Part shown: positions 1-64,000 of the stretch, one piece after another
Layout: every line of letters starts with the position of its first letter
Numbering within the stretch: position 1 is the stretch's first letter
Source of the DNA: Fibrobacterales bacterium
Lineage (GTDB): Bacteria > Fibrobacterota > Fibrobacteria > Fibrobacterales > JAOPTW01
Assembly: GCA_051532035.1 (NCBI GenBank)
Contig: JAOPTW010000001.1
Span: forward strand, 29,041 to 93,040
DNA: 64,000 nucleotides
Direction of reading: 5' to 3'
Notes under the pieces: generated by a model
Told to the model about the DNA's origin: nothing
Seen by the model: only the letters and a program-made list of their open reading frames with translations
The model's database searches: none
Position numbers and translations under genes: made by a program

Positions 1-816
1 GTTGAAGATATTGATCATGAGAAATCAGCTATCAAATGGAGTATAACTGGGAATAGAAAATTAAAGGTTTCTGTAAAGAAAGGAAAAGTCTATATCGCTC
101 CGCCATCGAAAACATGGTATGGGCCTTTAGAGGAAATCACTTTTACTGCTCGTGACCCTAAAGGGGCAAAAAGTTCTAAGAAAATTATTTTTACAGTAAA
201 TAGAATAAACCAACCTCCAGTAATATCGAAAATTAAATCCCAGAGGATTAAAGAAGGTGGGACGTTTAAATCGGTACATCTTGATAAGTTTGTAAAAGAT
301 CGCGATGATAAAGACAATCGACTTTTTTGGTTTCTTGAAGGTAGCAGTCAACTCGTAGCAACGATTGATTATAACCGGGTGTTAACGGTGAAGATTCCTC
401 ATGAAGATTGGAATGGCAAAGAGACCCTTAAATTGACGTGTCAAGACTCCGAGGGGGCAAAATCATCAGTGAAGGTTGCATATGTGGTAAAATCAGTAAA
501 TGATGCACCGCGCGCATTGAGTGATGCCTATAGTACTGATGAAGGCAAACGATTACGAGTTAAGAAGAAGAATGGGGTATTGGTAAATGATACAGACCCT
601 GATGGCCCAAAACCACGCATCGCTAAGTTAGTTAAGAAGCCCAAAAATGGTAAGATCAGCTTCAAGAAAAATGGATCATTTACCTATAGACCTAAAAAAG
701 GTTTTAGCGGTGATGACACCTTTCAGTATAAAGCGAAGGATAAGAAGGGGAAATGGTCAAAACCTGTTGATGTAGACATAACAGTATTCTTTAAGTTACA
801 GGATATTCGGAAGTAG
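1..816 (+). CDS. Tandem-95/cadherin-like Ig-fold repeat protein, 3' part (5' end outside window)
   Basis: Frame 1 is open from base 1 (VEDIDHEKSAIKWSITG...) into the 379..816 ORF. Repeated units end in 'VNRINQPP' and 'VKSVNDAPRALSDAYSTDEG...GVLVNDTDPDG...GSFTYRPKKGFSGDDTFQY'. Confidence 0.8.
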   Translation, partial: VEDIDHEKSAIKWSITGNRKLKVSVKKGKVYIAPPSKTWYGPLEEITFTARDPKGAKSSKKIIFTVNRINQPPVISKIKSQRIKEGGTFKSVHLDKFVKDRDDKDNRLFWFLEGSSQLVATIDYNRVLTVKIPHEDWNGKETLKLTCQDSEGAKSSVKVAYVVKSVNDAPRALSDAYSTDEGKRLRVKKKNGVLVNDTDPDGPKPRIAKLVKKPKNGKISFKKNGSFTYRPKKGFSGDDTFQYKAKDKKGKWSKPVDVDITVFFKLQDIRK

Positions 817-833
817 CAGAGAATCAGACAAAT

Positions 834-868
834 AAAAAGGGTGTCTTTAGAGAAGACACCCTTTTTTT
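834..868. terminator. Bidirectional intrinsic terminator
   Basis: AAAAAGGGTGTCTT-loop-AAGACACCCTTTTTTT lies between convergent genes. Confidence 0.85.
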
Positions 869-930
869 ATACTCTTATATTTCACCAGCGGCTAAAGCTA
901 TCGGTGATTTATCATCAGTGGATTTGAATA

Positions 931-2259
931 TTACTTAACTGCTACTAATGGCATAAATAGGGCAACATCACTATTTCTAACACCATTCACTGAGTTTACT
1001 CTCATATTATGAAGGTCAGTCCACTCTTCTGATGGGAGTAGTTTCTGAGTCGCTTGTGAGCGATTGTTCTGAATTATAATATCTTGATCTTTAAGCTTGA
1101 GAAGCTGATCTTCAATTGCCCAACCATTTTCACTGTTTTCTATCACTCCTTGTAAGAAACCAAGGGTTGCGGGTTTCCAGCACATGATATCTGAGCCCGA
1201 TATCGAACGGGTAGTACAAGCAAGAAACCCTGCAAACAAAAAGGTACTCTCTGCACCTTCTGAAGCATGAATTTGAGCAAGAACTTCAAGGAGCGCCGAG
1301 TCTTTGGGTTGTACAAAGAGGGGAGTATTGTGCTTATGAGAAAGAACGCTTGCTTTGTCGATAAGCTCAGTAAAACTTGCATCGACCTCATCAATAATTG
1401 TTATTGATGTAAGTGTCTCAGAATAGTCTGTTAAAAGCTCTTCAAGAGCCTCAAAATGGTTTTCTATGGTGAGTTCAGAAATCAGTATGATATTCTGTTT
1501 ATTGCGTGCACGAGTCTTCTTAATAAGTTTATTGAGGGTAGTGCACCACCCAGCAATTTCTAAGAGTTGATCATTCTTAAAGAGTGCTTGTGTGCTCTGT
1601 TCGATAAACGATTCAAGTTGAGTTATGACCTCTTTTGCACTTTCAGTGAGGAGCTTATAGCCTGGCTCTGAACCTGCAACTGAGTCAACAAAATTCTGGG
1701 CAGGGCTATTGCTTGCAGATGCAGTATTAACTTGGCCAAGTATGGCATTAATGGTGTCATCATGAGATGTTGTTGATTGCGGCGCTATGTCGGGTATAGA
1801 GGGTTTTACTATATCAAACATTGCATTGATAATATCTTCTTTTGTAGAACCTTGGAGCTGAATTGCAGTGAGGTCGCTGTTAAAAGTCTCAAAATCTATA
1901 GTTCTATTGAGGGCGTCTTTGCATATTGCAAGTGCTGCTCTCGTTTGGTTCAGTAGTGGTATGTCAAGATTTAGTGGTTTTGTTGTTGCTATCTCTCTTC
2001 CGGTAACTACAACAGATCCAAAAAGATCGCCACTATAGAGTGGGGTCTCTACGTTACAAGAAATAGGTATGGTTGCCGAGAGGCACCCTTCGATTGAACC
2101 TAGTGTTTCGTTGTTAACGACAATAGGAGAGAAGGATGAAAAGGAGCGTGGTAATACAATAGCATGGTGCGCTTCTGTAATATCATTATTTACTTTCTTA
2201 GCGGATGTCGACGGGTTAGTTGAAACACCGGTCGTGACAAAAGTTTCTTCAATTTTCAT
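931..2259 (-). CDS. Diverged T6SS sheath-like protein (TssC/VipB-like C-terminal half, possibly TssB-like N-terminus)
   Basis: Manual alignment to TssC of this window: LFKNDQLLEIAGWCTTLNKLIKKT vs IFHNETFQKLESSWRGLKFLVDRT; ENGW vs DNGW; RNSDVALF vs KNSDYACF. Confidence 0.6.
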   Translation of the reverse strand: MKIEETFVTTGVSTNPSTSAKKVNNDITEAHHAIVLPRSFSSFSPIVVNNETLGSIEGCLSATIPISCNVETPLYSGDLFGSVVVTGREIATTKPLNLDIPLLNQTRAALAICKDALNRTIDFETFNSDLTAIQLQGSTKEDIINAMFDIVKPSIPDIAPQSTTSHDDTINAILGQVNTASASNSPAQNFVDSVAGSEPGYKLLTESAKEVITQLESFIEQSTQALFKNDQLLEIAGWCTTLNKLIKKTRARNKQNIILISELTIENHFEALEELLTDYSETLTSITIIDEVDASFTELIDKASVLSHKHNTPLFVQPKDSALLEVLAQIHASEGAESTFLFAGFLACTTRSISGSDIMCWKPATLGFLQGVIENSENGWAIEDQLLKLKDQDIIIQNNRSQATQKLLPSEEWTDLHNMRVNSVNGVRNSDVALFMPLVAVK

Positions 2260-2267
2260 AGAAGATC

Positions 2268-2867
2268 CTATTTTTCGCTAGTAATTGTCAGGTCATCTTG
2301 AATTGGTGCTAATTGAGTAGTGGTTTCATTAAAGAAAAAGAGGTATACAAGTCCAGCTGCGCCTGCAGCACCAAGAACACCACCTGCTATTTTAAGTCCA
2401 TTGCCAGAAACAACAGATGCTGATGATGATTGAAAAAACTCTTCAGAGATCATAGTGAGGTTTTTACTGATACCACCATCTACATAGTTCTGTGCAATAG
2501 TCACCGTTTTCCCTGCAGTTACATCAAATAGCTCACAATGTATCGTAATAGCCCCGTCTTTCTTTTCTATAGATGGGATAATGAGATAATCAGTTTCAAG
2601 AGCTGTTCCGAGCTCTTTCTTACAACTCGCTTCACAACGAGTAGGAACCATAACGCCTTTACGTTCGAGCATCGAGTCACGTTTACGAAGACTCATGACG
2701 GTCACTGCGTCATTTACGGTCAAAATGGTGATAAATCGTTCTTGAATATCTTCGATAACAGCAGTATTTTCAATACCTTGAACATCAAAGTCAAGTACCG
2801 ATGCAGTTGGTGCATCGGCAAAAAGAGCTGAAGCTGTTAAAGTAAGTGCTATGAGTAATGAACGCAT
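2268..2867 (-). CDS. Exported protein with CsgG/TolB-N-like domain and C-terminal TM helix
   Basis: Likely start is ATG 2867 (MRSLLIAL..., GGAG RBS). Signal peptide, 'CEASCKKELGTALETDYLII' pattern, Gly/Ala-rich C-terminal TM segment. Confidence 0.6.
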   Translation of the reverse strand: MRSLLIALTLTASALFADAPTASVLDFDVQGIENTAVIEDIQERFITILTVNDAVTVMSLRKRDSMLERKGVMVPTRCEASCKKELGTALETDYLIIPSIEKKDGAITIHCELFDVTAGKTVTIAQNYVDGGISKNLTMISEEFFQSSSASVVSGNGLKIAGGVLGAAGAAGLVYLFFFNETTTQLAPIQDDLTITSEK

Positions 2868-2981
2868 TGTATCTCCGGTGGTATAAAATTTAGAATGCCT
2901 ACTAAATATGGTTAATTTTGAGTATTTATTCAATGAAAGTAAACGGGATATTACATGAATGGCGATGGTTTTTGGTGGGAT

Positions 2982-2997
2982 TGTGATGAGGGTCACG
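2982..2997. promoter_or_regulatory. CRP/FNR-like site, copy 1
   Basis: TGTGA-tgaggg-TCACG in a divergent intergenic region. Confidence 0.55.
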
Positions 2998-3097
2998 TTT
3001 GAAATAAATATTGGTATTAAAGATTGTGCAGCTTGATCTATTTGGGTTAGGCCAAAATCATTATTATATTTCATACACAATGAACTAGGAGGTTGTT

Positions 3098-3703
3098 TTG
3101 GGAATATTATTAGTGTGCGCTATTGCTTTTTCATTATTTTTTATTGGGTGTCCAAAGGACCTTAAAACGGTCGGTACTGTTGATATTAGTAAATTGATTA
3201 CTCAAAAGGATCTTGCGGAGATGGGGTATGAGAAAGCGGTTGATTCGCTTTTGGGGGAGATTGTTACGGTTTCTGGGTTAAAACACATAAGTGTAACAGG
3301 TGATGTAGGTATGGTAAAAGAACGTAATATGTGTGATCAATACTTTTATATGGCAGATGAATATAATAAAAATTTTCGACCAGTAAAAATAAGCGGATAT
3401 ACGACAGCAATTTCAGGGCTATTTAATTTGAATAGTAATCAGATTAAAGGAATCTTTAGCCATTCAAAAAATGTTTCCACATCTATGGATGTGGAGGAAC
3501 CTACATTTTTTAAGCAAGATGTATGTGATCCTGGGCCAAATAATCCAGAGCCATATAAGAATACTCCAGAATTTACTCGTGAAACAAATACTAATATCAT
3601 AAATAGCCCTGACTTGATCGTGACGGGAAAAATTGTTGAAATCCATGGGAAGCCTGGGAAAAATATCACCCTTTCCATTCGAGCGATAGGTATTAGTTAT
3701 TAG
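3098..3703 (+). CDS. Hypothetical lipoprotein (candidate immunity protein)
   Basis: TTG start after GGAGG; hydrophobic signal ending in lipobox-like FIG-C; converges on the 998 aa gene. Confidence 0.7.
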   Translation: MGILLVCAIAFSLFFIGCPKDLKTVGTVDISKLITQKDLAEMGYEKAVDSLLGEIVTVSGLKHISVTGDVGMVKERNMCDQYFYMADEYNKNFRPVKISGYTTAISGLFNLNSNQIKGIFSHSKNVSTSMDVEEPTFFKQDVCDPGPNNPEPYKNTPEFTRETNTNIINSPDLIVTGKIVEIHGKPGKNITLSIRAIGISY

Positions 3704-3721
3704 TATTTTTAAAATTTCAAG

Positions 3722-3763
3722 AAAATAAAGTGCTATGGGATTCATCCCATAGCACTTTATTTT
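3722..3763. terminator. Bidirectional terminator (20-bp perfect inverted repeat)
   Basis: AAAATAAAGTGCTATGGGAT-tc-ATCCCATAGCACTTTATTTT, overlapping the stop codon of the 998 aa gene. Confidence 0.85.
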
Positions 3764-6753
3764 TGCACACTTATTACAAAATCTGAACCTTCTAACAGGG
3801 TAAAAGCTTTTGAAGTAGCTTTAGTAAGGTTTTGATCTCCACAGAGTTGAAAGAGTGGATAAACTTTACATTCTGTACTTCCCTCATCCCAATCTGTAAC
3901 ATCATTTTTATCGATTACAAGAGAACCATAGATTTGTTGACCGATAAGAGTTGTGTCTGCTAATTTGTATAAATTCCAATGATTGCCTTTAACTTTTATG
4001 TTGCCGTCCATCCAGCCAATGTTTTCTTCTCTCAATTTAACCCAAATCTGTTTGTCTAGATAGTTATTGATTTGGATATTGTATGTTATAAATTTATTTG
4101 AGTGAAGTATATGTGAATTCACTTTTACTTCTGGTTTAGAAATGCTTAAATGTTCATTAAATAATGAAATCTCATTCTTCTTTCCAGGTTCCTTAATTTG
4201 AGGGGCAACCTTAAACACATTGTCGTCATGGCCCTTGAAGAAATCGTGATTGGCACTAAGTTCAAAGAGAGATATTATGTTTTTATCATCATCAGTCTGT
4301 TGGACTTCTTCAGTCTCTCCATCTTTATCAACTAGCTTATCCAAAGTAAATTTAATATGGCAAACTAATGCCCATTTTCCTTTATTAGGTTCAGCACATT
4401 CTTCAACAACTAATTTTAAGTCATCAAGGTATTCTAAATTAGCTCCATTAGATGGAATAACTTTCAGTAACCCTTTTGCATCATCAAGTCCAGGTTTGTC
4501 ACAAACATCTAATGTTTGAAGCTCAAAGGAGGTCCACTCACCAATAACAATAGAATCTTTAGCTCCTTCTGAAAATCCGATATTTTTTCCAAATTTAGAT
4601 TCATAAAACATGATTTCTTTTTTAGGTAATTCAATTCTATCCATAAAGGGGAGTGAAAGATACGATTCATCTCCAAAAACTATACGGTCTTTATTAACAT
4701 CATATAATTTACCGGTAAGGAAGTTATATTGAAGTTGTAGATACGAGAGCTGAAAACAAAATTTACCATCTATTTGAAGTGATGCTGTTGGGTCCCAATC
4801 GAAATCAGCTTCACCATCTTTTGTCGACCACTCTAGGGAGAAAGAAATCCCTGCACTTTTTGTGAGGCTCGCTTGTACGTATGCCTTCACGGCAAGTGCT
4901 TCAAGAAGGTCTTGTAATGGAGCAAGTAAATCCTGTTCGCCATTGTCTTCACCAAAAGTGTCATCGCCATTGGCATCTTTAAGAGAAGCTATTTCACTTG
5001 CAGCCATTGTCCAAACAGCTTGAAGAATGACATCTAAACTTATTTTTCCTTCGCCGGAAATGCCTATGCTAAAGGTATGCTTTGTGCCACCATCATCTTC
5101 ATCTTTCTGATCGTAGCTCACCTTAAATTTAATTTCTGCACTAGCACTGAGTTTAACTTGAAAGTTCAGAAAACCAAAAAGTATCAAGCCACATGGCTGT
5201 GGGAAAACTTTTTTTGACTTGCCTTCGAAAATACTTAATTCAACGCCAAAGGTTGTAGAGTTATCCTTAGTTGTATCACTCTTTAACTTGTTAAGTACTT
5301 TCTTAAAGTAGGTATCGCCATCTTGGCTGGTCATTTTCATTTCATCAGAAAACTCATTACCAATATTTTTAAGTAATGGCCAAAAGTATCCTTTCTTTTT
5401 AGTACCGACCTGCCTCATACCTTTTGCTAAAGCAAGAGATTCTGTTTTTGTTTTAGAAACAAACTCTTTGTATTTGAAATCCGGCCCTAGAATGCCAGCT
5501 TTAATTGCTGCTTTATATGCATGACCGAGAACTTCTGTTAACTTTTCAAAATTTTCGGCTTCTTCAATCGTTTTCTTTATTGAGGTAAAGTTATCAAAAC
5601 CTGCAACAGCATAGGCTGCAAGTATTTCTGCAGCTCCAACATTGTCAATAAGAAAATCAATAGTTTTCAAACCTTTTTGCAATTGCTTTCTATCTTTGCC
5701 CTTCGCTGCCATCTTTGCTTGTGCGAAAAGGAGAACACCACTAAAAACTGATACAGCAGTGGAGATACTGAGAAGTGATACCCAATTGATTTCTTTGGGC
5801 TCAGCGGCTTTATATGAGCTAGGTGTGATTTTATTAATGAGTTGTATTGACTCCTTAGGGATTAAGGCAATAAGCATTAGATTTTTGTTGCCGCTAATGA
5901 TTCTATCACGCCTCCATGTATGATTTTGGTAAGTTTGCGGATTATTTCTGTCATTTCTAATGGGGTCTAAGTTATTCATATTGGTCATTAGGGCATCATT
6001 GTCCATTTCAACCAACATATTAGACTTGAAATTTGATTCAAAGTCGTAGTCTGCGTTTCGTGCCCAAATTTTTAAATAACAACCAGCGGTATAATCATTT
6101 GGATTATATTTTTCACCATATTTTTCATGTATCTTTTTAAGACGTTCTGCTTGCCCTTTTTGAGAGTGATCATTGCGAACATCAACATAAAATTTATATT
6201 TTATTACACCGTCAGTTTCTGTATCTACTAGAATATCTTGGGTAATTTGCTTATTTTCAGTATCATGTCTACGAGATACAAGTTTTTGGTCTGCTCCATT
6301 AATTTCACCAAAAAAGAATCCAATTCTAGGGAAATCATCAACTACCCAACCATTTTCATCAACCGCTTTACCAATAGAAGGGGGTTGTAAAAAAGACCAT
6401 ACTTCTGCATTAGGCCATGTTTCCGCTCTGCCTGGAAGGTACGATCCTCCAGGGGTGATTTCTAGAATAACCCACTGTCTTACGGAGTTACAAAATACAC
6501 CAGAATGCTTATTCTTTCCACTATACTGGAGGCTTGAATTATTTTCAATTACGAGTGTAGGTTTGTTATCATCATCTTTGTCTGTTTCAACTTCAAGGTA
6601 ATCACCAATCTCTTTTTTGTATTCATCCGAAAAATCAAGTTGTGGATTTTCATGCGTTTTATCAAATGATTGTTCGGTGTCAGTCCAGTAAATTCTTACA
6701 CCCTTCCAGCTTTCTTGGGAGGTGTTTATATTTTTAAATGCTTTAGATGTCAT
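3757..6753 (-). CDS. Large hypothetical protein, candidate T6SS cargo effector
   Basis: 998 aa ORF, no signal peptide, central hydrophobic helix, beta-rich middle region; last gene of the DUF2169-PAAR operon. Confidence 0.6.
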   Translation of the reverse strand: MTSKAFKNINTSQESWKGVRIYWTDTEQSFDKTHENPQLDFSDEYKKEIGDYLEVETDKDDDNKPTLVIENNSSLQYSGKNKHSGVFCNSVRQWVILEITPGGSYLPGRAETWPNAEVWSFLQPPSIGKAVDENGWVVDDFPRIGFFFGEINGADQKLVSRRHDTENKQITQDILVDTETDGVIKYKFYVDVRNDHSQKGQAERLKKIHEKYGEKYNPNDYTAGCYLKIWARNADYDFESNFKSNMLVEMDNDALMTNMNNLDPIRNDRNNPQTYQNHTWRRDRIISGNKNLMLIALIPKESIQLINKITPSSYKAAEPKEINWVSLLSISTAVSVFSGVLLFAQAKMAAKGKDRKQLQKGLKTIDFLIDNVGAAEILAAYAVAGFDNFTSIKKTIEEAENFEKLTEVLGHAYKAAIKAGILGPDFKYKEFVSKTKTESLALAKGMRQVGTKKKGYFWPLLKNIGNEFSDEMKMTSQDGDTYFKKVLNKLKSDTTKDNSTTFGVELSIFEGKSKKVFPQPCGLILFGFLNFQVKLSASAEIKFKVSYDQKDEDDGGTKHTFSIGISGEGKISLDVILQAVWTMAASEIASLKDANGDDTFGEDNGEQDLLAPLQDLLEALAVKAYVQASLTKSAGISFSLEWSTKDGEADFDWDPTASLQIDGKFCFQLSYLQLQYNFLTGKLYDVNKDRIVFGDESYLSLPFMDRIELPKKEIMFYESKFGKNIGFSEGAKDSIVIGEWTSFELQTLDVCDKPGLDDAKGLLKVIPSNGANLEYLDDLKLVVEECAEPNKGKWALVCHIKFTLDKLVDKDGETEEVQQTDDDKNIISLFELSANHDFFKGHDDNVFKVAPQIKEPGKKNEISLFNEHLSISKPEVKVNSHILHSNKFITYNIQINNYLDKQIWVKLREENIGWMDGNIKVKGNHWNLYKLADTTLIGQQIYGSLVIDKNDVTDWDEGSTECKVYPLFQLCGDQNLTKATSKAFTLLEGSDFVISVQK

Positions 6754-6771
6754 AAATTGTCCAAGTAAACA

Positions 6772-7920
6772 TTAACGTTTTTTCATATTCGGTTCCGTAT
6801 ATGTGAAGGAACCAGTAATATATTTATGGTCTGTCCCATCTGATATATCTTTATCGCGTTTCCCATCAAGACTAGTAGAGTCCTGTAGCATGTCGCCAGG
6901 GTGGACGGCTGCTTTCCCATTGTAAAAGAAGGTTTCGCCTTTTATACCCCATGTTGCGCTGTTAAACCTACATGGTAGAACTTCAAAAATATCATCTGGA
7001 TTTTGAAGTTCCTTGTCTATATACCATCTTTCAGGCTGTTTGGGATTATAGGCCGTAAATTGTTTAGGGTTGTCAAATGGGTCTAAGATTTTCGTAAAAT
7101 CACTATAGAGAGTAATTGCAAATAAATCGAATGGATAGTAGTAGGTACTGCCACTTAAAAAAGGCAGTCTCGTATCAGGGTACTGATCTTTATACAACTC
7201 ATAGAGTAAATGTGGAAGAGGGTTATAGTCATCTGTCCACGATGGAATCTGCAACTCTACCCCTTCTTCTAAAGGCTTTTTAAAATCATCACTTAATACA
7301 TCTTTGTTGAATTCAAAAAGAGGTATAGCTGAAGGAAACCCCCATGAGTATGCTATTGCATTAAGGTTTTCTCCTTTTTGAGTAATATGAGTCAATGGTA
7401 AAATTGAAAAAGAATACCAAGGATGACTACATTTATATTTACTCCACCAATCATTTCTAAAAATGGTGTCAGCCCAAAAAACGCCTTCAAATTTTGTGTC
7501 AAATGTATATCCGTCATTTTCTGGTTCATCGATTGAATATGTCATTCCTTCATAATAATCAAGTCGTTTTAATTTTCGAATATCATATTCTTCATCAGGA
7601 TGAAAGGGGATTGGAGAGAGGTTACCTTCGGCATCTAGCTCTTGGTCTGAAGCTCCTTTAATGATCATATATTTAGAGGGCATTAAATTAGGGTTATTAT
7701 CGGATTCATTCTCGGGGGCATTGAAATGTTTAACTGCAAGATCACACATGTAGTCATAGTTTAGTGAATATGCTCCTAATAGGGCTGCACCAAATCCTTT
7801 TTCGTCCTCAATCTCTGTTAATATCCTTGCAGCGTATTTTATAGTAAATTCAGGAATTATTTTAAAACTGTTTTCATAGCCTGACCATATTCGATTTTCA
7901 GTTTGAAAAAAATCTGACAT
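6772..7920 (-). CDS. Hypothetical protein with internal LysM-like motif
   Basis: HITQKGENLNAIAYSWGF...LFEFNK...LEEGVELQIP resembles LysM; start overlaps the PAAR gene stop. Confidence 0.55.
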   Translation of the reverse strand: MSDFFQTENRIWSGYENSFKIIPEFTIKYAARILTEIEDEKGFGAALLGAYSLNYDYMCDLAVKHFNAPENESDNNPNLMPSKYMIIKGASDQELDAEGNLSPIPFHPDEEYDIRKLKRLDYYEGMTYSIDEPENDGYTFDTKFEGVFWADTIFRNDWWSKYKCSHPWYSFSILPLTHITQKGENLNAIAYSWGFPSAIPLFEFNKDVLSDDFKKPLEEGVELQIPSWTDDYNPLPHLLYELYKDQYPDTRLPFLSGSTYYYPFDLFAITLYSDFTKILDPFDNPKQFTAYNPKQPERWYIDKELQNPDDIFEVLPCRFNSATWGIKGETFFYNGKAAVHPGDMLQDSTSLDGKRDKDISDGTDHKYITGSFTYTEPNMKKR

Positions 7921-9008
7921 TACTCTTCCTCCGGTAACACTTCAATAGTTGCTTGACCAGGAGGTACATCCTCTAATTCTATCTTCCCATCTCCGTCAGT
8001 TGTGCCTTCTACTATAGCGCCGGTTGCAAAATGGACTTTTACCCTTCTCTCTGCAATAGGTGTATCTTTTGGGTCAAGTACTGTGGCAGTAAATATTGCG
8101 GTAATTTTAACTGCAGGTGCAACTGCAATTAAATGTTCTGCAATTACATAAGCGTTTAAACCTGATAATTCAATATCATCATTACCTATTACATCGAAAA
8201 TATGATCCTCAGTCAAAGTCCACTCAACCTCAACAGCCTCACCAGATATCTCAGCATCAATAGTCTCGAGTACATGTTGATCTTTATTATTGACCAGAGC
8301 CATAATCTGAACCTTACACGGTCCATCCTCAAATCCAGGCGCCTCACAAGTAATTGTAACTGCTTCATCCTGTTGTACCGGATCAGAACCAATCTCCGCA
8401 TTACACAAATCCTTAACTTTAATCTCAACACTTCCAGCCTCAGCATACCCTTCATAGTGTGCTTCACCCTCAGAATTACTCGTTCCAATAAGCTCTTCAC
8501 CAGCAGGATCAGTCATAGTAAAGGGAACACCATTAACTGGTTTACCGGCTGCATCTAAAAATTCTACATCAACAATGTGAAGTTCAGTAGGCTCTGTAAG
8601 CTCTTTTACTTCCATGGCAGTTATGCCGCCCGGGCCTTTCGTCGCGGCTTTAGCAGCGCTTGCAGCAGCGGCTGCGGCACCACCGCCTCCACCTCCGGCA
8701 CCAGGGCCGATAAGTACGGTCATCTCACCAAGGATTATGGTTGATGGGGGGCCAACACAGACTGCCATATCGCCCATTACTGCTGCTGGCATTTTACCAA
8801 TGAGTACGGTTGGGGAACCGGGTCCACTGATAGGGCCACCAACGTGGGGGATAGGGGCAGGCGCAGGTGTGGCCATCGGACACATATGCATATCTGTTAA
8901 CCGGGCTGCGGGCATTTTTCCGATCATTACTGTCGGACATCCTGGGCCACTGATCATACCGCCGTGCGCGGTAGAATCCATGAGTCGTGCGGCTGGTTTA
9001 CCGGCCAT
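7920..9008 (-). CDS. PAAR-domain spike protein with C-terminal extension (two transthyretin-like modules)
   Basis: PAARLMD / PAARLTD / PAAVMGD motifs, Gly/Ala linker, then two 'LD..G/D.P....GT...G' modules. Confidence 0.9.
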   Translation of the reverse strand: MAGKPAARLMDSTAHGGMISGPGCPTVMIGKMPAARLTDMHMCPMATPAPAPIPHVGGPISGPGSPTVLIGKMPAAVMGDMAVCVGPPSTIILGEMTVLIGPGAGGGGGGAAAAAASAAKAATKGPGGITAMEVKELTEPTELHIVDVEFLDAAGKPVNGVPFTMTDPAGEELIGTSNSEGEAHYEGYAEAGSVEIKVKDLCNAEIGSDPVQQDEAVTITCEAPGFEDGPCKVQIMALVNNKDQHVLETIDAEISGEAVEVEWTLTEDHIFDVIGNDDIELSGLNAYVIAEHLIAVAPAVKITAIFTATVLDPKDTPIAERRVKVHFATGAIVEGTTDGDGKIELEDVPPGQATIEVLPEEE

Positions 9009-10083
9009 TGAACACCTCCATACCGAATTTAAATTCAGAAAAATTTTTCATAGACTCCACACCTTCATAAAAGCTTGAAGCACGCCAGACCAGGGTAAGT
9101 TGATTGGTCTCTTTGTGGATCTCTACGGTCTGAATAACAGTATCCATAATTTGAAGTCCGGTGCCGACATTAAGCCATGCCTTCATAGTAATACCGGGAA
9201 GTTTACATTCAAATTTGGGATGTTCTGCATCCATGTACATCATTCTGATTGTTTCGTCGCCCTTGAGATACGGAAGTCGCATCCCTGTTTGGGCACTGTT
9301 GTAGAATAAGGGATTGATTAAAGGGGTTGGGTCGCCGAGGGACTGGGGGTCAGCACCATTAGCCAGCTGTTCTTTTCTGGCCGCTTCATTAGCGATGTGT
9401 TGTTCCATAGGTAGTCCTGCGTGTAAATATCGTGGGTAGCTATTTTTTGCTACAGGCCCTAACCCTACAGGGTCAGGTGCTTTTTTCCAATTATTATAAT
9501 CTTTGAGAATCAGTTTCTCAGGGGTCAGTAAGTTATAAGGGTCTTCTAGGTTAGGGAGCTCAAGATCATGTAGAGAGTCAGCTTTCTCTTTAACAACAAA
9601 GCCTTTCCCTGCGGGATTTTTCTGATAGGTATATTGCACACCCTCATCCGACTTATCATCGATGCCACCATAGGCTAAGCCAGAGTGGATAGGCATCTCA
9701 TCAAATAATTCGGGTTCGGTAAATTCAAATCCAAAGGGTGTTTTATTTACCTTTCGGTTTCCAAAAACTCTAATCTGTTTTATAAAGTTGCCAATACCAA
9801 CGGCAAGATCAAAATACTTGGCTCGCTTCCCATTGGGAGCTATTGCCTTTCCTTTAAACAGAACGTCAGTTGCAGGCTTAAATGCCACAAGATCTGATTC
9901 ATGTTTAATGGGATCAGTAATGGGGTTGTCACCATAATACTCATCACTATCGTGAAAAGGAATAGGTGATTCTTTGTCGATTTGAGCAATAAGACCATGT
10001 TCGAAATTGAATGTCTCTTTCCCAAGCACTGACAATATGGGCGTACCGTCTGGTGATGTTCCTGGGATTATTCTCGTAAACAT
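8998..10083 (-). CDS. DUF2169 family T6SS adaptor, copy 1
   Basis: HESDLVAFKPATDVL, AYGG, NPAGKGF, LPNLEDP, LTLVWRA motifs; overlaps the PAAR start. Confidence 0.88.
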   Translation of the reverse strand: MFTRIIPGTSPDGTPILSVLGKETFNFEHGLIAQIDKESPIPFHDSDEYYGDNPITDPIKHESDLVAFKPATDVLFKGKAIAPNGKRAKYFDLAVGIGNFIKQIRVFGNRKVNKTPFGFEFTEPELFDEMPIHSGLAYGGIDDKSDEGVQYTYQKNPAGKGFVVKEKADSLHDLELPNLEDPYNLLTPEKLILKDYNNWKKAPDPVGLGPVAKNSYPRYLHAGLPMEQHIANEAARKEQLANGADPQSLGDPTPLINPLFYNSAQTGMRLPYLKGDETIRMMYMDAEHPKFECKLPGITMKAWLNVGTGLQIMDTVIQTVEIHKETNQLTLVWRASSFYEGVESMKNFSEFKFGMEVFNGR

Positions 10084-10292
10084 AGTTTTAGTTCCAAAAG
10101 TTTCTTCAATAGGTAAAACAAAATATCAACTCGCAGGGTTAAAAAGCAATTATTCTAAATACACTGTGTATACCAATAGGGGTGTCACTGTAGTTGTTAA
10201 TAAAAAGTTCGACACTCTTTTTCAAAATAAGATGCTTCCCATCCGTTCAAGTCTTAAACAGTTAGGAGTAAATTATATAAAAAAAAGGGTGA

Positions 10293-10733
10293 TTAATTGT
10301 TTTGTAAATAATCGTTTACAAATAGACGTCCAAGGTCGTCAACAGCTTTGAGGAGTTCAAGCTCTTTGTACTCACCCATCTTCCATGTATCCCACGTCGC
10401 AGCATCAACCTGCTTATTGTTAAAGCCCAGATAGGCTCCTTGGTGTATTTGGAGTGAAAGGTGGGCGACATAGGTACCCTGGTTACTACTAATTGCATTT
10501 ATAAAAAGTTTTAAAATCACACTACTTGAATTTTCAATTTTAAAGCCACGTCTTTGAAGCCGCTTTGTAATGATCTCACGGTACTCTTTTTCAAAGTGCT
10601 TGAGCTCTTTATTACAGTGAACCCGAACTTCTACCCCAAATTGTTTGAGGTTTCGTAGTGTTTTACCGCCATAATAGACATCGGATGCAGAGAGAGGGGC
10701 TAATAACAGAAGGAGGGCTAAAAGAAATTTCAT
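10293..10733 (-). CDS. Secreted hypothetical protein
   Basis: 146 aa ORF with a clear Sec signal peptide. Confidence 0.7.
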   Translation of the reverse strand: MKFLLALLLLLAPLSASDVYYGGKTLRNLKQFGVEVRVHCNKELKHFEKEYREIITKRLQRRGFKIENSSSVILKLFINAISSNQGTYVAHLSLQIHQGAYLGFNNKQVDAATWDTWKMGEYKELELLKAVDDLGRLFVNDYLQNN

Positions 10734-10871
10734 AATTACCAGTTTTTGGGTATTTTAAGTGAAAAATAGCAAAAAGCGCTATTTTAAAAGGGTTAAAACC
10801 ACAAAAAAGTTAGTAAGAATTACCTGGTTATCTTATGAATTTCTACAAATAAGCGATTATGGCCTCAAAAG

Positions 10872-10887
10872 TGTGATGAGCGTCATA
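10872..10887. promoter_or_regulatory. CRP/FNR-like site, copy 2
   Basis: TGTGA-tgagcg-TCATA upstream of the NlpC/P60 gene, just before a TTGACC -35-like hexamer. Confidence 0.55.
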
Positions 10888-10950
10888 CCTGTGTTTTGAC
10901 CTTTCTGATTTTTAATTATATTTGTCATAAATAACCAGATAATTGAGATT

Positions 10951-11469
10951 ATGCCAAAATATCTAATTGCAATCACTATCGCATTCTTATTCATAGGGTG
11001 TGCGGGAACTCCAAAAGTACGAACGGTACATGTTGAAAAAGAGTTTTCGAGAGCTGGTGGTAAAAATATTAATGAGAAACTTGTCAAATGGCGAGAGATC
11101 AAGAAAGAGAAGCTGAAAGAAGTTGCTGATAGTTATCTCGGTGTCCCGTATCTTTGGGGTGGTAACACACGTAAAGGAATAGATTGTTCTGCATTTATCA
11201 GAGCGGTATTTAAAGAGGTCTACGATCTTGATATGCCAAGAAGAGCGACCTGGCAGGGCGAATTTGGCGTATTTATATTTAAGTATAATATTCAGCCGGG
11301 TGACTTGGTCTTTTTTGGACCCGATCCAGAAGATATTACTCATGTAGGTCTCTATATGGGAGATGGTAAATTTATTAATGCAACCTCCTCTGGCGGGGTA
11401 AAATACTCAGGCCTCGATGAGAAGTATTGGGCAAAACAGTATCAGTTTGCAAAGCGGTTTGTTTATTAA
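10951..11469 (+). CDS. NlpC/P60 (C40) peptidoglycan endopeptidase lipoprotein
   Basis: Lipobox FIG-C; YLGVPYLWGG...GIDCSAF, QPGDLVFF, THVGLY motifs. Confidence 0.93.
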   Translation: MPKYLIAITIAFLFIGCAGTPKVRTVHVEKEFSRAGGKNINEKLVKWREIKKEKLKEVADSYLGVPYLWGGNTRKGIDCSAFIRAVFKEVYDLDMPRRATWQGEFGVFIFKYNIQPGDLVFFGPDPEDITHVGLYMGDGKFINATSSGGVKYSGLDEKYWAKQYQFAKRFVY

Positions 11470-11516
11470 GAATAGACTTTAGAGGCGCCCTCAAAGTGTA
11501 GTATGGTGATTAATTG

Positions 11517-11543
11517 GGCTCAGAGTATCTCTGAGCCTTTTTT
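11517..11543 (+). terminator. Intrinsic terminator after NlpC/P60 gene
   Basis: GGCTCAGAG-tat-CTCTGAGCC followed by a T-run. Confidence 0.8.
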
Positions 11544-11595
11544 GTTTCTTTAAGTTGTGTTGTGTGACCGTTAAGTGTCTTTTGTTCACCAGAGA

Positions 11596-11734
11596 TCCGT
11601 CTCCTCATTGAATTATGATGAATTACTTAAGGGGACTGAGTGAAGGCCTATCTGGTATAGCCATCCTTCATGCGGTTAGTGACTTTATAAGAATGACCCA
11701 GAAGTCCTCTGAACTCATAAAATACATGAACGGA
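11596..11734. ncRNA. Candidate structured ncRNA (possibly 6S-like)
   Basis: ORF-free segment between two terminators with nested complementary blocks: TCCGT/ACGGA, TTATGA/TCATAA, GGGGACT/AGTCCTC, TGAAGG/CCTTCA. Confidence 0.3.
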
Positions 11735-11770
11735 ATAGACAAATGTCGAATAGAGAAGAGTGGATAAAAT

Positions 11771-11809
11771 AAAAAAGAGGCTGTCTCTTAATTGGAGACA
11801 GCCTCTTTT
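11771..11809. terminator. Bidirectional intrinsic terminator
   Basis: AAAAGAGGCTGTCTC-loop-GAGACAGCCTCTTTT. Confidence 0.85.
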
Positions 11810-11836
11810 GATATAATCGAGTAATACGGGAATAGA

Positions 11837-12742
11837 TTAACGTTTGAGTTTTTCTAATTCGCTTTTGAGGTACTGAACCTCTTTCATTAGGAATTCAACT
11901 TTCTCTTCGAGGCTCATATTTGATGAAGGTGTCGATGCTTGATCGTTCATAGATGTTGAACTTCTCTTACGGTTCTTTGTAATAGTAAGAGGCACTCCAT
12001 ATTTCGTTAAAATATCATCAAATTTTGATGTACCAGATCCTGAACCATATACGACAGACTTAACGGCTTTATTTATTTTACGGAGAAGCTTAGGAAATTT
12101 TTTATTTACTCCCATAACATACTCTTCTTCAGTGAGAGTAAGGTCAAGTGTTTTAACCCGTGGATTAACAGTTGCTTCGTAGTCTAGGATAACTTTGTCA
12201 GCGATGATTGCATCAACTTCATTATTTGCAAGTAAATCATAGGTTTCAGACATTTTAGTGACCAACTCAACCTTTGCTTTCTTAATAAACTTTTTAAGAA
12301 AGGTATTACCTGTTGATCCGGCTACTGCTGCCACATATTTACCGTTAAGGTCAATGGCAGAAAAGACGCGATTATCTTTTTTCTTAGTCATTATTCCAAG
12401 ACCAGTCTTATAGTAAGGCATAGTATAAATAATGCCATCTTTTTTATTTTCTTTCACAGAAGAGATAAGGAGGTCAATACGGTCTTTCTTGAGTTTCTTT
12501 TTACCCTCTCTCAGGTTAGAAATCTCGATAATTCTAAAGCGTACTCCAAGTTTTGTAGCAATAGCTGCGGCTAATTCATATTCAATACCTTTGAGGGTGC
12601 TCTGTTTCATTTTACCGAAAGGAGCAGTGCTACTGAGCATACCTACTGTTAAAGCATCTTTTCCAATAGCTTTAAAGCTACGGCTTAATACTGGTGAATA
12701 TGAGAGGGCAATAATAATGAGTAAAGAAATCAGGTGTTTCAT
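11837..12742 (-). CDS. Solute-binding protein, family 3 (amino-acid type), with C-terminal coiled-coil tail
   Basis: Likely start MKHLISLL after GGAG; LTVGM..APF, GIEYELAAAIA..LG, YTMPYY, DLNGK.VA...GSTG motifs. Confidence 0.85.
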   Translation of the reverse strand: MKHLISLLIIIALSYSPVLSRSFKAIGKDALTVGMLSSTAPFGKMKQSTLKGIEYELAAAIATKLGVRFRIIEISNLREGKKKLKKDRIDLLISSVKENKKDGIIYTMPYYKTGLGIMTKKKDNRVFSAIDLNGKYVAAVAGSTGNTFLKKFIKKAKVELVTKMSETYDLLANNEVDAIIADKVILDYEATVNPRVKTLDLTLTEEEYVMGVNKKFPKLLRKINKAVKSVVYGSGSGTSKFDDILTKYGVPLTITKNRKRSSTSMNDQASTPSSNMSLEEKVEFLMKEVQYLKSELEKLKR

Positions 12743-12765
12743 TGTGTTCTCCATTTCTTTTGAGT

Positions 12766-14430
12766 CTATTTAAGTTCAGTTACACATCTAAAGCCAATAA
12801 ATTTTGCACCTTTTGATGAGGCCATATCGACGAGACGGTCTGGGTTAGTGCAACGCTCAGAAGGCATATTGTATGAACAACCTGCGTGAAAGGCAGTTGA
12901 AGCACTTTCACCGACTCCCTCTTCCACAACCCATTCTGAAACATTACCCAAAATGTGATTGAGGGTATTGCCTTGGTTAATTGAGGTAACTGCTTGAGGC
13001 TTGTCAGTAGAGTTTACAATACTTTTAGGAGCGACACTGGTTGTGCTAAACTCTTTTTTCCACTCTTCTGCTGTGGGGAGGCGTTTGTTTTTCCATTTCG
13101 CATAGGCCATTGCATTTGCATAGCTTACATTCACAACAGGATAGGTTTTATACTCTGGATTTCTAAAATAGTCTTCAATTTCAGGGAAGCCTGGATCAAC
13201 AGGGTAGGTGGTGCGTGTACGGTCACAGAACTCTTTATATTCTGCATTGGTTACTTCTGATTGGTCAAAAATAAGTGCAACTTCAGCATTTTTGGCAGCT
13301 GTTGAGTCGTAGTTAAAGCTAGGAGTGTATTCACCTTGCGTAGCAGGGCGTGACTTAGATTTTTTACCAACAAGATCAAAAGAGAGAGCTGCAGATAGGT
13401 TGAAGCCGAAAAATATTTCAGATTGCTCACCCATTACAGCAAAAGGAACGCCGGCTTGTATTGTGAAGTTGTTTGTTGCATCAAAAATAGCTCCAATTTC
13501 CAAGGCAGCTCTAAATGATTCACTGTCTTTAACAGAACCTGCAGAATCTTGATTTGCTAATGAATAGAACCCATCCAAACCTAAGAAGGGAAGAACTGGT
13601 CCAAGAAGATATCCTGCTTGTAAATGAGCAGTAGCAACACCACCGAGTTGTTTATTGTTATCGTCTAGGTCAGGGAAGTTATATTCGTAACCAACTTGGC
13701 CAAGGAACTCTGCTCCATAAAAACTTTGAAGGGTAATGAGGTCAGCTGCAACAGAGTAGGCATTCGTTGTATGTTCATCTTCATTTTGATCACCATTTGC
13801 AAATTTAAAGTCAACATTTATTGCTGAGTTTATTGGTCGGTGAGTGTATTTAAAGCCTGTGGTAATATCCATTCTTGAAAATGCATTCTCAGCACTATCT
13901 TTGCCAATGGTAGCATAAGGGAGATGTGCATGAAATTCAATGTTCATAGGGAGACCAACGCGAAGGATGATAGGCATCATATATTGTTTACCAAGAGCAT
14001 CATTTGAGTAAGTAGTGTCACCCTTTGCTTCTCCTAGTTTTCCATTATATATGCCAGTTCTATGTTGATAGGCATACCCTAATTCAAACTGAAGGTAGCC
14101 TGGAGCTACAGAAAGATTTTCATTGAGGAATGATTTATTACGGTAAAGAAAGTCATGCTCTATTTTTTCTGTCTCATCAAGGTCGATGTTCACCTTATAT
14201 TTGGCAGACTTAAAAATAGGCTTCACGGGTTTGAGAGTAATATTATGTGTGCCCAAAACCATTTTGTCATTAATATAGGGCGTTACCTCTTGCTCTGTGA
14301 TGTCGTTTAATATTACAGTAGCACTATCAGGGGTAGTGGTTACTTCGAGGGTGCCAAATCGTGGACTTGCAGCAAAAGTTTCTAGGGCAAGTAATGATGC
14401 TGTTGCGGTAATTATAGTTATTTTTTTCAC
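12766..14430 (-). CDS. Exported PEGA + putative beta-barrel + FGE-sulfatase (SUMF1/TagR-like) domain protein
   Basis: Likely GTG start at 14430. GTLEVTTTPDSATVILN (PEGA); alternating amphipathic strands; EVTNAEYKEF, YPVVNVSY..A.AYAKW..KRLPTAEEW, GNVSEW, IGFRCV (FGE-sulfatase). Confidence 0.8.
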   Translation of the reverse strand: MKKITIITATASLLALETFAASPRFGTLEVTTTPDSATVILNDITEQEVTPYINDKMVLGTHNITLKPVKPIFKSAKYKVNIDLDETEKIEHDFLYRNKSFLNENLSVAPGYLQFELGYAYQHRTGIYNGKLGEAKGDTTYSNDALGKQYMMPIILRVGLPMNIEFHAHLPYATIGKDSAENAFSRMDITTGFKYTHRPINSAINVDFKFANGDQNEDEHTTNAYSVAADLITLQSFYGAEFLGQVGYEYNFPDLDDNNKQLGGVATAHLQAGYLLGPVLPFLGLDGFYSLANQDSAGSVKDSESFRAALEIGAIFDATNNFTIQAGVPFAVMGEQSEIFFGFNLSAALSFDLVGKKSKSRPATQGEYTPSFNYDSTAAKNAEVALIFDQSEVTNAEYKEFCDRTRTTYPVDPGFPEIEDYFRNPEYKTYPVVNVSYANAMAYAKWKNKRLPTAEEWKKEFSTTSVAPKSIVNSTDKPQAVTSINQGNTLNHILGNVSEWVVEEGVGESASTAFHAGCSYNMPSERCTNPDRLVDMASSKGAKFIGFRCVTELK

Positions 14431-14453
14431 TGTTACTATTCTCTTCGTTTTAT

Positions 14454-14469
14454 AGTGATAAATGTCAAT
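14454..14469. promoter_or_regulatory. CRP/FNR-like site, copy 3
   Basis: AGTGA-taaatg-TCAAT in the divergent region upstream of tssK. Confidence 0.45.
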
Positions 14470-14545
14470 AAGCACTTCAAAAATAGTATAAAACGAGTAA
14501 ATTTAATGTTAAATTCGCAAATCATCTATATACGGTTTAACTTTT

Positions 14546-15865
14546 ATGATAAAGAAAATTTCTTGGTTAGAGGGAATGGCACTGCTTCCCCATCATTTTC
14601 AGCAGGCAGAAAAGTATTATGAATCACTTATTTCTTCTAAAATTATTGCGCTTAATCCAAATTCATTTGGCTTTACTTCCTTAACTGTAGACTCTTATGC
14701 CCTTTCAAATGGGGTGTTTTCTATTCAAGAGTGCAAAGGGATTTTCCCGAGTGGTCTCTTTTTTGAGTCTAATGACGTGGAAAATCTTGTCGAATCCCGT
14801 TCAGTAGGTGAGATGTTCCCTGCAGAGAAAGAATCTCTTGATGTCTTTCTTGCTGCACCACTCCAAGAAGAAACTAAAGCAAATGTCACTGATGACAAAC
14901 AATCAAGCTCTGCGCTTTTTATAAAAGATCAAAAAGCGGTTCCCGATGTTAATACCGGATCTAACTCAAAAGCGGTCACTTATTCAAAGTTAAACTTGAA
15001 AATTGTGTTTGAAGGTGAACAAATAACGGGGTATGAGGTCTTAAAAGTTGCAGAACTTAAAAGAAACTTACAGGCTCAAATTGCGGTGAGTGATACATTT
15101 ATGCCTATTACTTTGGCGCCGATAGCATCTCCGTATGTGCAGCAGAGTCTGAAAAAGGTCATTGATAAAGCTACTGAGAAACAGACGTGGCTTATCGGTC
15201 AAAATTTGGTGATGGGCGGAGAGAATCTATCCAGTTGCCTGCTTCTTTTGACACTGAATCAGTTTTTACCGGTGCTGAATAGTTATTATATAAATTCAAA
15301 TACATCGACAGAGCAACTCTATATTAAGCTTTTGGAGTTTGCCGGAGCCCTTTGTACTACCAATCCTGTAGTAAAATCTAATGAACTCCCTATTTATAAT
15401 CATGCAAGTCAGCAGCACTGCTTTGAAAAGCTGTTTGATGGACTTAAAGCACTGCTCGAAGCATCAGTGGACCTACGTTATGAATTGACAAAAATGAAAC
15501 AGAGCACAGCAGGTGAGTATCAGGGTGATTTAACCAATGCAAACCCATCAATATACTCTGAAGTATTTCTTGCCATTGACTCTCCACTTGATACCCAGAC
15601 ATTGGTAACTCAAGTGAAGCAGATTGGTAGAGCGGCGCCAATCGCTAAACTCAAGAGCCTTGTTGTATCGGCTCTTCCGGGAATTGATATTGATTATGTT
15701 CTCGATCCACCACTTACAATTAGCCCTAAACCAGAAAAAACCTATTTTAAACTATCCAATACTCATCCGCTGTGGAATGAAGTGGTTGCAACTCGAATGT
15801 TTGGGCTGCATCTTCCTCCTGCAATTACTGTTACTGCAGTTGAAATTATTGGACTTAAATCTTAA
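14546..15865 (+). CDS. tssK: T6SS baseplate subunit TssK
   Basis: N-terminal WLEGMALLPHHFQQ; LVVSALPGI; first gene of the T6SS operon. Confidence 0.93.
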   Translation: MIKKISWLEGMALLPHHFQQAEKYYESLISSKIIALNPNSFGFTSLTVDSYALSNGVFSIQECKGIFPSGLFFESNDVENLVESRSVGEMFPAEKESLDVFLAAPLQEETKANVTDDKQSSSALFIKDQKAVPDVNTGSNSKAVTYSKLNLKIVFEGEQITGYEVLKVAELKRNLQAQIAVSDTFMPITLAPIASPYVQQSLKKVIDKATEKQTWLIGQNLVMGGENLSSCLLLLTLNQFLPVLNSYYINSNTSTEQLYIKLLEFAGALCTTNPVVKSNELPIYNHASQQHCFEKLFDGLKALLEASVDLRYELTKMKQSTAGEYQGDLTNANPSIYSEVFLAIDSPLDTQTLVTQVKQIGRAAPIAKLKSLVVSALPGIDIDYVLDPPLTISPKPEKTYFKLSNTHPLWNEVVATRMFGLHLPPAITVTAVEIIGLKS

Positions 15866-15885
15866 AAGAGTATAAAAGGCAGACA

Positions 15886-16503
15886 ATGAATAGTTCTTTT
15901 ATAAAGCACGCTGCTCCCTTAATAAATATGGGGGTTCAGATTCAAAGCATTCAATTTGAGTCGCCAGCAAAGTTGCAAGAAGATATCCTTGAAAAAACCG
16001 AAGCATTTGTCGAAGCTGCAACAGCAATGGGGAAGAGTGGAGGTGAAATTGAAGAGGCGAAATATGGCCTCTTATCTTTTCTTGATGAACTCATTTTTAA
16101 AAACAGTAGTATTGGGTATGAATGGCTTGAATATCGCCTTATGATGAAGGTATTTAACGATCAGCTCGCTGGTGAAAGCTTTTTCACAAAATTTGATACC
16201 TATGTGAAGGATGATACGAAACGAGATTTAGCTGAATTCTATGGGGTATTGATGCTTCTTGGTTTTCAAGGAAAGTTTCAGCTCGAGGGCCTTGAAGGGC
16301 TCCAGCTTAAAATTAAAGAGGTAACAGATCTACTGTACCCTAATGCAGAAGGGGCGGTCCCTGACCTCTCAAAATTTGCAACCATAGCTCCAGGGGCGCT
16401 CCCTCGTGAAAAAAGTGGAAAGTCGTTTCTACTCTACGCATTTGGACTGGTAATTCTCTCGGGAATTGCATATATGGCACTTCTTACACTCGCTCAGGTA
16501 TAA
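15886..16503 (+). CDS. tssL: T6SS membrane protein TssL (DotU), no OmpA domain
   Basis: AKYGLLSFLDE, DQLAGESFF, LLGFQGKF, C-terminal TM helix. Confidence 0.9.
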   Translation: MNSSFIKHAAPLINMGVQIQSIQFESPAKLQEDILEKTEAFVEAATAMGKSGGEIEEAKYGLLSFLDELIFKNSSIGYEWLEYRLMMKVFNDQLAGESFFTKFDTYVKDDTKRDLAEFYGVLMLLGFQGKFQLEGLEGLQLKIKEVTDLLYPNAEGAVPDLSKFATIAPGALPREKSGKSFLLYAFGLVILSGIAYMALLTLAQV

Positions 16504-16520
16504 CAGAAATAGGAAAATTA

Positions 16521-19500
16521 ATGAAAGCGATAAAATCACTCTTTTTTTGGATCTGCGTAGGTATCATAGCTCTTGCTGTAGGTTTTTACTTTACGGCACC
16601 TATGATGGGCCTCGAAGACTCTCTCTATAACATACTCATTTCCGCTGCTATTGCAGTCCTTGGGCTCTCAATAAGTTTTATCATAAAAATGAAAAAGCAT
16701 TATAACTCTATTCAAAAAAAGAAGCCTCAGTCAAATGCTGCTGAGTGGGAGACGAGTTGGCAAAAGCCTTTGGCTGATGAAACCAAAGAAATTCTCAAGC
16801 GTATTCAAGAGGTGTATAAAAAGACCAATGTTAGTATCGAGAAAACGAAATTCTTTCTGGTTATTGGACAAAAAGGCTCAGGTAAAAGTACCCTTATTCG
16901 TGAAAGTGGCCACCATATGCGCTATATCTTTCCGACAGCTCGCGATAAACAACAGAGAAGAAAAATATTTTTTAATTGGAGTGTTTCTGATAATGCTGTC
17001 TATATAGAAGCACCGGCTGATTACCTTGCAAATGGTGATAAAGTAGCCCAAGAACTCCTCTTTTTATTAGAGCTCCTCAAAGATGAACCGAAGAAGAAAA
17101 CTCTCGATGGTATCATTGTAACAGAGAAAGTACACGATTTAGCAGATAAGGATAATGCTAAGGCTCGTGCTCAAGTTAATAGAAAAACGGTTGAAGGAGT
17201 TATGGCTCAGATTCAACTTGAACTTCCTGTCTATGTTGCGCTCACCAACCTCGACACCCTTCCTGGCGCTAAATTATATTGTGATGCCCATGAAGAGAGT
17301 TTTTTAAATCAAAGTTTTGGTGTTTCTATTAAGCACTCTGAAGCAAAGGATACCCGGTCAGTTTTTGATAAACGGTATGGTGAGCTCCTTGATGGGCTCT
17401 ATGATAATCAGATGTTTAGTATGTATTCTCAACAGAAAAAAGGCATTGCTCCTGTTGAGACATATGCATTTGTTCGCGGCCTTGAAGAACGTCGAGCTAC
17501 TATTGGTGACTATGTAGAGATACTCTGTAAAAAAGGCTTGACTAAAGAAATAAGTTATTTTCGCGGACTCTATTTCACTGGTGTTGAATCAGTTGCAAAA
17601 GATCAGCCACAAGCAGCACCGGCTGCACCTGCACTCGACCCTTTTGGAGGGGCTGCTTTTTTTGAAGACGAAGGCGCGGTTTCTGCGGCAGCACCAGAAA
17701 TGAGTGCTATTGAAGAGCCGGAGCCGGTACTTGGTGGTCTCAGTTATTTTGCACATGCTTTTCTCGCGTGGGTTGAGGGTGAAAAAGAACTTGTTCGCTA
17801 TCCAAAATATCGTCAAAGTAGTATGTCTCGCTCTGCTGCGCTCATCTCATTTTTATTGTTTCTTGGGGCTGCAGGCGTTGCAGGGTATGGAGTATATGGT
17901 TTTACGATGAGTAAGGTGTTGCTGAATAGATGGGAAGAACTCGTCAATGATGCACGTCGGCTTAAGTGGAGTCAACCCAAAACAATTATTCGAGAATTTT
18001 CAAAATATGATGGATTGCGCTTGGCAATTGAAGATATCGAAGAGAACCGATCGCTCACAATTGCTCCAGGCTTTTATCCCGATGGTAAGATTTTACCGAA
18101 AGCAGAGAAAAAACATATTGTACTTTCTCATGCCTTAACGCGAAATTGCCTTAAGACTCTCGAAAAAGACCTCAATAATAAATTGACTGCAGGGGTCAGA
18201 GATTCTGAGAGAACTGAAGTCTATAACGATTTTAGATTGTATGCATCATTGACTACAGCAGGGAAGGGACATTATGATAAAATGAATGTTGATTCTGTTG
18301 GTGCGGGCCTTGCAAGAAAGTGGTATAAGCTTTTAGGTATTACCCCATATACTGCTTCACAGCATATTAAAGAGACGCTGCCTTTGAATGCGCGCCTCTA
18401 TGTTCAGTACTTAATCGATGAGCGGGTGCATAAAGGAAGTAAACTCTATGTTGCAAACCCTGCACTTGTTAAAAAGGCACGGAGAGCTTTAGCTGGTGAG
18501 AGTGAAGTTGAAGCTATTTATCAAGCAATGTTAGAGGCGGGTAATAGTGCGCCAGCACTGCGCTTATCTGATCTCGGAGTTGAAGAGAATAGTATTATTG
18601 TAAACTCGGGTGAAATTCCTGCGGCTTATACAAAAGTAATGTACGATTCGGTTATCAAGCCGTTCTTTACTAAAACAAATAGTGCTCAAGGAGATTGGGT
18701 TTTAGGTAAAGATAAAGAGACGTCGACGGTAAGTAAGGATTTGGAAGAGAAAGTGATGACCAAGTATTATCGCGATTATGCCTATACTTGGAGAAGTTTT
18801 ATTAAAAATATTAAGACAAAACGGACCCCAGATCTTCAAAGGCTTTCAGAAAAGCTTATAGCGCTTGCAAGTGCATCTCAAGATGAAACACTACTTGGTC
18901 TTCGGGCGTTTATAGAAAATGTTTCTCGAAATACAAATCTTGTGGTGGACCTATCAGGGGCAAAAAATCTTGTAAATAAAGTGAGTGGTCCTAATAAAAA
19001 GCTGAATAATAAGATGAAAATTGTGCGTCGCTATCAAGATGATATACCGGAATCGATGCTCTCTCCACAAGAGCGACTTGCAAAAAAGTTTAGTGGTTTT
19101 TCAGTACTTACAGGAGAAATTCGGGGCAAAAAGTTCGATGACTATTTTGAGGACCTTGTAAAAACATCAAAATTTTTGATTGAAACTACAGGGAATCCAG
19201 ATGAAGCGGTCACCTTTTTAGGTGAACTTTTTAAAGGAGACCGAAAGAACCCAGCAAATCATGCCTATGCGGCCGCCCAGGCTTATATTGATGAAGTACC
19301 TGCACGTCAGCAAGATCTCCTTAAAAGTACGCTTCTTCTTATTGTAAGAGAGGTTGTTAACTCAGTGGTTTCGTATGCATCGATTGGCTTACAAGAAGAG
19401 TATGAAAAACAGGTAGTAACTAACTATGAGTCCTATTTGCAATCATCTTTTCCGTTTGATCATGAAGAGCGAGAAAAGATGGCATCCCTTGAAGACCTTA

Positions 19501-20117
19501 CCTTTATTTTTGGCGGAAAATCGGGGACTTTTACGAATTTTTATAAAAAAATCTATGACTTTATAGACATGAAGAATGACTACTGTGGTTTAAGGGAGTG
19601 GAAAGGAATCTCAATGCCCTTTTCAAGTAAAGCTCTTAAAGGTATTCATAAAGCATTTAAGATACAAGAAGCACTCTTTCACCCCAATGTTGATCGATTG
19701 AGACAATATCAATTGAAACAAAAGTTTATGGCAGTTAAAAGGGCAAACCTTGTAATGCGCTATGGTAATGAAGAGTACTCTGTTATGCGTGGCGAAGATC
19801 AAAAGGTATTTACTATGAAATGGCCTGACCAAAAACTTGAAGGCATTTCAGTTGAAGTAGAGACCGTTGACGATACTTACACAAAAAATTACAAAGGTGT
19901 ATGGGCTTTGATTTCTATGGTTAGAGATATTGGTGAGAAGCGAAATCAAAACAGTATAGAGATTAATTGGCCAATAAAAGCGAAGTCTTATTACATCAGT
20001 GTTGACGGAGAGATTCAGGTTGATCGCCGATTTAACCCACTCATTGTCAGAGATTTTTTCGTGTTACCAATAGAATACACATTGGTTGAAGAGGCGAATT
20101 TAGAAGAAAAAGAGTAA
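16521..20117 (+). CDS. tssM: T6SS membrane protein TssM (IcmF)
   Basis: 1198 aa; N-terminal TMs, Walker A GQKGSGKST, LPVYVALT, FRGLYFTG, YYRDYAYTW, FPF, GVWAL. Confidence 0.9.
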   Translation: MKAIKSLFFWICVGIIALAVGFYFTAPMMGLEDSLYNILISAAIAVLGLSISFIIKMKKHYNSIQKKKPQSNAAEWETSWQKPLADETKEILKRIQEVYKKTNVSIEKTKFFLVIGQKGSGKSTLIRESGHHMRYIFPTARDKQQRRKIFFNWSVSDNAVYIEAPADYLANGDKVAQELLFLLELLKDEPKKKTLDGIIVTEKVHDLADKDNAKARAQVNRKTVEGVMAQIQLELPVYVALTNLDTLPGAKLYCDAHEESFLNQSFGVSIKHSEAKDTRSVFDKRYGELLDGLYDNQMFSMYSQQKKGIAPVETYAFVRGLEERRATIGDYVEILCKKGLTKEISYFRGLYFTGVESVAKDQPQAAPAAPALDPFGGAAFFEDEGAVSAAAPEMSAIEEPEPVLGGLSYFAHAFLAWVEGEKELVRYPKYRQSSMSRSAALISFLLFLGAAGVAGYGVYGFTMSKVLLNRWEELVNDARRLKWSQPKTIIREFSKYDGLRLAIEDIEENRSLTIAPGFYPDGKILPKAEKKHIVLSHALTRNCLKTLEKDLNNKLTAGVRDSERTEVYNDFRLYASLTTAGKGHYDKMNVDSVGAGLARKWYKLLGITPYTASQHIKETLPLNARLYVQYLIDERVHKGSKLYVANPALVKKARRALAGESEVEAIYQAMLEAGNSAPALRLSDLGVEENSIIVNSGEIPAAYTKVMYDSVIKPFFTKTNSAQGDWVLGKDKETSTVSKDLEEKVMTKYYRDYAYTWRSFIKNIKTKRTPDLQRLSEKLIALASASQDETLLGLRAFIENVSRNTNLVVDLSGAKNLVNKVSGPNKKLNNKMKIVRRYQDDIPESMLSPQERLAKKFSGFSVLTGEIRGKKFDDYFEDLVKTSKFLIETTGNPDEAVTFLGELFKGDRKNPANHAYAAAQAYIDEVPARQQDLLKSTLLLIVREVVNSVVSYASIGLQEEYEKQVVTNYESYLQSSFPFDHEEREKMASLEDLTFIFGGKSGTFTNFYKKIYDFIDMKNDYCGLREWKGISMPFSSKALKGIHKAFKIQEALFHPNVDRLRQYQLKQKFMAVKRANLVMRYGNEEYSVMRGEDQKVFTMKWPDQKLEGISVEVETVDDTYTKNYKGVWALISMVRDIGEKRNQNSIEINWPIKAKSYYISVDGEIQVDRRFNPLIVRDFFVLPIEYTLVEEANLEEKE

Positions 20118-20119
20118 AA

Positions 20120-20135
20120 AGTGATGACCGTCACA
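20120..20135. promoter_or_regulatory. CRP/FNR-like site, copy 4
   Basis: AGTGA-tgaccg-TCACA between tssM and tssA. Confidence 0.55.
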
Positions 20136-20256
20136 CTCAAAGGTGTCGGAATGTAAATTAGAATTAACACTTTCATTTTTATCTTGATAGTTGTTATATT
20201 CTTTCATCATAAGCTGATATTATAAACATTAAGTAAAAAAAGATACGACGAAAATT

Positions 20257-21906
20257 ATGAGTGAAGCAGTAGCAGAAGAAGAAAAAACAGTCACTGAAGC
20301 AGTTTCAAAAGAAGCAGTTGAGGCGATAAATTCTGAAGATAATTCTGAGGCCGTTGTCGATGACACTGCTCTGACTGTTGAACTCTGTACACCAATTTCA
20401 GACAGTGAACCTTGTGGAGAAGATCCAAAGTATAATCATGAATTTGAGGTTATTAAAGGTGAGATTGCAAAACCTGGTGCTCGTGATTTTGAGGTAGTAG
20501 CTCAAAACTGTCATATTGTATTAACAAAACAAGCTAAAGATATTACCACCTTTTCATATTATATCTTAGCATCGGCAATGGATAATGGCATCGAAGATTT
20601 TTGTTCTGTCATAATCGCTTTCTCACGACAGTTAAGTGAACATTGGGAAACAATACATCCTACCCGTGAACGTGCGCGTATGAATTCGATCTCATGGCTT
20701 AATGAAGAACGTACTCTTGGCATGCTTGAAAAGGTTGAGGTTTCAGAAGCGAATCACTCTCTACTCCTTTCTGCAAAAGATGCATTAGAGAGTATTAAAA
20801 CCCTCACATTCGAAAAATTCCCTGACTCACCACCATCTATTAAAGGGTTGGTACAGCGGGTAGAAAAATGGGTTAAGTCGACAAAACCACAAGAGATAAA
20901 AGCTGATGCTCCTGCACCTACAGCAACAACCTCTTCAGCAGCAGCTCCTTCAAGTCAGGGAAGTACTCCTATGGCTGATATGGGGAGTAAGACAGATGCT
21001 CAGAAAAATCTTCAAAAAATAGCCATTTTCCTTTCAGCTCAAGAAAATTCAAATCCTTTGGGGTACAAACTGCTCCGTATGGTTAAATGGCAAGAATTAC
21101 AATCTGAGCCTAAAGCAGAAGCAGGTAAAACGCTTTTTGCCCCTCCTATTGCACAGCGTGTAAGTTTTTATCAAAACTTAGTACAGCAGCAAAATTGGGA
21201 TGGAGTTATAGAAAAGTCTGAAACAGTTTTTACTGAACCGGGACTTCACTTTTGGTTTGATTTACAGCACTATGTTTGTCAGGCTCTCACAGCAAAAGGT
21301 GGAACCTATGCTCAGTGTGCTACGGCAATAAAAACAGAACTTGTTGGGCTTCTCAGTAGAGTTCCGACGCTTAAAGATTTAAAGTATAAAGATGACACCC
21401 CGTTTGCGAGTAGCCAAACAAAAGAATGGCTTGATGAAATCGCATCCGAAGTGGGAGGAGGGAGTTCTACTCCTTCTCAAGTATCGACTAAAAAATCTGC
21501 AGACCTCGAAACAGATATGGTAACAGCAGAAGAGATGCTTGGAAAAGGGAAATTTGAAGATGCACTCTTTTTAATTCAGTCAGGTTGTGCCTATGGAAGT
21601 TTAAAAGAAGTGTGCGAAAGAAAAACAGTTATGGCACGTATGTGCTATCAGAATAACCAGCATTTTATTGCTGACAGTTTATTGAGTGAACTTGATGAAG
21701 AAATTCAGAAAAGATCGCTCGTAGAGTGGGACTCTGACTTCTGTATAGAAGTTTGGACCCAGCATATCAAAGTACTCTCTACAATTACCGAGATGAGTAC
21801 CGTTGATGTTGCAGATAAAGAGGCTATTAAGATTCGTTTACGTAATACCTATAAACGTTTAAGTAATGTAAACCCCCTTTCGGCAACGAAACTTAATTTT
21901 GTGTGA
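20257..21906 (+). CDS. tssA: T6SS TssA (ImpA_N + VasJ-type domain, long form)
   Basis: PISDSEPCGEDPKY..EF, AKD, WETIHP; HFWFDLQ, LKYKDDTPFAS. Confidence 0.92.
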   Translation: MSEAVAEEEKTVTEAVSKEAVEAINSEDNSEAVVDDTALTVELCTPISDSEPCGEDPKYNHEFEVIKGEIAKPGARDFEVVAQNCHIVLTKQAKDITTFSYYILASAMDNGIEDFCSVIIAFSRQLSEHWETIHPTRERARMNSISWLNEERTLGMLEKVEVSEANHSLLLSAKDALESIKTLTFEKFPDSPPSIKGLVQRVEKWVKSTKPQEIKADAPAPTATTSSAAAPSSQGSTPMADMGSKTDAQKNLQKIAIFLSAQENSNPLGYKLLRMVKWQELQSEPKAEAGKTLFAPPIAQRVSFYQNLVQQQNWDGVIEKSETVFTEPGLHFWFDLQHYVCQALTAKGGTYAQCATAIKTELVGLLSRVPTLKDLKYKDDTPFASSQTKEWLDEIASEVGGGSSTPSQVSTKKSADLETDMVTAEEMLGKGKFEDALFLIQSGCAYGSLKEVCERKTVMARMCYQNNQHFIADSLLSELDEEIQKRSLVEWDSDFCIEVWTQHIKVLSTITEMSTVDVADKEAIKIRLRNTYKRLSNVNPLSATKLNFV

Positions 21907-21939
21907 ATTTAGAACATAAACTAAAAAGGAGAGAGCGCT

Positions 21940-22464
21940 ATGGCAGGCTCAAGTTATCAAAATGAAATACCACCGGCTCGCGTCAATATTCAATTGAGCG
22001 TCGATAAAGGTGATGGTCAAAAAAAGATGGAACTTCCACTAAAAATGCTAATTCTTGGTGATTTCACTGGTAAAAAGGACTCTACACGAGTTACTGACCG
22101 TGAAAAAATCAATATTAACAAAAATAATTTTAATCAAGTAATGGAATCACTCGACCTCAAAGTGAGTACTGTTGTTGAAAATAAATTAAGTAAAGATGGC
22201 GGAGATATTAAAGTAAACCTCGATATTAAAAGCATGAAAGATTTTACTCCTGCTGAGGTTGCTCGTCAGGTGCCAGAAGTTTCAAAACTAATGGCTGCAC
22301 GAAATCTTATCAGAGATCTTGGGTCGAATTTACTTGATAATCGTGAATTCCGTAAAAGAATGGAAGCGATTGTTAAAGATAAAACTGCAATGGAGAGTCT
22401 CTTAGCTGAACTCGACAAAGTACAACCACTTAAAGAAGATGCACCAGCTGCAGAAGCTGAATAG
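21940..22464 (+). CDS. tssB: T6SS sheath small subunit TssB (VipA)
   Basis: PPARVNI, ELPLKMLILGDFTG, MKDFTPAEVARQVPE. Confidence 0.96.
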   Translation: MAGSSYQNEIPPARVNIQLSVDKGDGQKKMELPLKMLILGDFTGKKDSTRVTDREKININKNNFNQVMESLDLKVSTVVENKLSKDGGDIKVNLDIKSMKDFTPAEVARQVPEVSKLMAARNLIRDLGSNLLDNREFRKRMEAIVKDKTAMESLLAELDKVQPLKEDAPAAEAE

Positions 22465-22475
22465 AGGAGAGTATA

Positions 22476-23957
22476 ATGGCTGAACAAGGCTTAGAATATA
22501 TTTATGAGTCAATGAATCTTGATCTTCCGGAACAAGAAGTTGACCTCAATAATTACAAAGAATCAGAAGCTCTTTTTGATCAATCAGCAAATGAGCGCCT
22601 CGGAGCAGCACTTCGTATATTTATCGAAAGTGTTTCTGAATCTGCTACATCAATTGATAAAATTGATAAAGCAATGATCGATGCGCAAGTTGCATATATT
22701 GATGAAAAAATTTCTGCACAACTTGACGAAATTTTTCACAATGAAACATTTCAAAAACTTGAGTCTTCTTGGAGAGGATTAAAGTTTCTTGTTGATCGCA
22801 CAAACTTTAAAAAGAATATCAAAATCGAAGTACTCAACGCTTCTAAAGAAGATATGGTAGAAGATTTTGAAGATTCACCAGAAATTATTCAATCTGCACT
22901 CTACAAACATGTGTACACAGACGAATACGACACCCCAGGTGGAGAACCTCTTGGTGCAATCGTTTCTAACTATGAATTTGGTTCTACTCCAATGGATATT
23001 AACCTTCTTCAAAACCTTTCAAGCGTCTCTGCTGCAGCTCACTGTCCATTTGTTGGTGCTGTTGGCCAAAAATTCTTTGGTAAAGATGATATTAATGAAT
23101 TACCACAAATTGAAGACCTTGAAAACTATATGGATCGTGCAGAGTATACAAAATGGCGTTCATTCCGTGAATCAGAAGATTCTCGTTATGTAGGTCTTGT
23201 ACTTCCACGTTTCCTCCTTCGTCACCCGTATGATCCTGAAGCGAACCCGGTTCGTGAGTTTAACTATCAGGAAAAAGTTACCGGCGATGATCATGAAAAA
23301 TATCTCTGGGGTAATGCATCATTCTCATTTGCAGCAAATATGACTCGTTCATTTGCTGACAACGGATGGTGTGTTCAAATCAGAGGACCACAAGCTGGTG
23401 GTAAAGTTGAAGACCTTCCAATACATCTCTATGATGTAGGTAAAGGTAATCAAATGAAAATCCCAACAGAGATTCTTATTCCTGAAACAAGAGAATTTGA
23501 ATTTGCTAATCAAGGATTTATTCCACTCAGTTTTTATAAAAATTCTGATTATGCATGTTTCTTCTCTGCGAATTCTACTCAAAAACCAGAAGAGTACGAT
23601 TCACCAGAAGCAACTGCAAATTGCAGAATCAATGCACGTCTTCCATACATATTCTTGACATCACGTCTAGCACACTACCTCAAAGTGCTTCAACGTGAAA
23701 ACATTGGTGCAACAAAAAGTGCTACAGTGTTACAACAAGAGTTGAATACTTGGTTATCTGGTCTTGTAACAGAGATGCAGAATCCAAGTCCGGAACTTGC
23801 AGCGACACACCCACTCAGTTATGGAGAGGTAACTGTTGAAGAAAATGAGGATAATCCAGGATTCTTCAAAGTAGGAATGTCGGTTATACCACACTTTCAA
23901 GTAGAAGGTATTAATGTAAACCTCTCATTGGTATCTAAAATGCCGCAAGGCAAATAA
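22476..23957 (+). CDS. tssC: T6SS sheath large subunit TssC (VipB)
   Basis: FQKLESSWRGLKFLV, EYDTPGGEP, IRGPQAGGKVEDLP, RLAHYLKVLQRENIG. Confidence 0.97.
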   Translation: MAEQGLEYIYESMNLDLPEQEVDLNNYKESEALFDQSANERLGAALRIFIESVSESATSIDKIDKAMIDAQVAYIDEKISAQLDEIFHNETFQKLESSWRGLKFLVDRTNFKKNIKIEVLNASKEDMVEDFEDSPEIIQSALYKHVYTDEYDTPGGEPLGAIVSNYEFGSTPMDINLLQNLSSVSAAAHCPFVGAVGQKFFGKDDINELPQIEDLENYMDRAEYTKWRSFRESEDSRYVGLVLPRFLLRHPYDPEANPVREFNYQEKVTGDDHEKYLWGNASFSFAANMTRSFADNGWCVQIRGPQAGGKVEDLPIHLYDVGKGNQMKIPTEILIPETREFEFANQGFIPLSFYKNSDYACFFSANSTQKPEEYDSPEATANCRINARLPYIFLTSRLAHYLKVLQRENIGATKSATVLQQELNTWLSGLVTEMQNPSPELAATHPLSYGEVTVEENEDNPGFFKVGMSVIPHFQVEGINVNLSLVSKMPQGK

Positions 23958-24019
23958 AATTAAACTTAAACTTAACCACTAAACACTAACTAAACAAATA
24001 ATTAAAAAAGGATATAAAA

Positions 24020-24487
24020 ATGGCAATTCCAGCATATATGACAATCGATGGCATCCCAGGATCAGTAGCAGTAGCAGGTCGTGAAGACACTGTAGAAGTG
24101 CTCCAGTTTGATCACCAAGTATACATCCCAGTAGACCGTGATAACGGTAGCCTTACTGGTACACGTAAACATGGTGCTCTTGTTATCCATAAAGCATTCG
24201 ATAAATCATCTTCAATTCTTTATCAACGTGTTTGTACTGGTGAAACAATTGCAAACATCAAAATCACATGGTATGAAATCACTGATCAAGGTGAAGAAAA
24301 AGCATACTATGAACACATTCTTGAAAACTGTAAAATTTCTTCAGTTCAGTCTTACATGCACAATGTTAAAGACAAAAGCAAAGAGCAATTTGTTCATCAA
24401 GAAGAAGTAACAATCCGTTATGAAAAAATCACTTGGAACTTCCTTGATGGTAACTTGCAGCACACTGACCAGTGGAATGCACGTTAA
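24020..24487 (+). CDS. hcp: T6SS tube protein Hcp (TssD)
   Basis: MAIPAYM, GSLTGTRKH, FDKSS, YEKITW. Confidence 0.96.
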   Translation: MAIPAYMTIDGIPGSVAVAGREDTVEVLQFDHQVYIPVDRDNGSLTGTRKHGALVIHKAFDKSSSILYQRVCTGETIANIKITWYEITDQGEEKAYYEHILENCKISSVQSYMHNVKDKSKEQFVHQEEVTIRYEKITWNFLDGNLQHTDQWNAR

Positions 24488-24538
24488 TAACGGCTCATGT
24501 TTTGAATGACCTCTTTTGAGGTCTTTCATCTACATTGA

Positions 24539-24590
24539 GGCCTGTCGTGTGGGTCAATTATTGGCTATTATACTCGGCAGGCCCTTTTTT
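24539..24590 (+). terminator. Internal terminator/stem-loop after hcp
   Basis: GGCCTGTCG...CGGCAGGCC stem followed by TTTTTT; a second hairpin GACCTC-tttt-GAGGTC lies just upstream. Confidence 0.65.
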
Positions 24591-24607
24591 AATGTGTACA
24601 GAGAACT

Positions 24608-25048
24608 ATGGTTGGATCACGTAAAATAGAAGAGAGTCTCTTCGAAAAAATATCACAGCATTATGCTGATGGAACTCCACTCAGTGCAGTACCTCAGGAA
24701 GCACGACTCGTAAAAAGTATTAGTGACCATGTGACGCGTTTACTGAACACTCGTAAAGGAACTGTTCCTCACATGCCGGATTATGGACTCACTGATGTAA
24801 GTGAAATATATTCCAATTTACCGGGAAGTATTGAACAACTTCAACGAGAAATGACAACATTAATTAAAAAGTATGAACCAAGACTCGAAAAAATTAGAGT
24901 CGAAGTACTTCCTTTTGACCCATTCAGTTTTAAAATTGATTTTAATATACATGGAGTTATTAAGGGGGGACAACGGGTATTTTTAACAACAGCTTTTAGC
25001 GCCAATGGACAAGTTTCAGTAGAGTCTAAGAGAAAGAACTATGGCTGA
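24608..25048 (+). CDS. tssE: T6SS baseplate subunit TssE (gp25-like)
   Basis: RLLNTRKG...PDYGL.D, IKKYEPRL. Confidence 0.93.
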   Translation: MVGSRKIEESLFEKISQHYADGTPLSAVPQEARLVKSISDHVTRLLNTRKGTVPHMPDYGLTDVSEIYSNLPGSIEQLQREMTTLIKKYEPRLEKIRVEVLPFDPFSFKIDFNIHGVIKGGQRVFLTTAFSANGQVSVESKRKNYG

Positions 25049-26813
25049 TTTTTTACATTATTATCAGGAAGAACTTCGCTATCTCAGTGACTCAGGAAAA
25101 GAGTTTGCTGATCGATATCCCGATGTAGCTCATTACCTGAATATGTCTGCCAATGAAGATCGTGACCCATATGTGGAACGACTTTTTCAAGGGTTTGCTT
25201 TTTTAGGTTCTCGAATACAAGAGAAGCTGCATGATGACTTCCCTGAAATAACCCACAACGTAATGGAGATGGTTGCTCCTGATTATTTACGTTCATTCCC
25301 ATCTCTTGCATTGGTGGAGTTTAACTCTCCACGAGGTATGCTTCCTCAGAGTACTTCAATATCAAAAGGGACAGAGATACTTTCAAATCCCAAGCCAGGG
25401 GTACCAAAGCCATGTAAGTTTCGGACAACACAAGACGTTGAGATACACCCTTTGCAACTCAAACAAACGGCTGTAGAACATTCTGCACTCCATGGGTCAG
25501 AGATTAAAATTTTATTTGAAATAGAAGAAACCGTCGAACCAGCAGATTTACTTATAGAGTATCTCGATCTACACCTTTCTGGTGACGCCGAAATAGCTTG
25601 GACCCTTCACTATTTTTTAACTCATGCCATTACAGAGGTGATATACAATGGTGAAGGAGAAACGGAAACGTTTACACAGAACTGTACTGTAGTTCCTTCT
25701 TTGAATGAAGCAACTAAAATATTACCTGAAACGTCATCAATTTTCTCTAATACTCACTTGCTCCGAGAATATTTTTGCGCGATTGAAAAATTCCGATTTG
25801 TACGAGTGAATAATCTTGATTGCATTAAACGATTAAATAGTGCGCGATCATTTACTTTGACTTTTAGGTTTTCAGAACGTCTCCCAGACTCGATAGTACG
25901 TAAAATAAGTAATGAACATTTTAAACTTTACTGCACTCCGGTGGTTAATGTTTTTGAGCATGATGTAGATCCAATTACGATAAATAATAAACACTTCGAA
26001 TATATCATTTATCCTGATAATAATAATGATAAAGAAGTCTATAGTATTATAGATGTCGCAGGTAGAGGTAAGGCAGCTCATGAGGTTTCTAGGGCCTATG
26101 AAGCATACCATAATTTTAGACAGGTGAGTGCATCTAAAGGAACTGCTGCACAAGGATTTACTTTTGCAATAAAGCAGGAAGAGAAGCGCGGTGGAGGGAA
26201 AAACAGTCTCATTACTATTGAACGTCATGGTGGCATTCGCCATTATAAAGATGAGTTTCTCTCTATTAAAGCGTACTGTACTAATGGACTGTTACCGAGA
26301 GAAAAACTGATGCAGAAGGATATATGCAATCCAGTACCCGGCTTTCCTGACTATTTAAAATTTTCAAATTTTACAAGACCTACTCCAGTGATTCCTTCTG
26401 TTCAAGAGAAACACTATTATTGGAAAGTACTTAACCAGTTTAATATGAATATTAAAACACTCTGTAACGTTGATACATTTAAAGAGGTTTTGGATTTATA
26501 TGCTTGGGGAGTTACAGAAGCACAGAGAAAATGCATTGATACTATTGAGGCTGTAGATTGTAGTCAAGATGCATTTTTTGACAATGGTCATTTTGTTCGC
26601 GGGACTAAAGTTTCGCTCTCATTATTTGATTCACAATGTCAACGCACATCGTATGAAATGTTAGCACAGTATCGTTTACTTGGTGAAGTACTTAACCTAT
26701 TTATTAAAAACTTTGTTTCAGCAAGTTACTTTGTCTCGTTGTCTGTTATAGTAAAACCAGCAATGATTACATTTGAGTGGCAACCCGGGAGGGCTCTATG
26801 TCACACAATTTAG
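25041..26813 (+). CDS. tssF: T6SS baseplate subunit TssF
   Basis: YYQEELRYL, DPYVERLFQGFAFL, LLREYF, KLYCTPVVNVF, CTNG. Confidence 0.95.
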   Translation: MADFLHYYQEELRYLSDSGKEFADRYPDVAHYLNMSANEDRDPYVERLFQGFAFLGSRIQEKLHDDFPEITHNVMEMVAPDYLRSFPSLALVEFNSPRGMLPQSTSISKGTEILSNPKPGVPKPCKFRTTQDVEIHPLQLKQTAVEHSALHGSEIKILFEIEETVEPADLLIEYLDLHLSGDAEIAWTLHYFLTHAITEVIYNGEGETETFTQNCTVVPSLNEATKILPETSSIFSNTHLLREYFCAIEKFRFVRVNNLDCIKRLNSARSFTLTFRFSERLPDSIVRKISNEHFKLYCTPVVNVFEHDVDPITINNKHFEYIIYPDNNNDKEVYSIIDVAGRGKAAHEVSRAYEAYHNFRQVSASKGTAAQGFTFAIKQEEKRGGGKNSLITIERHGGIRHYKDEFLSIKAYCTNGLLPREKLMQKDICNPVPGFPDYLKFSNFTRPTPVIPSVQEKHYYWKVLNQFNMNIKTLCNVDTFKEVLDLYAWGVTEAQRKCIDTIEAVDCSQDAFFDNGHFVRGTKVSLSLFDSQCQRTSYEMLAQYRLLGEVLNLFIKNFVSASYFVSLSVIVKPAMITFEWQPGRALCHTI

Positions 26814-27793
26814 AAGAACAGCTTATTTCTGAATCATACGACTATAACTTTTTTCAGTCAGTCCATCTTATTGAAAGCTATTTAGTGAAGCAAGGATCTT
26901 CAAATAGTTTTCGTTCTAGTATGAGAAATAGGGAGCTGATACAATTCAAAACTGATAACTCCATTTCTTTTCCTGGTAACGATGTTGTGAGTGTTGAAAA
27001 GGACCCAAAGAGTGGAGGGTATACTCTGTCTCTCTCATTTATGGGGCTCTATGGAGTGTCTTCACCGCTTCCATCATATTTTACTGAACCGCTTAATAGA
27101 GGTCGTGAAGAATTTGCACCTTTGAGAAAATTTCTTGATATCTTTTCTCATCGTGTTTACTCGCTTTTTTATCAGTCATGGAAAAAATACAGGTATCAGA
27201 TACAGTATAACCCTAAACGTCCTGATGATTATTCAAAGGCGTTGTATACTCTTATCGGCCGTACCGCTCAAACAACTCATGCACCAGAAAGTCCAGCGTA
27301 TCGAAAAGAGATGGCTCGACTTTCTCTTTCTAAACAGGTCTTTCAAAGGGTACGTTCTTCGGCAAACCTAAAAAGAACGCTCCAACACTATTTTGCATTT
27401 CCTAAAGTCGCAGTTAGACAATTTGCACCAAAAGAGATTAATAATCCAGCCCCATGTACCATTGGACATTCGCGAGCGATACTGGGTGGCTCAGTATTAG
27501 GAAGTAAAATAATAGACCGGACAGGGGCCTTTCAGGTTGATATTGGTCCTTTGTCTCATACACAATTCCAACGTTTTCTCCCGGATTCAACAGGTGAACT
27601 TGGAGTACTTCGTGGTGAAGTTAAAAAGCTCGTTGAAGATTTTTTAGATGCACCATTAGAATATGGAATAACAGTCGCTTTGGACCATACTGATACAGAA
27701 TGTATGAAAGAAGAGACAACACTTGGTAGTGGAGCCTTGGGTTGGAACACCTGGCTTGGCTTACCTAATGAAGAAATTACACTTAACCTTTAG
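26798..27793 (+). CDS. tssG: T6SS baseplate subunit TssG
   Basis: YNFFQSV, FMGLYGVSSPLPSYF, FLDIFSHR...W.KY, LGWNTWLG. ATG 26798 follows GGGAGG (the ORF track starts at 26777). Confidence 0.93.
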   Translation: MSHNLEEQLISESYDYNFFQSVHLIESYLVKQGSSNSFRSSMRNRELIQFKTDNSISFPGNDVVSVEKDPKSGGYTLSLSFMGLYGVSSPLPSYFTEPLNRGREEFAPLRKFLDIFSHRVYSLFYQSWKKYRYQIQYNPKRPDDYSKALYTLIGRTAQTTHAPESPAYRKEMARLSLSKQVFQRVRSSANLKRTLQHYFAFPKVAVRQFAPKEINNPAPCTIGHSRAILGGSVLGSKIIDRTGAFQVDIGPLSHTQFQRFLPDSTGELGVLRGEVKKLVEDFLDAPLEYGITVALDHTDTECMKEETTLGSGALGWNTWLGLPNEEITLNL

Positions 27794-27801
27794 AGGAACC
27801 T

Positions 27802-30549
27802 ATGATCTCAGCAAGTATTAAAAATATTCTTGAAAAACTAAATACACTTTCTAAAAAGAATTTGGAAGGAGCGCTTGGGGCTTGTGTGACCCGAGGGCAC
27901 TACGAAATAACAACAATGCACTTTATTTCACAGTGCCTAGAAGATAGTTCTGGTGATCTTATGGAGATTCTTAATTTCTTTAAAGTTGACCCAAATCTCT
28001 TTAGAAAAGCACTGAATGAAGAACTTAAAGAGTATCAGTCTGGTAATTCTGGGAAACCTGTTTTTTCTCCCTCTTTCTTAAGTACCTTAGAGCTGGCTTG
28101 GAGTGAAGCGACACTTAATTTGAATTGCCTTGAAATTAGAACTGGTTCAGTAGTGGTGGCACTTAGAAAAAATATGAATCTTGTACCAGAAGGGTTACAA
28201 GATTACTTTAAATTGATTCAAGCTGAGACGCTGGTAAATCAATTTGGCGAAATTGTTGCTGCTTCTCGCGAAGGACAAGCGACTAAGCATTCGACAGGTA
28301 AAGATGATGACATTTCAGACGACTCTTTCTTAGGGACTTATACAGAAGATTTCGTTGCTTTTGCAAAAACTGGAAAAATTGATCCTATTTTTGGTAGAGA
28401 TGATGAGATTCGTCAGACTATAGATATCCTTTCTCGTAGACGTAAAAATAATCCAATCTTTATTGGTGAGGCAGGCGTTGGTAAAACTGCAGTTGTTGAA
28501 GGGCTTGCTCTTAAAATTGCAGAGGGAGATGTTCCTGATGCCCTTAAAGATGTTGAATTGAGAAGCCTTGATATGGGAACTCTTTCGGCAGGTGCTGGTG
28601 TTCGCGGTGAATTTGAAAACCGTTTGAAAGGTATTATTAATGAAATAAAAGAGTCGGATAAACATATCATTCTCTTTATTGATGAAGCGCATACTATGAT
28701 AGGTGCGGGTGGTGAAGCAGGAAAGAATGACGCTGCGAATCTTTTAAAACCTGAACTTGCACGTGGTGATATTAAGTGTATAGCTGCAACGACTTTTACT
28801 GAGTTTAGAAAATATTTTGAAAAAGATCCTGCTATTGCACGTCGATTTCAAGCGGTTACTATTGCAGAACCCGATCCAGAATCTGCGGCTATTATGCTGA
28901 GAGGGCTTCGAGAAAAATATGAAGATTTTCACGGTGTAAAAATTTCTTACGAAGCAGTGAAAGCGGCATGTGTATTTTCAAATAAATTTATTGCGGGTCG
29001 TCAACTACCCGATAAAGCAGTTGACCTTTTAGATACTGCTACAGCACGGGTAAAAATGGGTCTTAAGACTAAGCCTGCAGCATTGCAAAACCTAGAACAG
29101 AGTATTTCGAATCTTCAAATTGAGATTAAAACTCTTGAGAAAGATTTAAATGCAGGTATTCTTCTTGATGAAACACAACTAAGCGATGCAAAAGATCGCT
29201 ATGAAAATGCTCAAACAGTTGCTGCGACACTCACAAATGAGTGGAGTAAAGAACTTGAACAAGTAAATGCAATTATTGCATTTGAAGAGAAGGTACAAGC
29301 CGCTTCAGATGCCGATAAGCCAGCTTTGCGAGCAGAGCTGAAAGAGTTGTGGAAGTCTCTTGAAGAGATTCAACATGAAAAACCACTGGTACACGCTCAC
29401 GTTACTCCTGCAGTAATTGCCCAAATTATCGAAGAGTGGACTGGAATCCCTGCCGGAAATATGATGAAATCAGAAGCGGCGACACTCCTAGAACTAGGTG
29501 AGACTATTAATAATAGAGTTATTGGTCAGCCTTGGGGCGTTGCTGAGATCTCAAATACTATTCGTTCAGGAAAAATGGGCCTTACTAAAGCTGAAGCTCC
29601 TATAGGTGTTTTTCTTGTAACTGGGCCATCTGGCGTTGGTAAAACCGAAGTAGCACGTACAATCGCCGATCTTATGTTTGGTGGAGAACGCTCAGTGGTA
29701 ACAATCAATATGTCTGAGTATCAAGACAGTATGTCGGTCACACAATTGAAAGGTGCAAGTGCAGGGTATGTTGGCTATGGTGATGGCGGAATACTCACTG
29801 AGGGTGTTCGTAAAAACCCATACACTGTTGTGATTCTTGATGAGGTAGAAAAAGCTCATAAAGATGTACTGAATATGTTTTACCAAGTATTTGATCAAGG
29901 TATACTTAGAGATGGTGAAGGCCGTGATATTAACTTCCGTAATACGGTTATATTGATGACGAGTAATTTAGGTACTGATACTATCTGTAACATGGCTGTT
30001 GATGAAGAGAACGACTATGAATATGGTGAATACTCAGAAGCAATTGTAGATGAACTTACAGCACACTTTGCACCAGCACTATTAGCACGCTGTAAGGTTG
30101 TTCCATTTCTTCCATTGGGATACGATTCACTCCAAAAAATTATTGCGATTAAACTCAATAAAGTAGCAAATACACTTATGGATACTCATGGGATTACCTT
30201 TGCAGTATCACCTAAAATTATTGATAAAGTGGTCAATCAGTGTACGCTTATGCAGTCGGGTGCACGTAATATTGATACTATTCTCGATCAACAAATTTTG
30301 CCAGAGATTTCTAGAAATCTTTTGATTAATGTTGCTGATGAGAAGGTGGTAACTCATCTCTTTATCTCTGTTGATGATGAGGGTCAGTATCAGTTTTACT
30401 TTTCGGAAGGTGATTTTGATGCCCCTGAGCTCAATGAAACCGCCGAGGATATAAGTGAAGTAGCAGAGAGTGAAGATGAATTGACTTCGGAAGACCATTC
30501 CGAAGCAGAACCCGATGCAGTCTCTGAAGAGACTACTGATGCACAGTAG
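27802..30549 (+). CDS. tssH: T6SS ATPase TssH (ClpV)
   Basis: Two AAA+ modules (GEAGVGKT, GPSGVGKT), RQLPDKAVDLLDTA; located in the T6SS operon. Confidence 0.96.
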   Translation: MISASIKNILEKLNTLSKKNLEGALGACVTRGHYEITTMHFISQCLEDSSGDLMEILNFFKVDPNLFRKALNEELKEYQSGNSGKPVFSPSFLSTLELAWSEATLNLNCLEIRTGSVVVALRKNMNLVPEGLQDYFKLIQAETLVNQFGEIVAASREGQATKHSTGKDDDISDDSFLGTYTEDFVAFAKTGKIDPIFGRDDEIRQTIDILSRRRKNNPIFIGEAGVGKTAVVEGLALKIAEGDVPDALKDVELRSLDMGTLSAGAGVRGEFENRLKGIINEIKESDKHIILFIDEAHTMIGAGGEAGKNDAANLLKPELARGDIKCIAATTFTEFRKYFEKDPAIARRFQAVTIAEPDPESAAIMLRGLREKYEDFHGVKISYEAVKAACVFSNKFIAGRQLPDKAVDLLDTATARVKMGLKTKPAALQNLEQSISNLQIEIKTLEKDLNAGILLDETQLSDAKDRYENAQTVAATLTNEWSKELEQVNAIIAFEEKVQAASDADKPALRAELKELWKSLEEIQHEKPLVHAHVTPAVIAQIIEEWTGIPAGNMMKSEAATLLELGETINNRVIGQPWGVAEISNTIRSGKMGLTKAEAPIGVFLVTGPSGVGKTEVARTIADLMFGGERSVVTINMSEYQDSMSVTQLKGASAGYVGYGDGGILTEGVRKNPYTVVILDEVEKAHKDVLNMFYQVFDQGILRDGEGRDINFRNTVILMTSNLGTDTICNMAVDEENDYEYGEYSEAIVDELTAHFAPALLARCKVVPFLPLGYDSLQKIIAIKLNKVANTLMDTHGITFAVSPKIIDKVVNQCTLMQSGARNIDTILDQQILPEISRNLLINVADEKVVTHLFISVDDEGQYQFYFSEGDFDAPELNETAEDISEVAESEDELTSEDHSEAEPDAVSEETTDAQ

Positions 30550-30557
30550 GAGGAACT

Positions 30558-32711
30558 ATGAGTTCTGCGGATACTACACTTTATAAATTAACTGTTTCGG
30601 GACTTCCTGAAGATCAGTTTACAGTACTTTCATTCTCTGGAATTGAAGAGGTTGCTGTTGGGTATAGTTACAAAATTATTGCTATTAGTAATGAAACTGA
30701 CCTGAGTTATGATGAGCTTATAGGAATTCAGACGGAATTTGAAATAAAAATTTCTGATGAAGCAATTATGCATCATGGAATAGTAACTGAAATTGATGAA
30801 GAACCGTTTATTGATAATAGAGCTCAATATACTTTGACCATTGAACCCAAACACTCTCTTCTTAAGTATACAACTCAAAGTAGAATATTTCAGGATATGA
30901 GTGTTCAAGAAATTATTCAAGAAGTACTTGAAGGTGCTGGTCTTACATCAAACGATTTCTCATTTGAATTAAATGGGAGTTATGATCCATTAGAGTTTAC
31001 GGCTCAATACAATGAATCGGACTTTAATTTTATACAGCGCTTGATGGAGTATAATGGTATTTATTACTTTTTTGACCATGAAGGTGATTCAGAAATACTA
31101 AAAATTTGTGATGACAATGCTGCGTTTGGTGAGATGCAACTCGAATCACAACTGCGCTATCAGCCCAATGCAGATATGGTTGTGCCAGAGCTTAATACTG
31201 TACGCTCTATTAATCGACAGCGTAAAATGGTAACAGGCAAAGTCACCATGAAAGATTATAATTATAGTCAGCCTGAAACGAATATTTTTGGTACTGCTGA
31301 AGCAGATGTTGGTGTCGGTGAATTTTATCAGTTTGCTGATACTATGGGTACTACTGACCAAGCAAATTCTCTTGCCACTTTGCGTAAAGAGATGCTTGTC
31401 TGCCGCAAAGATGTAATTCGAATTCGTTCAAGTTGTCATCAAGTTAAATCGGGATACCAATGTACTATTGATGATGATGGTGTCTATGGGTTTGACTCTG
31501 ATTATCTAGTTCTTCGTGTTGAACATCGCGGTTCACAAGAGGCCTCAGTCTTAGGTGAAGGAGCTGCTACAGCTTATATGAACGTATTTCACTGCATCGA
31601 TGCATCGGTTACTTTTCGACCAATGTTTACTGTTAAAAAGCCTAAAATTGAAGGGCTTATGACCGTAAAAGTTGATGGCCCAGAGGATGACTATGCGTAT
31701 TTAGATGACACTGGGCGATATAAAGTAAAAATGCCGTATGATCTCTCTGATGCTTCAGACGGGACAGCAAGTCTACCGGTCCGTTTATCCCAACCCTACT
31801 CGGGGAGCAACTACGGTATGCACTTTCCCGTACACATGGGGTGTGATCTTGTTATCGGATTTGAGAATGGAGATATTGATAAACCTATTGCGGTAGGTAC
31901 AGCGCCCAACCCATCACAAACATCTCCAGTAAGTAGTGCTAATAAAAGTGAAAGTATTATTAAGACTGCTTCTGGGCATCAGTTCCGTATGGATGACCTT
32001 GAAGATAAGACAAAAATTGATTTGATGACTACGGGTGGTCATACCCTTGAGTTTAATGATGATGTCGATGTACAACAGATTAAAATTACCTCAACGGGTG
32101 AACATCAAGTCTTGATTGATGATACCAATGAAAAAATTGTCATTAATACCAAAGAAAATAAGTCGACCATTACCATGGATAATACTAATGAGTTTACATC
32201 TATCGAGACTGCTACAGGGCATCTTATTAAGATGGATGATGCAAATGAATTTATTGGGATTCAGAGTGGTGCAGGACATGCCATTCAGATTCATGATGGC
32301 GATGGCTTAATTACATTACAAGATGCTGATGGCTCTCACGTGATTCAAATTGATGCTTCTGGTACCATTAGTGTTACCACGAGTGGTGATATTGAAATGA
32401 AAGCAGATGGCGCAATTAATATGGATGGTGATGAAGTTAATATTACAGGCCATTCAGCAGTCAATATCGCCTCTGATATGGGAGATGTTTCTATTGAAGG
32501 GATGAATTTCAATGCAAAAAGTTCTGCAGGGGATGTTGCTATCGAAGCAGCAATGAATGCAAATCTCAAAGGCGGTATGAATCTTGCATTAGAAGGTGGA
32601 TTAAATCTTGAGGCCAAAGCGGGTCTTGAAGGTAAATTTACTGGGACAATGGTAACCACTGAGGGCTCAGCAATGATGACCGTTAAAGGTGGTTTGGTTA
32701 TGATAAACTAG
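30558..32711 (+). CDS. vgrG: T6SS spike protein VgrG (TssI)
   Basis: QYNESDFNFIQRL, YGMHFP, FENGDIDKP, then a long repetitive C-terminal spike region. Confidence 0.95.
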   Translation: MSSADTTLYKLTVSGLPEDQFTVLSFSGIEEVAVGYSYKIIAISNETDLSYDELIGIQTEFEIKISDEAIMHHGIVTEIDEEPFIDNRAQYTLTIEPKHSLLKYTTQSRIFQDMSVQEIIQEVLEGAGLTSNDFSFELNGSYDPLEFTAQYNESDFNFIQRLMEYNGIYYFFDHEGDSEILKICDDNAAFGEMQLESQLRYQPNADMVVPELNTVRSINRQRKMVTGKVTMKDYNYSQPETNIFGTAEADVGVGEFYQFADTMGTTDQANSLATLRKEMLVCRKDVIRIRSSCHQVKSGYQCTIDDDGVYGFDSDYLVLRVEHRGSQEASVLGEGAATAYMNVFHCIDASVTFRPMFTVKKPKIEGLMTVKVDGPEDDYAYLDDTGRYKVKMPYDLSDASDGTASLPVRLSQPYSGSNYGMHFPVHMGCDLVIGFENGDIDKPIAVGTAPNPSQTSPVSSANKSESIIKTASGHQFRMDDLEDKTKIDLMTTGGHTLEFNDDVDVQQIKITSTGEHQVLIDDTNEKIVINTKENKSTITMDNTNEFTSIETATGHLIKMDDANEFIGIQSGAGHAIQIHDGDGLITLQDADGSHVIQIDASGTISVTTSGDIEMKADGAINMDGDEVNITGHSAVNIASDMGDVSIEGMNFNAKSSAGDVAIEAAMNANLKGGMNLALEGGLNLEAKAGLEGKFTGTMVTTEGSAMMTVKGGLVMIN

Positions 32712-32719
32712 GGGTTCGT

Positions 32720-33784
32720 ATGTGGCAGACAACGTTTACTCCTGGCTATAAACCAGACGGCACACCAATACTGAGTGTACTTGCTAAAGAGACCTATCGT
32801 TATACCAATGGGACCATGGCTGAAGTTGATACTGATGCCCCCATTGAACTCTATGAAGAGGATAGTTATTATGGTGAAGGGGACCCCACAAAGGACCCTT
32901 TAAAACATGAATCGGACCTTGTAGCTTTTAAGCCATCGACTGATGTTATTTTTATTGGGAAGGCAGAGTGCCCGAATGGTAAAAAAGCACGTTTTTTTGA
33001 TTTAACTGTGGCAGTTAACGAGCTTTTTAAGACGGTTCGGGTAATAGGTGACCGTACTGCAGTGGTAACACCTTCTGGCCTTACCTTTACTGAACCAGAA
33101 CTTTTTGAGTCAATGCCTCTTCATTTTGGACTTGCATATGGGGGCTGTGATAGTGAATCAGACCCTGAATATGATTACGTATATGGCCCTAACCCCATAG
33201 GAAAGGGATATATTGTTAAAAACAACCCATTGGTTCTTAATGGGTTGGAACTGCCTAATCTGGAAGATCCACATCATTTACTGAGTCCTGATACTTTAGT
33301 GCTCAAAAACCACGAGCGATGGAAGAGTATGCCGGCACCATGTGCTTTGGGATATCGATCAAAGCATGGTATCGATCGAATGATACATGCCCAAAAGGCT
33401 GTTGAGCCTGGGAGAGAAGGTGATGCTGATATAAAAGGATATGTACACCCTGCTTTTTATAATGGTGCCTCTATGGAGATGACGTTACCACTATTACAAG
33501 GTGGCGAACGTATAACTATGATGTATATGGACCCAGAGCATCCTAAATTTCATTTTCAATTACCTACTGAACGACCTATGCTCTGGTTGAATACTGGCTC
33601 AGGTATTCGTGAAGCTGAAGCAACTCTTCAAACGGTTGAAGTGTATAAACCTACTAATCAGGTCACGGTTCTCTGGCGTGGTGAGTTTGTTTATCCAGGG
33701 CCAGAGGCCTTTAGTTCATTTACAGCCCTTGAATATGGAGCTTTTACTGCAACGAATCAAATGGTACCGGCTTCTACCGTATAG
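32720..33784 (+). CDS. DUF2169 family T6SS adaptor, copy 2
   Basis: HESDLVAFKPSTDVI, AYGG, NPIGKG, LPNLEDP, VTVLWRG; clear paralog of 8998..10083. Confidence 0.88.
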   Translation: MWQTTFTPGYKPDGTPILSVLAKETYRYTNGTMAEVDTDAPIELYEEDSYYGEGDPTKDPLKHESDLVAFKPSTDVIFIGKAECPNGKKARFFDLTVAVNELFKTVRVIGDRTAVVTPSGLTFTEPELFESMPLHFGLAYGGCDSESDPEYDYVYGPNPIGKGYIVKNNPLVLNGLELPNLEDPHHLLSPDTLVLKNHERWKSMPAPCALGYRSKHGIDRMIHAQKAVEPGREGDADIKGYVHPAFYNGASMEMTLPLLQGGERITMMYMDPEHPKFHFQLPTERPMLWLNTGSGIREAEATLQTVEVYKPTNQVTVLWRGEFVYPGPEAFSSFTALEYGAFTATNQMVPASTV

Positions 33785-33820
33785 CAAAAGCACAGTACAG
33801 TGTTATTGGGTTATGATGAA

Positions 33821-34291
33821 TTACTGTATTCCCATTTGAAGTAATACAACATTATCTGATGATTCTGGCCCGTCCCATTTTACATACACTTCACGAGAGA
33901 TATCGGTAAGGGGAGTGCCGTCTTTCATTATACCCTGCATAAAAGGCGCCCACCCTTTAGACCCTAAATCTGCAAGAGTGCCCTTGTATTCAGTCTCTAA
34001 GCAGATAAAAGGTTCTGTTGTTACTAATGTGTAGTTACCGGCATAGGTAGTCCCTGATGCAACTGGAAAGCAAATATTGAGGGTGAATTCTTTATCAATA
34101 TCCTCTGAACAGCCAATATATTCAAACAAAGCTGGGCCTGTAATGGCAATGCCTGCATCTTGAATATCTTGCATGAGCTGTTCGGGAAGGGTTCCAATTG
34201 CTGCAATTAATGTTTTTAATGTCGCTGTTGTTGTTGTCGTAATGAGTGTTAAGGATTCGGTTGTTTTTTTTGTTATTGTACTGTGTGACAT
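33821..34291 (-). CDS. GyrI-like small-molecule-binding protein
   Basis: Likely start ATG 34291 after CAGGAG; GPALFEY...ICFPV, YKG, SREVY; downstream of a WYL regulator. Confidence 0.75.
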   Translation of the reverse strand: MSHSTITKKTTESLTLITTTTTATLKTLIAAIGTLPEQLMQDIQDAGIAITGPALFEYIGCSEDIDKEFTLNICFPVASGTTYAGNYTLVTTEPFICLETEYKGTLADLGSKGWAPFMQGIMKDGTPLTDISREVYVKWDGPESSDNVVLLQMGIQ

Positions 34292-34351
34292 TGTTGTCTC
34301 CTGGTAAGTGTTTTGATAATGATACACAGCAGCGCTGTTGTATCTTGTACA

Positions 34352-34387
34352 AGTATACTAAGGCAGTATGACAACCCTATGTCAGTA
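34352..34387 (-). promoter_or_regulatory. Putative WYL-activated promoter
   Basis: Minus strand reads TACTGACA-tagggt-TGTCAT-actgccttag-TATACT: a TGACA-N6-TGTCA palindrome plus TGTCAT-N10-TATACT spacing. Confidence 0.65.
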
Positions 34388-34418
34388 GGGATTCATTAGG
34401 TACTATTAAATGGAGTGA

Positions 34419-35381
34419 TTAGGAGTGTGTGTGTTGGAAGGCATAGTGTTTATATGCTTGATCGAGATGAGTGTGAATATGGTCGATGAGAGCCGGTGGT
34501 GATACATTAGATATTGCTGTAGTAAAACTCATTATCCATCGTGCAAAATGGGCAAGCTCAGGAGTGTAAAAGGTGAGTTTCCACTGCGACCCCTCAATTA
34601 CTTGTGAATGAAAGCCAAAAAATTGTTTACTTGAATCTAAGATTCCCAAATTGTTAGAATGTATTTGTAGGGTTACCTTAATTAAAGGACTCTGAGTTTT
34701 TTGTTGCTCAATATATTGAGAGAGAGTGAGTCGGTTATGCGGCTTGAAAGAATTCTTTCCCAAATTAATCTGTTGAATTCTGTCACTACGGAAATCACGG
34801 TAATTATTTCTGAGCTGACAATAGCCGATAAGGTGCCAGTAATCCATATAGTGTATGAGGCCTATTGGCTCAATAATGCGTTCAGTTGTTTCACCTTTTT
34901 TTGAGGCATAGAGAATGGTAAGGTTTTTTGAATGGGCTATAGCTTGTTGTATCTTATTTATCGTTTGAGGAGCGCGCTGTTTTTCAAATGGTTTTCTATG
35001 ATGAATGGTGATGGTTGATTGTAACTGTTCAATAAAATCCTTTTCTGAATGGGGGAGTACCGCTTGTATCTTCATCATTGCGGAGAGATAATTTTCAGAA
35101 GTTGCAGAATCGGTCATTGTTTCAACAAATTTTTTACCAATAAGGAGTGAGCCGGCTTCGTCCTGGGTAAATTGAACTGGGGGGAGGCGGTATCCTTCAA
35201 GTAAAAAGTATCCAAGGCCTGCCTCAGCACCAATTGGAACTCCTGCTTCTTCTAGTGCTCGAATATCGCGATATACGGTACGTACACTAATATCAAAGCG
35301 TTCAGCAATTTCTTTGGCTGTGACAATCCGCTTGGACTGGAGTTGTATGAGTATTGCAGTGAGTCTGTCGATTCTATTCAT
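34419..35381 (-). CDS. YafY-family HTH-WYL transcriptional regulator
   Basis: MNRIDRL..IL..L, SVRTVYRDIRALEEAGVPI, YWHLIGYCQLRNNYRDFRSDRI. Confidence 0.95.
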   Translation of the reverse strand: MNRIDRLTAILIQLQSKRIVTAKEIAERFDISVRTVYRDIRALEEAGVPIGAEAGLGYFLLEGYRLPPVQFTQDEAGSLLIGKKFVETMTDSATSENYLSAMMKIQAVLPHSEKDFIEQLQSTITIHHRKPFEKQRAPQTINKIQQAIAHSKNLTILYASKKGETTERIIEPIGLIHYMDYWHLIGYCQLRNNYRDFRSDRIQQINLGKNSFKPHNRLTLSQYIEQQKTQSPLIKVTLQIHSNNLGILDSSKQFFGFHSQVIEGSQWKLTFYTPELAHFARWIMSFTTAISNVSPPALIDHIHTHLDQAYKHYAFQHTHS

Positions 35382-35540
35382 ATTCTAAGTATAGAAAGGG
35401 AGGACTAAATAACAATAGGAGAGATAGAATAGGGGTTGCAATCTTGTAATTTATGAATAGTCTCCTTTTTTTTTCGCTCTCGATATTGATGAGCATTGTA
35501 GATTTATTGGGTAGAATAAACTGTTATATATGGAGTAACC

Positions 35541-35852
35541 ATGAGGAAAATGCCACTATTTATTGTAATACTTATTGCTTTGTTGGGGAGTGCATCGATT
35601 GCACTTGCTTGCGGAAGTTGTGATAAGCCTGAATGCAAAAAAAGTGAAAAAATTGAGTGTTCAAAAAAGGATCATTCAAAGTGCGACAAAGTGAAGTGCG
35701 ACAAAGTAAAATGTGATAAAACACCCGAAGAGTGTGCAAAAGCAAAGAAAGAGTGTACCAAAAAAGAGTGCCCTAAAAGCGCAATGAAAGATGATGAAAA
35801 ACCAAAATGTCATCGTGGTGCTACACAAGAAAAATCTGAAGGGGTTCTTTAA
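35541..35852 (+). CDS. Secreted Cys/Lys-rich low-complexity peptide (11 Cys), candidate RiPP precursor or metal-binding peptide
   Basis: Signal peptide ending ALA; repeated KCDKV and KEC motifs; 15-bp tandem DNA repeat near 35679-35720. Confidence 0.7.
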   Translation: MRKMPLFIVILIALLGSASIALACGSCDKPECKKSEKIECSKKDHSKCDKVKCDKVKCDKTPEECAKAKKECTKKECPKSAMKDDEKPKCHRGATQEKSEGVL

Positions 35853-35887
35853 AATTCTTCTAAATTTCGTTCTTGTTAAAGTGTATT

Positions 35888-35917
35888 AAACAGTAAGGTT
35901 TCCTTACTGTTTTTTTT
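35888..35917 (+). terminator. Intrinsic terminator
   Basis: AAACAGTAAGG-ttt-CCTTACTGTTT followed by a T-run. Confidence 0.8.
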
Positions 35918-36035
35918 GTAAAAAATTAATGTGCATACAAACTTGTAAAACAAAAAAAGAACCGTAAGTAATTGTAAGTATTGGAGTTTTCGAGTGACGA
36001 ATGCATAGAGAATAACTCACCTAATAGGAATAATA

Positions 36036-36545
36036 ATGAAAAATGAACTCGTAAAACTCGCAATCGCTGGCATGCTCGCTGGAGGAATATCAGCTTGTTC
36101 AGAAGACTTGCAAACATCAACAAACGTCCCGTCGGCTGCCCATGAAGCTTTTAAAGTAGATTGTGAAGAAAAGGGTGGAACCTATCAATTTAATGAAAAC
36201 TGTGCAGCAAACCATGAATGTGCCGGTCTTGCTATCAGTAAAGATGGTATTGTTGACAGTGAGTGTGCAGGTAAAACAGGCTGTGATGGTTCGGCGGTAT
36301 GTAATGGAGTAGATCAACCATCGAGTGCTGCAACAACAGCACCAATGAGTTCAGCTGCCGCAGCTATGACCCTTGCGAAATTTAAAACCGATTGTACTGA
36401 CGTTGGTGTTGTGTCTGAGCATATATGTGCCGGGCATAATGACTGTAAGGGTCAATCATTTAATGAGGACACTGGAGCAGTGTCAACTCATGATTGTAAA
36501 GGTATGGCTTCGTGTAAAGGGGCAACGTGTGTTGTTGAAAGTTAA
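36036..36545 (+). CDS. Cys-rich lipoprotein RiPP precursor (bufferin-like) with two six-Cys repeats
   Basis: Lipobox ISA-C; FKxDC...CAxxxxCxG...CxGxxxCxG..C occurs twice; immediately upstream of DUF692. Confidence 0.75.
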   Translation: MKNELVKLAIAGMLAGGISACSEDLQTSTNVPSAAHEAFKVDCEEKGGTYQFNENCAANHECAGLAISKDGIVDSECAGKTGCDGSAVCNGVDQPSSAATTAPMSSAAAAMTLAKFKTDCTDVGVVSEHICAGHNDCKGQSFNEDTGAVSTHDCKGMASCKGATCVVES

Positions 36546-36548
36546 GAG

Positions 36549-37391
36549 ATGAACTCTATGACAAATCCTTTTAAGAATATGGGAGTAGGAGTGGGGTTGC
36601 GTATACCGCACTACTCCTATATTTTTGAGCATAATCCTCACGTGGATTTTTTCGAAATTATTTCGGAAAACTTCATGGTTGATGGTGGATTACCCATTCG
36701 CAATCTCGAGCGAATACTTGAACGATATCGAGTGGTACAGCATGGGGTCTCAATGAATTTGGGTTCTATTGATCCACTCAATTTTGACTATCTCGCAGAC
36801 TTAAAAAAACTCGCAGATAAAACAGGTACCCCGTATGTGACCGATCACCTCTGCTGGAGTGGTGCTGGTGGCGCTCATCATCATGACTTATTGCCAATGC
36901 CTTATACTGAAGAAAATGCAAGGTATATAGCTGAGAGGGCCCGAATTGTACAAGATTATTTAGGGCGTCCTTTAGGCCTAGAAAATTTGTCGAGTTATAT
37001 GTCATTTAAGAACTCAACAATGACAGAGTGGGATTTCTATAACCGTGTCGTTGAACTTTCGGGCTGTTACTATATGCTCGATATAAATAATGTCTATGTG
37101 TCGGCAACGAATCAGAAATTTGATCCTAAAGAGTACATTGCTTCGATCGATTTTAATAAAGTAACTCAGGTTCATATAGCTGGCCATACAGTAAACCCCG
37201 ATGGGACAATTTTGGATACTCATGATATGCCTGTTTGCGATGCTGTGTGGGAACTCTATCGAATGAGCTGGGAACAATCAGAAAATGGTTTTTCAACGCT
37301 TTTGGAATGGGATGGAAATTTTATACCTTTTCCTGAAACCGTTGCTGAAGCAGAAAAAGCAAAAGGGTATCAGGGGGTCTCAGTTGGTTAA
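36549..37391 (+). CDS. DUF692 family multinuclear non-heme iron oxidative enzyme (MNIO)
   Basis: GVGLRIPHY, FFEIISENF, HGVSMNLGS, DHLCW, HDLLP.PYT, LENLSSY, LDINNVYV, HIAGH, DTH, LLEWD. Confidence 0.96.
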   Translation: MNSMTNPFKNMGVGVGLRIPHYSYIFEHNPHVDFFEIISENFMVDGGLPIRNLERILERYRVVQHGVSMNLGSIDPLNFDYLADLKKLADKTGTPYVTDHLCWSGAGGAHHHDLLPMPYTEENARYIAERARIVQDYLGRPLGLENLSSYMSFKNSTMTEWDFYNRVVELSGCYYMLDINNVYVSATNQKFDPKEYIASIDFNKVTQVHIAGHTVNPDGTILDTHDMPVCDAVWELYRMSWEQSENGFSTLLEWDGNFIPFPETVAEAEKAKGYQGVSVG

Positions 37392-38232
37392 AGAACCAAA
37401 TCCCCCAAAGAACCTTACTGATTTTCAACGGGATTTTAGTAAGAGCCTTACCACCCCCTATGATTTTTCAACGGGACGAGTTGAGCATCAGCATTCTTTA
37501 TATAAACCTTGTCTATTATCCCTTATTGAGACTCAAGGTGAACGAACCGCGGCAGAACATTTTGATGTATATAATCAACAGTATTGGTTCAGGTTATTTA
37601 CTGCAATGCAGAGTGATTTTCCTTTACTGAGACACACACTTTCTGCATGGGGGTTGAATCAGTTGGTTACCGTATATTTAACGAAATACCCTTCTGAACA
37701 CCCCTCTTTAAACCAACTCACTGATCATTTTTTAGAATTTATGAGTGAGGATCATTGCTGGAATACCCCACTAAATAGAGAGATAATAGCTATTGAGTCT
37801 GCATTTGTAACTGCTTTTTCGGCATTACAGGAGCCAGGGTTAATTCCTTTGAGTGAAGAAGAGCTGAGTTTGGTTGGAGGGGAACGACTATTATTTCAAA
37901 AACCCTTCACACTCCTTCATGAGTCATGGGATATTCTAGAGAATCGAGCATTGGTATTTAAGGATTCTGAAGATACTATTACTCCTCATTTTAAAAAAGT
38001 GAATGGGTGGTGGGCTCTCTATCAATATAATGATGTGCTCGATGTGATAAAACTGTCTGAAATAGAGTATGCTCTTCTACACCTTTTATACAAAGGTACT
38101 TCCTTAGAAAAAGCCTTAGCGGTTATTTTTGAATCATTAGAACCTCACGAGCAAAAACACTTACTAACTATGATTCCAATATGGTTTAAACGGTGGGTTT
38201 TCTGTGGACTCATTATTGGTCACTGTTCCTAA
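37384..38232 (+). CDS. DUF2063-like MNIO partner protein
   Basis: FQRDFSKSL, FDVYNQQYWFRL...DFP, YL.KYPS....L; likely TTG start at 37384 overlapping the DUF692 stop. Confidence 0.85.
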   Translation: MVKEPNPPKNLTDFQRDFSKSLTTPYDFSTGRVEHQHSLYKPCLLSLIETQGERTAAEHFDVYNQQYWFRLFTAMQSDFPLLRHTLSAWGLNQLVTVYLTKYPSEHPSLNQLTDHFLEFMSEDHCWNTPLNREIIAIESAFVTAFSALQEPGLIPLSEEELSLVGGERLLFQKPFTLLHESWDILENRALVFKDSEDTITPHFKKVNGWWALYQYNDVLDVIKLSEIEYALLHLLYKGTSLEKALAVIFESLEPHEQKHLLTMIPIWFKRWVFCGLIIGHCS

Positions 38233-38364
38233 ATTATAATCATTGATACTGGTAGTAAAAGTGTAGAGAATTTCTTTGTATTGTTATATGCTTTGGGGGA
38301 ATGTATTATCAATAAATACTTATAATCGGTGCGTAAGGGACCCTAATAATGGTATTATAAAGAG

Positions 38365-39456
38365 ATGAAAAGTAAACCACAATTACTCCATCAAATGCTG
38401 ATAATTATGTCGGTCTCAATTTTGGTTATAGTATTGATGCTATGGAATTCGGCATTGACAATGAGAGAACAGGCAATTGGGTCGGTCAAGAACGCAGTAG
38501 TACTTGCTGCTCAATCTATTTCATCGGAATTCCAAAGTACTGTTGCTCAAGTTGAACTCTATTCACAATTACACATGTTAAAAGAGATGGAGCCAAAGGC
38601 ATTTTTACCCTTCTTGAAAAGAGAGCTTAACCGACAAAAAGGACGCTATGAAAAATTTATTGTGGGTACGATTGATGGCCACTTCTATAATACCGCTGGG
38701 GGCAATCCCTCTGTAGGTTACCTTCGTACCTTTGATGATACAGCTCATGATGCACAGCCTAAGTCTATCGCAGGAAGAGACTATTGGAAATATACTGTAG
38801 GTGATAACGATTTTCATGTGACAAAGTCCATCATCTCAGAACCAATGATATCCTATACTACCGCTGCAAAACAGATTGTGATAGCTAGCTCAATAATTGA
38901 GGAACGTGGAATTGTGAGCGGAATGGTAGGGGTGAGTATCACTTGGCAACGAATTGAACAACTCTTCAAAAAACTATCAGGCTCTTATTTTAGTCAATAT
39001 AGCTGGGAACCAAAAATTGCAATAGTTTCTCGTAATGGCTCCTACTGGTATCATTGGGATAAAAATAAAACACTTAAGTTAAAACGAGATACAGCGGGAG
39101 CTCTCGTCTACGATGAGCATGGTCAAGTAATTACCGAATCGTTTTCACTCTATCAAGAAAAAAATCCGCGGATCAGAGATGAGCATAAGAGCATATTGTT
39201 TGACCGTAGCATCGGATATATTGAACTGAATGAGTCGTATGGTGAAGGAGAAAGAGTTGTTTTTTATGCACCAATTCAAGAAACGGGTTATACCCTGATG
39301 CTTGAAGTAGATAGTGAATTACTGCTCGAAGAGATTGACTATATTCAAGCTCTCTACATTCTTATCGTAATCCTCTGTTTGAGTACCATTATTGCAATCG
39401 TGATGAATGTGATTGCCGTAATGAAAAGAAAAGAGAGACCTGTGGTACAAAAATAG
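38365..39456 (+). CDS. Membrane-anchored Cache-domain protein without output domain
   Basis: TM1, SIAGRDYWK, IISEPMISYTT..QIVIA..I...G.VSGMVGVSI, TM2, then only about 10 residues. Confidence 0.75.
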   Translation: MKSKPQLLHQMLIIMSVSILVIVLMLWNSALTMREQAIGSVKNAVVLAAQSISSEFQSTVAQVELYSQLHMLKEMEPKAFLPFLKRELNRQKGRYEKFIVGTIDGHFYNTAGGNPSVGYLRTFDDTAHDAQPKSIAGRDYWKYTVGDNDFHVTKSIISEPMISYTTAAKQIVIASSIIEERGIVSGMVGVSITWQRIEQLFKKLSGSYFSQYSWEPKIAIVSRNGSYWYHWDKNKTLKLKRDTAGALVYDEHGQVITESFSLYQEKNPRIRDEHKSILFDRSIGYIELNESYGEGERVVFYAPIQETGYTLMLEVDSELLLEEIDYIQALYILIVILCLSTIIAIVMNVIAVMKRKERPVVQK

Positions 39457-39469
39457 TAATGTTGTAGAG

Positions 39470-40324
39470 CTATTCCGCTTTTGAGAGTTGCTGTATTTGC
39501 TCGCTAGGATCTAAATTAGCTACTTTTTGAATGACATCTCTTATAATCATACTCGCGAGAACATTCCCATATATTATTGTCATATGAGCAACCGAGCCAT
39601 TAATTTCTGCTTTCGTGTGACACCAGTCGTGAGCTTCAAAGGTTTCATCAGGGGCATCTTTAACGGTACTAGAACAGAAACAGTGATGTGTGCCGTCTTG
39701 TGAAGAGGTGTGGGTAATCTCTAAAGGGAATTCATCACTAAAGACACATTGGAAATCACCGGTAAATCCCCGTTGTCTGAGGCGCTTTCGCAACATTTTA
39801 CTTAGACCACAATGGCGAGTCTTCCAGATTGAGTCTTGTTTAATCTGGAGCGGGTCCATTTTATTACCTGCACCCATGGCAGAAAATAGAGTGGTATTAC
39901 TACTGCAGGCATGCTCAATAAGTGATACTTTAGGGCTTAAGCTGTCAATGGCATCAATAACGTAATCATAGCGTGATAAATTGAATGAATTACGGGTCGT
40001 ATCGTCATATTTTCCGTGAATAGTCTCAATAGTTGCTCGTGGATTTATTGTAAGAAGGCGATCTCTGAGCTCCATAACTTTAGAACGGCCAATGTTTTTT
40101 GACGTAGCTTGAAGTTGTCTGTTTATGTTGGTTATGCAGACAACATCGGAGTCTACAATTGTCAGGTGATGTATGCCAGAGCGTACGAGTGTTTCCGCAC
40201 ACCAACTTCCAACACCACCAACACCAAAAATGATGACATCAGTGGTATTGAGTGCTTGAATAGCAGTGCTCCCTGTAATGAGCTCTAATCTTTGAAAAAT
40301 AGGGTGAACTTTCATAAGGGGCAA
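39470..40324 (-). CDS. tcdA: ThiF family tRNA threonylcarbamoyladenosine dehydratase
   Basis: GVGGVGSW.AE.LVRSG, TNINRQ, DYVIDAIDS, MGAGNKMDP. Confidence 0.85.
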   Translation of the reverse strand: MPLMKVHPIFQRLELITGSTAIQALNTTDVIIFGVGGVGSWCAETLVRSGIHHLTIVDSDVVCITNINRQLQATSKNIGRSKVMELRDRLLTINPRATIETIHGKYDDTTRNSFNLSRYDYVIDAIDSLSPKVSLIEHACSSNTTLFSAMGAGNKMDPLQIKQDSIWKTRHCGLSKMLRKRLRQRGFTGDFQCVFSDEFPLEITHTSSQDGTHHCFCSSTVKDAPDETFEAHDWCHTKAEINGSVAHMTIIYGNVLASMIIRDVIQKVANLDPSEQIQQLSKAE

Positions 40325-40418
40325 ATATAGGAAAAGTGAGCAGGCCCTTCATGGAGAAATGAACGGAAAGAGTTGACTTTTCTAAAAAAATCAACTCTGG
40401 ATAAGGGGTGGCTCTAGC

Positions 40419-40910
40419 TTAGAACTCTTCTCTTGGATTTGTACTTTCTGCGTCTACATCCCAATGATCAGGTGCGCCTACAAAATCTCCAATATCTTCT
40501 AAAAGTCTACTATGCTTTTTCTCTTCATCAGCAAGGGCAGAAAAGAGCATCTTTAAATCTGAATCTTCAGTCTCTTCTGCTTGTTTTGTATAGAAATCAG
40601 CAGCTTCATCCTCTACTTTCGCAGCATTGTAATAGAGCTCTTTCTGTTTTTTATTGAGACCAAAGAGTTCATCACTTTTTTTGATTGTTTCAAAAACATT
40701 TTGAGCTTCATCAGCAAGGGAATCTTTTGGTTTTGACGGCACTGAAACTTTATTCTGTAGCTCTTTAATAATACGATAATGCTCAATCTCTTCGTCGGCA
40801 AGCATAGTAAATATTTTTTTAAAACCGGGAGTGGTACTTTTCTCAGCTAAATCACGATAAAAGAGTTCACCATCTTTCTCCATTTTAAGAGCAAATTCGA
40901 AGATATCCAT
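40419..40910 (-). CDS. Rubrerythrin/ferritin-like di-iron protein
   Basis: EKDGELFY...LADEEIEH and EDEAADFY...LADEEKKH. Confidence 0.88.
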   Translation of the reverse strand: MDIFEFALKMEKDGELFYRDLAEKSTTPGFKKIFTMLADEEIEHYRIIKELQNKVSVPSKPKDSLADEAQNVFETIKKSDELFGLNKKQKELYYNAAKVEDEAADFYTKQAEETEDSDLKMLFSALADEEKKHSRLLEDIGDFVGAPDHWDVDAESTNPREEF

Positions 40911-41072
40911 TAGGTTTCCTTGTATTAGGTAGGGTAGTGTTTTGAAAATGCTAGAAATTTTTAAGATGTTTTGACGAATAACCGTTGCCTTTTGAGGATT
41001 CTTACCAGGTTTAAAATTCTTTTAAGTCTACAATGTTGTACTATCGGTCCAAAATGAATCAAACACATTTTT

Positions 41073-41106
41073 TTGTTTAGACAAAGGTTGTTTAAACAAC
41101 TATAAT
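41073..41106 (+). promoter_or_regulatory. Sigma70 promoter overlapped by tandem palindromic operators (probably MarR)
   Basis: TAGACA(41078)-N17-TATAAT(41101); perfect palindrome GTTGTTTAAACAAC at 41087-41100 and near-palindrome TTGTTTAGACAA at 41073-41084. Confidence 0.75.
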
Positions 41107-41135
41107 ATATGGAAGCCTTTAACTATGGATTACAA

Positions 41136-41384
41136 ATGTCAAAGCCAACAATAGCAGCCCGAAAACCAGTCATGGTAGAATTAGAAGCCGGGAAAACTTA
41201 TTTCTACTGTACCTGTGGCAAATCGGCAAGCCAACCTTTTTGCGATGGAACACACGCGGGGAGTGAATTTTCGCCTTTGGCATATACTGCTGAAGAAACG
41301 AAAAAGGCAGCACTCTGCGCATGTAAACACACTAAAAATGGCCCATTCTGTGATGGAGCCCATAGAGCACTAACAGAAGAGTAA
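41136..41384 (+). CDS. CDGSH iron-sulfur domain protein (two motifs)
   Basis: CTCGKSASQPFCDGTH and CACKHTKNGPFCDGAH; start 41136 fits the promoter position. Confidence 0.92.
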   Translation: MSKPTIAARKPVMVELEAGKTYFYCTCGKSASQPFCDGTHAGSEFSPLAYTAEETKKAALCACKHTKNGPFCDGAHRALTEE

Positions 41385-41401
41385 TTGAGATAAAGGATAG
41401 T

Positions 41402-41881
41402 ATGAGTATTGAAGAGGAGTTACGGCAGACTCAACCCCTACGATCAGTAGGGGAGTCACTAATTTTGAATGTGGTAAAAACTGCAGATCTATTAAAAGGG
41501 TATATGGATTCAGTCCTCAAATCTTACGACCTTTCTCAAACACAGTTTAACATTTTGAGAATCTGTAAAGGTTCTCGGGGGAAGGGTATCACATGTAGTG
41601 AAATATCTGATAGGTTACTGACTAAAGTTCCTGATGTTACCCGTCTTCTAGACAGAATGGAGAAGAAAGGATTGCTCTATCGTAAACGCTGCACTGCAGA
41701 TAGAAGAGTAATATGGGTATTTATATCAGATAGTGGAGAGAAGATTATAACAAAGGCTTCCCAGATGGTAGATAAAAACATTGATGCAGTAACCCTTCCG
41801 TTAGGGAACGAGGGGGTTTTGGCTGCAATTGCAGTACTTGAAAATTTACGGAACAATATAAACACAAAGGAGATAGTATGA
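41402..41881 (+). CDS. MarR family transcriptional regulator
   Basis: LSQTQFNILRI, DVTRLLDRMEKKGL, DRRV..V.IS..G. Confidence 0.93.
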   Translation: MSIEEELRQTQPLRSVGESLILNVVKTADLLKGYMDSVLKSYDLSQTQFNILRICKGSRGKGITCSEISDRLLTKVPDVTRLLDRMEKKGLLYRKRCTADRRVIWVFISDSGEKIITKASQMVDKNIDAVTLPLGNEGVLAAIAVLENLRNNINTKEIV

Positions 41882-42468
41882 AAAGTATACAAAAAATGAT
41901 AGGAATCTTATTGGTCGTTGGTTGTGTGGCTAGTTGGGCTGATACCTATAGTATTGACACTCAAAGTAGTGTTATGAGATGGGAAGGGAAAAAAGTAGTT
42001 GGGGGACATGATGGGGTCGTTAAAATTAAAGAAGGGATGGTGACCACAAATAAAGCCACGGTTGCAGGTACTATCATAATAGATATGCATTCTATAGAGA
42101 ATAGGGATCTTACGGACCCTACCTATAAAGCAAAACTTGAGGGGCATCTTAAAAATGCAGATTTTTTCGATGTTGAAACATACCCAACTGCTACATTTGT
42201 TATTACTAAGGCACGTGAAACCAAGCAAGGGTCGTATGTTCTTGATGGTGATTTAACCATCAAAGATAAGACACACCCTATTACTTTTGATGCTGTTGTA
42301 ACCCCAAAAGGGGCACATAAAAAATTGAATGCTCGGTTTTCTATTGATAGAACTAAATGGGGGGTCGTTTATAATTCAAAAGGTTTTTTTGATATTAAGA
42401 GTTTAGGTGATAAATTAATTCTTGATGAAATTAAGTTTGATCTCAATATAACTCTTATAAAAAAATAG
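41878..42468 (+). CDS. YceI family protein
   Basis: WEGKKV..GHDG, HLKNADFFDVETYPTATF, GDLTIK, IDRTKWGV. Confidence 0.93.
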   Translation: MKSIQKMIGILLVVGCVASWADTYSIDTQSSVMRWEGKKVVGGHDGVVKIKEGMVTTNKATVAGTIIIDMHSIENRDLTDPTYKAKLEGHLKNADFFDVETYPTATFVITKARETKQGSYVLDGDLTIKDKTHPITFDAVVTPKGAHKKLNARFSIDRTKWGVVYNSKGFFDIKSLGDKLILDEIKFDLNITLIKK

Positions 42469-42487
42469 GATGTAAAGAGTAAAGGTA

Positions 42488-42793
42488 CTAACCCTCAAGC
42501 TGAGGCTTGGGGCTGTACCAAGAAAGACGATAAATAATAGAGCCTGCAAGTGTTCCCCATGCGAGGTACCGAACTATTTCAAAGAGGGGTATTGATCCAA
42601 ACACAATATCACTTGCACCAATTTTTAGGCCATAGCTCGTAACTAATAAAATAAAGGTTATGACAGGGCCAATATATTTACGATCTTTTCTCTTTATATA
42701 AAGAATTGAAAAAACTGTTAAATGTACGATAAAGAGAATGAGAAGTGCAATGTTCCACATAGGTGACTCCGACTTGTTTTTTAAAATATACAT
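42488..42793 (-). CDS. Small hypothetical membrane protein
   Basis: Three hydrophobic segments. Confidence 0.55.
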   Translation of the reverse strand: MYILKNKSESPMWNIALLILFIVHLTVFSILYIKRKDRKYIGPVITFILLVTSYGLKIGASDIVFGSIPLFEIVRYLAWGTLAGSIIYRLSWYSPKPQLEG

Positions 42794-42870
42794 ACCATTT
42801 TACTGGGGTAGAATAAATGGTTAGGATTCTATAGCTTTCTCAACCCTTTTTACAACCTTGAAGCACTTAA

Positions 42871-43233
42871 TTATTGAGTAATTGAATAGCCTTTTAGTGT
42901 CTTGAGGTCAACAAACTCAAGTGCTGAGATATGAGTACCGTCAAGGTAGACTAAAGGAGCTCTTCCCGCATTAAATGCTTCTACCCAACGTTGTAGGCAG
43001 AGACACCAACGGTCTCCTGGTTTTAGACCTTGAAATTGCCATGCTGGTACTGGGGTTGATAAGTCGTTACCTACAGATGCACTAAAGTTTAAAAACTCGT
43101 CGTCAACCTGAACACAAACAGTATGCATCCCTGTGTCATCATAATGAGTATCACAACAACCTGTTCTAAAAAATCCAGTCATAGGTTCTATACTACACGA
43201 TTGTAGCTCTGTGCCAAGGACATTAAGTGCCAT
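42871..43233 (-). CDS. DUF2237 family protein
   Basis: NVLGTELQSCS..PMTGFFRTGCC, GNDLSTP, GLKPGDRWCLC..RW. Confidence 0.92.
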   Translation of the reverse strand: MALNVLGTELQSCSIEPMTGFFRTGCCDTHYDDTGMHTVCVQVDDEFLNFSASVGNDLSTPVPAWQFQGLKPGDRWCLCLQRWVEAFNAGRAPLVYLDGTHISALEFVDLKTLKGYSITQ

Positions 43234-43353
43234 AGAGTTATCCTTTATTAATTGAAAAAGAAAAAATATATTTTCTAGTAAGGATTATATGGATTCATAA
43301 GTATTCGTACAACTTAGCAACTGATTAGTATAGGATTGAACGTTTCTGTATCC

Positions 43354-43728
43354 TTAATTATTTGCTTCAACAAGGTTTCTGAGCTCCTTTTCAAGTAAAT
43401 GAATCTCTATAACAGGTTTATGGAAAAGCTTTTTAGATATGGTGTTGATCGTTAAGAAATCATCAGAAAGCTGATATTCAGGTGAACCGGTACAGAGGAG
43501 ACAGGGGATGTATTTGTTTTGCTTAATAAGCGTGCGGATAAAGTCTGGGCCTCCCATACCAGGGAGTCTGAGGTCGACAATTATACTCGATACTTCTGTC
43601 TGTTGAACGATTTCGAGAGCTTCTTCGGCAGAGGCTGCTTCAAAAATTTCCCATTCACAATCTTCAAAGTAGTCTACGAGACTTTGTCTTACTGCTTGAT
43701 CGTCATCTATAATAAGTACACTATACAT
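43354..43728 (-). CDS. Single-domain response regulator
   Basis: IIDDD, IVDLRLPGMGG, CTG, HKP. Confidence 0.9.
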   Translation of the reverse strand: MYSVLIIDDDQAVRQSLVDYFEDCEWEIFEAASAEEALEIVQQTEVSSIIVDLRLPGMGGPDFIRTLIKQNKYIPCLLCTGSPEYQLSDDFLTINTISKKLFHKPVIEIHLLEKELRNLVEANN

Positions 43729-46029
43729 TTATTGTCCATTTAAATGGGTGATTGGGAGCCGTATAACAAATGTTGATCCTGATTCTGGTTCAGAATCAAC
43801 AAACATTTCGCCATTGTGATTTTCTGATATAATAAAGTAGGAGACACTTAGGCCGAGGCCTGTACCCACACCAACAGCTTTAGTGGTATAGAATGGCTCG
43901 AAAATTCTTGAGCGTACTTCTTCTGAGATGCCAGGACCATTATCTTCAATTTCAATCTGCACGACATCAAGGTCAACGATATTTTTAAGTCGAATAATAA
44001 ATGTTGGTGATGGAGTATCGAGATCTGATGGTGCTAACTGAGAAAAATGTTCATACATTGCCTCTGCACCATTGCGGAGTATATTGAGAAGTACTTGCTG
44101 AATTTTTACCTCTTCACATTGCACTTGTGGAGTTGTGGCTTCATACTCTTTAATAATGTTGATGGTTTTAAAATCGTAAGATTTTTTAATGTCATAGTCG
44201 GTAGAGGCAAGTACAAGGGTTCTATCAAGGAGGGATGCCATATCGTGCAGTTCAAATTCATCATCAGTCTTACGGGCAAAACTGAGCATATTGCTCACAA
44301 TATGGGCTGCTCGTCCACCTGCCTCTTTGATAGAGGAGATCATTCGGTCTATTCCACGTTTATTGATATAATGCTGGAGTGCATCAAGGTCGATGTTGAA
44401 GGCTTTCGCAGCAATAATATTTCCAGAAAGTGTTTTATTGGTGAGTCTGTTTTCGAGGTTTATGGTATTTTGTATAATACCACCAAGAGGGTTGTTTATT
44501 TCATGAGCCATACCTGCGGCGAGCCCACCAACAGAAAGCATTTTTTCATTTTGCACTAAAAGTTCCTGTGAGTTTTTTCGTTCAGTAATGTCACGAGCAA
44601 TCTCAATAAGAAGGGTATCACTAATAGCTGTCGTACTGAGGAGTGCAGTACGTTTCGATCCATCAGGTTGAATAAACTCTACCTCACCCATGTCTATGGG
44701 AGCACTTGTTCCGATAGCTTTTTTGAGACGGTCTACTGCGTCTTTTGGAGATACATCTTGTATGGTAAGTGTTTTAAGTTCTTCGACTGATCGTGCGGTG
44801 AGTTGTTCTGCGGCACTGTTGGCATCAGTCAGGAGACCCGTGAGAGGATTTACCAAAAATACAGCATTATCTGAACGCTCAAAGAGGGTTCTATATATTT
44901 CATCACTTGTCTGGAGTGCTTCTTTAGTTTTAGTAAATTCAGAAATGTCACGAATTGAGGCTTGTATTGTCGTTTTTCCTTCTAGCTCAATTCGAGAAAG
45001 TATTATAGAACATTCAAATTCAGATGAGTTATTTCTGATATGTGTCCATTCAAAATAATGAGTTCCTTCTGAAAGAACTTTAGCAAAGTATGTATTAATA
45101 AGGGCATGAGAGCTTTCACCATTAGGTTGAAGCATAGGAGATAGGTCTACTGGACTTTTCCCAATGAGCTCATTTTTGTTTTTTATACCAAACATAGAAA
45201 TTGCAGTAGAGTTGCTATCAGTGATAATTCCTGAAGGCTCGATAAGGAAAATGGTATCTTTAGTGGATTCAAAAAAGGTTCGGTATTTTGATTCACTCGA
45301 TTTAAGACGGGCTTCAATCTGTGAACGTTCTACAATTTCTCTATTAAGGCTCGATATTTTTTCTTGAATATTATGTCGCATCGCCTGAAAGCGTCTTGCA
45401 AGGTGACCGATTTCATCGTTCTTATTCTGATACTTAAGTGAATTAAATTTACTTTCTGAATCGGAATCAATCGAGAGTGCAAGTGATTTAATTGGGCGAA
45501 TGACTGAATAAAAAAGTGTTATGGAGAGCGCAATAATAAAGAAGAGTACAACAAATAAAATAAAACGTAATTGCCCTAGGGCAGATTCAAGAATGTTCTT
45601 TTTTAAAAAATGATCGGTTAATTGGACAGAAACAGTGGCAACGTGTCTGCTTTTATATAATACAGGAAGGGTGTGTTTGTACTCTGTTTTTGGTACTGCC
45701 TGATTTAATGAGATAATTTTCCAAGTAAGATCGCGTCCTTTGCTGAGCATGATTGTATTTGATGAATCGTAATGAATACTGATAGTTGCTATGTTTTTGT
45801 TTTGCATTTCAGCAATAAGGGTATTTTGTAAAATATCAAAATCAATATCCCATACAGGTTTTGCAAGAGACTGACTCAGACGTGCTGTAATAGCTTCTAA
45901 CTCTTCTTTGAGCATATAGGTGTCAGACTCGATTTTACTCTGGTACCAATAGACAGTGGCGCCTGTGGTAAAAAGAGACACAACAATTATCATGAGCAGG
46001 TTGATTTTAATATTGAGTGAAAGGGTCAT
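43729..46029 (-). CDS. Sensor histidine kinase (HAMP, two PAS)
   Basis: Two TMs, DEIGHLA, AHEINNPL, N-box NILRNGAEA, DNGPG, GTGLGL. Confidence 0.93.
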   Translation of the reverse strand: MTLSLNIKINLLMIIVVSLFTTGATVYWYQSKIESDTYMLKEELEAITARLSQSLAKPVWDIDFDILQNTLIAEMQNKNIATISIHYDSSNTIMLSKGRDLTWKIISLNQAVPKTEYKHTLPVLYKSRHVATVSVQLTDHFLKKNILESALGQLRFILFVVLFFIIALSITLFYSVIRPIKSLALSIDSDSESKFNSLKYQNKNDEIGHLARRFQAMRHNIQEKISSLNREIVERSQIEARLKSSESKYRTFFESTKDTIFLIEPSGIITDSNSTAISMFGIKNKNELIGKSPVDLSPMLQPNGESSHALINTYFAKVLSEGTHYFEWTHIRNNSSEFECSIILSRIELEGKTTIQASIRDISEFTKTKEALQTSDEIYRTLFERSDNAVFLVNPLTGLLTDANSAAEQLTARSVEELKTLTIQDVSPKDAVDRLKKAIGTSAPIDMGEVEFIQPDGSKRTALLSTTAISDTLLIEIARDITERKNSQELLVQNEKMLSVGGLAAGMAHEINNPLGGIIQNTINLENRLTNKTLSGNIIAAKAFNIDLDALQHYINKRGIDRMISSIKEAGGRAAHIVSNMLSFARKTDDEFELHDMASLLDRTLVLASTDYDIKKSYDFKTINIIKEYEATTPQVQCEEVKIQQVLLNILRNGAEAMYEHFSQLAPSDLDTPSPTFIIRLKNIVDLDVVQIEIEDNGPGISEEVRSRIFEPFYTTKAVGVGTGLGLSVSYFIISENHNGEMFVDSEPESGSTFVIRLPITHLNGQ

Positions 46030-46040
46030 TATTGTCCTGC

Positions 46041-48332
46041 CTAGCTTAAGGAGCTCATAGAGTGAGGGCCGTTATTTTTTAGGGTGCGATTAATAGGGAG
46101 GGAAATTACAAAGTGTGCTCCATGGTTTAGACATGGCTCAATATGGAGAGTCCCTCCATGGTTTTCGGTAATAATAAAATAGGATACACTCAGTCCAAGG
46201 CCGGTTCCAACTCCCACTGATTTTGTAGTAAAAAATGGTTCAAAAATTCTTTTACTCACTTCGTCACTCATTCCTGGGCCATTATCAAGGATAGAGATGA
46301 CAACAGAGGCCTGATCTTCAGATCGTTTGAGTGTAAAGGTGAATTCAGGAGGTAAGGGCTTCTCACCTTTTTCAACGATTTTAGTATGGTGAGTAGTCAT
46401 TGCCTCTGCTCCATTTTGAATAATATTAAAGAGCACTTGTTGTATCTTTGATGCCTCACAAGGAACTTCAGGTAAGTTATCTTCATAATTACGAACTATT
46501 GAAATTGACTTGATATCAATAGATTTTTTTAGGTCGTAATCTGTTGAAGCGATCTCGATAACTGATTCTAATAGCTCTGTAATATTATGTGTAGAGAATC
46601 GGTCGCTATCTTTGCGGGCAAAAGAGAGCATGTTATGAACAATCGACGTTGCACGATTCCCCGCATCTTTAAGAAGATAAAACATACGGGGAATGTTACG
46701 CAAGTCCATATAAGTCTGTAGTGCAGAAAAAGAGAGTCCGGCTTTTTCTGCGGCCGCTACATTCGCTTTGAGTTCACTATTCGTAAGTCGGTTAATAATA
46801 TTTTCAGCGTTTTGTAATATGCCACCGAGTGGGTTGTTAATCTCATGAGCCATACCAGCTGCGAGTCCACCTACAGAGAGCATTTTTTCATTTTGTACAA
46901 CGACCTCTTCCATTTTAACATGTTCGCTTACGTTATCAATACGGATTACAACACCAGAGATACCTTGATTAACATGAGGGTAGATAGTGATATCCTCATA
47001 ATCGGTCTGATTATTGTGCATATACAGCTGTTTAGGAATAGAGATTTCTTTTAATGATGTAATAACTTCAAGGATATTTGTCTCAATGTATTTGAGTCTT
47101 GGTATGAGTTCAAAGAGTAACCTACCGTACGCATCATTATAAGCAAGACCTGTTACTTCAATGGTGCTTCGGTTCCAATGGGTGACACAGAGATTAGAAT
47201 CAAGGGCAATAAGCATTGAAGGCATTGAGTCAATAACACTTTTTATCATACTTTTGGATGAGTGCAGTGCACTTTCGCGGCTCTTAATGTCAGAAGACAT
47301 TTGATTCATCGTGTGAGCGAGTTTTGAAAATTCATTAAAAAAGATTGGGGTCTTTATAGTTTGATAGACTCCATGAGATATTGCCTCACTATTTTGTGTA
47401 AGTACTTTAAGAGAACGAGTAATAAGGGAACTCGATTGGTGTGCTATAATAAGTGCGACTGCCCCTATAACGAATGTTGCAATAATGAGCCATTTAAGCA
47501 TTTCGTAGATAGGAGCTGTTGTTTGTTTTACAGGTTGATAAACCGATACTTTCCAATGAGTTGATGGTAAAAAGAGAGAGTATACCATTTGATCAATACC
47601 ATCATACGGGAGGATTGATTCGAGTATGTTGCCATTCCATCTGTTTTTACTATCTATAAAATGAGGGTCATATTCTCTAAGCCTCACTTTCTCTTTATTA
47701 TTGTGAGATATAAAAACACCCCGCTGATCGGTGATTGCAATATATCTGTGTTCAAATTTTTCATGGGCTACCGCAGCAGAGAGGACTTCAATTTCTTGAA
47801 GTGAAATAAAAAGTGTGATGAGCTTGGAGTCGTGTTTTTTAGAAAGGGTTGTACTGACAACATTGAGTTGATCAGACATAAAACTTGAAGACCAGTAGGG
47901 CTTGTTTTGGGATATTCCTTTTTTATAGTAGTCGTGTCCACTGACATCTATACCTATCATCACAGAGTCTTCGGGATAAAAATATTCTGTTGTTCCAGTA
48001 TCGTTCGCTATTTGAAGCCCAAGAAGATGAGAGTGAGCGCCAATAATAAACCCAATTGATTCCTTAAGTTGCTGAGTGATACTATCATTATGTGCATGGA
48101 GTATGGTCTCTACTATTTTTAAATCTTCAAGGGGCTCCCTAATGTAGCGCTCTACACTTCGGGCAATCACTGAGACATGCTCTTTATTTGCGAGAGATAA
48201 TTCATTAGTAAGAGTGTTCGATGATATAAATGCACCCAATGCCCCGAGAAGCACAATAGGCACCAAAATACCTACTAGGAATAGTCCAATAAAGAACTGT
48301 TTAATGTTAATTGCTTTCAGGAATATGAACAT
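46041..48332 (-). CDS. Sensor histidine kinase (Cache, HAMP, PAS)
   Basis: Two TMs flanking a Cache-like domain (DVSGHDYY), AHEINNPL, DNGPG, GTGLGL. Confidence 0.93.
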   Translation of the reverse strand: MFIFLKAINIKQFFIGLFLVGILVPIVLLGALGAFISSNTLTNELSLANKEHVSVIARSVERYIREPLEDLKIVETILHAHNDSITQQLKESIGFIIGAHSHLLGLQIANDTGTTEYFYPEDSVMIGIDVSGHDYYKKGISQNKPYWSSSFMSDQLNVVSTTLSKKHDSKLITLFISLQEIEVLSAAVAHEKFEHRYIAITDQRGVFISHNNKEKVRLREYDPHFIDSKNRWNGNILESILPYDGIDQMVYSLFLPSTHWKVSVYQPVKQTTAPIYEMLKWLIIATFVIGAVALIIAHQSSSLITRSLKVLTQNSEAISHGVYQTIKTPIFFNEFSKLAHTMNQMSSDIKSRESALHSSKSMIKSVIDSMPSMLIALDSNLCVTHWNRSTIEVTGLAYNDAYGRLLFELIPRLKYIETNILEVITSLKEISIPKQLYMHNNQTDYEDITIYPHVNQGISGVVIRIDNVSEHVKMEEVVVQNEKMLSVGGLAAGMAHEINNPLGGILQNAENIINRLTNSELKANVAAAEKAGLSFSALQTYMDLRNIPRMFYLLKDAGNRATSIVHNMLSFARKDSDRFSTHNITELLESVIEIASTDYDLKKSIDIKSISIVRNYEDNLPEVPCEASKIQQVLFNIIQNGAEAMTTHHTKIVEKGEKPLPPEFTFTLKRSEDQASVVISILDNGPGMSDEVSKRIFEPFFTTKSVGVGTGLGLSVSYFIITENHGGTLHIEPCLNHGAHFVISLPINRTLKNNGPHSMSSLS

Positions 48333-49416
48333 AGTGGTTATTAACTATTTGATAGAGTGAAAATTTACGATTAACGTCTCCAAATGTATCGAAGGAATAG
48401 CTATCGGTAAGACCTTGAAAATTCTTAATGGAGGTGAGTGCTTTTTTTATTGGTGCTCTATTAAAAGAGTGCGCTTCTGTTGCTGCTCTTTTGTAAAGAA
48501 AAAGCACTTCATAGGCAAAGCGTGCCGCAAAACTTGGTTCCATATCAAATCGAACTCTAAAGTGGCTATTAAAAGCTTGTTCAGCCTTTGAGGGTATTGC
48601 AGATTTATAAGAATCCACAAGTATCATATTCTCAACGGTTTTTCCCCCATACAATTCCACTTTTGACAATTTGGTCCACATTGTTCCATAGAGCTGAGCG
48701 TTATAATTATTTTTGTATAACTGTTGAGTAATGCCCGCAGCATCTATACCACTCGTTGCGAAAATAATACCATCAGGTTTATATGCTTGTACTTGATTGG
48801 CATAGATCATAAGAGAATCTTTGTTGTGATATCCAACAATATTCACTGCTATTTTATGGGGAGAGAGCATTTGTGTTGCTCCCTGTATTATGGGGCCTAC
48901 ATATTCTGGATTGGTACTGTCGACTACTATGACAATAGAAGTTAAATTTTTCCGTAGAATATCTTTTGCAATCCATTTTGCTTGATAGGTTGCTGCTGAA
49001 ATAACTCTAAAAAAATGATCGTCTATACCGGAATAACGATCTGAGCTCACTGTTGGGCTAAAGACAATCGTATTTGCCTTTTCTGTTTCTTTGAGTATTG
49101 TTGGGGCCATTGTACTTAAAAAGGGACCAATTATTAGGGGGATTTCTTTCTTTACGAGTTCTTGAACATGTTGCTCTGCTTTATTTCTATCTCCTGCGTG
49201 ATCTTTTATGATTAATACTATAGGGTGACCATTGATTCCCCCGTCTTTATTAATTTGTTCAATAGCAAGAGAGAGCCCTGCTCGTGCATTGGTACCGAGT
49301 TGAGACTTTCTACCTGACAAATTACTCATGAAGCCAATCTCTATAGGCGACTTTGCACACTGCACGACACAACTTATAATAATAAGGGTGAGTATCAGTG
49401 GTGTAATTTTTTGCAT
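48307..49416 (-). CDS. Branched-chain amino acid-type periplasmic binding protein
   Basis: Likely start MQKIT (49416); IGFMSNLSG, LAIEQINKDGGINGHPI, IIGPFLS, FDTFGD. Confidence 0.88.
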   Translation of the reverse strand: MQKITPLILTLIIISCVVQCAKSPIEIGFMSNLSGRKSQLGTNARAGLSLAIEQINKDGGINGHPIVLIIKDHAGDRNKAEQHVQELVKKEIPLIIGPFLSTMAPTILKETEKANTIVFSPTVSSDRYSGIDDHFFRVISAATYQAKWIAKDILRKNLTSIVIVVDSTNPEYVGPIIQGATQMLSPHKIAVNIVGYHNKDSLMIYANQVQAYKPDGIIFATSGIDAAGITQQLYKNNYNAQLYGTMWTKLSKVELYGGKTVENMILVDSYKSAIPSKAEQAFNSHFRVRFDMEPSFAARFAYEVLFLYKRAATEAHSFNRAPIKKALTSIKNFQGLTDSYSFDTFGDVNRKFSLYQIVNNHYVHIPESN

Positions 49417-49432
49417 GGTTGCCTCAAATGGG

Positions 49433-50773
49433 TTAATGAAGACTCTGTATTGAAAATTCAAAAAGGAGGGAGTGCTCGGCTGATTGAGAGATGGATATCT
49501 TCCAATGAAGCATGGTTATTGTACAGTGATTTTCGTCAATGATTTGGATGTTGTCTGACGGCCCAAAAATTGAGGCTAACTGATTTGAAATTAACTCTGG
49601 TGAAATGATGCAGTGATGAATAGCTATGAGAGCGGTCGTTGTTTCGGAGTTGGCCTGTAAAGAAAGTTCAATTTTTTTCGTCTCACTTTCAACGGTTTCT
49701 AAAGTTATTGCCGCCTTGAATGACTTAAATAACAGATCAATAAAGAGCTCTTTTGAAGACTTTACAAAATATTTAGCAGGCATATCTACAATGATTTCGA
49801 TGCCATTATCCTGGAATGATTTCATAAAAATGTCGAGTGTATTTTCTATGAGTGTATTAATTTCAGTAATGCTACTGATGTTTTCATCATCGATAAATTT
49901 TCGGTATGAGTTTAAAATGTGAGTGACTTCATCACTTTTTGAAATGATTCTATTTTGATTTACTTCCATGGTGTTGATAGTGTTCACGAAACTATCTTTT
50001 ATGGAGTTGAGAAATGCAAGGAGATGCCCTGCTTTGTCTTGTGTTACTAAAAATTCATAAAGGTCGGATGAATGATCATCAAGGAGGGTACACACTTCCC
50101 TAAGTTTGTCTGTAGGGAGTGATTTTATATCTTTATTGAGAACATAAATTGCAGTGTTAATGCTATTCATGCTGTTACCAATATTATGAATTACATCTAT
50201 GGCAATATCTGCCTGCCCAGCTTTATGTGCACTATCTATCAGTAAGTTTTGTGTTTTACCTAGAGCACTGGTTCGTTCTTCAATAATATCTTCGAGATGC
50301 GTTTGATAATGTTTTAGTTCGCTATTTTTAGTCGTTAGCTCTTTTGTTTGTGCCGCTACTTTCTCTTCAAGCTCTTCCTGATGTTGTTCCTTTTCCTTGA
50401 TAAGTTCAAATTTTTCTAGAAGTCGCTCAATAGTGATAGTGAGAATTGAAAAATCCCTGATAGGCTTTAGAACATAGTCCCAGGCTCCTTTATGGAGTGC
50501 TTCTATAACATCCTCGGCTACGCCATTTCCTGATAATACAATGATTGGGGTTTTGATATTTTTGCCACGTGTATATTCAATTAACTCCATACCAGTCTTT
50601 TCTGGCATACGCATGTCAGTTATTATAAGATCGGCTGCTTGAGAATCAATAAGTTCACAACCTGCACGGCCATTAGTAGCAGTAAAAATTTGATAACCAC
50701 AATCTTCTAGATAGGCTTGGACACTAAAAAGAATCGAACTGTCATCATCAATCAGGATTATAGTTTTTCCCAT
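49433..50773 (-). CDS. Response regulator fused to a degenerate histidine-kinase-like domain
   Basis: Intact REC (IDDD, ITDMRMP, LKP), coiled coil, H-box-like DVIHNIGN; no G-box motifs seen. Confidence 0.8.
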   Translation of the reverse strand: MGKTIILIDDDSSILFSVQAYLEDCGYQIFTATNGRAGCELIDSQAADLIITDMRMPEKTGMELIEYTRGKNIKTPIIVLSGNGVAEDVIEALHKGAWDYVLKPIRDFSILTITIERLLEKFELIKEKEQHQEELEEKVAAQTKELTTKNSELKHYQTHLEDIIEERTSALGKTQNLLIDSAHKAGQADIAIDVIHNIGNSMNSINTAIYVLNKDIKSLPTDKLREVCTLLDDHSSDLYEFLVTQDKAGHLLAFLNSIKDSFVNTINTMEVNQNRIISKSDEVTHILNSYRKFIDDENISSITEINTLIENTLDIFMKSFQDNGIEIIVDMPAKYFVKSSKELFIDLLFKSFKAAITLETVESETKKIELSLQANSETTTALIAIHHCIISPELISNQLASIFGPSDNIQIIDENHCTITMLHWKISISQSAEHSLLFEFSIQSLH

Positions 50774-51002
50774 GATTGCCTTTAGGAGTGTTTTTTATGA
50801 TATTACTATAAAAATGCCAAATTATTCAATTTATTCGGGTAAAAATTGAAGGTTACCCTATTATTATAGTTTGCTTTGTAAGCAGGAGTGAAGGGGGACT
50901 CTCATTCTACATTAATGCAATTGTTTTGCTCTCATTTGAATAATGTAACCATAGTTCAGGTAATGATTTATATTAGTACCATACCTTTTATCGAAACTAC
51001 TT

Positions 51003-51734
51003 ATGAGCCAGAATCGTTTTTACACTCTTTTGAATACTGCCTATGATGAATTGTTTCCTCTGAAAGAGGTGACTAAGACTTTTTTTGATTGTTATCTCAA
51101 TCGTGATGCACACGTATTGGATATTGGGTGCGCGACAGGATCACTGAGTTCATTTTTTGCAAAAAGGGTTCAAAAAGTAGTAGGACTTGATGTAAACCAA
51201 GCACTGTTAGAGCATGCAACTAATGAAGCGCACCGACGAGGTGTTGTTATCGATTTCCATAAAGCTTCTATGGTTGACCTGCAAGAGTATGTGAATTCTA
51301 ATTCACAGTCCCTTATCAGTTGTATTGGCAATACATTACCACATCTGCATAACGATGAACAATGTATTGCTTTTTTAACAGCCTGCAAGCACACTCTGGT
51401 ACAAGGGTGTCCTCTTATCCTCCAGATAGTCAATTATGATTGGGTATTGTCTGATGACATTAAAGAACTCCCCCTTATAGAAACAGAATCATATCACTTT
51501 AGACGCAGTTATTCAAAAGTACGCACTGATGGTCTCATTGACTTTTCCATGGTTTTGAAAGATATAACAACTGGAAAAAAGTCGAAATCGACTATACAGC
51601 TCAATCCAATAACTCAAGAAAAGTTGGTGTTTTATCTCAAAACTGCTGGATTTCATGGGATTTCACTCTACGGATCTTTCGAGAGAGAACCGCTAGGGAC
51701 TCAGTCAAAGGGCTTAATCATTGAGGCCTTATAG
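51003..51734 (+). CDS. Class I SAM-dependent methyltransferase
   Basis: VLDIGCATG, CIGNTLPHL. Confidence 0.9.
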   Translation: MSQNRFYTLLNTAYDELFPLKEVTKTFFDCYLNRDAHVLDIGCATGSLSSFFAKRVQKVVGLDVNQALLEHATNEAHRRGVVIDFHKASMVDLQEYVNSNSQSLISCIGNTLPHLHNDEQCIAFLTACKHTLVQGCPLILQIVNYDWVLSDDIKELPLIETESYHFRRSYSKVRTDGLIDFSMVLKDITTGKKSKSTIQLNPITQEKLVFYLKTAGFHGISLYGSFEREPLGTQSKGLIIEAL

Positions 51735-51873
51735 GTAGTTCAGAAAGATCAAAATATTAAATTGAAATTATTCTTCTAAAAAAAGTAAAAGTCTCGATTC
51801 CTTTCCAAGAGAGTAGTATAATAGTGCGATAGAACTAGAATATTACTCTCACACTAAACAGTAGGAATCTCTG

Positions 51874-53499
51874 ATGAATCCTGATATACAGCAAAAAGTT
51901 TTTGATCTTACAGAAGCTATTAAAGAAGTAGATTTTGAAACGGTTGAACTTCTTATTAAAGACCTTTTGAAAGGTGATGATAAAAGAGTAATCCAGAAAG
52001 TGATTGTAGAGCTTAGTAAGATAGATCAAAACCTTATTGAAGCGCTCTCATACTATTTGTCGAGAAATATTGACACCATTAATGAAGTTCCGGTATTACA
52101 GGAAATTTTATTTGCAAAAATACTCGTCAGTCCAAGCACCATAATTGACTTATTAGAAAAAACTGATGATGCTGAAGAGCGTAAGTTTTATGTCTATGTT
52201 ATTGGTGAGCTTCGTATAGAAATGGCTATACCGGTGTTGGAAAAACAACTAGCCCGTACAACCTCTGAATCCTATATTGTTTTTATTATAAAGGCCTTGG
52301 GGAAGGTAGGGGACGCGGCAGATGCTCGTATGATTTCGGATTTTTTATATGCTCCGAGTCGATCTCTCATAACTGAAGCTATTAGAGCTCTCGGTGCAAT
52401 TGGGAGTCACACTGCAATAAAGCAACTTGCAGAGAGGATGGGGACAGACGCTGAATTTGATTCAATTATTATCGATCAGTTTGCTAAAGTACAAGATCAC
52501 TTGAGTATCGAGAAATTGAATGAGACTATGGCTTCTCATACTGCTCATATTAGAACCTATGGTAAGACAAAGCTCATAGATATTGGTCCCAAAGTACTGC
52601 CCGTTATTTTAGAAAATTTAGTAAGTGATGATAGTGATTTTGTGATTCATACGTTAAATGTCTTGGCCGAGATGGATGATGAGTCGGCTATTAAGCCCAT
52701 TAGAGACCTGCTTCACAGTGAGCCTCATGATGCGAATGTTCGTTTTGCAGCCTATGAAGCACTCGGAAAACTACCCTTTCAAAAAGTTGCATATGCACTT
52801 GCAGACGGACTCAATGATCCCATTGATAACGTACGAGTAGCGGCTGCAAAAGCGATAAACAACAACTACTCTGAAGTATTGGGAGCGGGAGTTAAAAATT
52901 TAATCCATTCATCAGCATTCAACAGTGATGAAATTATTTCGGCAATTGTAGAGTCTGAATCTGACCATATCTTTATGACTCTTATTGGTGATGATGATTT
53001 TAAAGAGAGAATATTTACATATATTCGTGAACAGGCTCATGCTGAAGTAGTCAAATTTTTTACGGTAATATTAACTAAGAATAATCAGGCAGAGTTAGTT
53101 CTTGAGTTACAAAATGTGATAGAGAAGGAAAGTACAGAAGTACTGATTTATGCAGTTGATGATTCTCGTATGATACTGAATATTTATCGAAGCGCACTCC
53201 ATAAACTCGGTTTTGAGTGTAAGCTTTTTGAATTCCCTGAAACCGTACTTCAACAGGTTGAGAGCGATAGGCCCAAATTGATTTTTACCGATCTCAACAT
53301 GCCAGTCTATTCGGGAATCGATCTCACAAAAGAACTGCGAAAGACATATACAAAAGATGAGCTTCCTATTGTAATGGTGACTACTCAAAGTGATATTCAA
53401 GATAAAAATGCTGCAACTGATGCAGGAGTAAATATTGTTTTAAATAAACCGTTCACTCCCGATGACTTAAAAGAGGCCCTGAATCAATTTGGCTTATAA
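51874..53499 (+). CDS. HEAT-repeat protein with C-terminal receiver domain
   Basis: NVRFAAYEALG and NVRVAAAKAI repeats; AVDDS, FTDLNMP, VT, KPF. Confidence 0.88.
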   Translation: MNPDIQQKVFDLTEAIKEVDFETVELLIKDLLKGDDKRVIQKVIVELSKIDQNLIEALSYYLSRNIDTINEVPVLQEILFAKILVSPSTIIDLLEKTDDAEERKFYVYVIGELRIEMAIPVLEKQLARTTSESYIVFIIKALGKVGDAADARMISDFLYAPSRSLITEAIRALGAIGSHTAIKQLAERMGTDAEFDSIIIDQFAKVQDHLSIEKLNETMASHTAHIRTYGKTKLIDIGPKVLPVILENLVSDDSDFVIHTLNVLAEMDDESAIKPIRDLLHSEPHDANVRFAAYEALGKLPFQKVAYALADGLNDPIDNVRVAAAKAINNNYSEVLGAGVKNLIHSSAFNSDEIISAIVESESDHIFMTLIGDDDFKERIFTYIREQAHAEVVKFFTVILTKNNQAELVLELQNVIEKESTEVLIYAVDDSRMILNIYRSALHKLGFECKLFEFPETVLQQVESDRPKLIFTDLNMPVYSGIDLTKELRKTYTKDELPIVMVTTQSDIQDKNAATDAGVNIVLNKPFTPDDLKEALNQFGL

Positions 53500-53531
53500 A
53501 TAAGGAATAGAATGGCGCTGCGTTCGTGTAA

Positions 53532-54089
53532 TTAAAAAATTGTTTCTATCAGAACCCAGTCAAGAAGATGGGCGGTGCACCCCTCACCTGTACATTGCTC
53601 AAAATTGACCCCTTTCATAAAGTACTCAGTACTATGACACTGAGAACACTCATAGAGCCCTGCAATCGCACAACAAGTGGGGTTGTCTGAATAATCAGTT
53701 CCGTTAGAAATGTCGACAATACTCAATTGATCAATGGGAGTGCCCATGATGTGAGTAAAGGCTATTTTATGGTTCTTGTTTGCAAAAAATTGACCCCTCT
53801 GTTGATACATTGCAATTGAGTCATTGATATATGCTTTATTGAGGGCTGCTTCAATTTCTGAATCAACACCGACAAGGCAAAATTTTACACCACGGTCTTC
53901 GTAATCAGAGAGGAGTGAGACGAGTGATATGATATAGAGGTAATCAATTTCGTGAAGGAGTGCAATGTTAAGGGCAATTCTATAGCAGTGGTTTTTAATG
54001 ACCGTATCAATGGTGAAGGTAAGCTCTTCAATAGAACTTTCTTTACTCTCATTTGGTTTAAAAATTATTTCGAGGTACTGCTCAATCAC
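53532..54089 (-). CDS. STAS-like domain protein with C-terminal Cys4 zinc ribbon
   Basis: IALNIALLHEIDYLYI..LV...GVKFCLVGV (STAS-like); GLYECSQC...FEQCTGEGC...W. Confidence 0.55.
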   Translation of the reverse strand: MIEQYLEIIFKPNESKESSIEELTFTIDTVIKNHCYRIALNIALLHEIDYLYIISLVSLLSDYEDRGVKFCLVGVDSEIEAALNKAYINDSIAMYQQRGQFFANKNHKIAFTHIMGTPIDQLSIVDISNGTDYSDNPTCCAIAGLYECSQCHSTEYFMKGVNFEQCTGEGCTAHLLDWVLIETIF

Positions 54090-54177
54090 AACGGTTACCT
54101 TAGGTTATCTAGTTGAAATATAATAAATCAGATTATACAGATAGGTACTCAGTGTGTGATGTTCAAAAAATTATTAT

Positions 54178-54363
54178 TTAGTAATGAGGTGGCGGGGTGT
54201 TTTCGACGCTTCCGTTCTCTCCAATACCCTCTTGAACCTTAAAAATAAGCTGCTCAAGTGCATCAATTTGGTTTTGTTGCTGAGTTATAATGTTATTGAG
54301 GGTGTCGATCATATCCTCTTGATAACTAAATTTTTTCTCAAGCTCGATTATGCGATCTTCCAT
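54178..54363 (-). CDS. slyX: SlyX family protein
   Basis: RIIELEKKFSYQEDMIDTLN...PPPHY. Confidence 0.93.
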   Translation of the reverse strand: MEDRIIELEKKFSYQEDMIDTLNNIITQQQNQIDALEQLIFKVQEGIGENGSVENTPPPHY

Positions 54364-54466
54364 ACAGCCTCATCTAATATTTCTATATTTATAGCAAATA
54401 TAGAAATTCACTTAAAAGCCGTCCTATAATTGCGAAATTGGTTCAGAATAATGATAATTACCGTAA

Positions 54467-55180
54467 TTGGAGCAGAAGGGCTATATGCGACTCGATAAAT
54501 TTATAGCAGATACCACAAACTTGTCTCGAAAAGAGGCGGGAAAAGTTATCAAACAAGGCCGTATCACCGTTGCTGGCAAGGTGAATAAAAAGGCTTCTGA
54601 TCACGTAGATCTTGATTCTGAAGTGACGATTGACGATGACCTACTCACCCTACGTACTGATATTTATATTATGATGCATAAACCGAAAGGGGTCATTTGT
54701 AGTACTAAAGACTCTCATAATGAGACGGTTCTTGCTTTTCTGGATGAGGATATTAAAATGCGTGCACCAGCAGCTGCGGGAAGGCTTGATAAAGATGTTA
54801 CAGGGCTCGTGCTCCTTACCAATGATGGAGTATGGAACCACAACATCACTTCTCCACGAAAAGACAAGTTTAAGATATATCAAGTGATTGCTCGGGACCT
54901 TCTTTCTGAAAATGATGTTACTCTTTTTAAAAAGGGAATAACTCTTTCCGGGGATGATACCCCCTGTAAGCCTGCGGAGTTGATACTCAAAGGTGGGTGT
55001 GAGGCTGAACTCCGCATTACTGAAGGCCGCTATCATCAGGTAAAACGTATGTTTGAAGAAATTGGAAATGAGGTTGTGGAACTGCATCGGACCGAAATTG
55101 CAGGTATTGTACTTGATAACGATTTACAGCCTGGGCAATGGAGAGAACTCACTGAAGAAGAGATTGCGGTAGGGCGATAA
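54467..55180 (+). CDS. rsuA: RsuA family 16S rRNA pseudouridine synthase
   Basis: MRLDKFI (S4 domain), AGRLDKDVTGLVLLTNDG, ITEGRYHQVKRMF. Confidence 0.85.
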   Translation: MEQKGYMRLDKFIADTTNLSRKEAGKVIKQGRITVAGKVNKKASDHVDLDSEVTIDDDLLTLRTDIYIMMHKPKGVICSTKDSHNETVLAFLDEDIKMRAPAAAGRLDKDVTGLVLLTNDGVWNHNITSPRKDKFKIYQVIARDLLSENDVTLFKKGITLSGDDTPCKPAELILKGGCEAELRITEGRYHQVKRMFEEIGNEVVELHRTEIAGIVLDNDLQPGQWRELTEEEIAVGR

Positions 55181-55187
55181 GAGGTCT

Positions 55188-56423
55188 TTAAAAACAGACC
55201 TGATTGCGTCCCTTGTTTTTTGCTTTATAGAGAGCTCTATCTGCAGCTTTAATCACTTCATCAGTGGTAATCAGTTGGTCACTGCGCTCTGCAACCCCCA
55301 TACTTACAGTAATCTGAACAATTCTCGCAATTTTAAAGGTTGAACGGTGCTGTTTACCTTTTGAGTTTCTTTTGGGTCTGAGGCGACTCCGTATTGACAT
55401 CTGATATTCAGAGACAGATTGTCTGAGGTCCTCTATATGAGGGACAGCCTTTTTTATCGATGTTCTATTAAAGACAACGGCAAATTCTTCGCCTCCATAT
55501 CGGAAAGCTTGACCACCTCCGGTAACTTGGCGTACTTTTGAAGCAACCAATTGAAGTACTTGATCACCTACATCATGTCCGTAATCATCATTAAATTTTT
55601 TGAAATGATCAATATCGACCATGGCAATTGAGTAATTACGTCCGAGTGAGAGTAAATACTCGTTAAGCGCACGTCGACCTGGAATATTGGTCAGTTCATC
55701 ACGATAGGCCATATTGTATGATGTTTGCAATATTCCAATAAGGAGGGTTAAAGCTGCCCCCATATAGCCAATCAGGAACTGAAGGTCATGCTGGGCACTA
55801 CTGTAGGTAGCCATTAAAATGATTAATGAACCAACAATACTTCCTTCAATATGAGAGTGTTTATAGAGCCATTTAGCAATGCCAACTACTAATGCTAGGG
55901 CAAGGAGGATAACAGCGAGGTCGGGGAGCCCTTCATAAGCACCCTTCGTTGATGACCAGATATCCATTCCAAAGAAGTTGCGCGCAATACCTGAATTACG
56001 GTGAGTGAGGGAGTAGAGAATAAAGAGCTCGAGAGCGAGAAGGAGGGCTTTTATAAGGCCTGAGCTACTCATCAGTACTCTGTTTTTTGAAGCACTAAAA
56101 ATAAAATAATTCAAAGGGATGAGGGTTGCTGTTACTAAGAGTATTGCGGTATGCGAAATACTATGAGGGACCAGAAAGGTTTGCCCGAGGCACCAGTAAC
56201 AGAAGGCTATGGTAACAATGATAAAGAGTGCATTGTTTTTATTAAACCGTAAGGTTATGATCCCTGTAACCCCAAGGATAACATAGGGGAGTAAGAAGAG
56301 AATTTCTGGGGGTGTAATTAAAAGACCTGCAAGATAAGTGTTTAAAACAAGCACCATAACTAAAAAGATCACAGGGGCAATAGTTGTTTCGAGTAGTCCT
56401 TTAAAAATCCGTTGATACACCAT
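55188..56423 (-). CDS. Membrane-bound diguanylate cyclase (GGEEF)
   Basis: Multiple TMs, DELT, DIDHFKKFND.YGHDVGD, RYGGEEF. Confidence 0.93.
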   Translation of the reverse strand: MVYQRIFKGLLETTIAPVIFLVMVLVLNTYLAGLLITPPEILFLLPYVILGVTGIITLRFNKNNALFIIVTIAFCYWCLGQTFLVPHSISHTAILLVTATLIPLNYFIFSASKNRVLMSSSGLIKALLLALELFILYSLTHRNSGIARNFFGMDIWSSTKGAYEGLPDLAVILLALALVVGIAKWLYKHSHIEGSIVGSLIILMATYSSAQHDLQFLIGYMGAALTLLIGILQTSYNMAYRDELTNIPGRRALNEYLLSLGRNYSIAMVDIDHFKKFNDDYGHDVGDQVLQLVASKVRQVTGGGQAFRYGGEEFAVVFNRTSIKKAVPHIEDLRQSVSEYQMSIRSRLRPKRNSKGKQHRSTFKIARIVQITVSMGVAERSDQLITTDEVIKAADRALYKAKNKGRNQVCF

Positions 56424-56424
56424 A

Positions 56425-57378
56425 TTAGTTTACCACATTTATTGGAGTACCCGTAGTATATGCGGAAATATTGTTTGTAGCCATTTCAATGAGGCGTTTT
56501 CGGGCCTCTACCGTTGCCCATCCAAAATGGGGAGTAATAAGGCAATTATTGAGAGATAACAAAGGATTGTTTTTTGAGGGTGGTTCTTTTGTCAATACAT
56601 CAAGTCCAGCACCTGCAATCATTTTTTTCGAGAGTGCATCAGCGAGTGCTTGTTCATCAATAAGGGGACCACGCCCAGTATTGATAATAAAAGCTGAGGG
56701 TTTCATCGTTTTAAGAGTCTGACTGTTTATCATTTCTGTTGTTTCTTGAGTGAGAGGACAATGAAGTGAGATAAAGTCACTTTCTGAAAAAAGCTCATTT
56801 CGAGAGATAAAGCGTATACCTGGAATGTTTTCTGATGGTACGGTTCTGGTATGTACAATAATTTTCATATTAAATGCCTGCCCAATAGCGATAACTTTTT
56901 GAGCAATAGCTCCATACCCAATTACGCCAAGAGTTTTTCCACTGAGTTCAAGCAATGGATGGTTCCAGTATGAGAAATCCTGGCAAGAACTCCAGTCGCC
57001 GCTATGGACACTCTCAGAGTGTTGAGCGGTGGAGTGGGTATGTGCCAAAATAAAACTAAAGGTTAGTTGCGCAACAGAGTCGGTACTATAGCCCGGTATG
57101 TTTGTTACGAGTATACCGTTCTTTTTGGCAAAGTCAATATCAATTACGTTATATCCAGTAGCGAGGACACCGATATATTTAAGATCAGGAAGCTGCATAA
57201 GTATCTCTTTATGCAATACTACTTTGTTGGTAAGAATAACTTCGGCGCCCTGAGCACGGTCGACTATTTCGCTGAGCTCTGTTCTATCATACAGAGTTAC
57301 GTCACCAATTGCTTGTAATGGCTCCCATGAAAGGTCGCCGGGATTAGTGGTATAGCTATCAAGAATTACAATCTTCAC
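56425..57378 (-). CDS. D-2-hydroxyacid dehydrogenase (glycerate dehydrogenase-like)
   Basis: GVIGYGAIA, SLHCPLT, INTGRG, GLDVL..EPP, ITPH. Confidence 0.92.
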   Translation of the reverse strand: MKIVILDSYTTNPGDLSWEPLQAIGDVTLYDRTELSEIVDRAQGAEVILTNKVVLHKEILMQLPDLKYIGVLATGYNVIDIDFAKKNGILVTNIPGYSTDSVAQLTFSFILAHTHSTAQHSESVHSGDWSSCQDFSYWNHPLLELSGKTLGVIGYGAIAQKVIAIGQAFNMKIIVHTRTVPSENIPGIRFISRNELFSESDFISLHCPLTQETTEMINSQTLKTMKPSAFIINTGRGPLIDEQALADALSKKMIAGAGLDVLTKEPPSKNNPLLSLNNCLITPHFGWATVEARKRLIEMATNNISAYTTGTPINVVN

Positions 57379-58262
57379 AGTCTATCTGCCTCCAAAAGGT
57401 TGATCGTATCATATATCTTGAGAGTCGCTTTGGAGTTGTTCAGGGTGTAAAAGTGAATACCTTGAACATTGTTATACACGAGATCGCGTACCTGCTCTGT
57501 AGCCCAGTGCATACCAATTTTTTCAACGTCATCATCGTTTTTAGCGTAGAGTACTGCTTTTTGAAGTCGTGCAGGAATACGAGAGCCGAGAGAAAGCTCA
57601 GCCATGCGAACCATGCTACTTTTAGTGGCAATAGGCATAATGCCTGCTATTATAGGGACGGTAATTCCTGTGAGCTCACAGCGTTCTTTAAAATCATAAA
57701 AGTCACGGTTGTCAAAAAAGAGTTGTGTCACAATGTAGTCAGCACCGGCATCTACTTTTGCTTTGAGGTACTCCATTTCTTTGAGTCTATTAGGAGTGTC
57801 GGGGTGTCCTTCAGGAAAGCCGGCGACACCAATACCCATGTCGGGATGGTGTTCTTTTATAAATGCAACAAGGTCACTCGCGTACTCAAATCCATCTTCG
57901 GCTGCAATATCACGAAGGGTTCCGTCGTGAGGAAGGTCACCTTTGAGGGCAAGGATATTTTTAACGCCATTTTTAGCATAATCGTCGAGCACCACTTTCA
58001 TCTCGGCACGGGTCGAATTGACGCATGTGAGATGGGATACTACGGTAAGGTCGGTTTTTTCCATGATTTCTAGAATAATATCATGAGTTTTCTCTCGGGT
58101 TGAGCCACCCGCACCATAGGTAACACTTACATAGGCGGGCTCAAGAGGCATGAGATCACTAATAGTGGTAAAGAGTTTGCTCCATCCCTTGTCTGTTTTG
58201 GGAGGGAAAAATTCAAAGCTAAAAGTGATTTTGTGCTCTTTAAAGATATCGGCTATATGCAT
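57375..58262 (-). CDS. metF: 5,10-methylenetetrahydrofolate reductase
   Basis: SFEFFPPK, VSVTYGAGG, HLTC, TQLFFD, HFYTLN. Confidence 0.95.
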   Translation of the reverse strand: MHIADIFKEHKITFSFEFFPPKTDKGWSKLFTTISDLMPLEPAYVSVTYGAGGSTREKTHDIILEIMEKTDLTVVSHLTCVNSTRAEMKVVLDDYAKNGVKNILALKGDLPHDGTLRDIAAEDGFEYASDLVAFIKEHHPDMGIGVAGFPEGHPDTPNRLKEMEYLKAKVDAGADYIVTQLFFDNRDFYDFKERCELTGITVPIIAGIMPIATKSSMVRMAELSLGSRIPARLQKAVLYAKNDDDVEKIGMHWATEQVRDLVYNNVQGIHFYTLNNSKATLKIYDTINLLEADRL

Positions 58263-58367
58263 GGGTAAGTCCAGGTGGGGGAGTGTTCAATAATATAACT
58301 ATTTTGGCCTAAATTTGGTCTTAAACGGCAGTAACAGGCCTATTTACTTCTGTTCTATAGAGGATCA

Positions 58368-59465
58368 TTACCATTTTCGCATGAGCCATTCGAGTCCATA
58401 TTTAAAAGAATATTTTTTCCAGTAGGTTGTAGCAATTAACAGCCCGAAAATAGAAAGAAGCGTTATGGATAGTGCTGTAATTTCTGACGTTGTTCGAAAG
58501 AGGCTTAGAGTGACGAGCAACTCTCTGAAGAGTAAGATGTGTACAAAGAGGAGCGTCAGTGAACAGCGACCAACTGATTCAATGCCAGTAAGAAGGAGTG
58601 ACGGCTTACGGGCAGGGAGTCGCATGAGAAGGCTGAGAGTGATTGTGGCGGTGCCTGTTAAGAAGAGGAGCATTCCGGGGCTGATAGGATAAAAGAGGGG
58701 GGAGGGGCTACAGAGTCTGCTCAGAAAAGGGGGAAGGGGTAGTTCCTTTAGAAAATGGCCTGTGACCATAAGGAGGAGTCCGGTTCCTTGTATAATTAAG
58801 CTTTTTGTTATCACCGGAAAAAAGTGAGCTTCTGGCTGTGGATGAAACGAGGGTTTGAAAAGGGATAGAGAGAGAAGATAGAGTGGGGCCCACGGTAAGA
58901 GAGAGAAGTGACCTTGAATAAATGAAATTCTAAGCAATTGTTCCCAGAGAGGGAATGCCATAGTATAAGGGCTGGTACCCGCCATGTCGGTATTAGATAG
59001 CATATCTGGTATAGAAAAGTGATTGATAAGTGCAGCATAGAGCATAAGCACCGTAAAAGCACAGAAGCCTAAAAAGAGGGAAGAACGTTTTAGTAAAAAG
59101 GGGGTAATGATGAGCATGGCCCCTAAAAAGTGAAGTATGTACCATGACTTCATTGAGAACCAACTGGGGACGAGTAGGTTAAGGATGGAGCCAAAGCCTA
59201 TAAGAAGTAAACCACGTTTAGCAAAGAGTACCCACGATGGTTGTTTTTGAAAGAGTAATAGGGAGCTATACGCTGTGGCTGTGATAAAAAAAGGAGCCGC
59301 TAACCCACCCAATATTGAGAGAATAACAATTGCTGGGTAGTCGTTGAACGTCTCTCCAGTTTGTATACCACGCCAGAGCCACGACCCTAGGTGCTGTTCT
59401 ACCATGAGAATCAGTGCGAAGCCTCTAAAAAGATCTAAGCCATGAATGCGTGATGTTTGGTTCAT
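58368..59465 (-). CDS. DUF1624 / HGSNAT-like acyltransferase membrane protein
   Basis: RIHGLDLFRGFALILM..H, many TMs, GLEWLMR; likely start MNQTS at 59465. Confidence 0.75.
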   Translation of the reverse strand: MNQTSRIHGLDLFRGFALILMVEQHLGSWLWRGIQTGETFNDYPAIVILSILGGLAAPFFITATAYSSLLLFQKQPSWVLFAKRGLLLIGFGSILNLLVPSWFSMKSWYILHFLGAMLIITPFLLKRSSLFLGFCAFTVLMLYAALINHFSIPDMLSNTDMAGTSPYTMAFPLWEQLLRISFIQGHFSLLPWAPLYLLSLSLFKPSFHPQPEAHFFPVITKSLIIQGTGLLLMVTGHFLKELPLPPFLSRLCSPSPLFYPISPGMLLFLTGTATITLSLLMRLPARKPSLLLTGIESVGRCSLTLLFVHILLFRELLVTLSLFRTTSEITALSITLLSIFGLLIATTYWKKYSFKYGLEWLMRKW

Positions 59466-59504
59466 AGTGATAAGATAGATACTTTTTAATTGAGAATGCA
59501 AAAT

Positions 59505-59539
59505 AAAAAAGCCCCACTCTACACTGTAGAATGGGGCTT
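59505..59539 (-). terminator. Terminator of nqr operon
   Basis: AAGCCCCA...TGGGGCTT stem with an A-run (U-tract on the minus strand). Confidence 0.8.
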
Positions 59540-59559
59540 ATGTCACTGATTCTTTTTAT

Positions 59560-60801
59560 TTAGATACCGAAGTCATCCGCATGGATCATCTTCTTCTCTA
59601 CACCAAGATTATCGAGCATGGCGTGGACTGAATCAGACATGATTGGAGGTCCACACATATAGTATTCAATGTCTTCTGGGGTTTCATGATCTTTCAGGTG
59701 TAAGTCGTGTACGACATTGTGAATAAAGCCAACAGCTCCTTCCCAATTATCACCTTCTTCTGGTTCAGAGAGTGCAATGTGGAACTTGAAGTTGTCGTAC
59801 TGCTCTTCGATTGCTCTAAAGAGAGGTTCGTAAAAGATCTCTTTTTTAGAACGGGCACCGTAGTAGTACGTTACTTTACGGCCAGTTTTAAGGGTATTAA
59901 AGAGGTGGAAAATGTGTGATCTGAGTGGAGCCATACCAGCACCACCACCGATGTATACCATTTCGTTTTGAGTATCTTGAATATAGAACTCACCATAGGG
60001 GCCAGAAACAGTAACTTCATCACCTTCTTTAAGATTAAAGATATATGATGACGCGAGTCCTGGAGGTACATCAGCAAAGCCACCTTTTGCACGATCCCAT
60101 GGAGGAGCACACACTCGTACGTTGAGCATTACAATACCTTTTTCTGCAGGGTATGATGCCATAGAGTACGCGCGAACCATCTCTTGTGGATTCGTTGCAG
60201 AGAGATCCCACATCTTAAATTTATCCCATTCAGGTTTAAATCTTTCGGGGATATCCATCGATTTGAATGAAAGGTCTTTATAGGCAGGGATCTTAATCTG
60301 TATGTAACCACCAGCTTTATAGTTGAGATCAAGCCCTTCGGGGAGCTCAATAACAAACTCTTTAATGTAGGTAGAAACAGAGTTATTTGATTTAACCTTT
60401 GCCTTAAACTCTTGAATATTAAAGATCTCATCAGGGATCTGGAGCTTCAGGTCATTTTTGACTTTCATCTGACACGCTAAACGCCAGTGTTCTTTAGCCT
60501 CTTTGCGATTGATGTGACCAGTCTCGGTTGGGAGAATGTCACCACCACCTTCAAGAACCTGACAGGTACACATACCACAGGTTCCACCACCACCGCATGC
60601 AGAGGGGAGGAAGATATCATTGTTCGTAAGAGCGTTCAAGAGTGTAGTACCCGGCGATGTTATTTTTTTTAATGACGCATCGCCATTAATATCAAGAGCA
60701 ACTTCACCTTGTGCTACCAATTTGTTTTCTGCAATCAAAAGCACAAACACGAGTGCGAGAATGATTACCGTAAAAATTATAATTCCAATTACAACCATCA
60801 T
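59560..60801 (-). CDS. nqrF: Na+-NQR subunit F
   Basis: SACGGGGTCGMC, RLACQ, RAYSMAS, GGGAGMAP, CGPP, DDFG. Confidence 0.97.
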   Translation of the reverse strand: MMVVIGIIIFTVIILALVFVLLIAENKLVAQGEVALDINGDASLKKITSPGTTLLNALTNNDIFLPSACGGGGTCGMCTCQVLEGGGDILPTETGHINRKEAKEHWRLACQMKVKNDLKLQIPDEIFNIQEFKAKVKSNNSVSTYIKEFVIELPEGLDLNYKAGGYIQIKIPAYKDLSFKSMDIPERFKPEWDKFKMWDLSATNPQEMVRAYSMASYPAEKGIVMLNVRVCAPPWDRAKGGFADVPPGLASSYIFNLKEGDEVTVSGPYGEFYIQDTQNEMVYIGGGAGMAPLRSHIFHLFNTLKTGRKVTYYYGARSKKEIFYEPLFRAIEEQYDNFKFHIALSEPEEGDNWEGAVGFIHNVVHDLHLKDHETPEDIEYYMCGPPIMSDSVHAMLDNLGVEKKMIHADDFGI

Positions 60802-60806
60802 ATCTC

Positions 60807-61412
60807 CTAAAGGCTAATGCCGGCAAATGCCATAAATGCCATAGCCATGAGTCCAGAAGCGATAAAGATACTTGGTGTACCTTTAAGACCTTTGGGCATG
60901 TGTGAATATTCAAGTTTCTGACGAATAGCAGCAAGACCAATAATTGCAAGCCAGAAACCGACACCAGATCCAAATCCAAATACCGTTGCTTCAGCAATAT
61001 CATACTTTCTCTCAACCATAAAGAGTGACGCTCCTAGGATAGAACAGTTCACTGTGATAAGAGGGAGAAAGATACCGAGGGATGCATAGAGTACCGGTGA
61101 TGATTTTTCGATGATCATCTCTACTACTTGTACCAATGCCGCAATTACCGCAATAAATGAGATAAAAGTGAGGTAGCTGAGGTCTACTTCGGGAAAACCA
61201 GCCCATGCAAGAGCGCCATTTTCGAGTAGATATGAATTGAGCAGCCAGTTCACGGGTGTTGCAAGAGTAAGAACGAAAATTACTGCAATACCGAGCCCCA
61301 TAGCGGTTTCAATCTTTTTTGAACAGGCAAGAAATGAACACATTCCGAGGAAGAATGCGAGAAGAATGTTCTCAACAAATATCGCCTTAATAGCTAAGTT
61401 AACTAATTCCAT
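60807..61412 (-). CDS. nqrE: Na+-NQR subunit E
   Basis: [25 protein letters not shown]. Confidence 0.96.
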
Positions 61413-62029
61413 TATTTAGCTCCTTTTTTAATAAGGTAGTTGTTTTGTAACCATCCAATGATTCCTACAAGAAAGAATGCACCAGGTGCAAGAACCATAA
61501 GGCCCATGTCTGTGTATCCAAGGTCATATAAGAAGTCAGGAACAATTTTAAAACCAAACCATGAACCTGCGCCGAGAATTTCCCTAAACGTTGATACAAG
61601 AATGAGAATTACACCGTAGCCAATGCCACTACCAAACCCATCTAAGACAGAAACCAAAGGTTTGTTACCGAGAGCAAATGCTTCTGCACGGCCCATAACA
61701 ATACAGTTGGTAATAATAAGACCAACAAATACTGAAAGTTCTTTTGATGTTTGAAACAAGAATGCTTTTAATATTTGGTCTGTTAATATTACGAGTGTTG
61801 CAATAATAATGAGCTCAACAATCATACGAATCTTACTAGGGATTGCATGACGAAGAAGTGATATGATTCCATTAGAAAGCATTACCACAACCATGAGTGA
61901 AATTGTCATCACTAACGCTGTTTTTACTTGTGTTGTTACCGCAAGAGCAGAACAGACGCCAAGTGTTTGGGTTAAAATAGGATTCTGAGCCAGGGTAGAC
62001 TCTTTAATCATATCATTCATTTTACTCAT
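61412..62029 (-). CDS. nqrD: Na+-NQR subunit D
   Basis: [32 protein letters not shown]; likely start MSKMN at 62029. Confidence 0.95.
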
Positions 62030-62768
62030 GAGAAGCCTCCTCTGATACAGTTTTATTGAGTGCCATATAAGGAGCAAAGAAATCAAGATCTTTTTTCATG
62101 AATTCGTTGACCCCTTTAGCGGTAAGAGTAGCGCCTGCAATTCCATCAACTTCGTGGTTAAACGACTTTGATTTTTCAAGGGCTTTTCCTTTTACAATGG
62201 TTACCGAAGCAATAGAGCCATCAGCACCGAGTACTTCTTTACCTTTGTAATTATTGGTAAACCAGTTTTTATCGATTTCGCCACCAAGCCCTGGTGTCTC
62301 ACCATGAGAGTAAAAGGTCAATCCTTTAATAGTATTGAGATTTTTCTCAAGAGCTAAATAACCTTTGATAGTAGACCAGAGACCTTTACCCGAGATAGGG
62401 AGGCAGTACGCTTTAATGTCACTTCCTACCTTATGCAGGTAGAGTGCACGACGTTCTGTCTCATCCTCTTTGAGGTCTGTTGGTTTAACACCGTCAATAA
62501 TAGTACCCTTTGCATTTACCACTACACCAGTAATGTTCTCGGTATAGAGTTTTGAAATGGTAGTAGCTTGAATTGAACCAAAATAATCTTCAGTCTCTTC
62601 TTGGCCGCTTTCACGTACGTCGAGTGCTTTAATAATATTTTTCATCTTATCGATTCGAATGTTCTCTTCCTGGTAGGGCTTGAGATACTGGGCTGCAAAA
62701 GAGAGCAACCCCGAACTGATAATACAGATAATCAGTGCAAATCTAATTGCTCGTTTATTTTCCTGCAC
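62022..62768 (-). CDS. nqrC: Na+-NQR subunit C
   Basis: GKGLWS, HGETPGLGGEI, VDGIAGAT (FMN-Thr). Confidence 0.95.
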   Translation of the reverse strand: MQENKRAIRFALIICIISSGLLSFAAQYLKPYQEENIRIDKMKNIIKALDVRESGQEETEDYFGSIQATTISKLYTENITGVVVNAKGTIIDGVKPTDLKEDETERRALYLHKVGSDIKAYCLPISGKGLWSTIKGYLALEKNLNTIKGLTFYSHGETPGLGGEIDKNWFTNNYKGKEVLGADGSIASVTIVKGKALEKSKSFNHEVDGIAGATLTAKGVNEFMKKDLDFFAPYMALNKTVSEEASHE

Positions 62769-63984
62769 GTGCGAGCCTCCTTTTAATATTCCCTTGAATC
62801 ACATAGTGATCAATCAGTGGCGCAAATACATTCATGAATAGAATTGCAAGCATCATACCTTCTGGGTATGCAGGGTTTGCAACTCGAATGATAACAGCAA
62901 GTGCTCCAATAAGTGCACCATACACCCACTTACCCGTGTTAGTACCTGAGGCACTCACTGGGTCGGTAGCCATAAACGCTGCACCAAAAGCAAATCCACC
63001 CATTACCCAGTGGTAATAGAAAGGAAGATGCATAAGGCTATTTGATTCTGCCCCTGCAAATGCGTTAAAAATAAGAGCAACAATAGTTGAACCAACTAAG
63101 GTACCCAGCATAATACGGCCACTTCCAAGGCGGGTAAATACGAGGACCAACGCTCCAAGGAGACAGAGGAGTGCAGATGTTTCGCCTGCGGAACCGGGGA
63201 CAAATCCCAGAAAGAGATTACTGAATGTAAAGCCTGCACTATTGAGTGAATCAATAACTGCAGCACCAGTACCTTGTGAAGCAACAAGAAGCGGAGTCGC
63301 TCCTGAGTAGGCATCAACAAGTTTATCTGTTGTAGTATTTATCGCTCTCCATACACCATCACCAGAGATAAATGTTGGATATGAGAAGAAGATAAATGCA
63401 CGTGCGGTGAGTGCTGGATTAAGGAAGTTCATTCCTGAACCACCAAATACTTCTTTACCAATGATTACACCAAATGCGGTTCCTACAGCAACAACCCAAA
63501 GTGGTGTTGTAGGAGCAAGGGTAAGTGGTAAAAGCATTCCTGTTACAAAGAATCCTTCATTTACTTCGTGTCCACGAATCTGACCAAAAATAACCTCTAT
63601 CACCGATCCGGTCATATACGTTACAATGACGATAGGGAGCATAGCCCACATTCCGTGAATGAATGAATTAATGATTGTTGGCTCAATACCAGTAAATACC
63701 GTAAGGAGATCGTTACTGGCAGTCAGACTGCTCAGTTTTTGAAACCCTACATTATAAAAGGCAAAGAGTAGACAAGGAATGATGGTCATAATAACGAGTG
63801 ACATCATGCGCTTTGAATCAAGTGCATCTCTTACATGTACCCTTGAACTCGTCGTCTCATTAGGAGTTCTAATAAGAGTATCAAGTGCGTCGGCCATAGC
63901 ATGCATTTTTTTGAATGGACCTTCTTTCGTAAGGTTCATCAATATGTCAGCTGGTTTTTCTAATAAGTCTTTTGTAATTCTCAT
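62755..63984 (-). CDS. nqrB: Na+-NQR subunit B
   Basis: HVRDA.D.KR, NEGFFVT, KEVFGG.G.N.LNPAL, SGAT (FMN-Thr), MATDPVS, YPEGMMLAI. Confidence 0.96.
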   Translation of the reverse strand: MRITKDLLEKPADILMNLTKEGPFKKMHAMADALDTLIRTPNETTSSRVHVRDALDSKRMMSLVIMTIIPCLLFAFYNVGFQKLSSLTASNDLLTVFTGIEPTIINSFIHGMWAMLPIVIVTYMTGSVIEVIFGQIRGHEVNEGFFVTGMLLPLTLAPTTPLWVVAVGTAFGVIIGKEVFGGSGMNFLNPALTARAFIFFSYPTFISGDGVWRAINTTTDKLVDAYSGATPLLVASQGTGAAVIDSLNSAGFTFSNLFLGFVPGSAGETSALLCLLGALVLVFTRLGSGRIMLGTLVGSTIVALIFNAFAGAESNSLMHLPFYYHWVMGGFAFGAAFMATDPVSASGTNTGKWVYGALIGALAVIIRVANPAYPEGMMLAILFMNVFAPLIDHYVIQGNIKRRLARAGK

Positions 63985-63985
63985 G

Positions 63986-64000
63986 TTATCCCTCCACCTG
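63986..64000 (-). CDS. nqrA: Probable last codons of nqrA (QVEG-stop)
   Basis: Minus strand reads CAG GTG GAG GGA TAA directly before the nqrB ATG. NqrA usually ends in ...EG and precedes nqrB. Confidence 0.55.
   Translation of the reverse strand, partial: QVEG

Follow-up and report, generated by a model that had tools for sequence, protein, structure and literature searches.

The window analysed here, a stretch of 64,000 nucleotides from a Fibrobacterales bacterium, carries close to its first letter a gene on the minus strand (931..2259, P0001; ATG start, stop codon at 931-933) for a protein of 442 amino acids, which we call SHL for its sheath-like character. An intrinsic-terminator-like hairpin (834..866; 14-bp stem with T runs on both sides) lies 65 nt past the SHL stop codon and is common to SHL and a convergent adhesin gene. 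Upstream, a co-oriented gene (2268..2867, minus strand) ends 8 nt before the SHL start; judged by its translation and a scan for transmembrane (TM) segments, its product of 199 amino acids combines a signal peptide with a TM segment at the C-terminus and a short tail rich in Thr. The SHL gene is covered in parts by RNA-library contigs (weak evidence, from one sample), and one contig (2063-2477) bridges the junction with the upstream gene; the stretches of the SHL gene without contigs (931-1206 and others) carry no information. Further along the plus strand lie the canonical sheath genes tssB (21940-22464; Pfam T6SS_VipA) and tssC (22476-23957; Pfam VipB and VipB_2), as well as clpV (27802..30549; identified by Pfam) for the sheath-recycling ATPase. 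The pair at 21940..23957 is the sole canonical tssB/tssC of the genome: T6SS_VipA, VipB and VipB_2 each exceed the cut-off once genome-wide, and the best other VipB_2 match has an E of 0.06.

No Pfam family at E<=0.01 and no NCBIfam family at E<=1 matched SHL, and the protein did not attain the gathering score of either PF05591 (TssB/VipA) or PF05943 (VipB N-domain), unlike canonical TssB and TssC, which these families detect. PDB sequence searches with SHL or a 3-sequence profile gave chance-level matches only (MarR, E 0.24; glycosylasparaginase, E 0.076), and the ESM Atlas search with SHL gave no usable match. An earlier AlphaFold model from 3 sequences (pLDDT 54.9), with which Foldseek found nothing at E<=1e-3, was set aside for a model from a 13-sequence alignment (A2; pLDDT 82.2, pTM 0.76). 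When this model was compared with 48,161 PDB representatives, ranks 1-27 were all contractile-sheath entries (Z 16.3-10.2; rank 28, Z 7.3), and the 14 Foldseek matches at E<=1e-3 were all T6SS, phage-tail or contractile-injection-system entries. The protomer fold of the contractile sheath superfamily is thus recognisable in SHL by structure comparison.

Structural alignment and hhalign assign residues 200-442 (934..1662, minus strand) to a part that resembles the N-domain of TssC (VipB). BLASTP of SHL against the window's TssC returned one HSP (353-436 vs 268-363; E 0.057 as a single comparison). With hhalign, residues 187-435 of A2 aligned to 46-362 of a 30-sequence TssC alignment over 249 colinear columns (score 27.7, P 0.014), while the controls, ten TssC alignments with shuffled columns and a single reversed one, stayed at scores of <=22.0 and at <=78 columns; a profile merged from the alignments A2 and A5 reached P 1.3e-3 against TssC in a profile-profile comparison. 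The SHL model matched eight T6SS TssC/VipB entries in VIA-align at Z 16.3-16.9, and its residues 204-442 superimposed on VipB 61-365 at Z 16.8 (238 residues, rmsd 3.9) with a structure-based identity of 13%. The original prediction had recognised by eye four blocks colinear with the window's TssC. These blocks recur in the same register across three independent comparisons, namely the hhalign and structural alignments and, for blocks 3 and 4, which the HSP spans, BLASTP. A structural comparison with VipB had been proposed as a check, and the similarity was found, with the Z of 16.8. The likeness of SHL to TssC is weak from sequence alone, but it is secured by the predicted fold.

The chain of SHL ends opposite TssC residue ~365, and in the window's TssC the VipB_2 domain comprises residues 378-489. 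SHL hence stops before the TssC C-terminal region, as had been predicted, and both the VipB_2 domain and the C-terminal strand are absent. All homologs in a 24-sequence alignment share this end point except one of 539 aa from a genome of another class (G085, locus L118). In VipA/VipB sheath structures the VipB_2 (gp25-like) domain is the acceptor of the neighbours' strands. Tubule formation has been reported to require the TssC C-terminus (PMC3597794).

Residues 28-153 (1801..2178, minus strand) constitute a TssB-like part, as indicated by profile matches to TssB ORFs and by single-chain sheaths, which align from residue ~28 of the SHL model. Using hhalign, the SHL family aligned to a TssB alignment at 78-152 vs 89-163 (E 3e-4) and the merged A2+A5 profile at 26-147 vs 30-158 (E 1.7e-6, probability 90%), and a search of 329 frames with the SHL-family HMM returned TssB frames as the 22 best, with 17 TssB frames at E<1e-3. 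The TssB-like part is fused and not a separate protein of ~170 aa. The extra N-terminal region, previously noted for its TssB size, is therefore also related to TssB, and the suspected TssB-TssC fusion is supported, with a TssB-like N-terminal and a VipB N-domain-like C-terminal part. Very probably, SHL is a sheath-protomer paralog in one chain, which runs from a TssB-like part through a flexible linker to a TssC N-domain-like part and lacks the gp25-like domain of the TssC C-terminus.

Canonical TssB and TssC (VipA/VipB, HsiB1/HsiC1; PDB 3J9G, 5N8N, 5URW, 9N4V) have the fold of the TssB part and of the TssC N-domain in common with SHL (Z 16-17), and SHL keeps their element order and has a helix that aligns with the N-terminal one of TssC. 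However, the canonical protomer consists of two chains and SHL of one, which lacks VipB_2 and the C-terminal strand, and SHL has a much longer tether behind its N-terminal strand. Fused VipA-VipB clusters of the ESM Atlas (514-619 aa; PF05591 and PF05943) are, like SHL, T6SS-associated single-chain TssB-TssC proteins mostly without VipB_2, which occurs in one of the three best fused clusters, on 25% of its members. SHL likewise carries a TssB-like and a TssC-like part on a single chain that lacks a full VipB_2, and it occurs in T6SS-positive genomes, but it is shorter than these proteins and has no Pfam match. Common descent with the Pfam-visible clusters is a possibility, with sequence kinship shown via the G085 branch only, whose 539-aa member has a feature score of 0.96 against the fused clusters and an hhalign E of 6.6e-10 against SHL. 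In contrast to SHL, this branch aligns to TssC residue 428, into the C-terminal region. Our full-text literature search found no paper on TssB-TssC fusions and no published description of SHL.

The Afp2-4 and Pvc2-4 sheath paralogs (6rao, 9qgl, 6j0n) have a single-chain fold that aligns with SHL from residue ~28 (Z 14.7-15.4), and these proteins, as well as tail terminator and cap proteins, share with SHL the idea of a paralog at a special tail position. Afp2-4 and Pvc2-4 still have a strand-exchange domain and form part of the sheath itself, whereas SHL has no such domain. ImpD (TssC40) of Agrobacterium, the second TssC of Rhizobiales, is described as a non-redundant extra sheath-related protein in a single T6SS (PMC3702570), and SHL likewise adds a sheath-related protein to one T6SS. 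However, a Rhizobium homolog of ImpD/TssC40 (462 aa; L119:8468-9856) is a near full-length TssC with VipB and VipB_2 and without a TssB part, and its hhalign comparison with A2 covered 54 columns only (P 0.036). A classification of SHL as a second TssC of this type was rejected, as SHL has the TssB part and no VipB_2.

Twelve relatives of SHL were found in 1.84 billion representatives; a second homolog search with the A2 profile gave no further ones, and a search for related loci with alignment A1 gave the same-genus contig and one chance-like match only. SHL proteins span 426-506 aa according to provisional start calls. Compared to its same-genus ortholog, SHL has a dN/dS of 0.036 (ClpV 0.018, PAAR 0.12). 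The SHL gene is not decaying, and the dN/dS analysis that had been suggested for separating function from decay gave no sign of neutral decay. The prediction of a second, strongly diverged sheath-like protein is thus borne out by fold, profiles and purifying selection. Within the class, SHL is present in 25 of 208 genomes and TssC in 54; all 25 SHL genomes possess TssC, and none of the 154 genomes without TssC encodes SHL (24 of 207, all with TssC, if the unpublished genome G243 is left out), counts that come from related and not independent genomes. SHL is absent from 29 of the 54 TssC-positive genomes, one of which (G078) shows just 152 bp at the same locus instead. Possession of a T6SS does not need SHL, which, in this class, is confined to T6SS-positive genomes without being present in all of them and is an accessory (Tag) protein in the operational sense.

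Residues 1-27 (2179..2259, minus strand; pLDDT <50) comprise a strand-like motif and a low-complexity flexible tether. The motif, alternating hydrophobic residues and then G-K-D, is kept from family to family and, by eye, as a short pattern without a statistic, resembles the TssB N-terminus of the phylum; the length of the tether is variable. With the polymerisation domain lost and the N-terminal strand and a ClpV-motif-like helix kept, the anatomy of SHL fits the role in capping, initiation, assembly or ClpV recycling that had been proposed. We infer that its probable role is to cap or regulate the real sheath. More specifically, and with somewhat less than an even chance, SHL may be an end-capping, non-propagating, donor-only protomer that is readable by ClpV and works at the membrane. 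The TssB-like N-terminal strand on its long tether would supply a single link to an acceptor site that is free, for which a growing or broken TssBC polymer end or TssE at the baseplate are candidates. Since SHL has neither the acceptor domain nor the TssC C-terminal strand, it would donate this one link and could not be built upon, and would thereby limit or mark sheath ends.

TagA is the distal-end stopper of the sheath. In a more elaborate and rather unlikely version, SHL would be an end cap whose evolutionary origin is the protomer of the very polymer it closes: the tethered strand would plug the free acceptor site of the last TssBC ring or of stray TssBC oligomers, growth would stop without an acceptor domain, the membrane partner would anchor the distal end in a TagA-like manner and ClpV would strip SHL off.

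The link to ClpV is suggested by the flexible internal linker (residues 154-199; 1663..1800, minus strand), which has a low pLDDT with a helix at 168-175 in the model. A conserved linker helix (residues ~166-178; 1726-1764, minus strand) carries the motif [IL]-L-x-Q-[VIM] in 9 of the 10 A2 rows that cover it, and in the alignment it lines up, in register, with the phylum's canonical TssC proteins at their N-terminal helix. The ClpV-binding site has been assigned to the TssC motifs LLDEIM and ILDSII, and TagJ/HsiE1 has been described as a ClpV recruiter (PMC4239648). The linker of SHL might accordingly present, at all times, a helix of the kind with which TssC binds ClpV, and by it ClpV, the candidate reader encoded in the window, could recognise, remove or be recruited by SHL. 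The same helix would also suit a protein that acts on ClpV only, as a decoy or adaptor which titrates, readies or, similar to TagJ, recruits ClpV without docking to sheath ends. This agrees with the location of the conserved helix in a disordered linker and with the distribution of ClpV, since a ClpV N-domain match is present in 25/25 SHL-bearing genomes, while SHL is found in 0/15 TssC-positive genomes, mostly of one clade, that lack such a match at 1e-10. We nevertheless regard this explanation as improbable, because it accounts neither for the conserved tethered N-terminal strand nor for the operon with membrane proteins. In addition, the N-terminal motif of the window's own TssC is rather unlike that of the SHL helix, and the two may not fit a single ClpV groove. 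When the ClpV N-domain (A3, residues 1-160) and SHL 150-215 were predicted as a complex, the ipSAE values of 0.25 and 0.21 lay under the mark of 0.32 and speak neither for binding nor against it. For TagJ/HsiE1 and TagA, whose folds (TPR/ImpE in the case of TagJ) are unrelated to SHL, we claim no homology but only a possible functional analogy in ClpV coupling and in distal-end arrest at the membrane, respectively.

The genetic context brings in the membrane, to which the original prediction had drawn no link. In most lineages SHL would be co-transcribed with the gene of a bitopic protein whose one TM segment joins an FHA domain in the cytoplasm to a lytic transglycosylase in the periplasm (FHA-TM-SLT), while in this genus a different signal-peptide/TM protein, the 199-aa upstream product, would take the partner's place. 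The FHA-TM-SLT gene lies directly downstream of SHL on the same strand in 13/13 loci of family f3 that reach far enough, at gaps from a few-base overlap to ~60 nt, and, by coordinates, in 21/22 SHL-positive genomes of f3 and f20, both of them families other than that of the present genome. Its FHA-TM half is confined to TssC-positive genomes in families f3, f4 and f20, and in genus g8, TssC, SHL and full-length FHA-TM-SLT are each present in the same 2 of 12 genomes. The 199-aa protein has a phmmer match in the same-genus genome G230 only (86% identical, dN/dS 0.096) and no relatives outside the genus in 16 loci (L051-L066). Operons with membrane proteins suggest that an SHL cap works at the membrane. 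A divergent TPR gene (~1100 aa) next to SHL in f3 was rejected as a partner: a 27% identical counterpart exists elsewhere in this genome and the gene stays put in G078, which lacks SHL, so it is a syntenic neighbour. A 255-aa ORF before SHL in locus L052 was discarded as a spurious high-GC frame.

The same context could also mean, though we regard it as improbable, that SHL is a scaffold for envelope coupling, which links the membrane partner to the baseplate or sheath and places or licenses wall remodelling or assembly, possibly in a phospho-dependent manner. The GR, SxxH and NG residues, which are canonical for FHA domains, are retained in FHA-TM-SLT, a Ser/Thr kinase gene stands in one gene row with FHA-TM-SLT and the distant 539-aa relative in G085, and the tethers of SHL are rich in Ser and Thr. 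Doubts about such a scaffold arise from the absence of FHA-TM-SLT from this genus, where the genome has SLT-only and weak FHA matches elsewhere, from G078, which keeps FHA-TM-SLT without SHL, and from G235, which encodes both apart. No single partner of SHL is universal, as the context varies between FHA-TM-SLT (f3, f20), another membrane protein (this genus) and none (G235).

The end-capping protomer also has to be weighed against the effector genes of this region. In this genus SHL lies ~1.5 kb beyond a DUF2169-PAAR-cargo row, counted from its last cargo ORF, and might serve this island as adaptor or chaperone. This is very unlikely, since an opposite-strand gene separates SHL from the row, SHL is 92% identical in G230 where the cargo ORFs are down to 25-29%, and other families have no effector island near SHL. 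It is hardly credible that SHL is a decaying remnant of a tssBC duplicate or makes up the sheath of another contractile device: very low TssC similarity and the missing Pfam match would suit either, but the dN/dS and the full-length protein with the same end point in four families oppose decay, and a separate device is opposed by the lack of the polymerisation domain and by the genome, where no further tube, baseplate or VipB_2 gene was seen.

The dynamics of the T6SS sheath are at present accounted for by TssB, TssC, TssA, TssE, ClpV and a handful of accessory components. To these, a third conserved protein of sheath origin would add a new regulator, be it of assembly, length control or recycling, and SHL would be one that cannot polymerise, yet retains one strand-exchange element and a ClpV-type helix. 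As sheath paralogs can diverge past the reach of Pfam, they are under-counted. The operon of SHL with FHA-TM-SLT, which itself tracks the T6SS, may tie sheath-side events to cell-wall remodelling. If the more elaborate, TagA-like capping version is true, fused TssB-TssC paralogs in other phyla would be widespread, overlooked regulators of sheath length and recycling.

The gene for the sheath-like protein SHL (931-2259, minus strand, ATG start, 442 aa by ORF list and translation) is found at the left end of the window, which carries one complete T6SS, whose core genes tssK, tssL, tssM, tssA, tssB, tssC, hcp, tssE, tssF, tssG, clpV and vgrG occupy 14546-32711 (plus strand). Base composition near the gene is not unusual. 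SHL is the final gene of a short unit: it starts 8 nt after the end of a gene (2268-2867) for an exported protein that combines a signal peptide with a C-terminal TM segment, and its stop is followed by a strong hairpin terminator (834-866), shared with the converging C-terminus of a giant Big_9/cadherin-repeat adhesin (1-816, plus strand). The counterpart of this adhesin in the same-genus genome G230 (L066:2061-9170) comprises 2369 aa. Metatranscriptomic contigs, all from one sample that is also that of the best DNA holder and with DNA carry-over possible, are identical to the window at 1210-1361, 1506-1704, 1825-2066 and 2063-2477, the last bridging the junction of SHL and the upstream gene, and lend weak backing to SHL as a real gene.

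No Pfam family (E<=0.01) and no NCBIfam model (E<=1) matched SHL, nor does it qualify for Pfam VipB or T6SS_VipA at the thresholds of these families. The original prediction of a diverged TssC-like protein was based on four colinear blocks shared with the TssC of the window. BLASTP between the two proteins covered blocks 3 and 4 with one HSP (353-436 vs 268-363, E 0.057 for a single comparison), which is suggestive and no more. A phmmer search of 1,835,955,588 representatives returned 12 proteins of 114-485 aa at E<=1e-3, and the SHL family is thus rare in databases. The 13-row alignment A2 built from these relatives, when set against 30 aligned TssC proteins of the same phylum, gave a single colinear alignment of 249 columns (SHL 187-435 on TssC 46-362, score 27.7, P 0.014) that holds all four blocks in the predicted register, while controls with ten column-shuffled and one reversed TssC alignment stayed at scores of <=22.0 and at <=78 columns.

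Modelling from only 3 sequences was poor (pLDDT 54.9) and Foldseek found nothing at E<=1e-3 with this model. The model based on A2 has a mean pLDDT of 82.2 and a pTM of 0.76, with values <50 only at 1-27, 154-168 and 174-199, and its 14 Foldseek matches in the PDB at E<=1e-3 come without exception from T6SS, phage-tail or contractile-injection-system entries, including VipB (3j9g_2, E 8.8e-6). When VIA-align was run exhaustively over 48,161 representative chains, contractile-sheath entries took ranks 1-27 (Z 16.3 to 10.2), followed by flagellin (Z 7.3), and in a second look the top eight rows were T6SS TssC/VipB chains, such as 9n4v_A, where model 233-442 aligns with 90-367 (Z 16.9, 197 residues, rmsd 2.9), and 3j9g_2, where model 204-442 aligns with 61-365 (Z 16.8, 238 residues, rmsd 3.9). 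The fold settles the sheath kinship of SHL, and by this predicted fold the protein belongs to the sheath superfamily. Since the structural alignment stops at VipB ~365-367 and the C-terminal gp25-like domain VipB_2 spans 378-489 in the TssC of the window, SHL ends where the TssC C-terminal domain starts, as had been predicted. In an alignment of 24 sequences, all 23 homologs of SHL's class end at the same place; the only longer member is a 539-aa relative from G085, a genome of another class. The window's genome, which is 91.75% complete, encodes TssB and TssC once each, and nothing further in it matches VipB_2 (next best E 0.06), so that the missing domain is not supplied by a split gene visible to Pfam.

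The suspected TssB-TssC fusion was likewise correct. From residue ~28 onward, the model can be aligned with single-chain sheaths of phages, pyocins and injection systems (9gts_2A, Z 15.6; 6rao_D, Z 15.4), as expected if SHL residues 28-153 represent TssB. Searching the whole phylum with A2 matched three short ORFs (E 5e-5 to 5e-4), and those of G051 and G021 sit just upstream of tssC. When the A2 HMM was run against 329 frames, i.e. all stop-to-stop frames >=100 aa from 30 T6SS loci, the best 22 all contained TssB ORFs, 17 of them at E<1e-3, and each of these matches paired HMM ~42-158 with TssB ~55-175. hhalign of A2 with a TssB alignment gave E 3e-4 (78-152 vs 89-163). A sister family of 539-552 aa (alignment A5), reached via G085 in the same phylum, connects to both sides (A2 vs A5, E 6.6e-10; A5 vs TssB, E 1.9e-5), and the merged A2+A5 profile aligns with TssB at E 1.7e-6 (26-147 on 30-158) and with TssC at E 1.3e-3 (187-438 on 46-365). 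We therefore regard it as highly probable that SHL is a sheath paralog in which a TssB-like part is fused to one resembling the TssC N-domain, and the structural reading of the original prediction is supported.

Within its class, SHL occurs only together with a T6SS. Among 208 genomes of the class, SHL was found in 25 (A2 search) and TssC in 54 (PF05943); all 25 SHL genomes have TssC and none of the 154 TssC-negative genomes has SHL, counts that overstate independence as the genomes are related. These tallies take in the unpublished genome G243, of which no sequence entered the alignments; without it, SHL is present in 24 and TssC in 53 of 207 genomes with the same inclusion relations. In genus g8, TssC and SHL are each found in the same two of 12 genomes (G044 and G255). 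SHL is accessory, because 29 TssC-positive genomes lack it. In one of these, G078 of family f3, the TPR / FHA-TM-SLT locus is otherwise identical (G078:C8, L120, 5335-7079) and only 152 bp occupy the position of SHL between its neighbours, either a clean absence or a loss. A ClpV N-domain match is present in all 25 SHL genomes, and none of the 15 TssC-positive genomes without such a match at 1e-10, mostly of one clade, has SHL. In genus g53 of family f2, canonical TssC is present in 12 of 14 genomes and a ClpV N-domain match (E<=1e-10) in none; their T6SS may have a divergent ClpV or none.

SHL adjoins the T6SS in the window's genus only. Family f3 shows a constant order of a divergently transcribed ~1100-aa TPR gene, SHL, a gene for an FHA-TM-SLT protein 0-60 nt on, and the housekeeping genes gap, pgk and tpi. 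By tblastn, SHL is followed by FHA-TM-SLT in all 13 loci that extend far enough, and by coordinates in 21 of 22 SHL-positive genomes of f3 and f20 (20 of 21 without G243), the sole exception being G255, where contig ends divide the locus. The f3 proteins (530-570 aa; e.g. L053:10646-12343 and orthologs) start with an FHA domain and end with an SLT lytic-transglycosylase domain, with one TM segment in between at ~235-280; the FHA domain retains the GR, SxxH and NG residues, which serve in reading phosphothreonine. The FHA-TM half (E<=1e-8) was detected in 22 of 32 f3, 4 of 6 f4 and the single f20 genome, in these families only where a T6SS is present, with per-genus tallies equal to those of TssC; within g8, the full-length protein is confined to G044 and G255, and a paralog lies ~3.5 kb from clpV in G108 and G248. 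The FHA-TM family itself thus tracks T6SS, and FHA-TM-SLT is a candidate T6SS-dedicated cell-wall remodelling enzyme with a predicted cytoplasmic FHA domain and a periplasmic lytic transglycosylase. The gene of the 539-aa sister protein in G085 is the first of a row that continues with genes for a LysM/FecR protein, a CHASE2-Ser/Thr kinase and an FHA-TM-SLT protein (L118:13283-14923). The window's genome has no FHA-TM-SLT, only SLT-only paralogs and a weak FHA match elsewhere, and in G235 the SHL gene is on its own, flanked by dinB and a methyltransferase gene.

Elsewhere in the window, a divergent row (3757-10083, minus strand) comprises DUF2169, PAAR (7920-9008) and two unknown ORFs of 382 and 998 aa, the latter with a TM-like stretch. 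Compared with L066 of G230, DUF2169 and PAAR are 97% and 88% identical and the two ORFs 29% and 25%; the stretch 3757-9008 looks like a swapped effector cargo module. Between this row and SHL lies a plus-strand ORF (3098-3703) with a lipoprotein-like signal, present in G230 as two copies (~27% identical) at the same place and possibly an immunity gene for the adjoining cargo. A second DUF2169 gene directly after vgrG (32720-33784, plus strand) makes this a system with two DUF2169 adaptors. The NlpC/P60 hydrolase (10951-11469, plus strand), SBP_bac_3 protein (11837-12754, minus strand) and 569-aa FGE-sulfatase plus PEGA protein (12766-14475, minus strand) between the PAAR row and tssK are possibly T6SS-associated envelope or regulatory genes. 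An MbnB/TglH/ChrH-family enzyme and a DUF2063 protein (36036-38232, plus strand), preceded by a 169-aa unknown ORF, look like a methanobactin-like RiPP modification pair.

SHL comprises a complete middle-and-outer protomer body without the inner TssC domain, and two short elements accompany this body. It is tied to T6SS by descent, phyletic pattern and operon partners. The N-terminus carries a strand-like motif, which in f3 shows alternating hydrophobic residues and then G-K-D, with a Ser/Gly/Thr-rich tether of highly variable length behind it; judged by eye, the motif looks like the TssB N-terminus of the phylum. TssB of the VipA/VipB sheath donates its N-terminal strand to the inner domain of a neighbouring protomer. 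The second element is a short helix in the internal linker (model residues 168-175). Its motif, [IL]-L-x-Q-[VIM], was found in 9 of the 10 A2 rows covering the linker, and the family HMM matches the helix in register to the one at the N-terminus of canonical TssC proteins of the phylum (E 0.0087 and 0.12, 329 frames); the motif of the window's own TssC is less similar. In V. cholerae and P. aeruginosa, this TssC helix (LLDEIM, ILDSII, LLDEII) docks into the ClpV N-domain (PMC4239648), and polymerisation of HsiB1C1 is reported to require the HsiC C-terminus (PMC3597794). Having a single donor strand and lacking an acceptor, SHL would follow the logic of a capping subunit, binding a free acceptor site without allowing extension; through its exposed ClpV-type helix it could be recognised or removed by ClpV, and its membrane partners suggest action at the envelope. 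We propose this mechanism as a whole tentatively, at somewhat less than even chances. Its main rivals, both rather unlikely, are a pure ClpV decoy or adaptor and an envelope-coupling, possibly phospho-dependent scaffold for FHA-TM-SLT, a partner that the window's genome lacks. An effector-adaptor role is disfavoured as very improbable. Least credible is decay or a separate device: against its G230 ortholog (92% identical) dN/dS is 0.036 at a dS of 1.24, which is near saturation (ClpV 0.018, PAAR 0.12 in the same comparison), with <=0.033 each for TssB-like part, internal linker and TssC-like part and 0.21 for the 27-residue N-terminal arm. SHL is a real gene and not decaying.

In contrast to TssC, SHL has no VipB_2, and it is not of the ImpD/TssC40 type, whose Rhizobium homolog has VipB and VipB_2 and no TssB part; this second TssC is required for Hcp secretion in Agrobacterium (PMC3702570). 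By type, SHL comes closest to unnamed fused VipA-VipB proteins. The G085 sister protein resembles ESM Atlas clusters of such fusions (56-281 members; Pseudomonadota, Myxococcota) at 0.96, and the openly accessible full-text literature yielded nothing on natural TssB-TssC fusions or truncated sheath paralogs. SHL represents a new and strongly diverged form of the T6SS sheath protomer and probably falls within a broader, as yet undescribed class of fused paralogs that do not polymerise.

Follow-up and report, generated by a model that had tools for sequence, protein, structure and literature searches.

The locus considered here raises the question of what a large protein of no recognised family contributes to a T6SS spike operon. 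The effector candidate P0001 (3757..6753, minus strand, an open reading frame of 998 aa) lies in a window of 64,000 nucleotides from a Fibrobacterales genome, the window being the whole stretch of DNA that was analysed, and its description in the initial annotation as the last gene of the series DUF2169-PAAR-382aa-998aa agrees with the reading frame, the strand and the Pfam matches. The answer that we tentatively favor is that P0001 may be an antibacterial T6SS cargo acting in the envelope of Gram-negative rivals and toxic via membrane insertion, an explanation that is based on the family, the cassette, co-occurrence, residue patterns and a structure model.

The candidate effector family and its spike operon

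P0001 belongs to an unnamed protein family with members of about 965-1400 aa, and its initial designation as an orphan is wrong, since a phmmer search of 1.84 billion representatives returned P0001 itself among 26 hits and the family is carried by 20 of 296 genomes of the phylum. Furthermore, a profile built without the window's row recovers P0001 at E 9.9e-152. P0001 is alone in its own 90% cluster and a word-index search recovers only the protein itself; indeed word-index protein searches overlook the family, with 1 hit and 2 hits, and 1 hit for the N-terminal domain among longer proteins, so the joining of this domain to other C-termini, of which the phmmer hits give no sign, is weakly tested. 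Sequence searches of Pfam, NCBIfam, PHROGs and PDB returned no match for the effector, no relatives were found in viral contigs or plasmids, and the best ESM Atlas scores (0.80 for the effector and 0.85 for the lipoprotein described below) are leads only. In a tree of the N-terminal domain the window's row forms a long branch outside every well-supported group, and we claim neither a donor nor a direction of transfer from it. It should also be mentioned that some rows of the alignment A2 (L056, L070, L019 and P0026) are truncated, and in part frameshifted, and that row L005 stands without its last 24 residues. Two gammaproteobacterial carriers keep the gene order of the module, which in the gammaproteobacterial locus L030 sits between ClpV/DUF4150/DUF2169 and VgrG, a typical pentapeptide-repeat/DUF4150 arrangement.

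The operon comprises a DUF2169 chaperone (8998..10083, minus strand; PF09937, E 8.8e-56), followed by a PAAR protein (7920..9008, minus strand; PF05488, E 8.7e-20) whose C-terminus is extended by Ig/carboxypeptidase-regulatory-like repeats, in which Big_1 and CarboxypepD_reg score below cut-off. This is the sole PAAR found in the genome, at a single locus, and the genome's single VgrG is encoded 24 kb from the effector operon in a T6SS core cluster (14546..33784, plus strand) comprising tssK, L, M, A, B, C, hcp, E, F, G, clpV, vgrG and DUF2169, where genes were assigned by NCBIfam matches, those of TssL and TssM being below the curated cut-offs. The second DUF2169 gene, behind vgrG (32720..33784; PF09937, E 1.4e-47), encodes a protein 47% identical to the first copy. 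DUF2169-PIPY (DUF4150) spikes are described as having single-domain DUF2169 genes beside spike genes in the same manner (PMC11883445), but unlike these the present genome has two DUF2169 genes together with a canonical PF05488 PAAR, a combination called rare in that account, and PF13665 has no match in this genome, which is 91.75% complete (the E. coli control was positive). The initial annotation had passed over three features of the same window, namely the T6SS core, the fact that the 382-aa gene is of the LysM kind, and a convergent lipoprotein gene.

The 382-aa protein (6772..7920, minus strand) has a degenerate LysM at residues about 176-226; Pfam LysM is matched by 18 of 26 adaptor-family rows and not by the window's copy, which a profile made from the LysM region of the remaining rows matches at E 3.7e-7, and none of the 26 rows matches the MIX domain. 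A LysM-family gene is found upstream of the effector in all of 32 loci and PAAR in 11 of 14, the LysM gene is fused to PAAR in L029, L033 and L082, and LysM is fused onto the effector N-terminus in P0015 and L096. The protein is thus a candidate loading adaptor or co-effector. A LysM protein has been shown to bridge toxin and VgrG in the Ketobacter alkanivorans locus vgrG-LysM-Kalk_10455-Kalk_10450, and LysM loading domains are described there as encoded either separately or fused to the toxin N-terminus (PMC10673891); the two systems are alike in placing LysM between spike gene and toxin or on the toxin N-terminus and differ, by gene arrangement, in that LysM follows or is fused to PAAR here and follows vgrG in Ketobacter. 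Kalk_10455 was assayed from pETDuet, apparently with no export tag (PMC10673891).

Gene context gives good support to the initial proposal of a T6SS cargo whose family is unrecognised: there are the sole PAAR and VgrG, the LysM gene, the arrayed lipoprotein and the occurrence of TssC in 20 of 20 carrier genomes, the phylum as a whole having it in 116 of 296, in lists compared by eye in which kin are not independent. Judged from this context P0001, having no export signal, would very probably be loaded on the single VgrG-PAAR spike via the upstream LysM protein, probably through its conserved N-terminal domain.

A convergent lipoprotein as candidate immunity partner

The convergent gene (3098..3703, plus strand) encodes a lipoprotein of 201 aa with its lipobox cysteine at Cys18 and further conserved cysteines. 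The lipobox-column cysteine is present in 33 of 36 lipoprotein rows, and a profile without the window's row recovers the window's protein at E 7.4e-31. Such a gene adjoins the effector in 17 of 18 complete loci, L042 being the one without it, and is present in 2-10 copies in 8; 12 matches are found in the genome G281. Of 196 genomes sampled from the phylum, 11 have the lipoprotein family and every one of these carries the effector, although for a profile built from carrier loci the informative part of this count is the 185 genomes without a match. Furthermore, the array of L030 holds orphan fragments that are near-copies of the effector C-terminal tip, 78-79% identical to the last 100 residues of its own effector, and in the same-genus genome G238 the three-gene module is swapped in place. 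We regard the lipoprotein as a candidate periplasmic immunity protein, and because the inseparable partner of the effector is a lipoprotein, the effector would probably act in the periplasm; the lipoprotein would then shield kin, and extra diverged copies may guard against the variants of relatives.

Between the two genes lies a perfect 20-bp hairpin (3721..3764, assigned to neither strand) that has A/T tracts on both sides and overlaps the effector stop codon. It folds at -28.1 kcal/mol (z -7.8), none of 200 shuffles folding equally well, and is probably a bidirectional terminator of the two convergent genes. Promoter and terminator scans gave chance-level output, and six short low-depth contigs of the region from one RNA run, of which one falls within the lipoprotein gene and another spans the effector start, do not count as evidence of transcription.

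For an OB-fold (tRNA_anti-like) look of the lipoprotein no Pfam support was found in 36 rows, and its best PDB profile match, a β-lactamase at E 0.008 over 49 residues, was judged to be chance. Among 17 cassettes its identity tracks that of the effector's β-sheet best (Spearman 0.65 versus 0.48-0.50), but since LysM protein identity tracks the sheet too (Spearman 0.57) and kin rows are not independent, we make no use of this mirroring. A complex predicted for the mature lipoprotein and residues 300-998 scored 0.00, which counts neither for nor against their binding.

As described, the Vibrio parahaemolyticus binary module VP1388-VP1389-VP1390, in which VP1390 causes lysis, is likewise a marine three-gene module with a loading partner, a large toxin that acts in the periplasm and falls in no known family, and a periplasmic immunity protein often present in several copies, as is the candidate lipoprotein here (PMC8728615), these functions being putative in the present module. 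By the same description VP1390 has OmpA_C, VP1388 has MIX and the immunity gene lies between them in one operon, whereas no OmpA match is found in 51 rows of the present effector and the lipoprotein gene is convergent.

Domain architecture of the candidate effector

The whole-protein model of P0001 has a pLDDT of 79.5 and a pTM of 0.50, a single-sequence fold being unusable at pLDDT 32. The β-rich N-terminal domain (residues about 12-300; 5854..6720, minus strand) is the most conserved part, with a mean pairwise identity of 0.31 versus 0.16-0.21 for the other domains in 17 cassettes. It carries the motifs QWxIxE, WxFLQP, DDxPRxGW, GSxLKxWxRN and RNHxWxR and the near-invariant residues D140, N194, E222, K228, R232, D249, D263, H278 and R282, has no profile match to MIX or to PDB sequences, and is a candidate loading domain or enzyme. 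The proposed lack of a signal peptide is in agreement with a best 10-residue Kyte-Doolittle (KD) mean of -0.47 in the first 40 residues, a crude measure standing in for SignalP, and by a similarly crude test no N-terminal hydrophobic stretch is seen across 20 rows checked (maximum 1.42).

The segments quoted in the initial annotation start at residues 324, 530, 560 and 633. The hydrophobic helix (residues 324-346; 5716..5784, minus strand; KD 2.04 in P0001) is modelled as helix 324-351 at the start of a helical region, residues 300-491, of which 438-487 are poorly modelled. It is conserved, a 19-residue window of KD at least 1.6 centred at 310-355 being present in 33 of 51 rows, two of which are C-terminal fragments unable to show it, and there is one such window in P0001 and no more than two in any of the 51 rows. 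Then follows a long amphipathic β-sheet (residues 499-715; 4609..5259, minus strand) made of strands 499-517, 529-551, 557-579, 622-643, 649-669, 672-686 and 690-699 and interrupted at 580-619 by a helical insert, the five long strands having a strictly amphipathic pattern. The alternation reported earlier exceeds chance, with three non-overlapping 18-residue windows in 495-700 versus a shuffle mean of 0.25; three are reached by 2 of 1000 shuffles and by 21 of 2105 genome ORFs of at least 300 aa, and p<=0.05 holds in 22 of 24 family rows. The protein ends in the most variable domain, which is Ig-like (residues 718-873; 4135..4602, minus strand), and a second β-sandwich (residues 875-998; 3760..4131, minus strand) that is probably Ig-like too, tandem Ig and S-layer alignments extending over 718-998. 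A family-wide catalytic motif was indeed not found, HExxH and HxKxxxxD being absent from all 51 rows and GxSxG present in 8.

In a fold search with the whole-protein model, in which the rows came from the other domains and hardly any concerned residues 12-300, the sheet aligns partially with fragments of the outer-membrane β-barrels EspP/Hbp/NalP, CymA and TamA (rmsd 3.5-7 Å, 5-13% identity). The modelled sheet differs from these in being about half a barrel, internal, and devoid of signal peptide and C-terminal aromatic β-signal, and as far as the model goes the match is generic, a resemblance of shape only. No known β-pore toxin such as aerolysin, haemolysin or MACPF/CDC, and no TULIP or TamB, is among the best 50 fold rows, and Foldseek against PDB and viral models gave Ig and long-protein noise at query TM <=0.13. 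A weak sheet-profile match (G000:C27:101506-105243, E 0.0099) was rejected because the same profile matches reversed P0001 at E 0.0003.

Possible modes of action

Given loading and a periplasmic site, toxicity by membrane insertion seems evenly balanced: contact with the membrane could be made by the hydrophobic helix and the Ig domains, and the amphipathic sheet, already formed, could join those of other copies as a β-barrel or open a lesion. The initial suggestion of a membrane-inserting or pore-forming protein is thus upheld as far as the amphipathic sheet and the single hydrophobic helix are family-wide, but the barrel match lends it nothing specific, and pore formation is something we infer, since that match is generic and a soluble cysteine-rich lipoprotein would suit a periplasmic enzyme equally well. 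Such an enzyme, whose N-terminal domain would cleave or alter peptidoglycan, lipid or lipoprotein and whose helix, sheet and Ig domains would serve for anchoring or targeting, is unlikely. Amidase and lipase effectors that act in the periplasm typically have a lipoprotein for immunity, the N-terminal domain is the most conserved and has the near-invariant residues listed above (D140 to R282), and a toxic site common to all members is suggested by the fact that one homologous lipoprotein family serves them all; VP1390 furthermore gives a precedent for a large lytic periplasmic toxin of no known family whose periplasmic immunity is multi-copy (PMC8728615). The notion is in poor agreement with the lack of a catalytic motif and of Pfam and PDB sequence matches, with the Thr that P0001 has at the E222 column, and with the many conserved Trp, Pro and Gly residues, such as one would see in a core of structural or binding function; a cargo moreover requires a loading domain, for which the N-terminal domain is the sole candidate. 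Jamming of an envelope machine, the half-barrel pairing edge-on with BamA/TamA or another barrel or forming a lipid-extracting groove, is decidedly unlikely, given that the barrel fold rows reflect no more than the geometry of a barrel and score level with numerous barrels of unrelated kinds, and that the sheet is internal, the C-termini vary and there is no C-terminal aromatic β-signal.

That the protein is instead an adhesin or a structural component, exported by the T6SS or borne on the surface and having the lipoprotein as partner or receptor, is made very improbable by the lack of a signal peptide and by the tandem diverged lipoprotein arrays, the orphan effector fragments lying among their copies and whole-module replacement, which are marks of toxin-immunity conflict, as homogeneous polyimmunity loci are described to be (PMC3482391); this holds even though the two C-terminal Ig-like domains resemble S-layer and adhesin repeats, the lipoprotein gene is convergent and L042 lacks it. 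Hardly probable at all is a highly diverged MIX/VasX-type effector, forming α-helical inner-membrane pores via residues 300-491 and binding a receptor by its β region as in Tke5. The pore-forming MIX/VasX (BTH_I2691) effectors Tke5 (PMC12909789) and TseMt (PMC13520059) are, as described, likewise cargo of about 900-1000 aa with a β-rich N-terminal domain, a helical middle, membrane toxicity from the periplasmic side and adjacent adaptor and immunity genes (the toxicity, adaptor and immunity being putative here), and Tke5 ends in an Ig-like domain as does the present family (PMC12909789). The present family, however, has a single hydrophobic helix in place of a colicin-like bundle of 4-5 predicted transmembrane helices, a LysM gene in place of DUF4123, a 200-residue amphipathic sheet and a convergent lipoprotein partner. 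The MIX motif hRxGhhYhh is found in 0 of 51 rows, PF20249 has no hit in them, and a profile-profile comparison with 32 MIX regions gave a probability of 0.25% and a score of 15.6 (maximum 16.8 in 30 shuffles). A pairing of KxWxRN...W with the third MIX motif, seen with 9 MIX regions at a probability <1%, was gone with 32.

To return to membrane insertion, the T6SS pore-formers Tke5 (PMC12909789), TseMt (PMC13520059), Ptx2 and VasX are described as α-helical and colicin-like, and we found no β-barrel or amphipathic-β T6SS effector family in the open-access full-text literature. A joint reading, unlikely to hold as a whole, would be a class of T6SS effectors that kill by β-barrels, in which ready-folded half-barrels, on reaching the periplasm of the prey, close with partner copies or BamA/TamA into a pore or jam, a disulphide-rich lipoprotein in arrays of up to 12 variants intercepts them, and the N-terminal domain is a new loading marker that acts together with a LysM adaptor at the PAAR tip. 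Should the toxin instead be an ordinary periplasmic hydrolase or an α-pore former, one more unnamed effector family would be added; if the half-barrel mechanism is true, the effector repertoire would gain a new mechanism and possibly a pointer to an envelope target. What the family brings together is a sheet like half a barrel, a putative loading domain of no known type and a candidate lipoprotein immunity family that would be new, and specificity could readily be probed with the lipoproteins, cognate or not, of closely related genomes. No literature on T6SS effectors of Fibrobacterota was found, and the family points to active T6SS conflict in this phylum, TssC being present in 116 of 296 genomes.

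The effector operon and its surroundings

In agreement with the initial annotation, the 998-aa effector encoded at 3757-6753 (-) ends a tightly packed run of genes, DUF2169 (8998-10083, -), PAAR (7920-9008, -), a 382-aa protein (6772-7920, -) and the effector itself, and the effector segments quoted earlier are found at residues 324, 530, 560 and 633. The effector has no match in Pfam, NCBIfam or PHROGs and none below E 0.48 among PDB sequences. A T6SS core cluster (tssK, L, M, A, B, C, hcp, E, F, G, clpV, vgrG and DUF2169) lies in the window at 14546-33784, and the window's own genome (G000, 91.75% complete) holds a single VgrG and a single PAAR, the latter being that of the effector operon. 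A perfect 20-bp hairpin (z -7.8, window) separates the effector gene from the convergent gene at 3098-3703 (+). DUF2169 is described as rarely adjacent to PAAR genes in PMC11883445, a rule from which G000 departs, since DUF2169 here adjoins the one canonical PAAR and DUF4150/PIPY has no match in the genome. DUF2169 is also upstream of PAAR at L031, L042, L049, L073, L077 and L078, and the two single-domain DUF2169 genes of the window (8998-10083 and 32720-33784) are 47% identical.

Between the effector operon and tssK are found an NlpC/P60 lipoprotein (10951-11469, +; E 3.3e-29), an ABC substrate-binding protein (11837-12754, -) and a 569-aa protein (12766-14475, -) with a C-terminal FGE-sulfatase-like part and weak EgtB/GldK matches, which we take to be TagR-like. 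A 442-aa protein of no family (931-2259, -) is 92% identical in G238, a genome of the same genus, and its C-terminus bears a faint likeness to the T6SS sheath protein TssC (BLASTP E 0.057). Positions 1-816 of the window encode the C-terminus of a much larger protein (C1:22756-29856, +; 2366 aa), which has bacterial Ig/cadherin-like repeats and is probably an adhesin.

Distribution of the family and its cassette

The effector had been called an orphan, a description that does not hold, since phmmer over 1.84 billion representatives returned 26 matches including the query, 17 of them at E<=1e-10 and mostly of 965-1400 aa. By profile search, 20 of the phylum's 296 genomes have the family, as do 2 of 301 genomes sampled from the order to which the Oleispira carrier belongs. 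Pattern scans gave 24 loci in metagenomes and 20 in genome contigs, the latter mostly titled Fibrobacterota; one of them is titled Oleispira, and three are titled Bacteroidota but may have been mis-binned. The family is absent from the viral contigs and plasmids searched. No Pfam family is common to more than one of the 51 aligned rows (of 59, after removal of rows >85% identical and of short fragments).

Gene neighbours were tallied at 35 non-redundant loci, each standing for one effector cluster. All 32 with at least 300 bases upstream have a homologue of the 382-aa protein directly before the effector, and a same-strand PAAR gene is found upstream in 11 of the 14 with at least 5.5 kb (exceptions L030, L052 and L067). 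Downstream, an opposite-strand homologue of 3098-3703 is present in 17 of 18 complete loci (exception L042), in 2-10 copies in eight of the 18, and G281 has 12 matches. The lipobox column of this downstream family is Cys in 33 of 36 rows and further cysteines are conserved, so that judged by sequence it is a lipoprotein family. The 382-aa family matches LysM in 18 of 26 rows (Pfam), and the degenerate LysM of the window's member is matched by a profile of the other rows at E 3.7e-7; homologues are furthermore fused to PAAR at L029, L033 and L082, and in P0015 and L096 the effector carries a fused LysM of its own. By gene order the cassette fits the LysM-adaptor class, and it is alike in logic to the VP1388-90 module but without OmpA_C or MIX.

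At L036, L037 and L040 it is the extension of PAAR that matches the LysM-adaptor family, with a second copy before the effector. Related PAAR operons (L035, L036, L040, L042, L045 and L049) carry other cargo-like genes, placed ahead of PAAR or in the gap between it and the LysM gene; these are a phage-lysozyme/M23 protein (L049:2315-5284), amidohydrolases (L035, L045) and unassigned genes that have apparent lipoprotein neighbours. Elsewhere in G000 a 1245-aa protein with OmpA, PG_binding_1 and Big_1 matches precedes a MORN_2-repeat protein (C27:101506-105986; L165:2507-6987), and its N-terminal 400-500 residues recur at 34-49% identity in six further loci (C37, C105, C89, C13, C30 and C22), a pattern suggestive of another effector-immunity family, of polymorphic type, in this genome. 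Likewise, at C96:7429-13311 (L166) a 300-aa gene is followed by a 1624-aa protein whose only Pfam match is an N-terminal LysM (E 6.7e-5), a candidate for another LysM-loaded cargo.

Evidence for a toxin and its immunity

TssC is present in 20 of 20 effector-carrying genomes against 116 of 296 overall (G253 counting among the 116 as background only), related genomes being non-independent. Across the phylum TssC is patchy: none of the 101 genomes of the largest genus has it, and in other genera it reaches 15 of 15 and 12 of 14; several genomes additionally show a weak TssC-like match in another frame, ~550-640 aa long. Of 196 genomes sampled, 11 have the lipoprotein family, and each of these carries the effector; in the three sampled carriers without it (G003, G004, G044) the effector is cut by a contig end. 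G238 DNA aligns at 82-88% with positions 1-2996 and 7927-11548 of the window, and the alignment breaks off over 2997-7926. Identity is 87-98% for DUF2169, PAAR and two flanking genes, whereas it is 29% for the LysM protein, 27% for the effector and 29-31% for the lipoprotein; this trio is therefore swapped as a single module while PAAR stays in place. The array at L030 alternates lipoprotein copies, 70-92% identical among themselves, with orphan copies of the final 100 residues of the effector (78-79% identical), and other orphan effector fragments adjoin lipoproteins in L054 and L097; tandem paralogous immunity arrays are described for polymorphic toxin loci (PMC3482391) and the VP1388-90 module (PMC8728615). 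TssC co-occurrence, confinement of the lipoprotein to carriers among the genomes sampled and exchange of the trio all point to a toxin with its immunity. We hold the effector-immunity reading to be very probable, and the earlier proposal of a T6SS cargo of an unrecognised family is well supported by the cassette, the TssC co-occurrence and the lack of family matches.

Possible modes of action

The family, its cassette, the co-occurrence, the residue patterns and a structural model are what the analysis shows; the mechanism is inferred from them. By analogy with Ketobacter and Burkholderia loci, where LysM bridges toxin and VgrG (PMC10673891), the effector would be loaded on the VgrG-PAAR spike via the LysM protein. 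It would then act in the periplasm, since immunity proteins are located where their toxin acts (PMC9558359) and the partner is a lipoprotein, and its amphipathic sheet (residues 499-715) and hydrophobic helix (324-346) would attack the membrane. We hold this full chain, the likeliest of the readings, only tentatively, at somewhat less than even chances, and it is doubtful that the sheet, a half-barrel, is itself the weapon. The membrane step is weakened by the fact that immunity to colicin-type pores is normally membrane-embedded, and also by the conserved Asp, Asn, Lys, Arg and His residues in the alignment of the N-domain (~12-300), which could form a catalytic site and thereby speak for a periplasmic enzyme, a reading we nonetheless consider rather unlikely.

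That the protein jams an envelope machine or binds lipid seems improbable, and that it is a non-toxic adhesin very improbable. Least credible is a diverged MIX/VasX alpha-pore former: the layout is similar to that of Tke5 and TseMt (PMC12909789; PMC13520059), but by sequence and helix count the family falls outside MIX, with the MIX regex found in 0 of 51 rows, no PF20249 match and a single hydrophobic helix. The profile-profile probability of 0.25% against MIX is within the range of shuffles. No description of the family turned up in searches of the open-access literature on Fibrobacterota/Fibrobacteres with T6SS or on beta-barrel or amphipathic-beta T6SS effectors. Whatever its mode of action, we conclude that the family is real, had no name before, and consists of T6SS effectors that come with a dedicated LysM loading partner and with a convergent, arrayed lipoprotein as immunity candidate.
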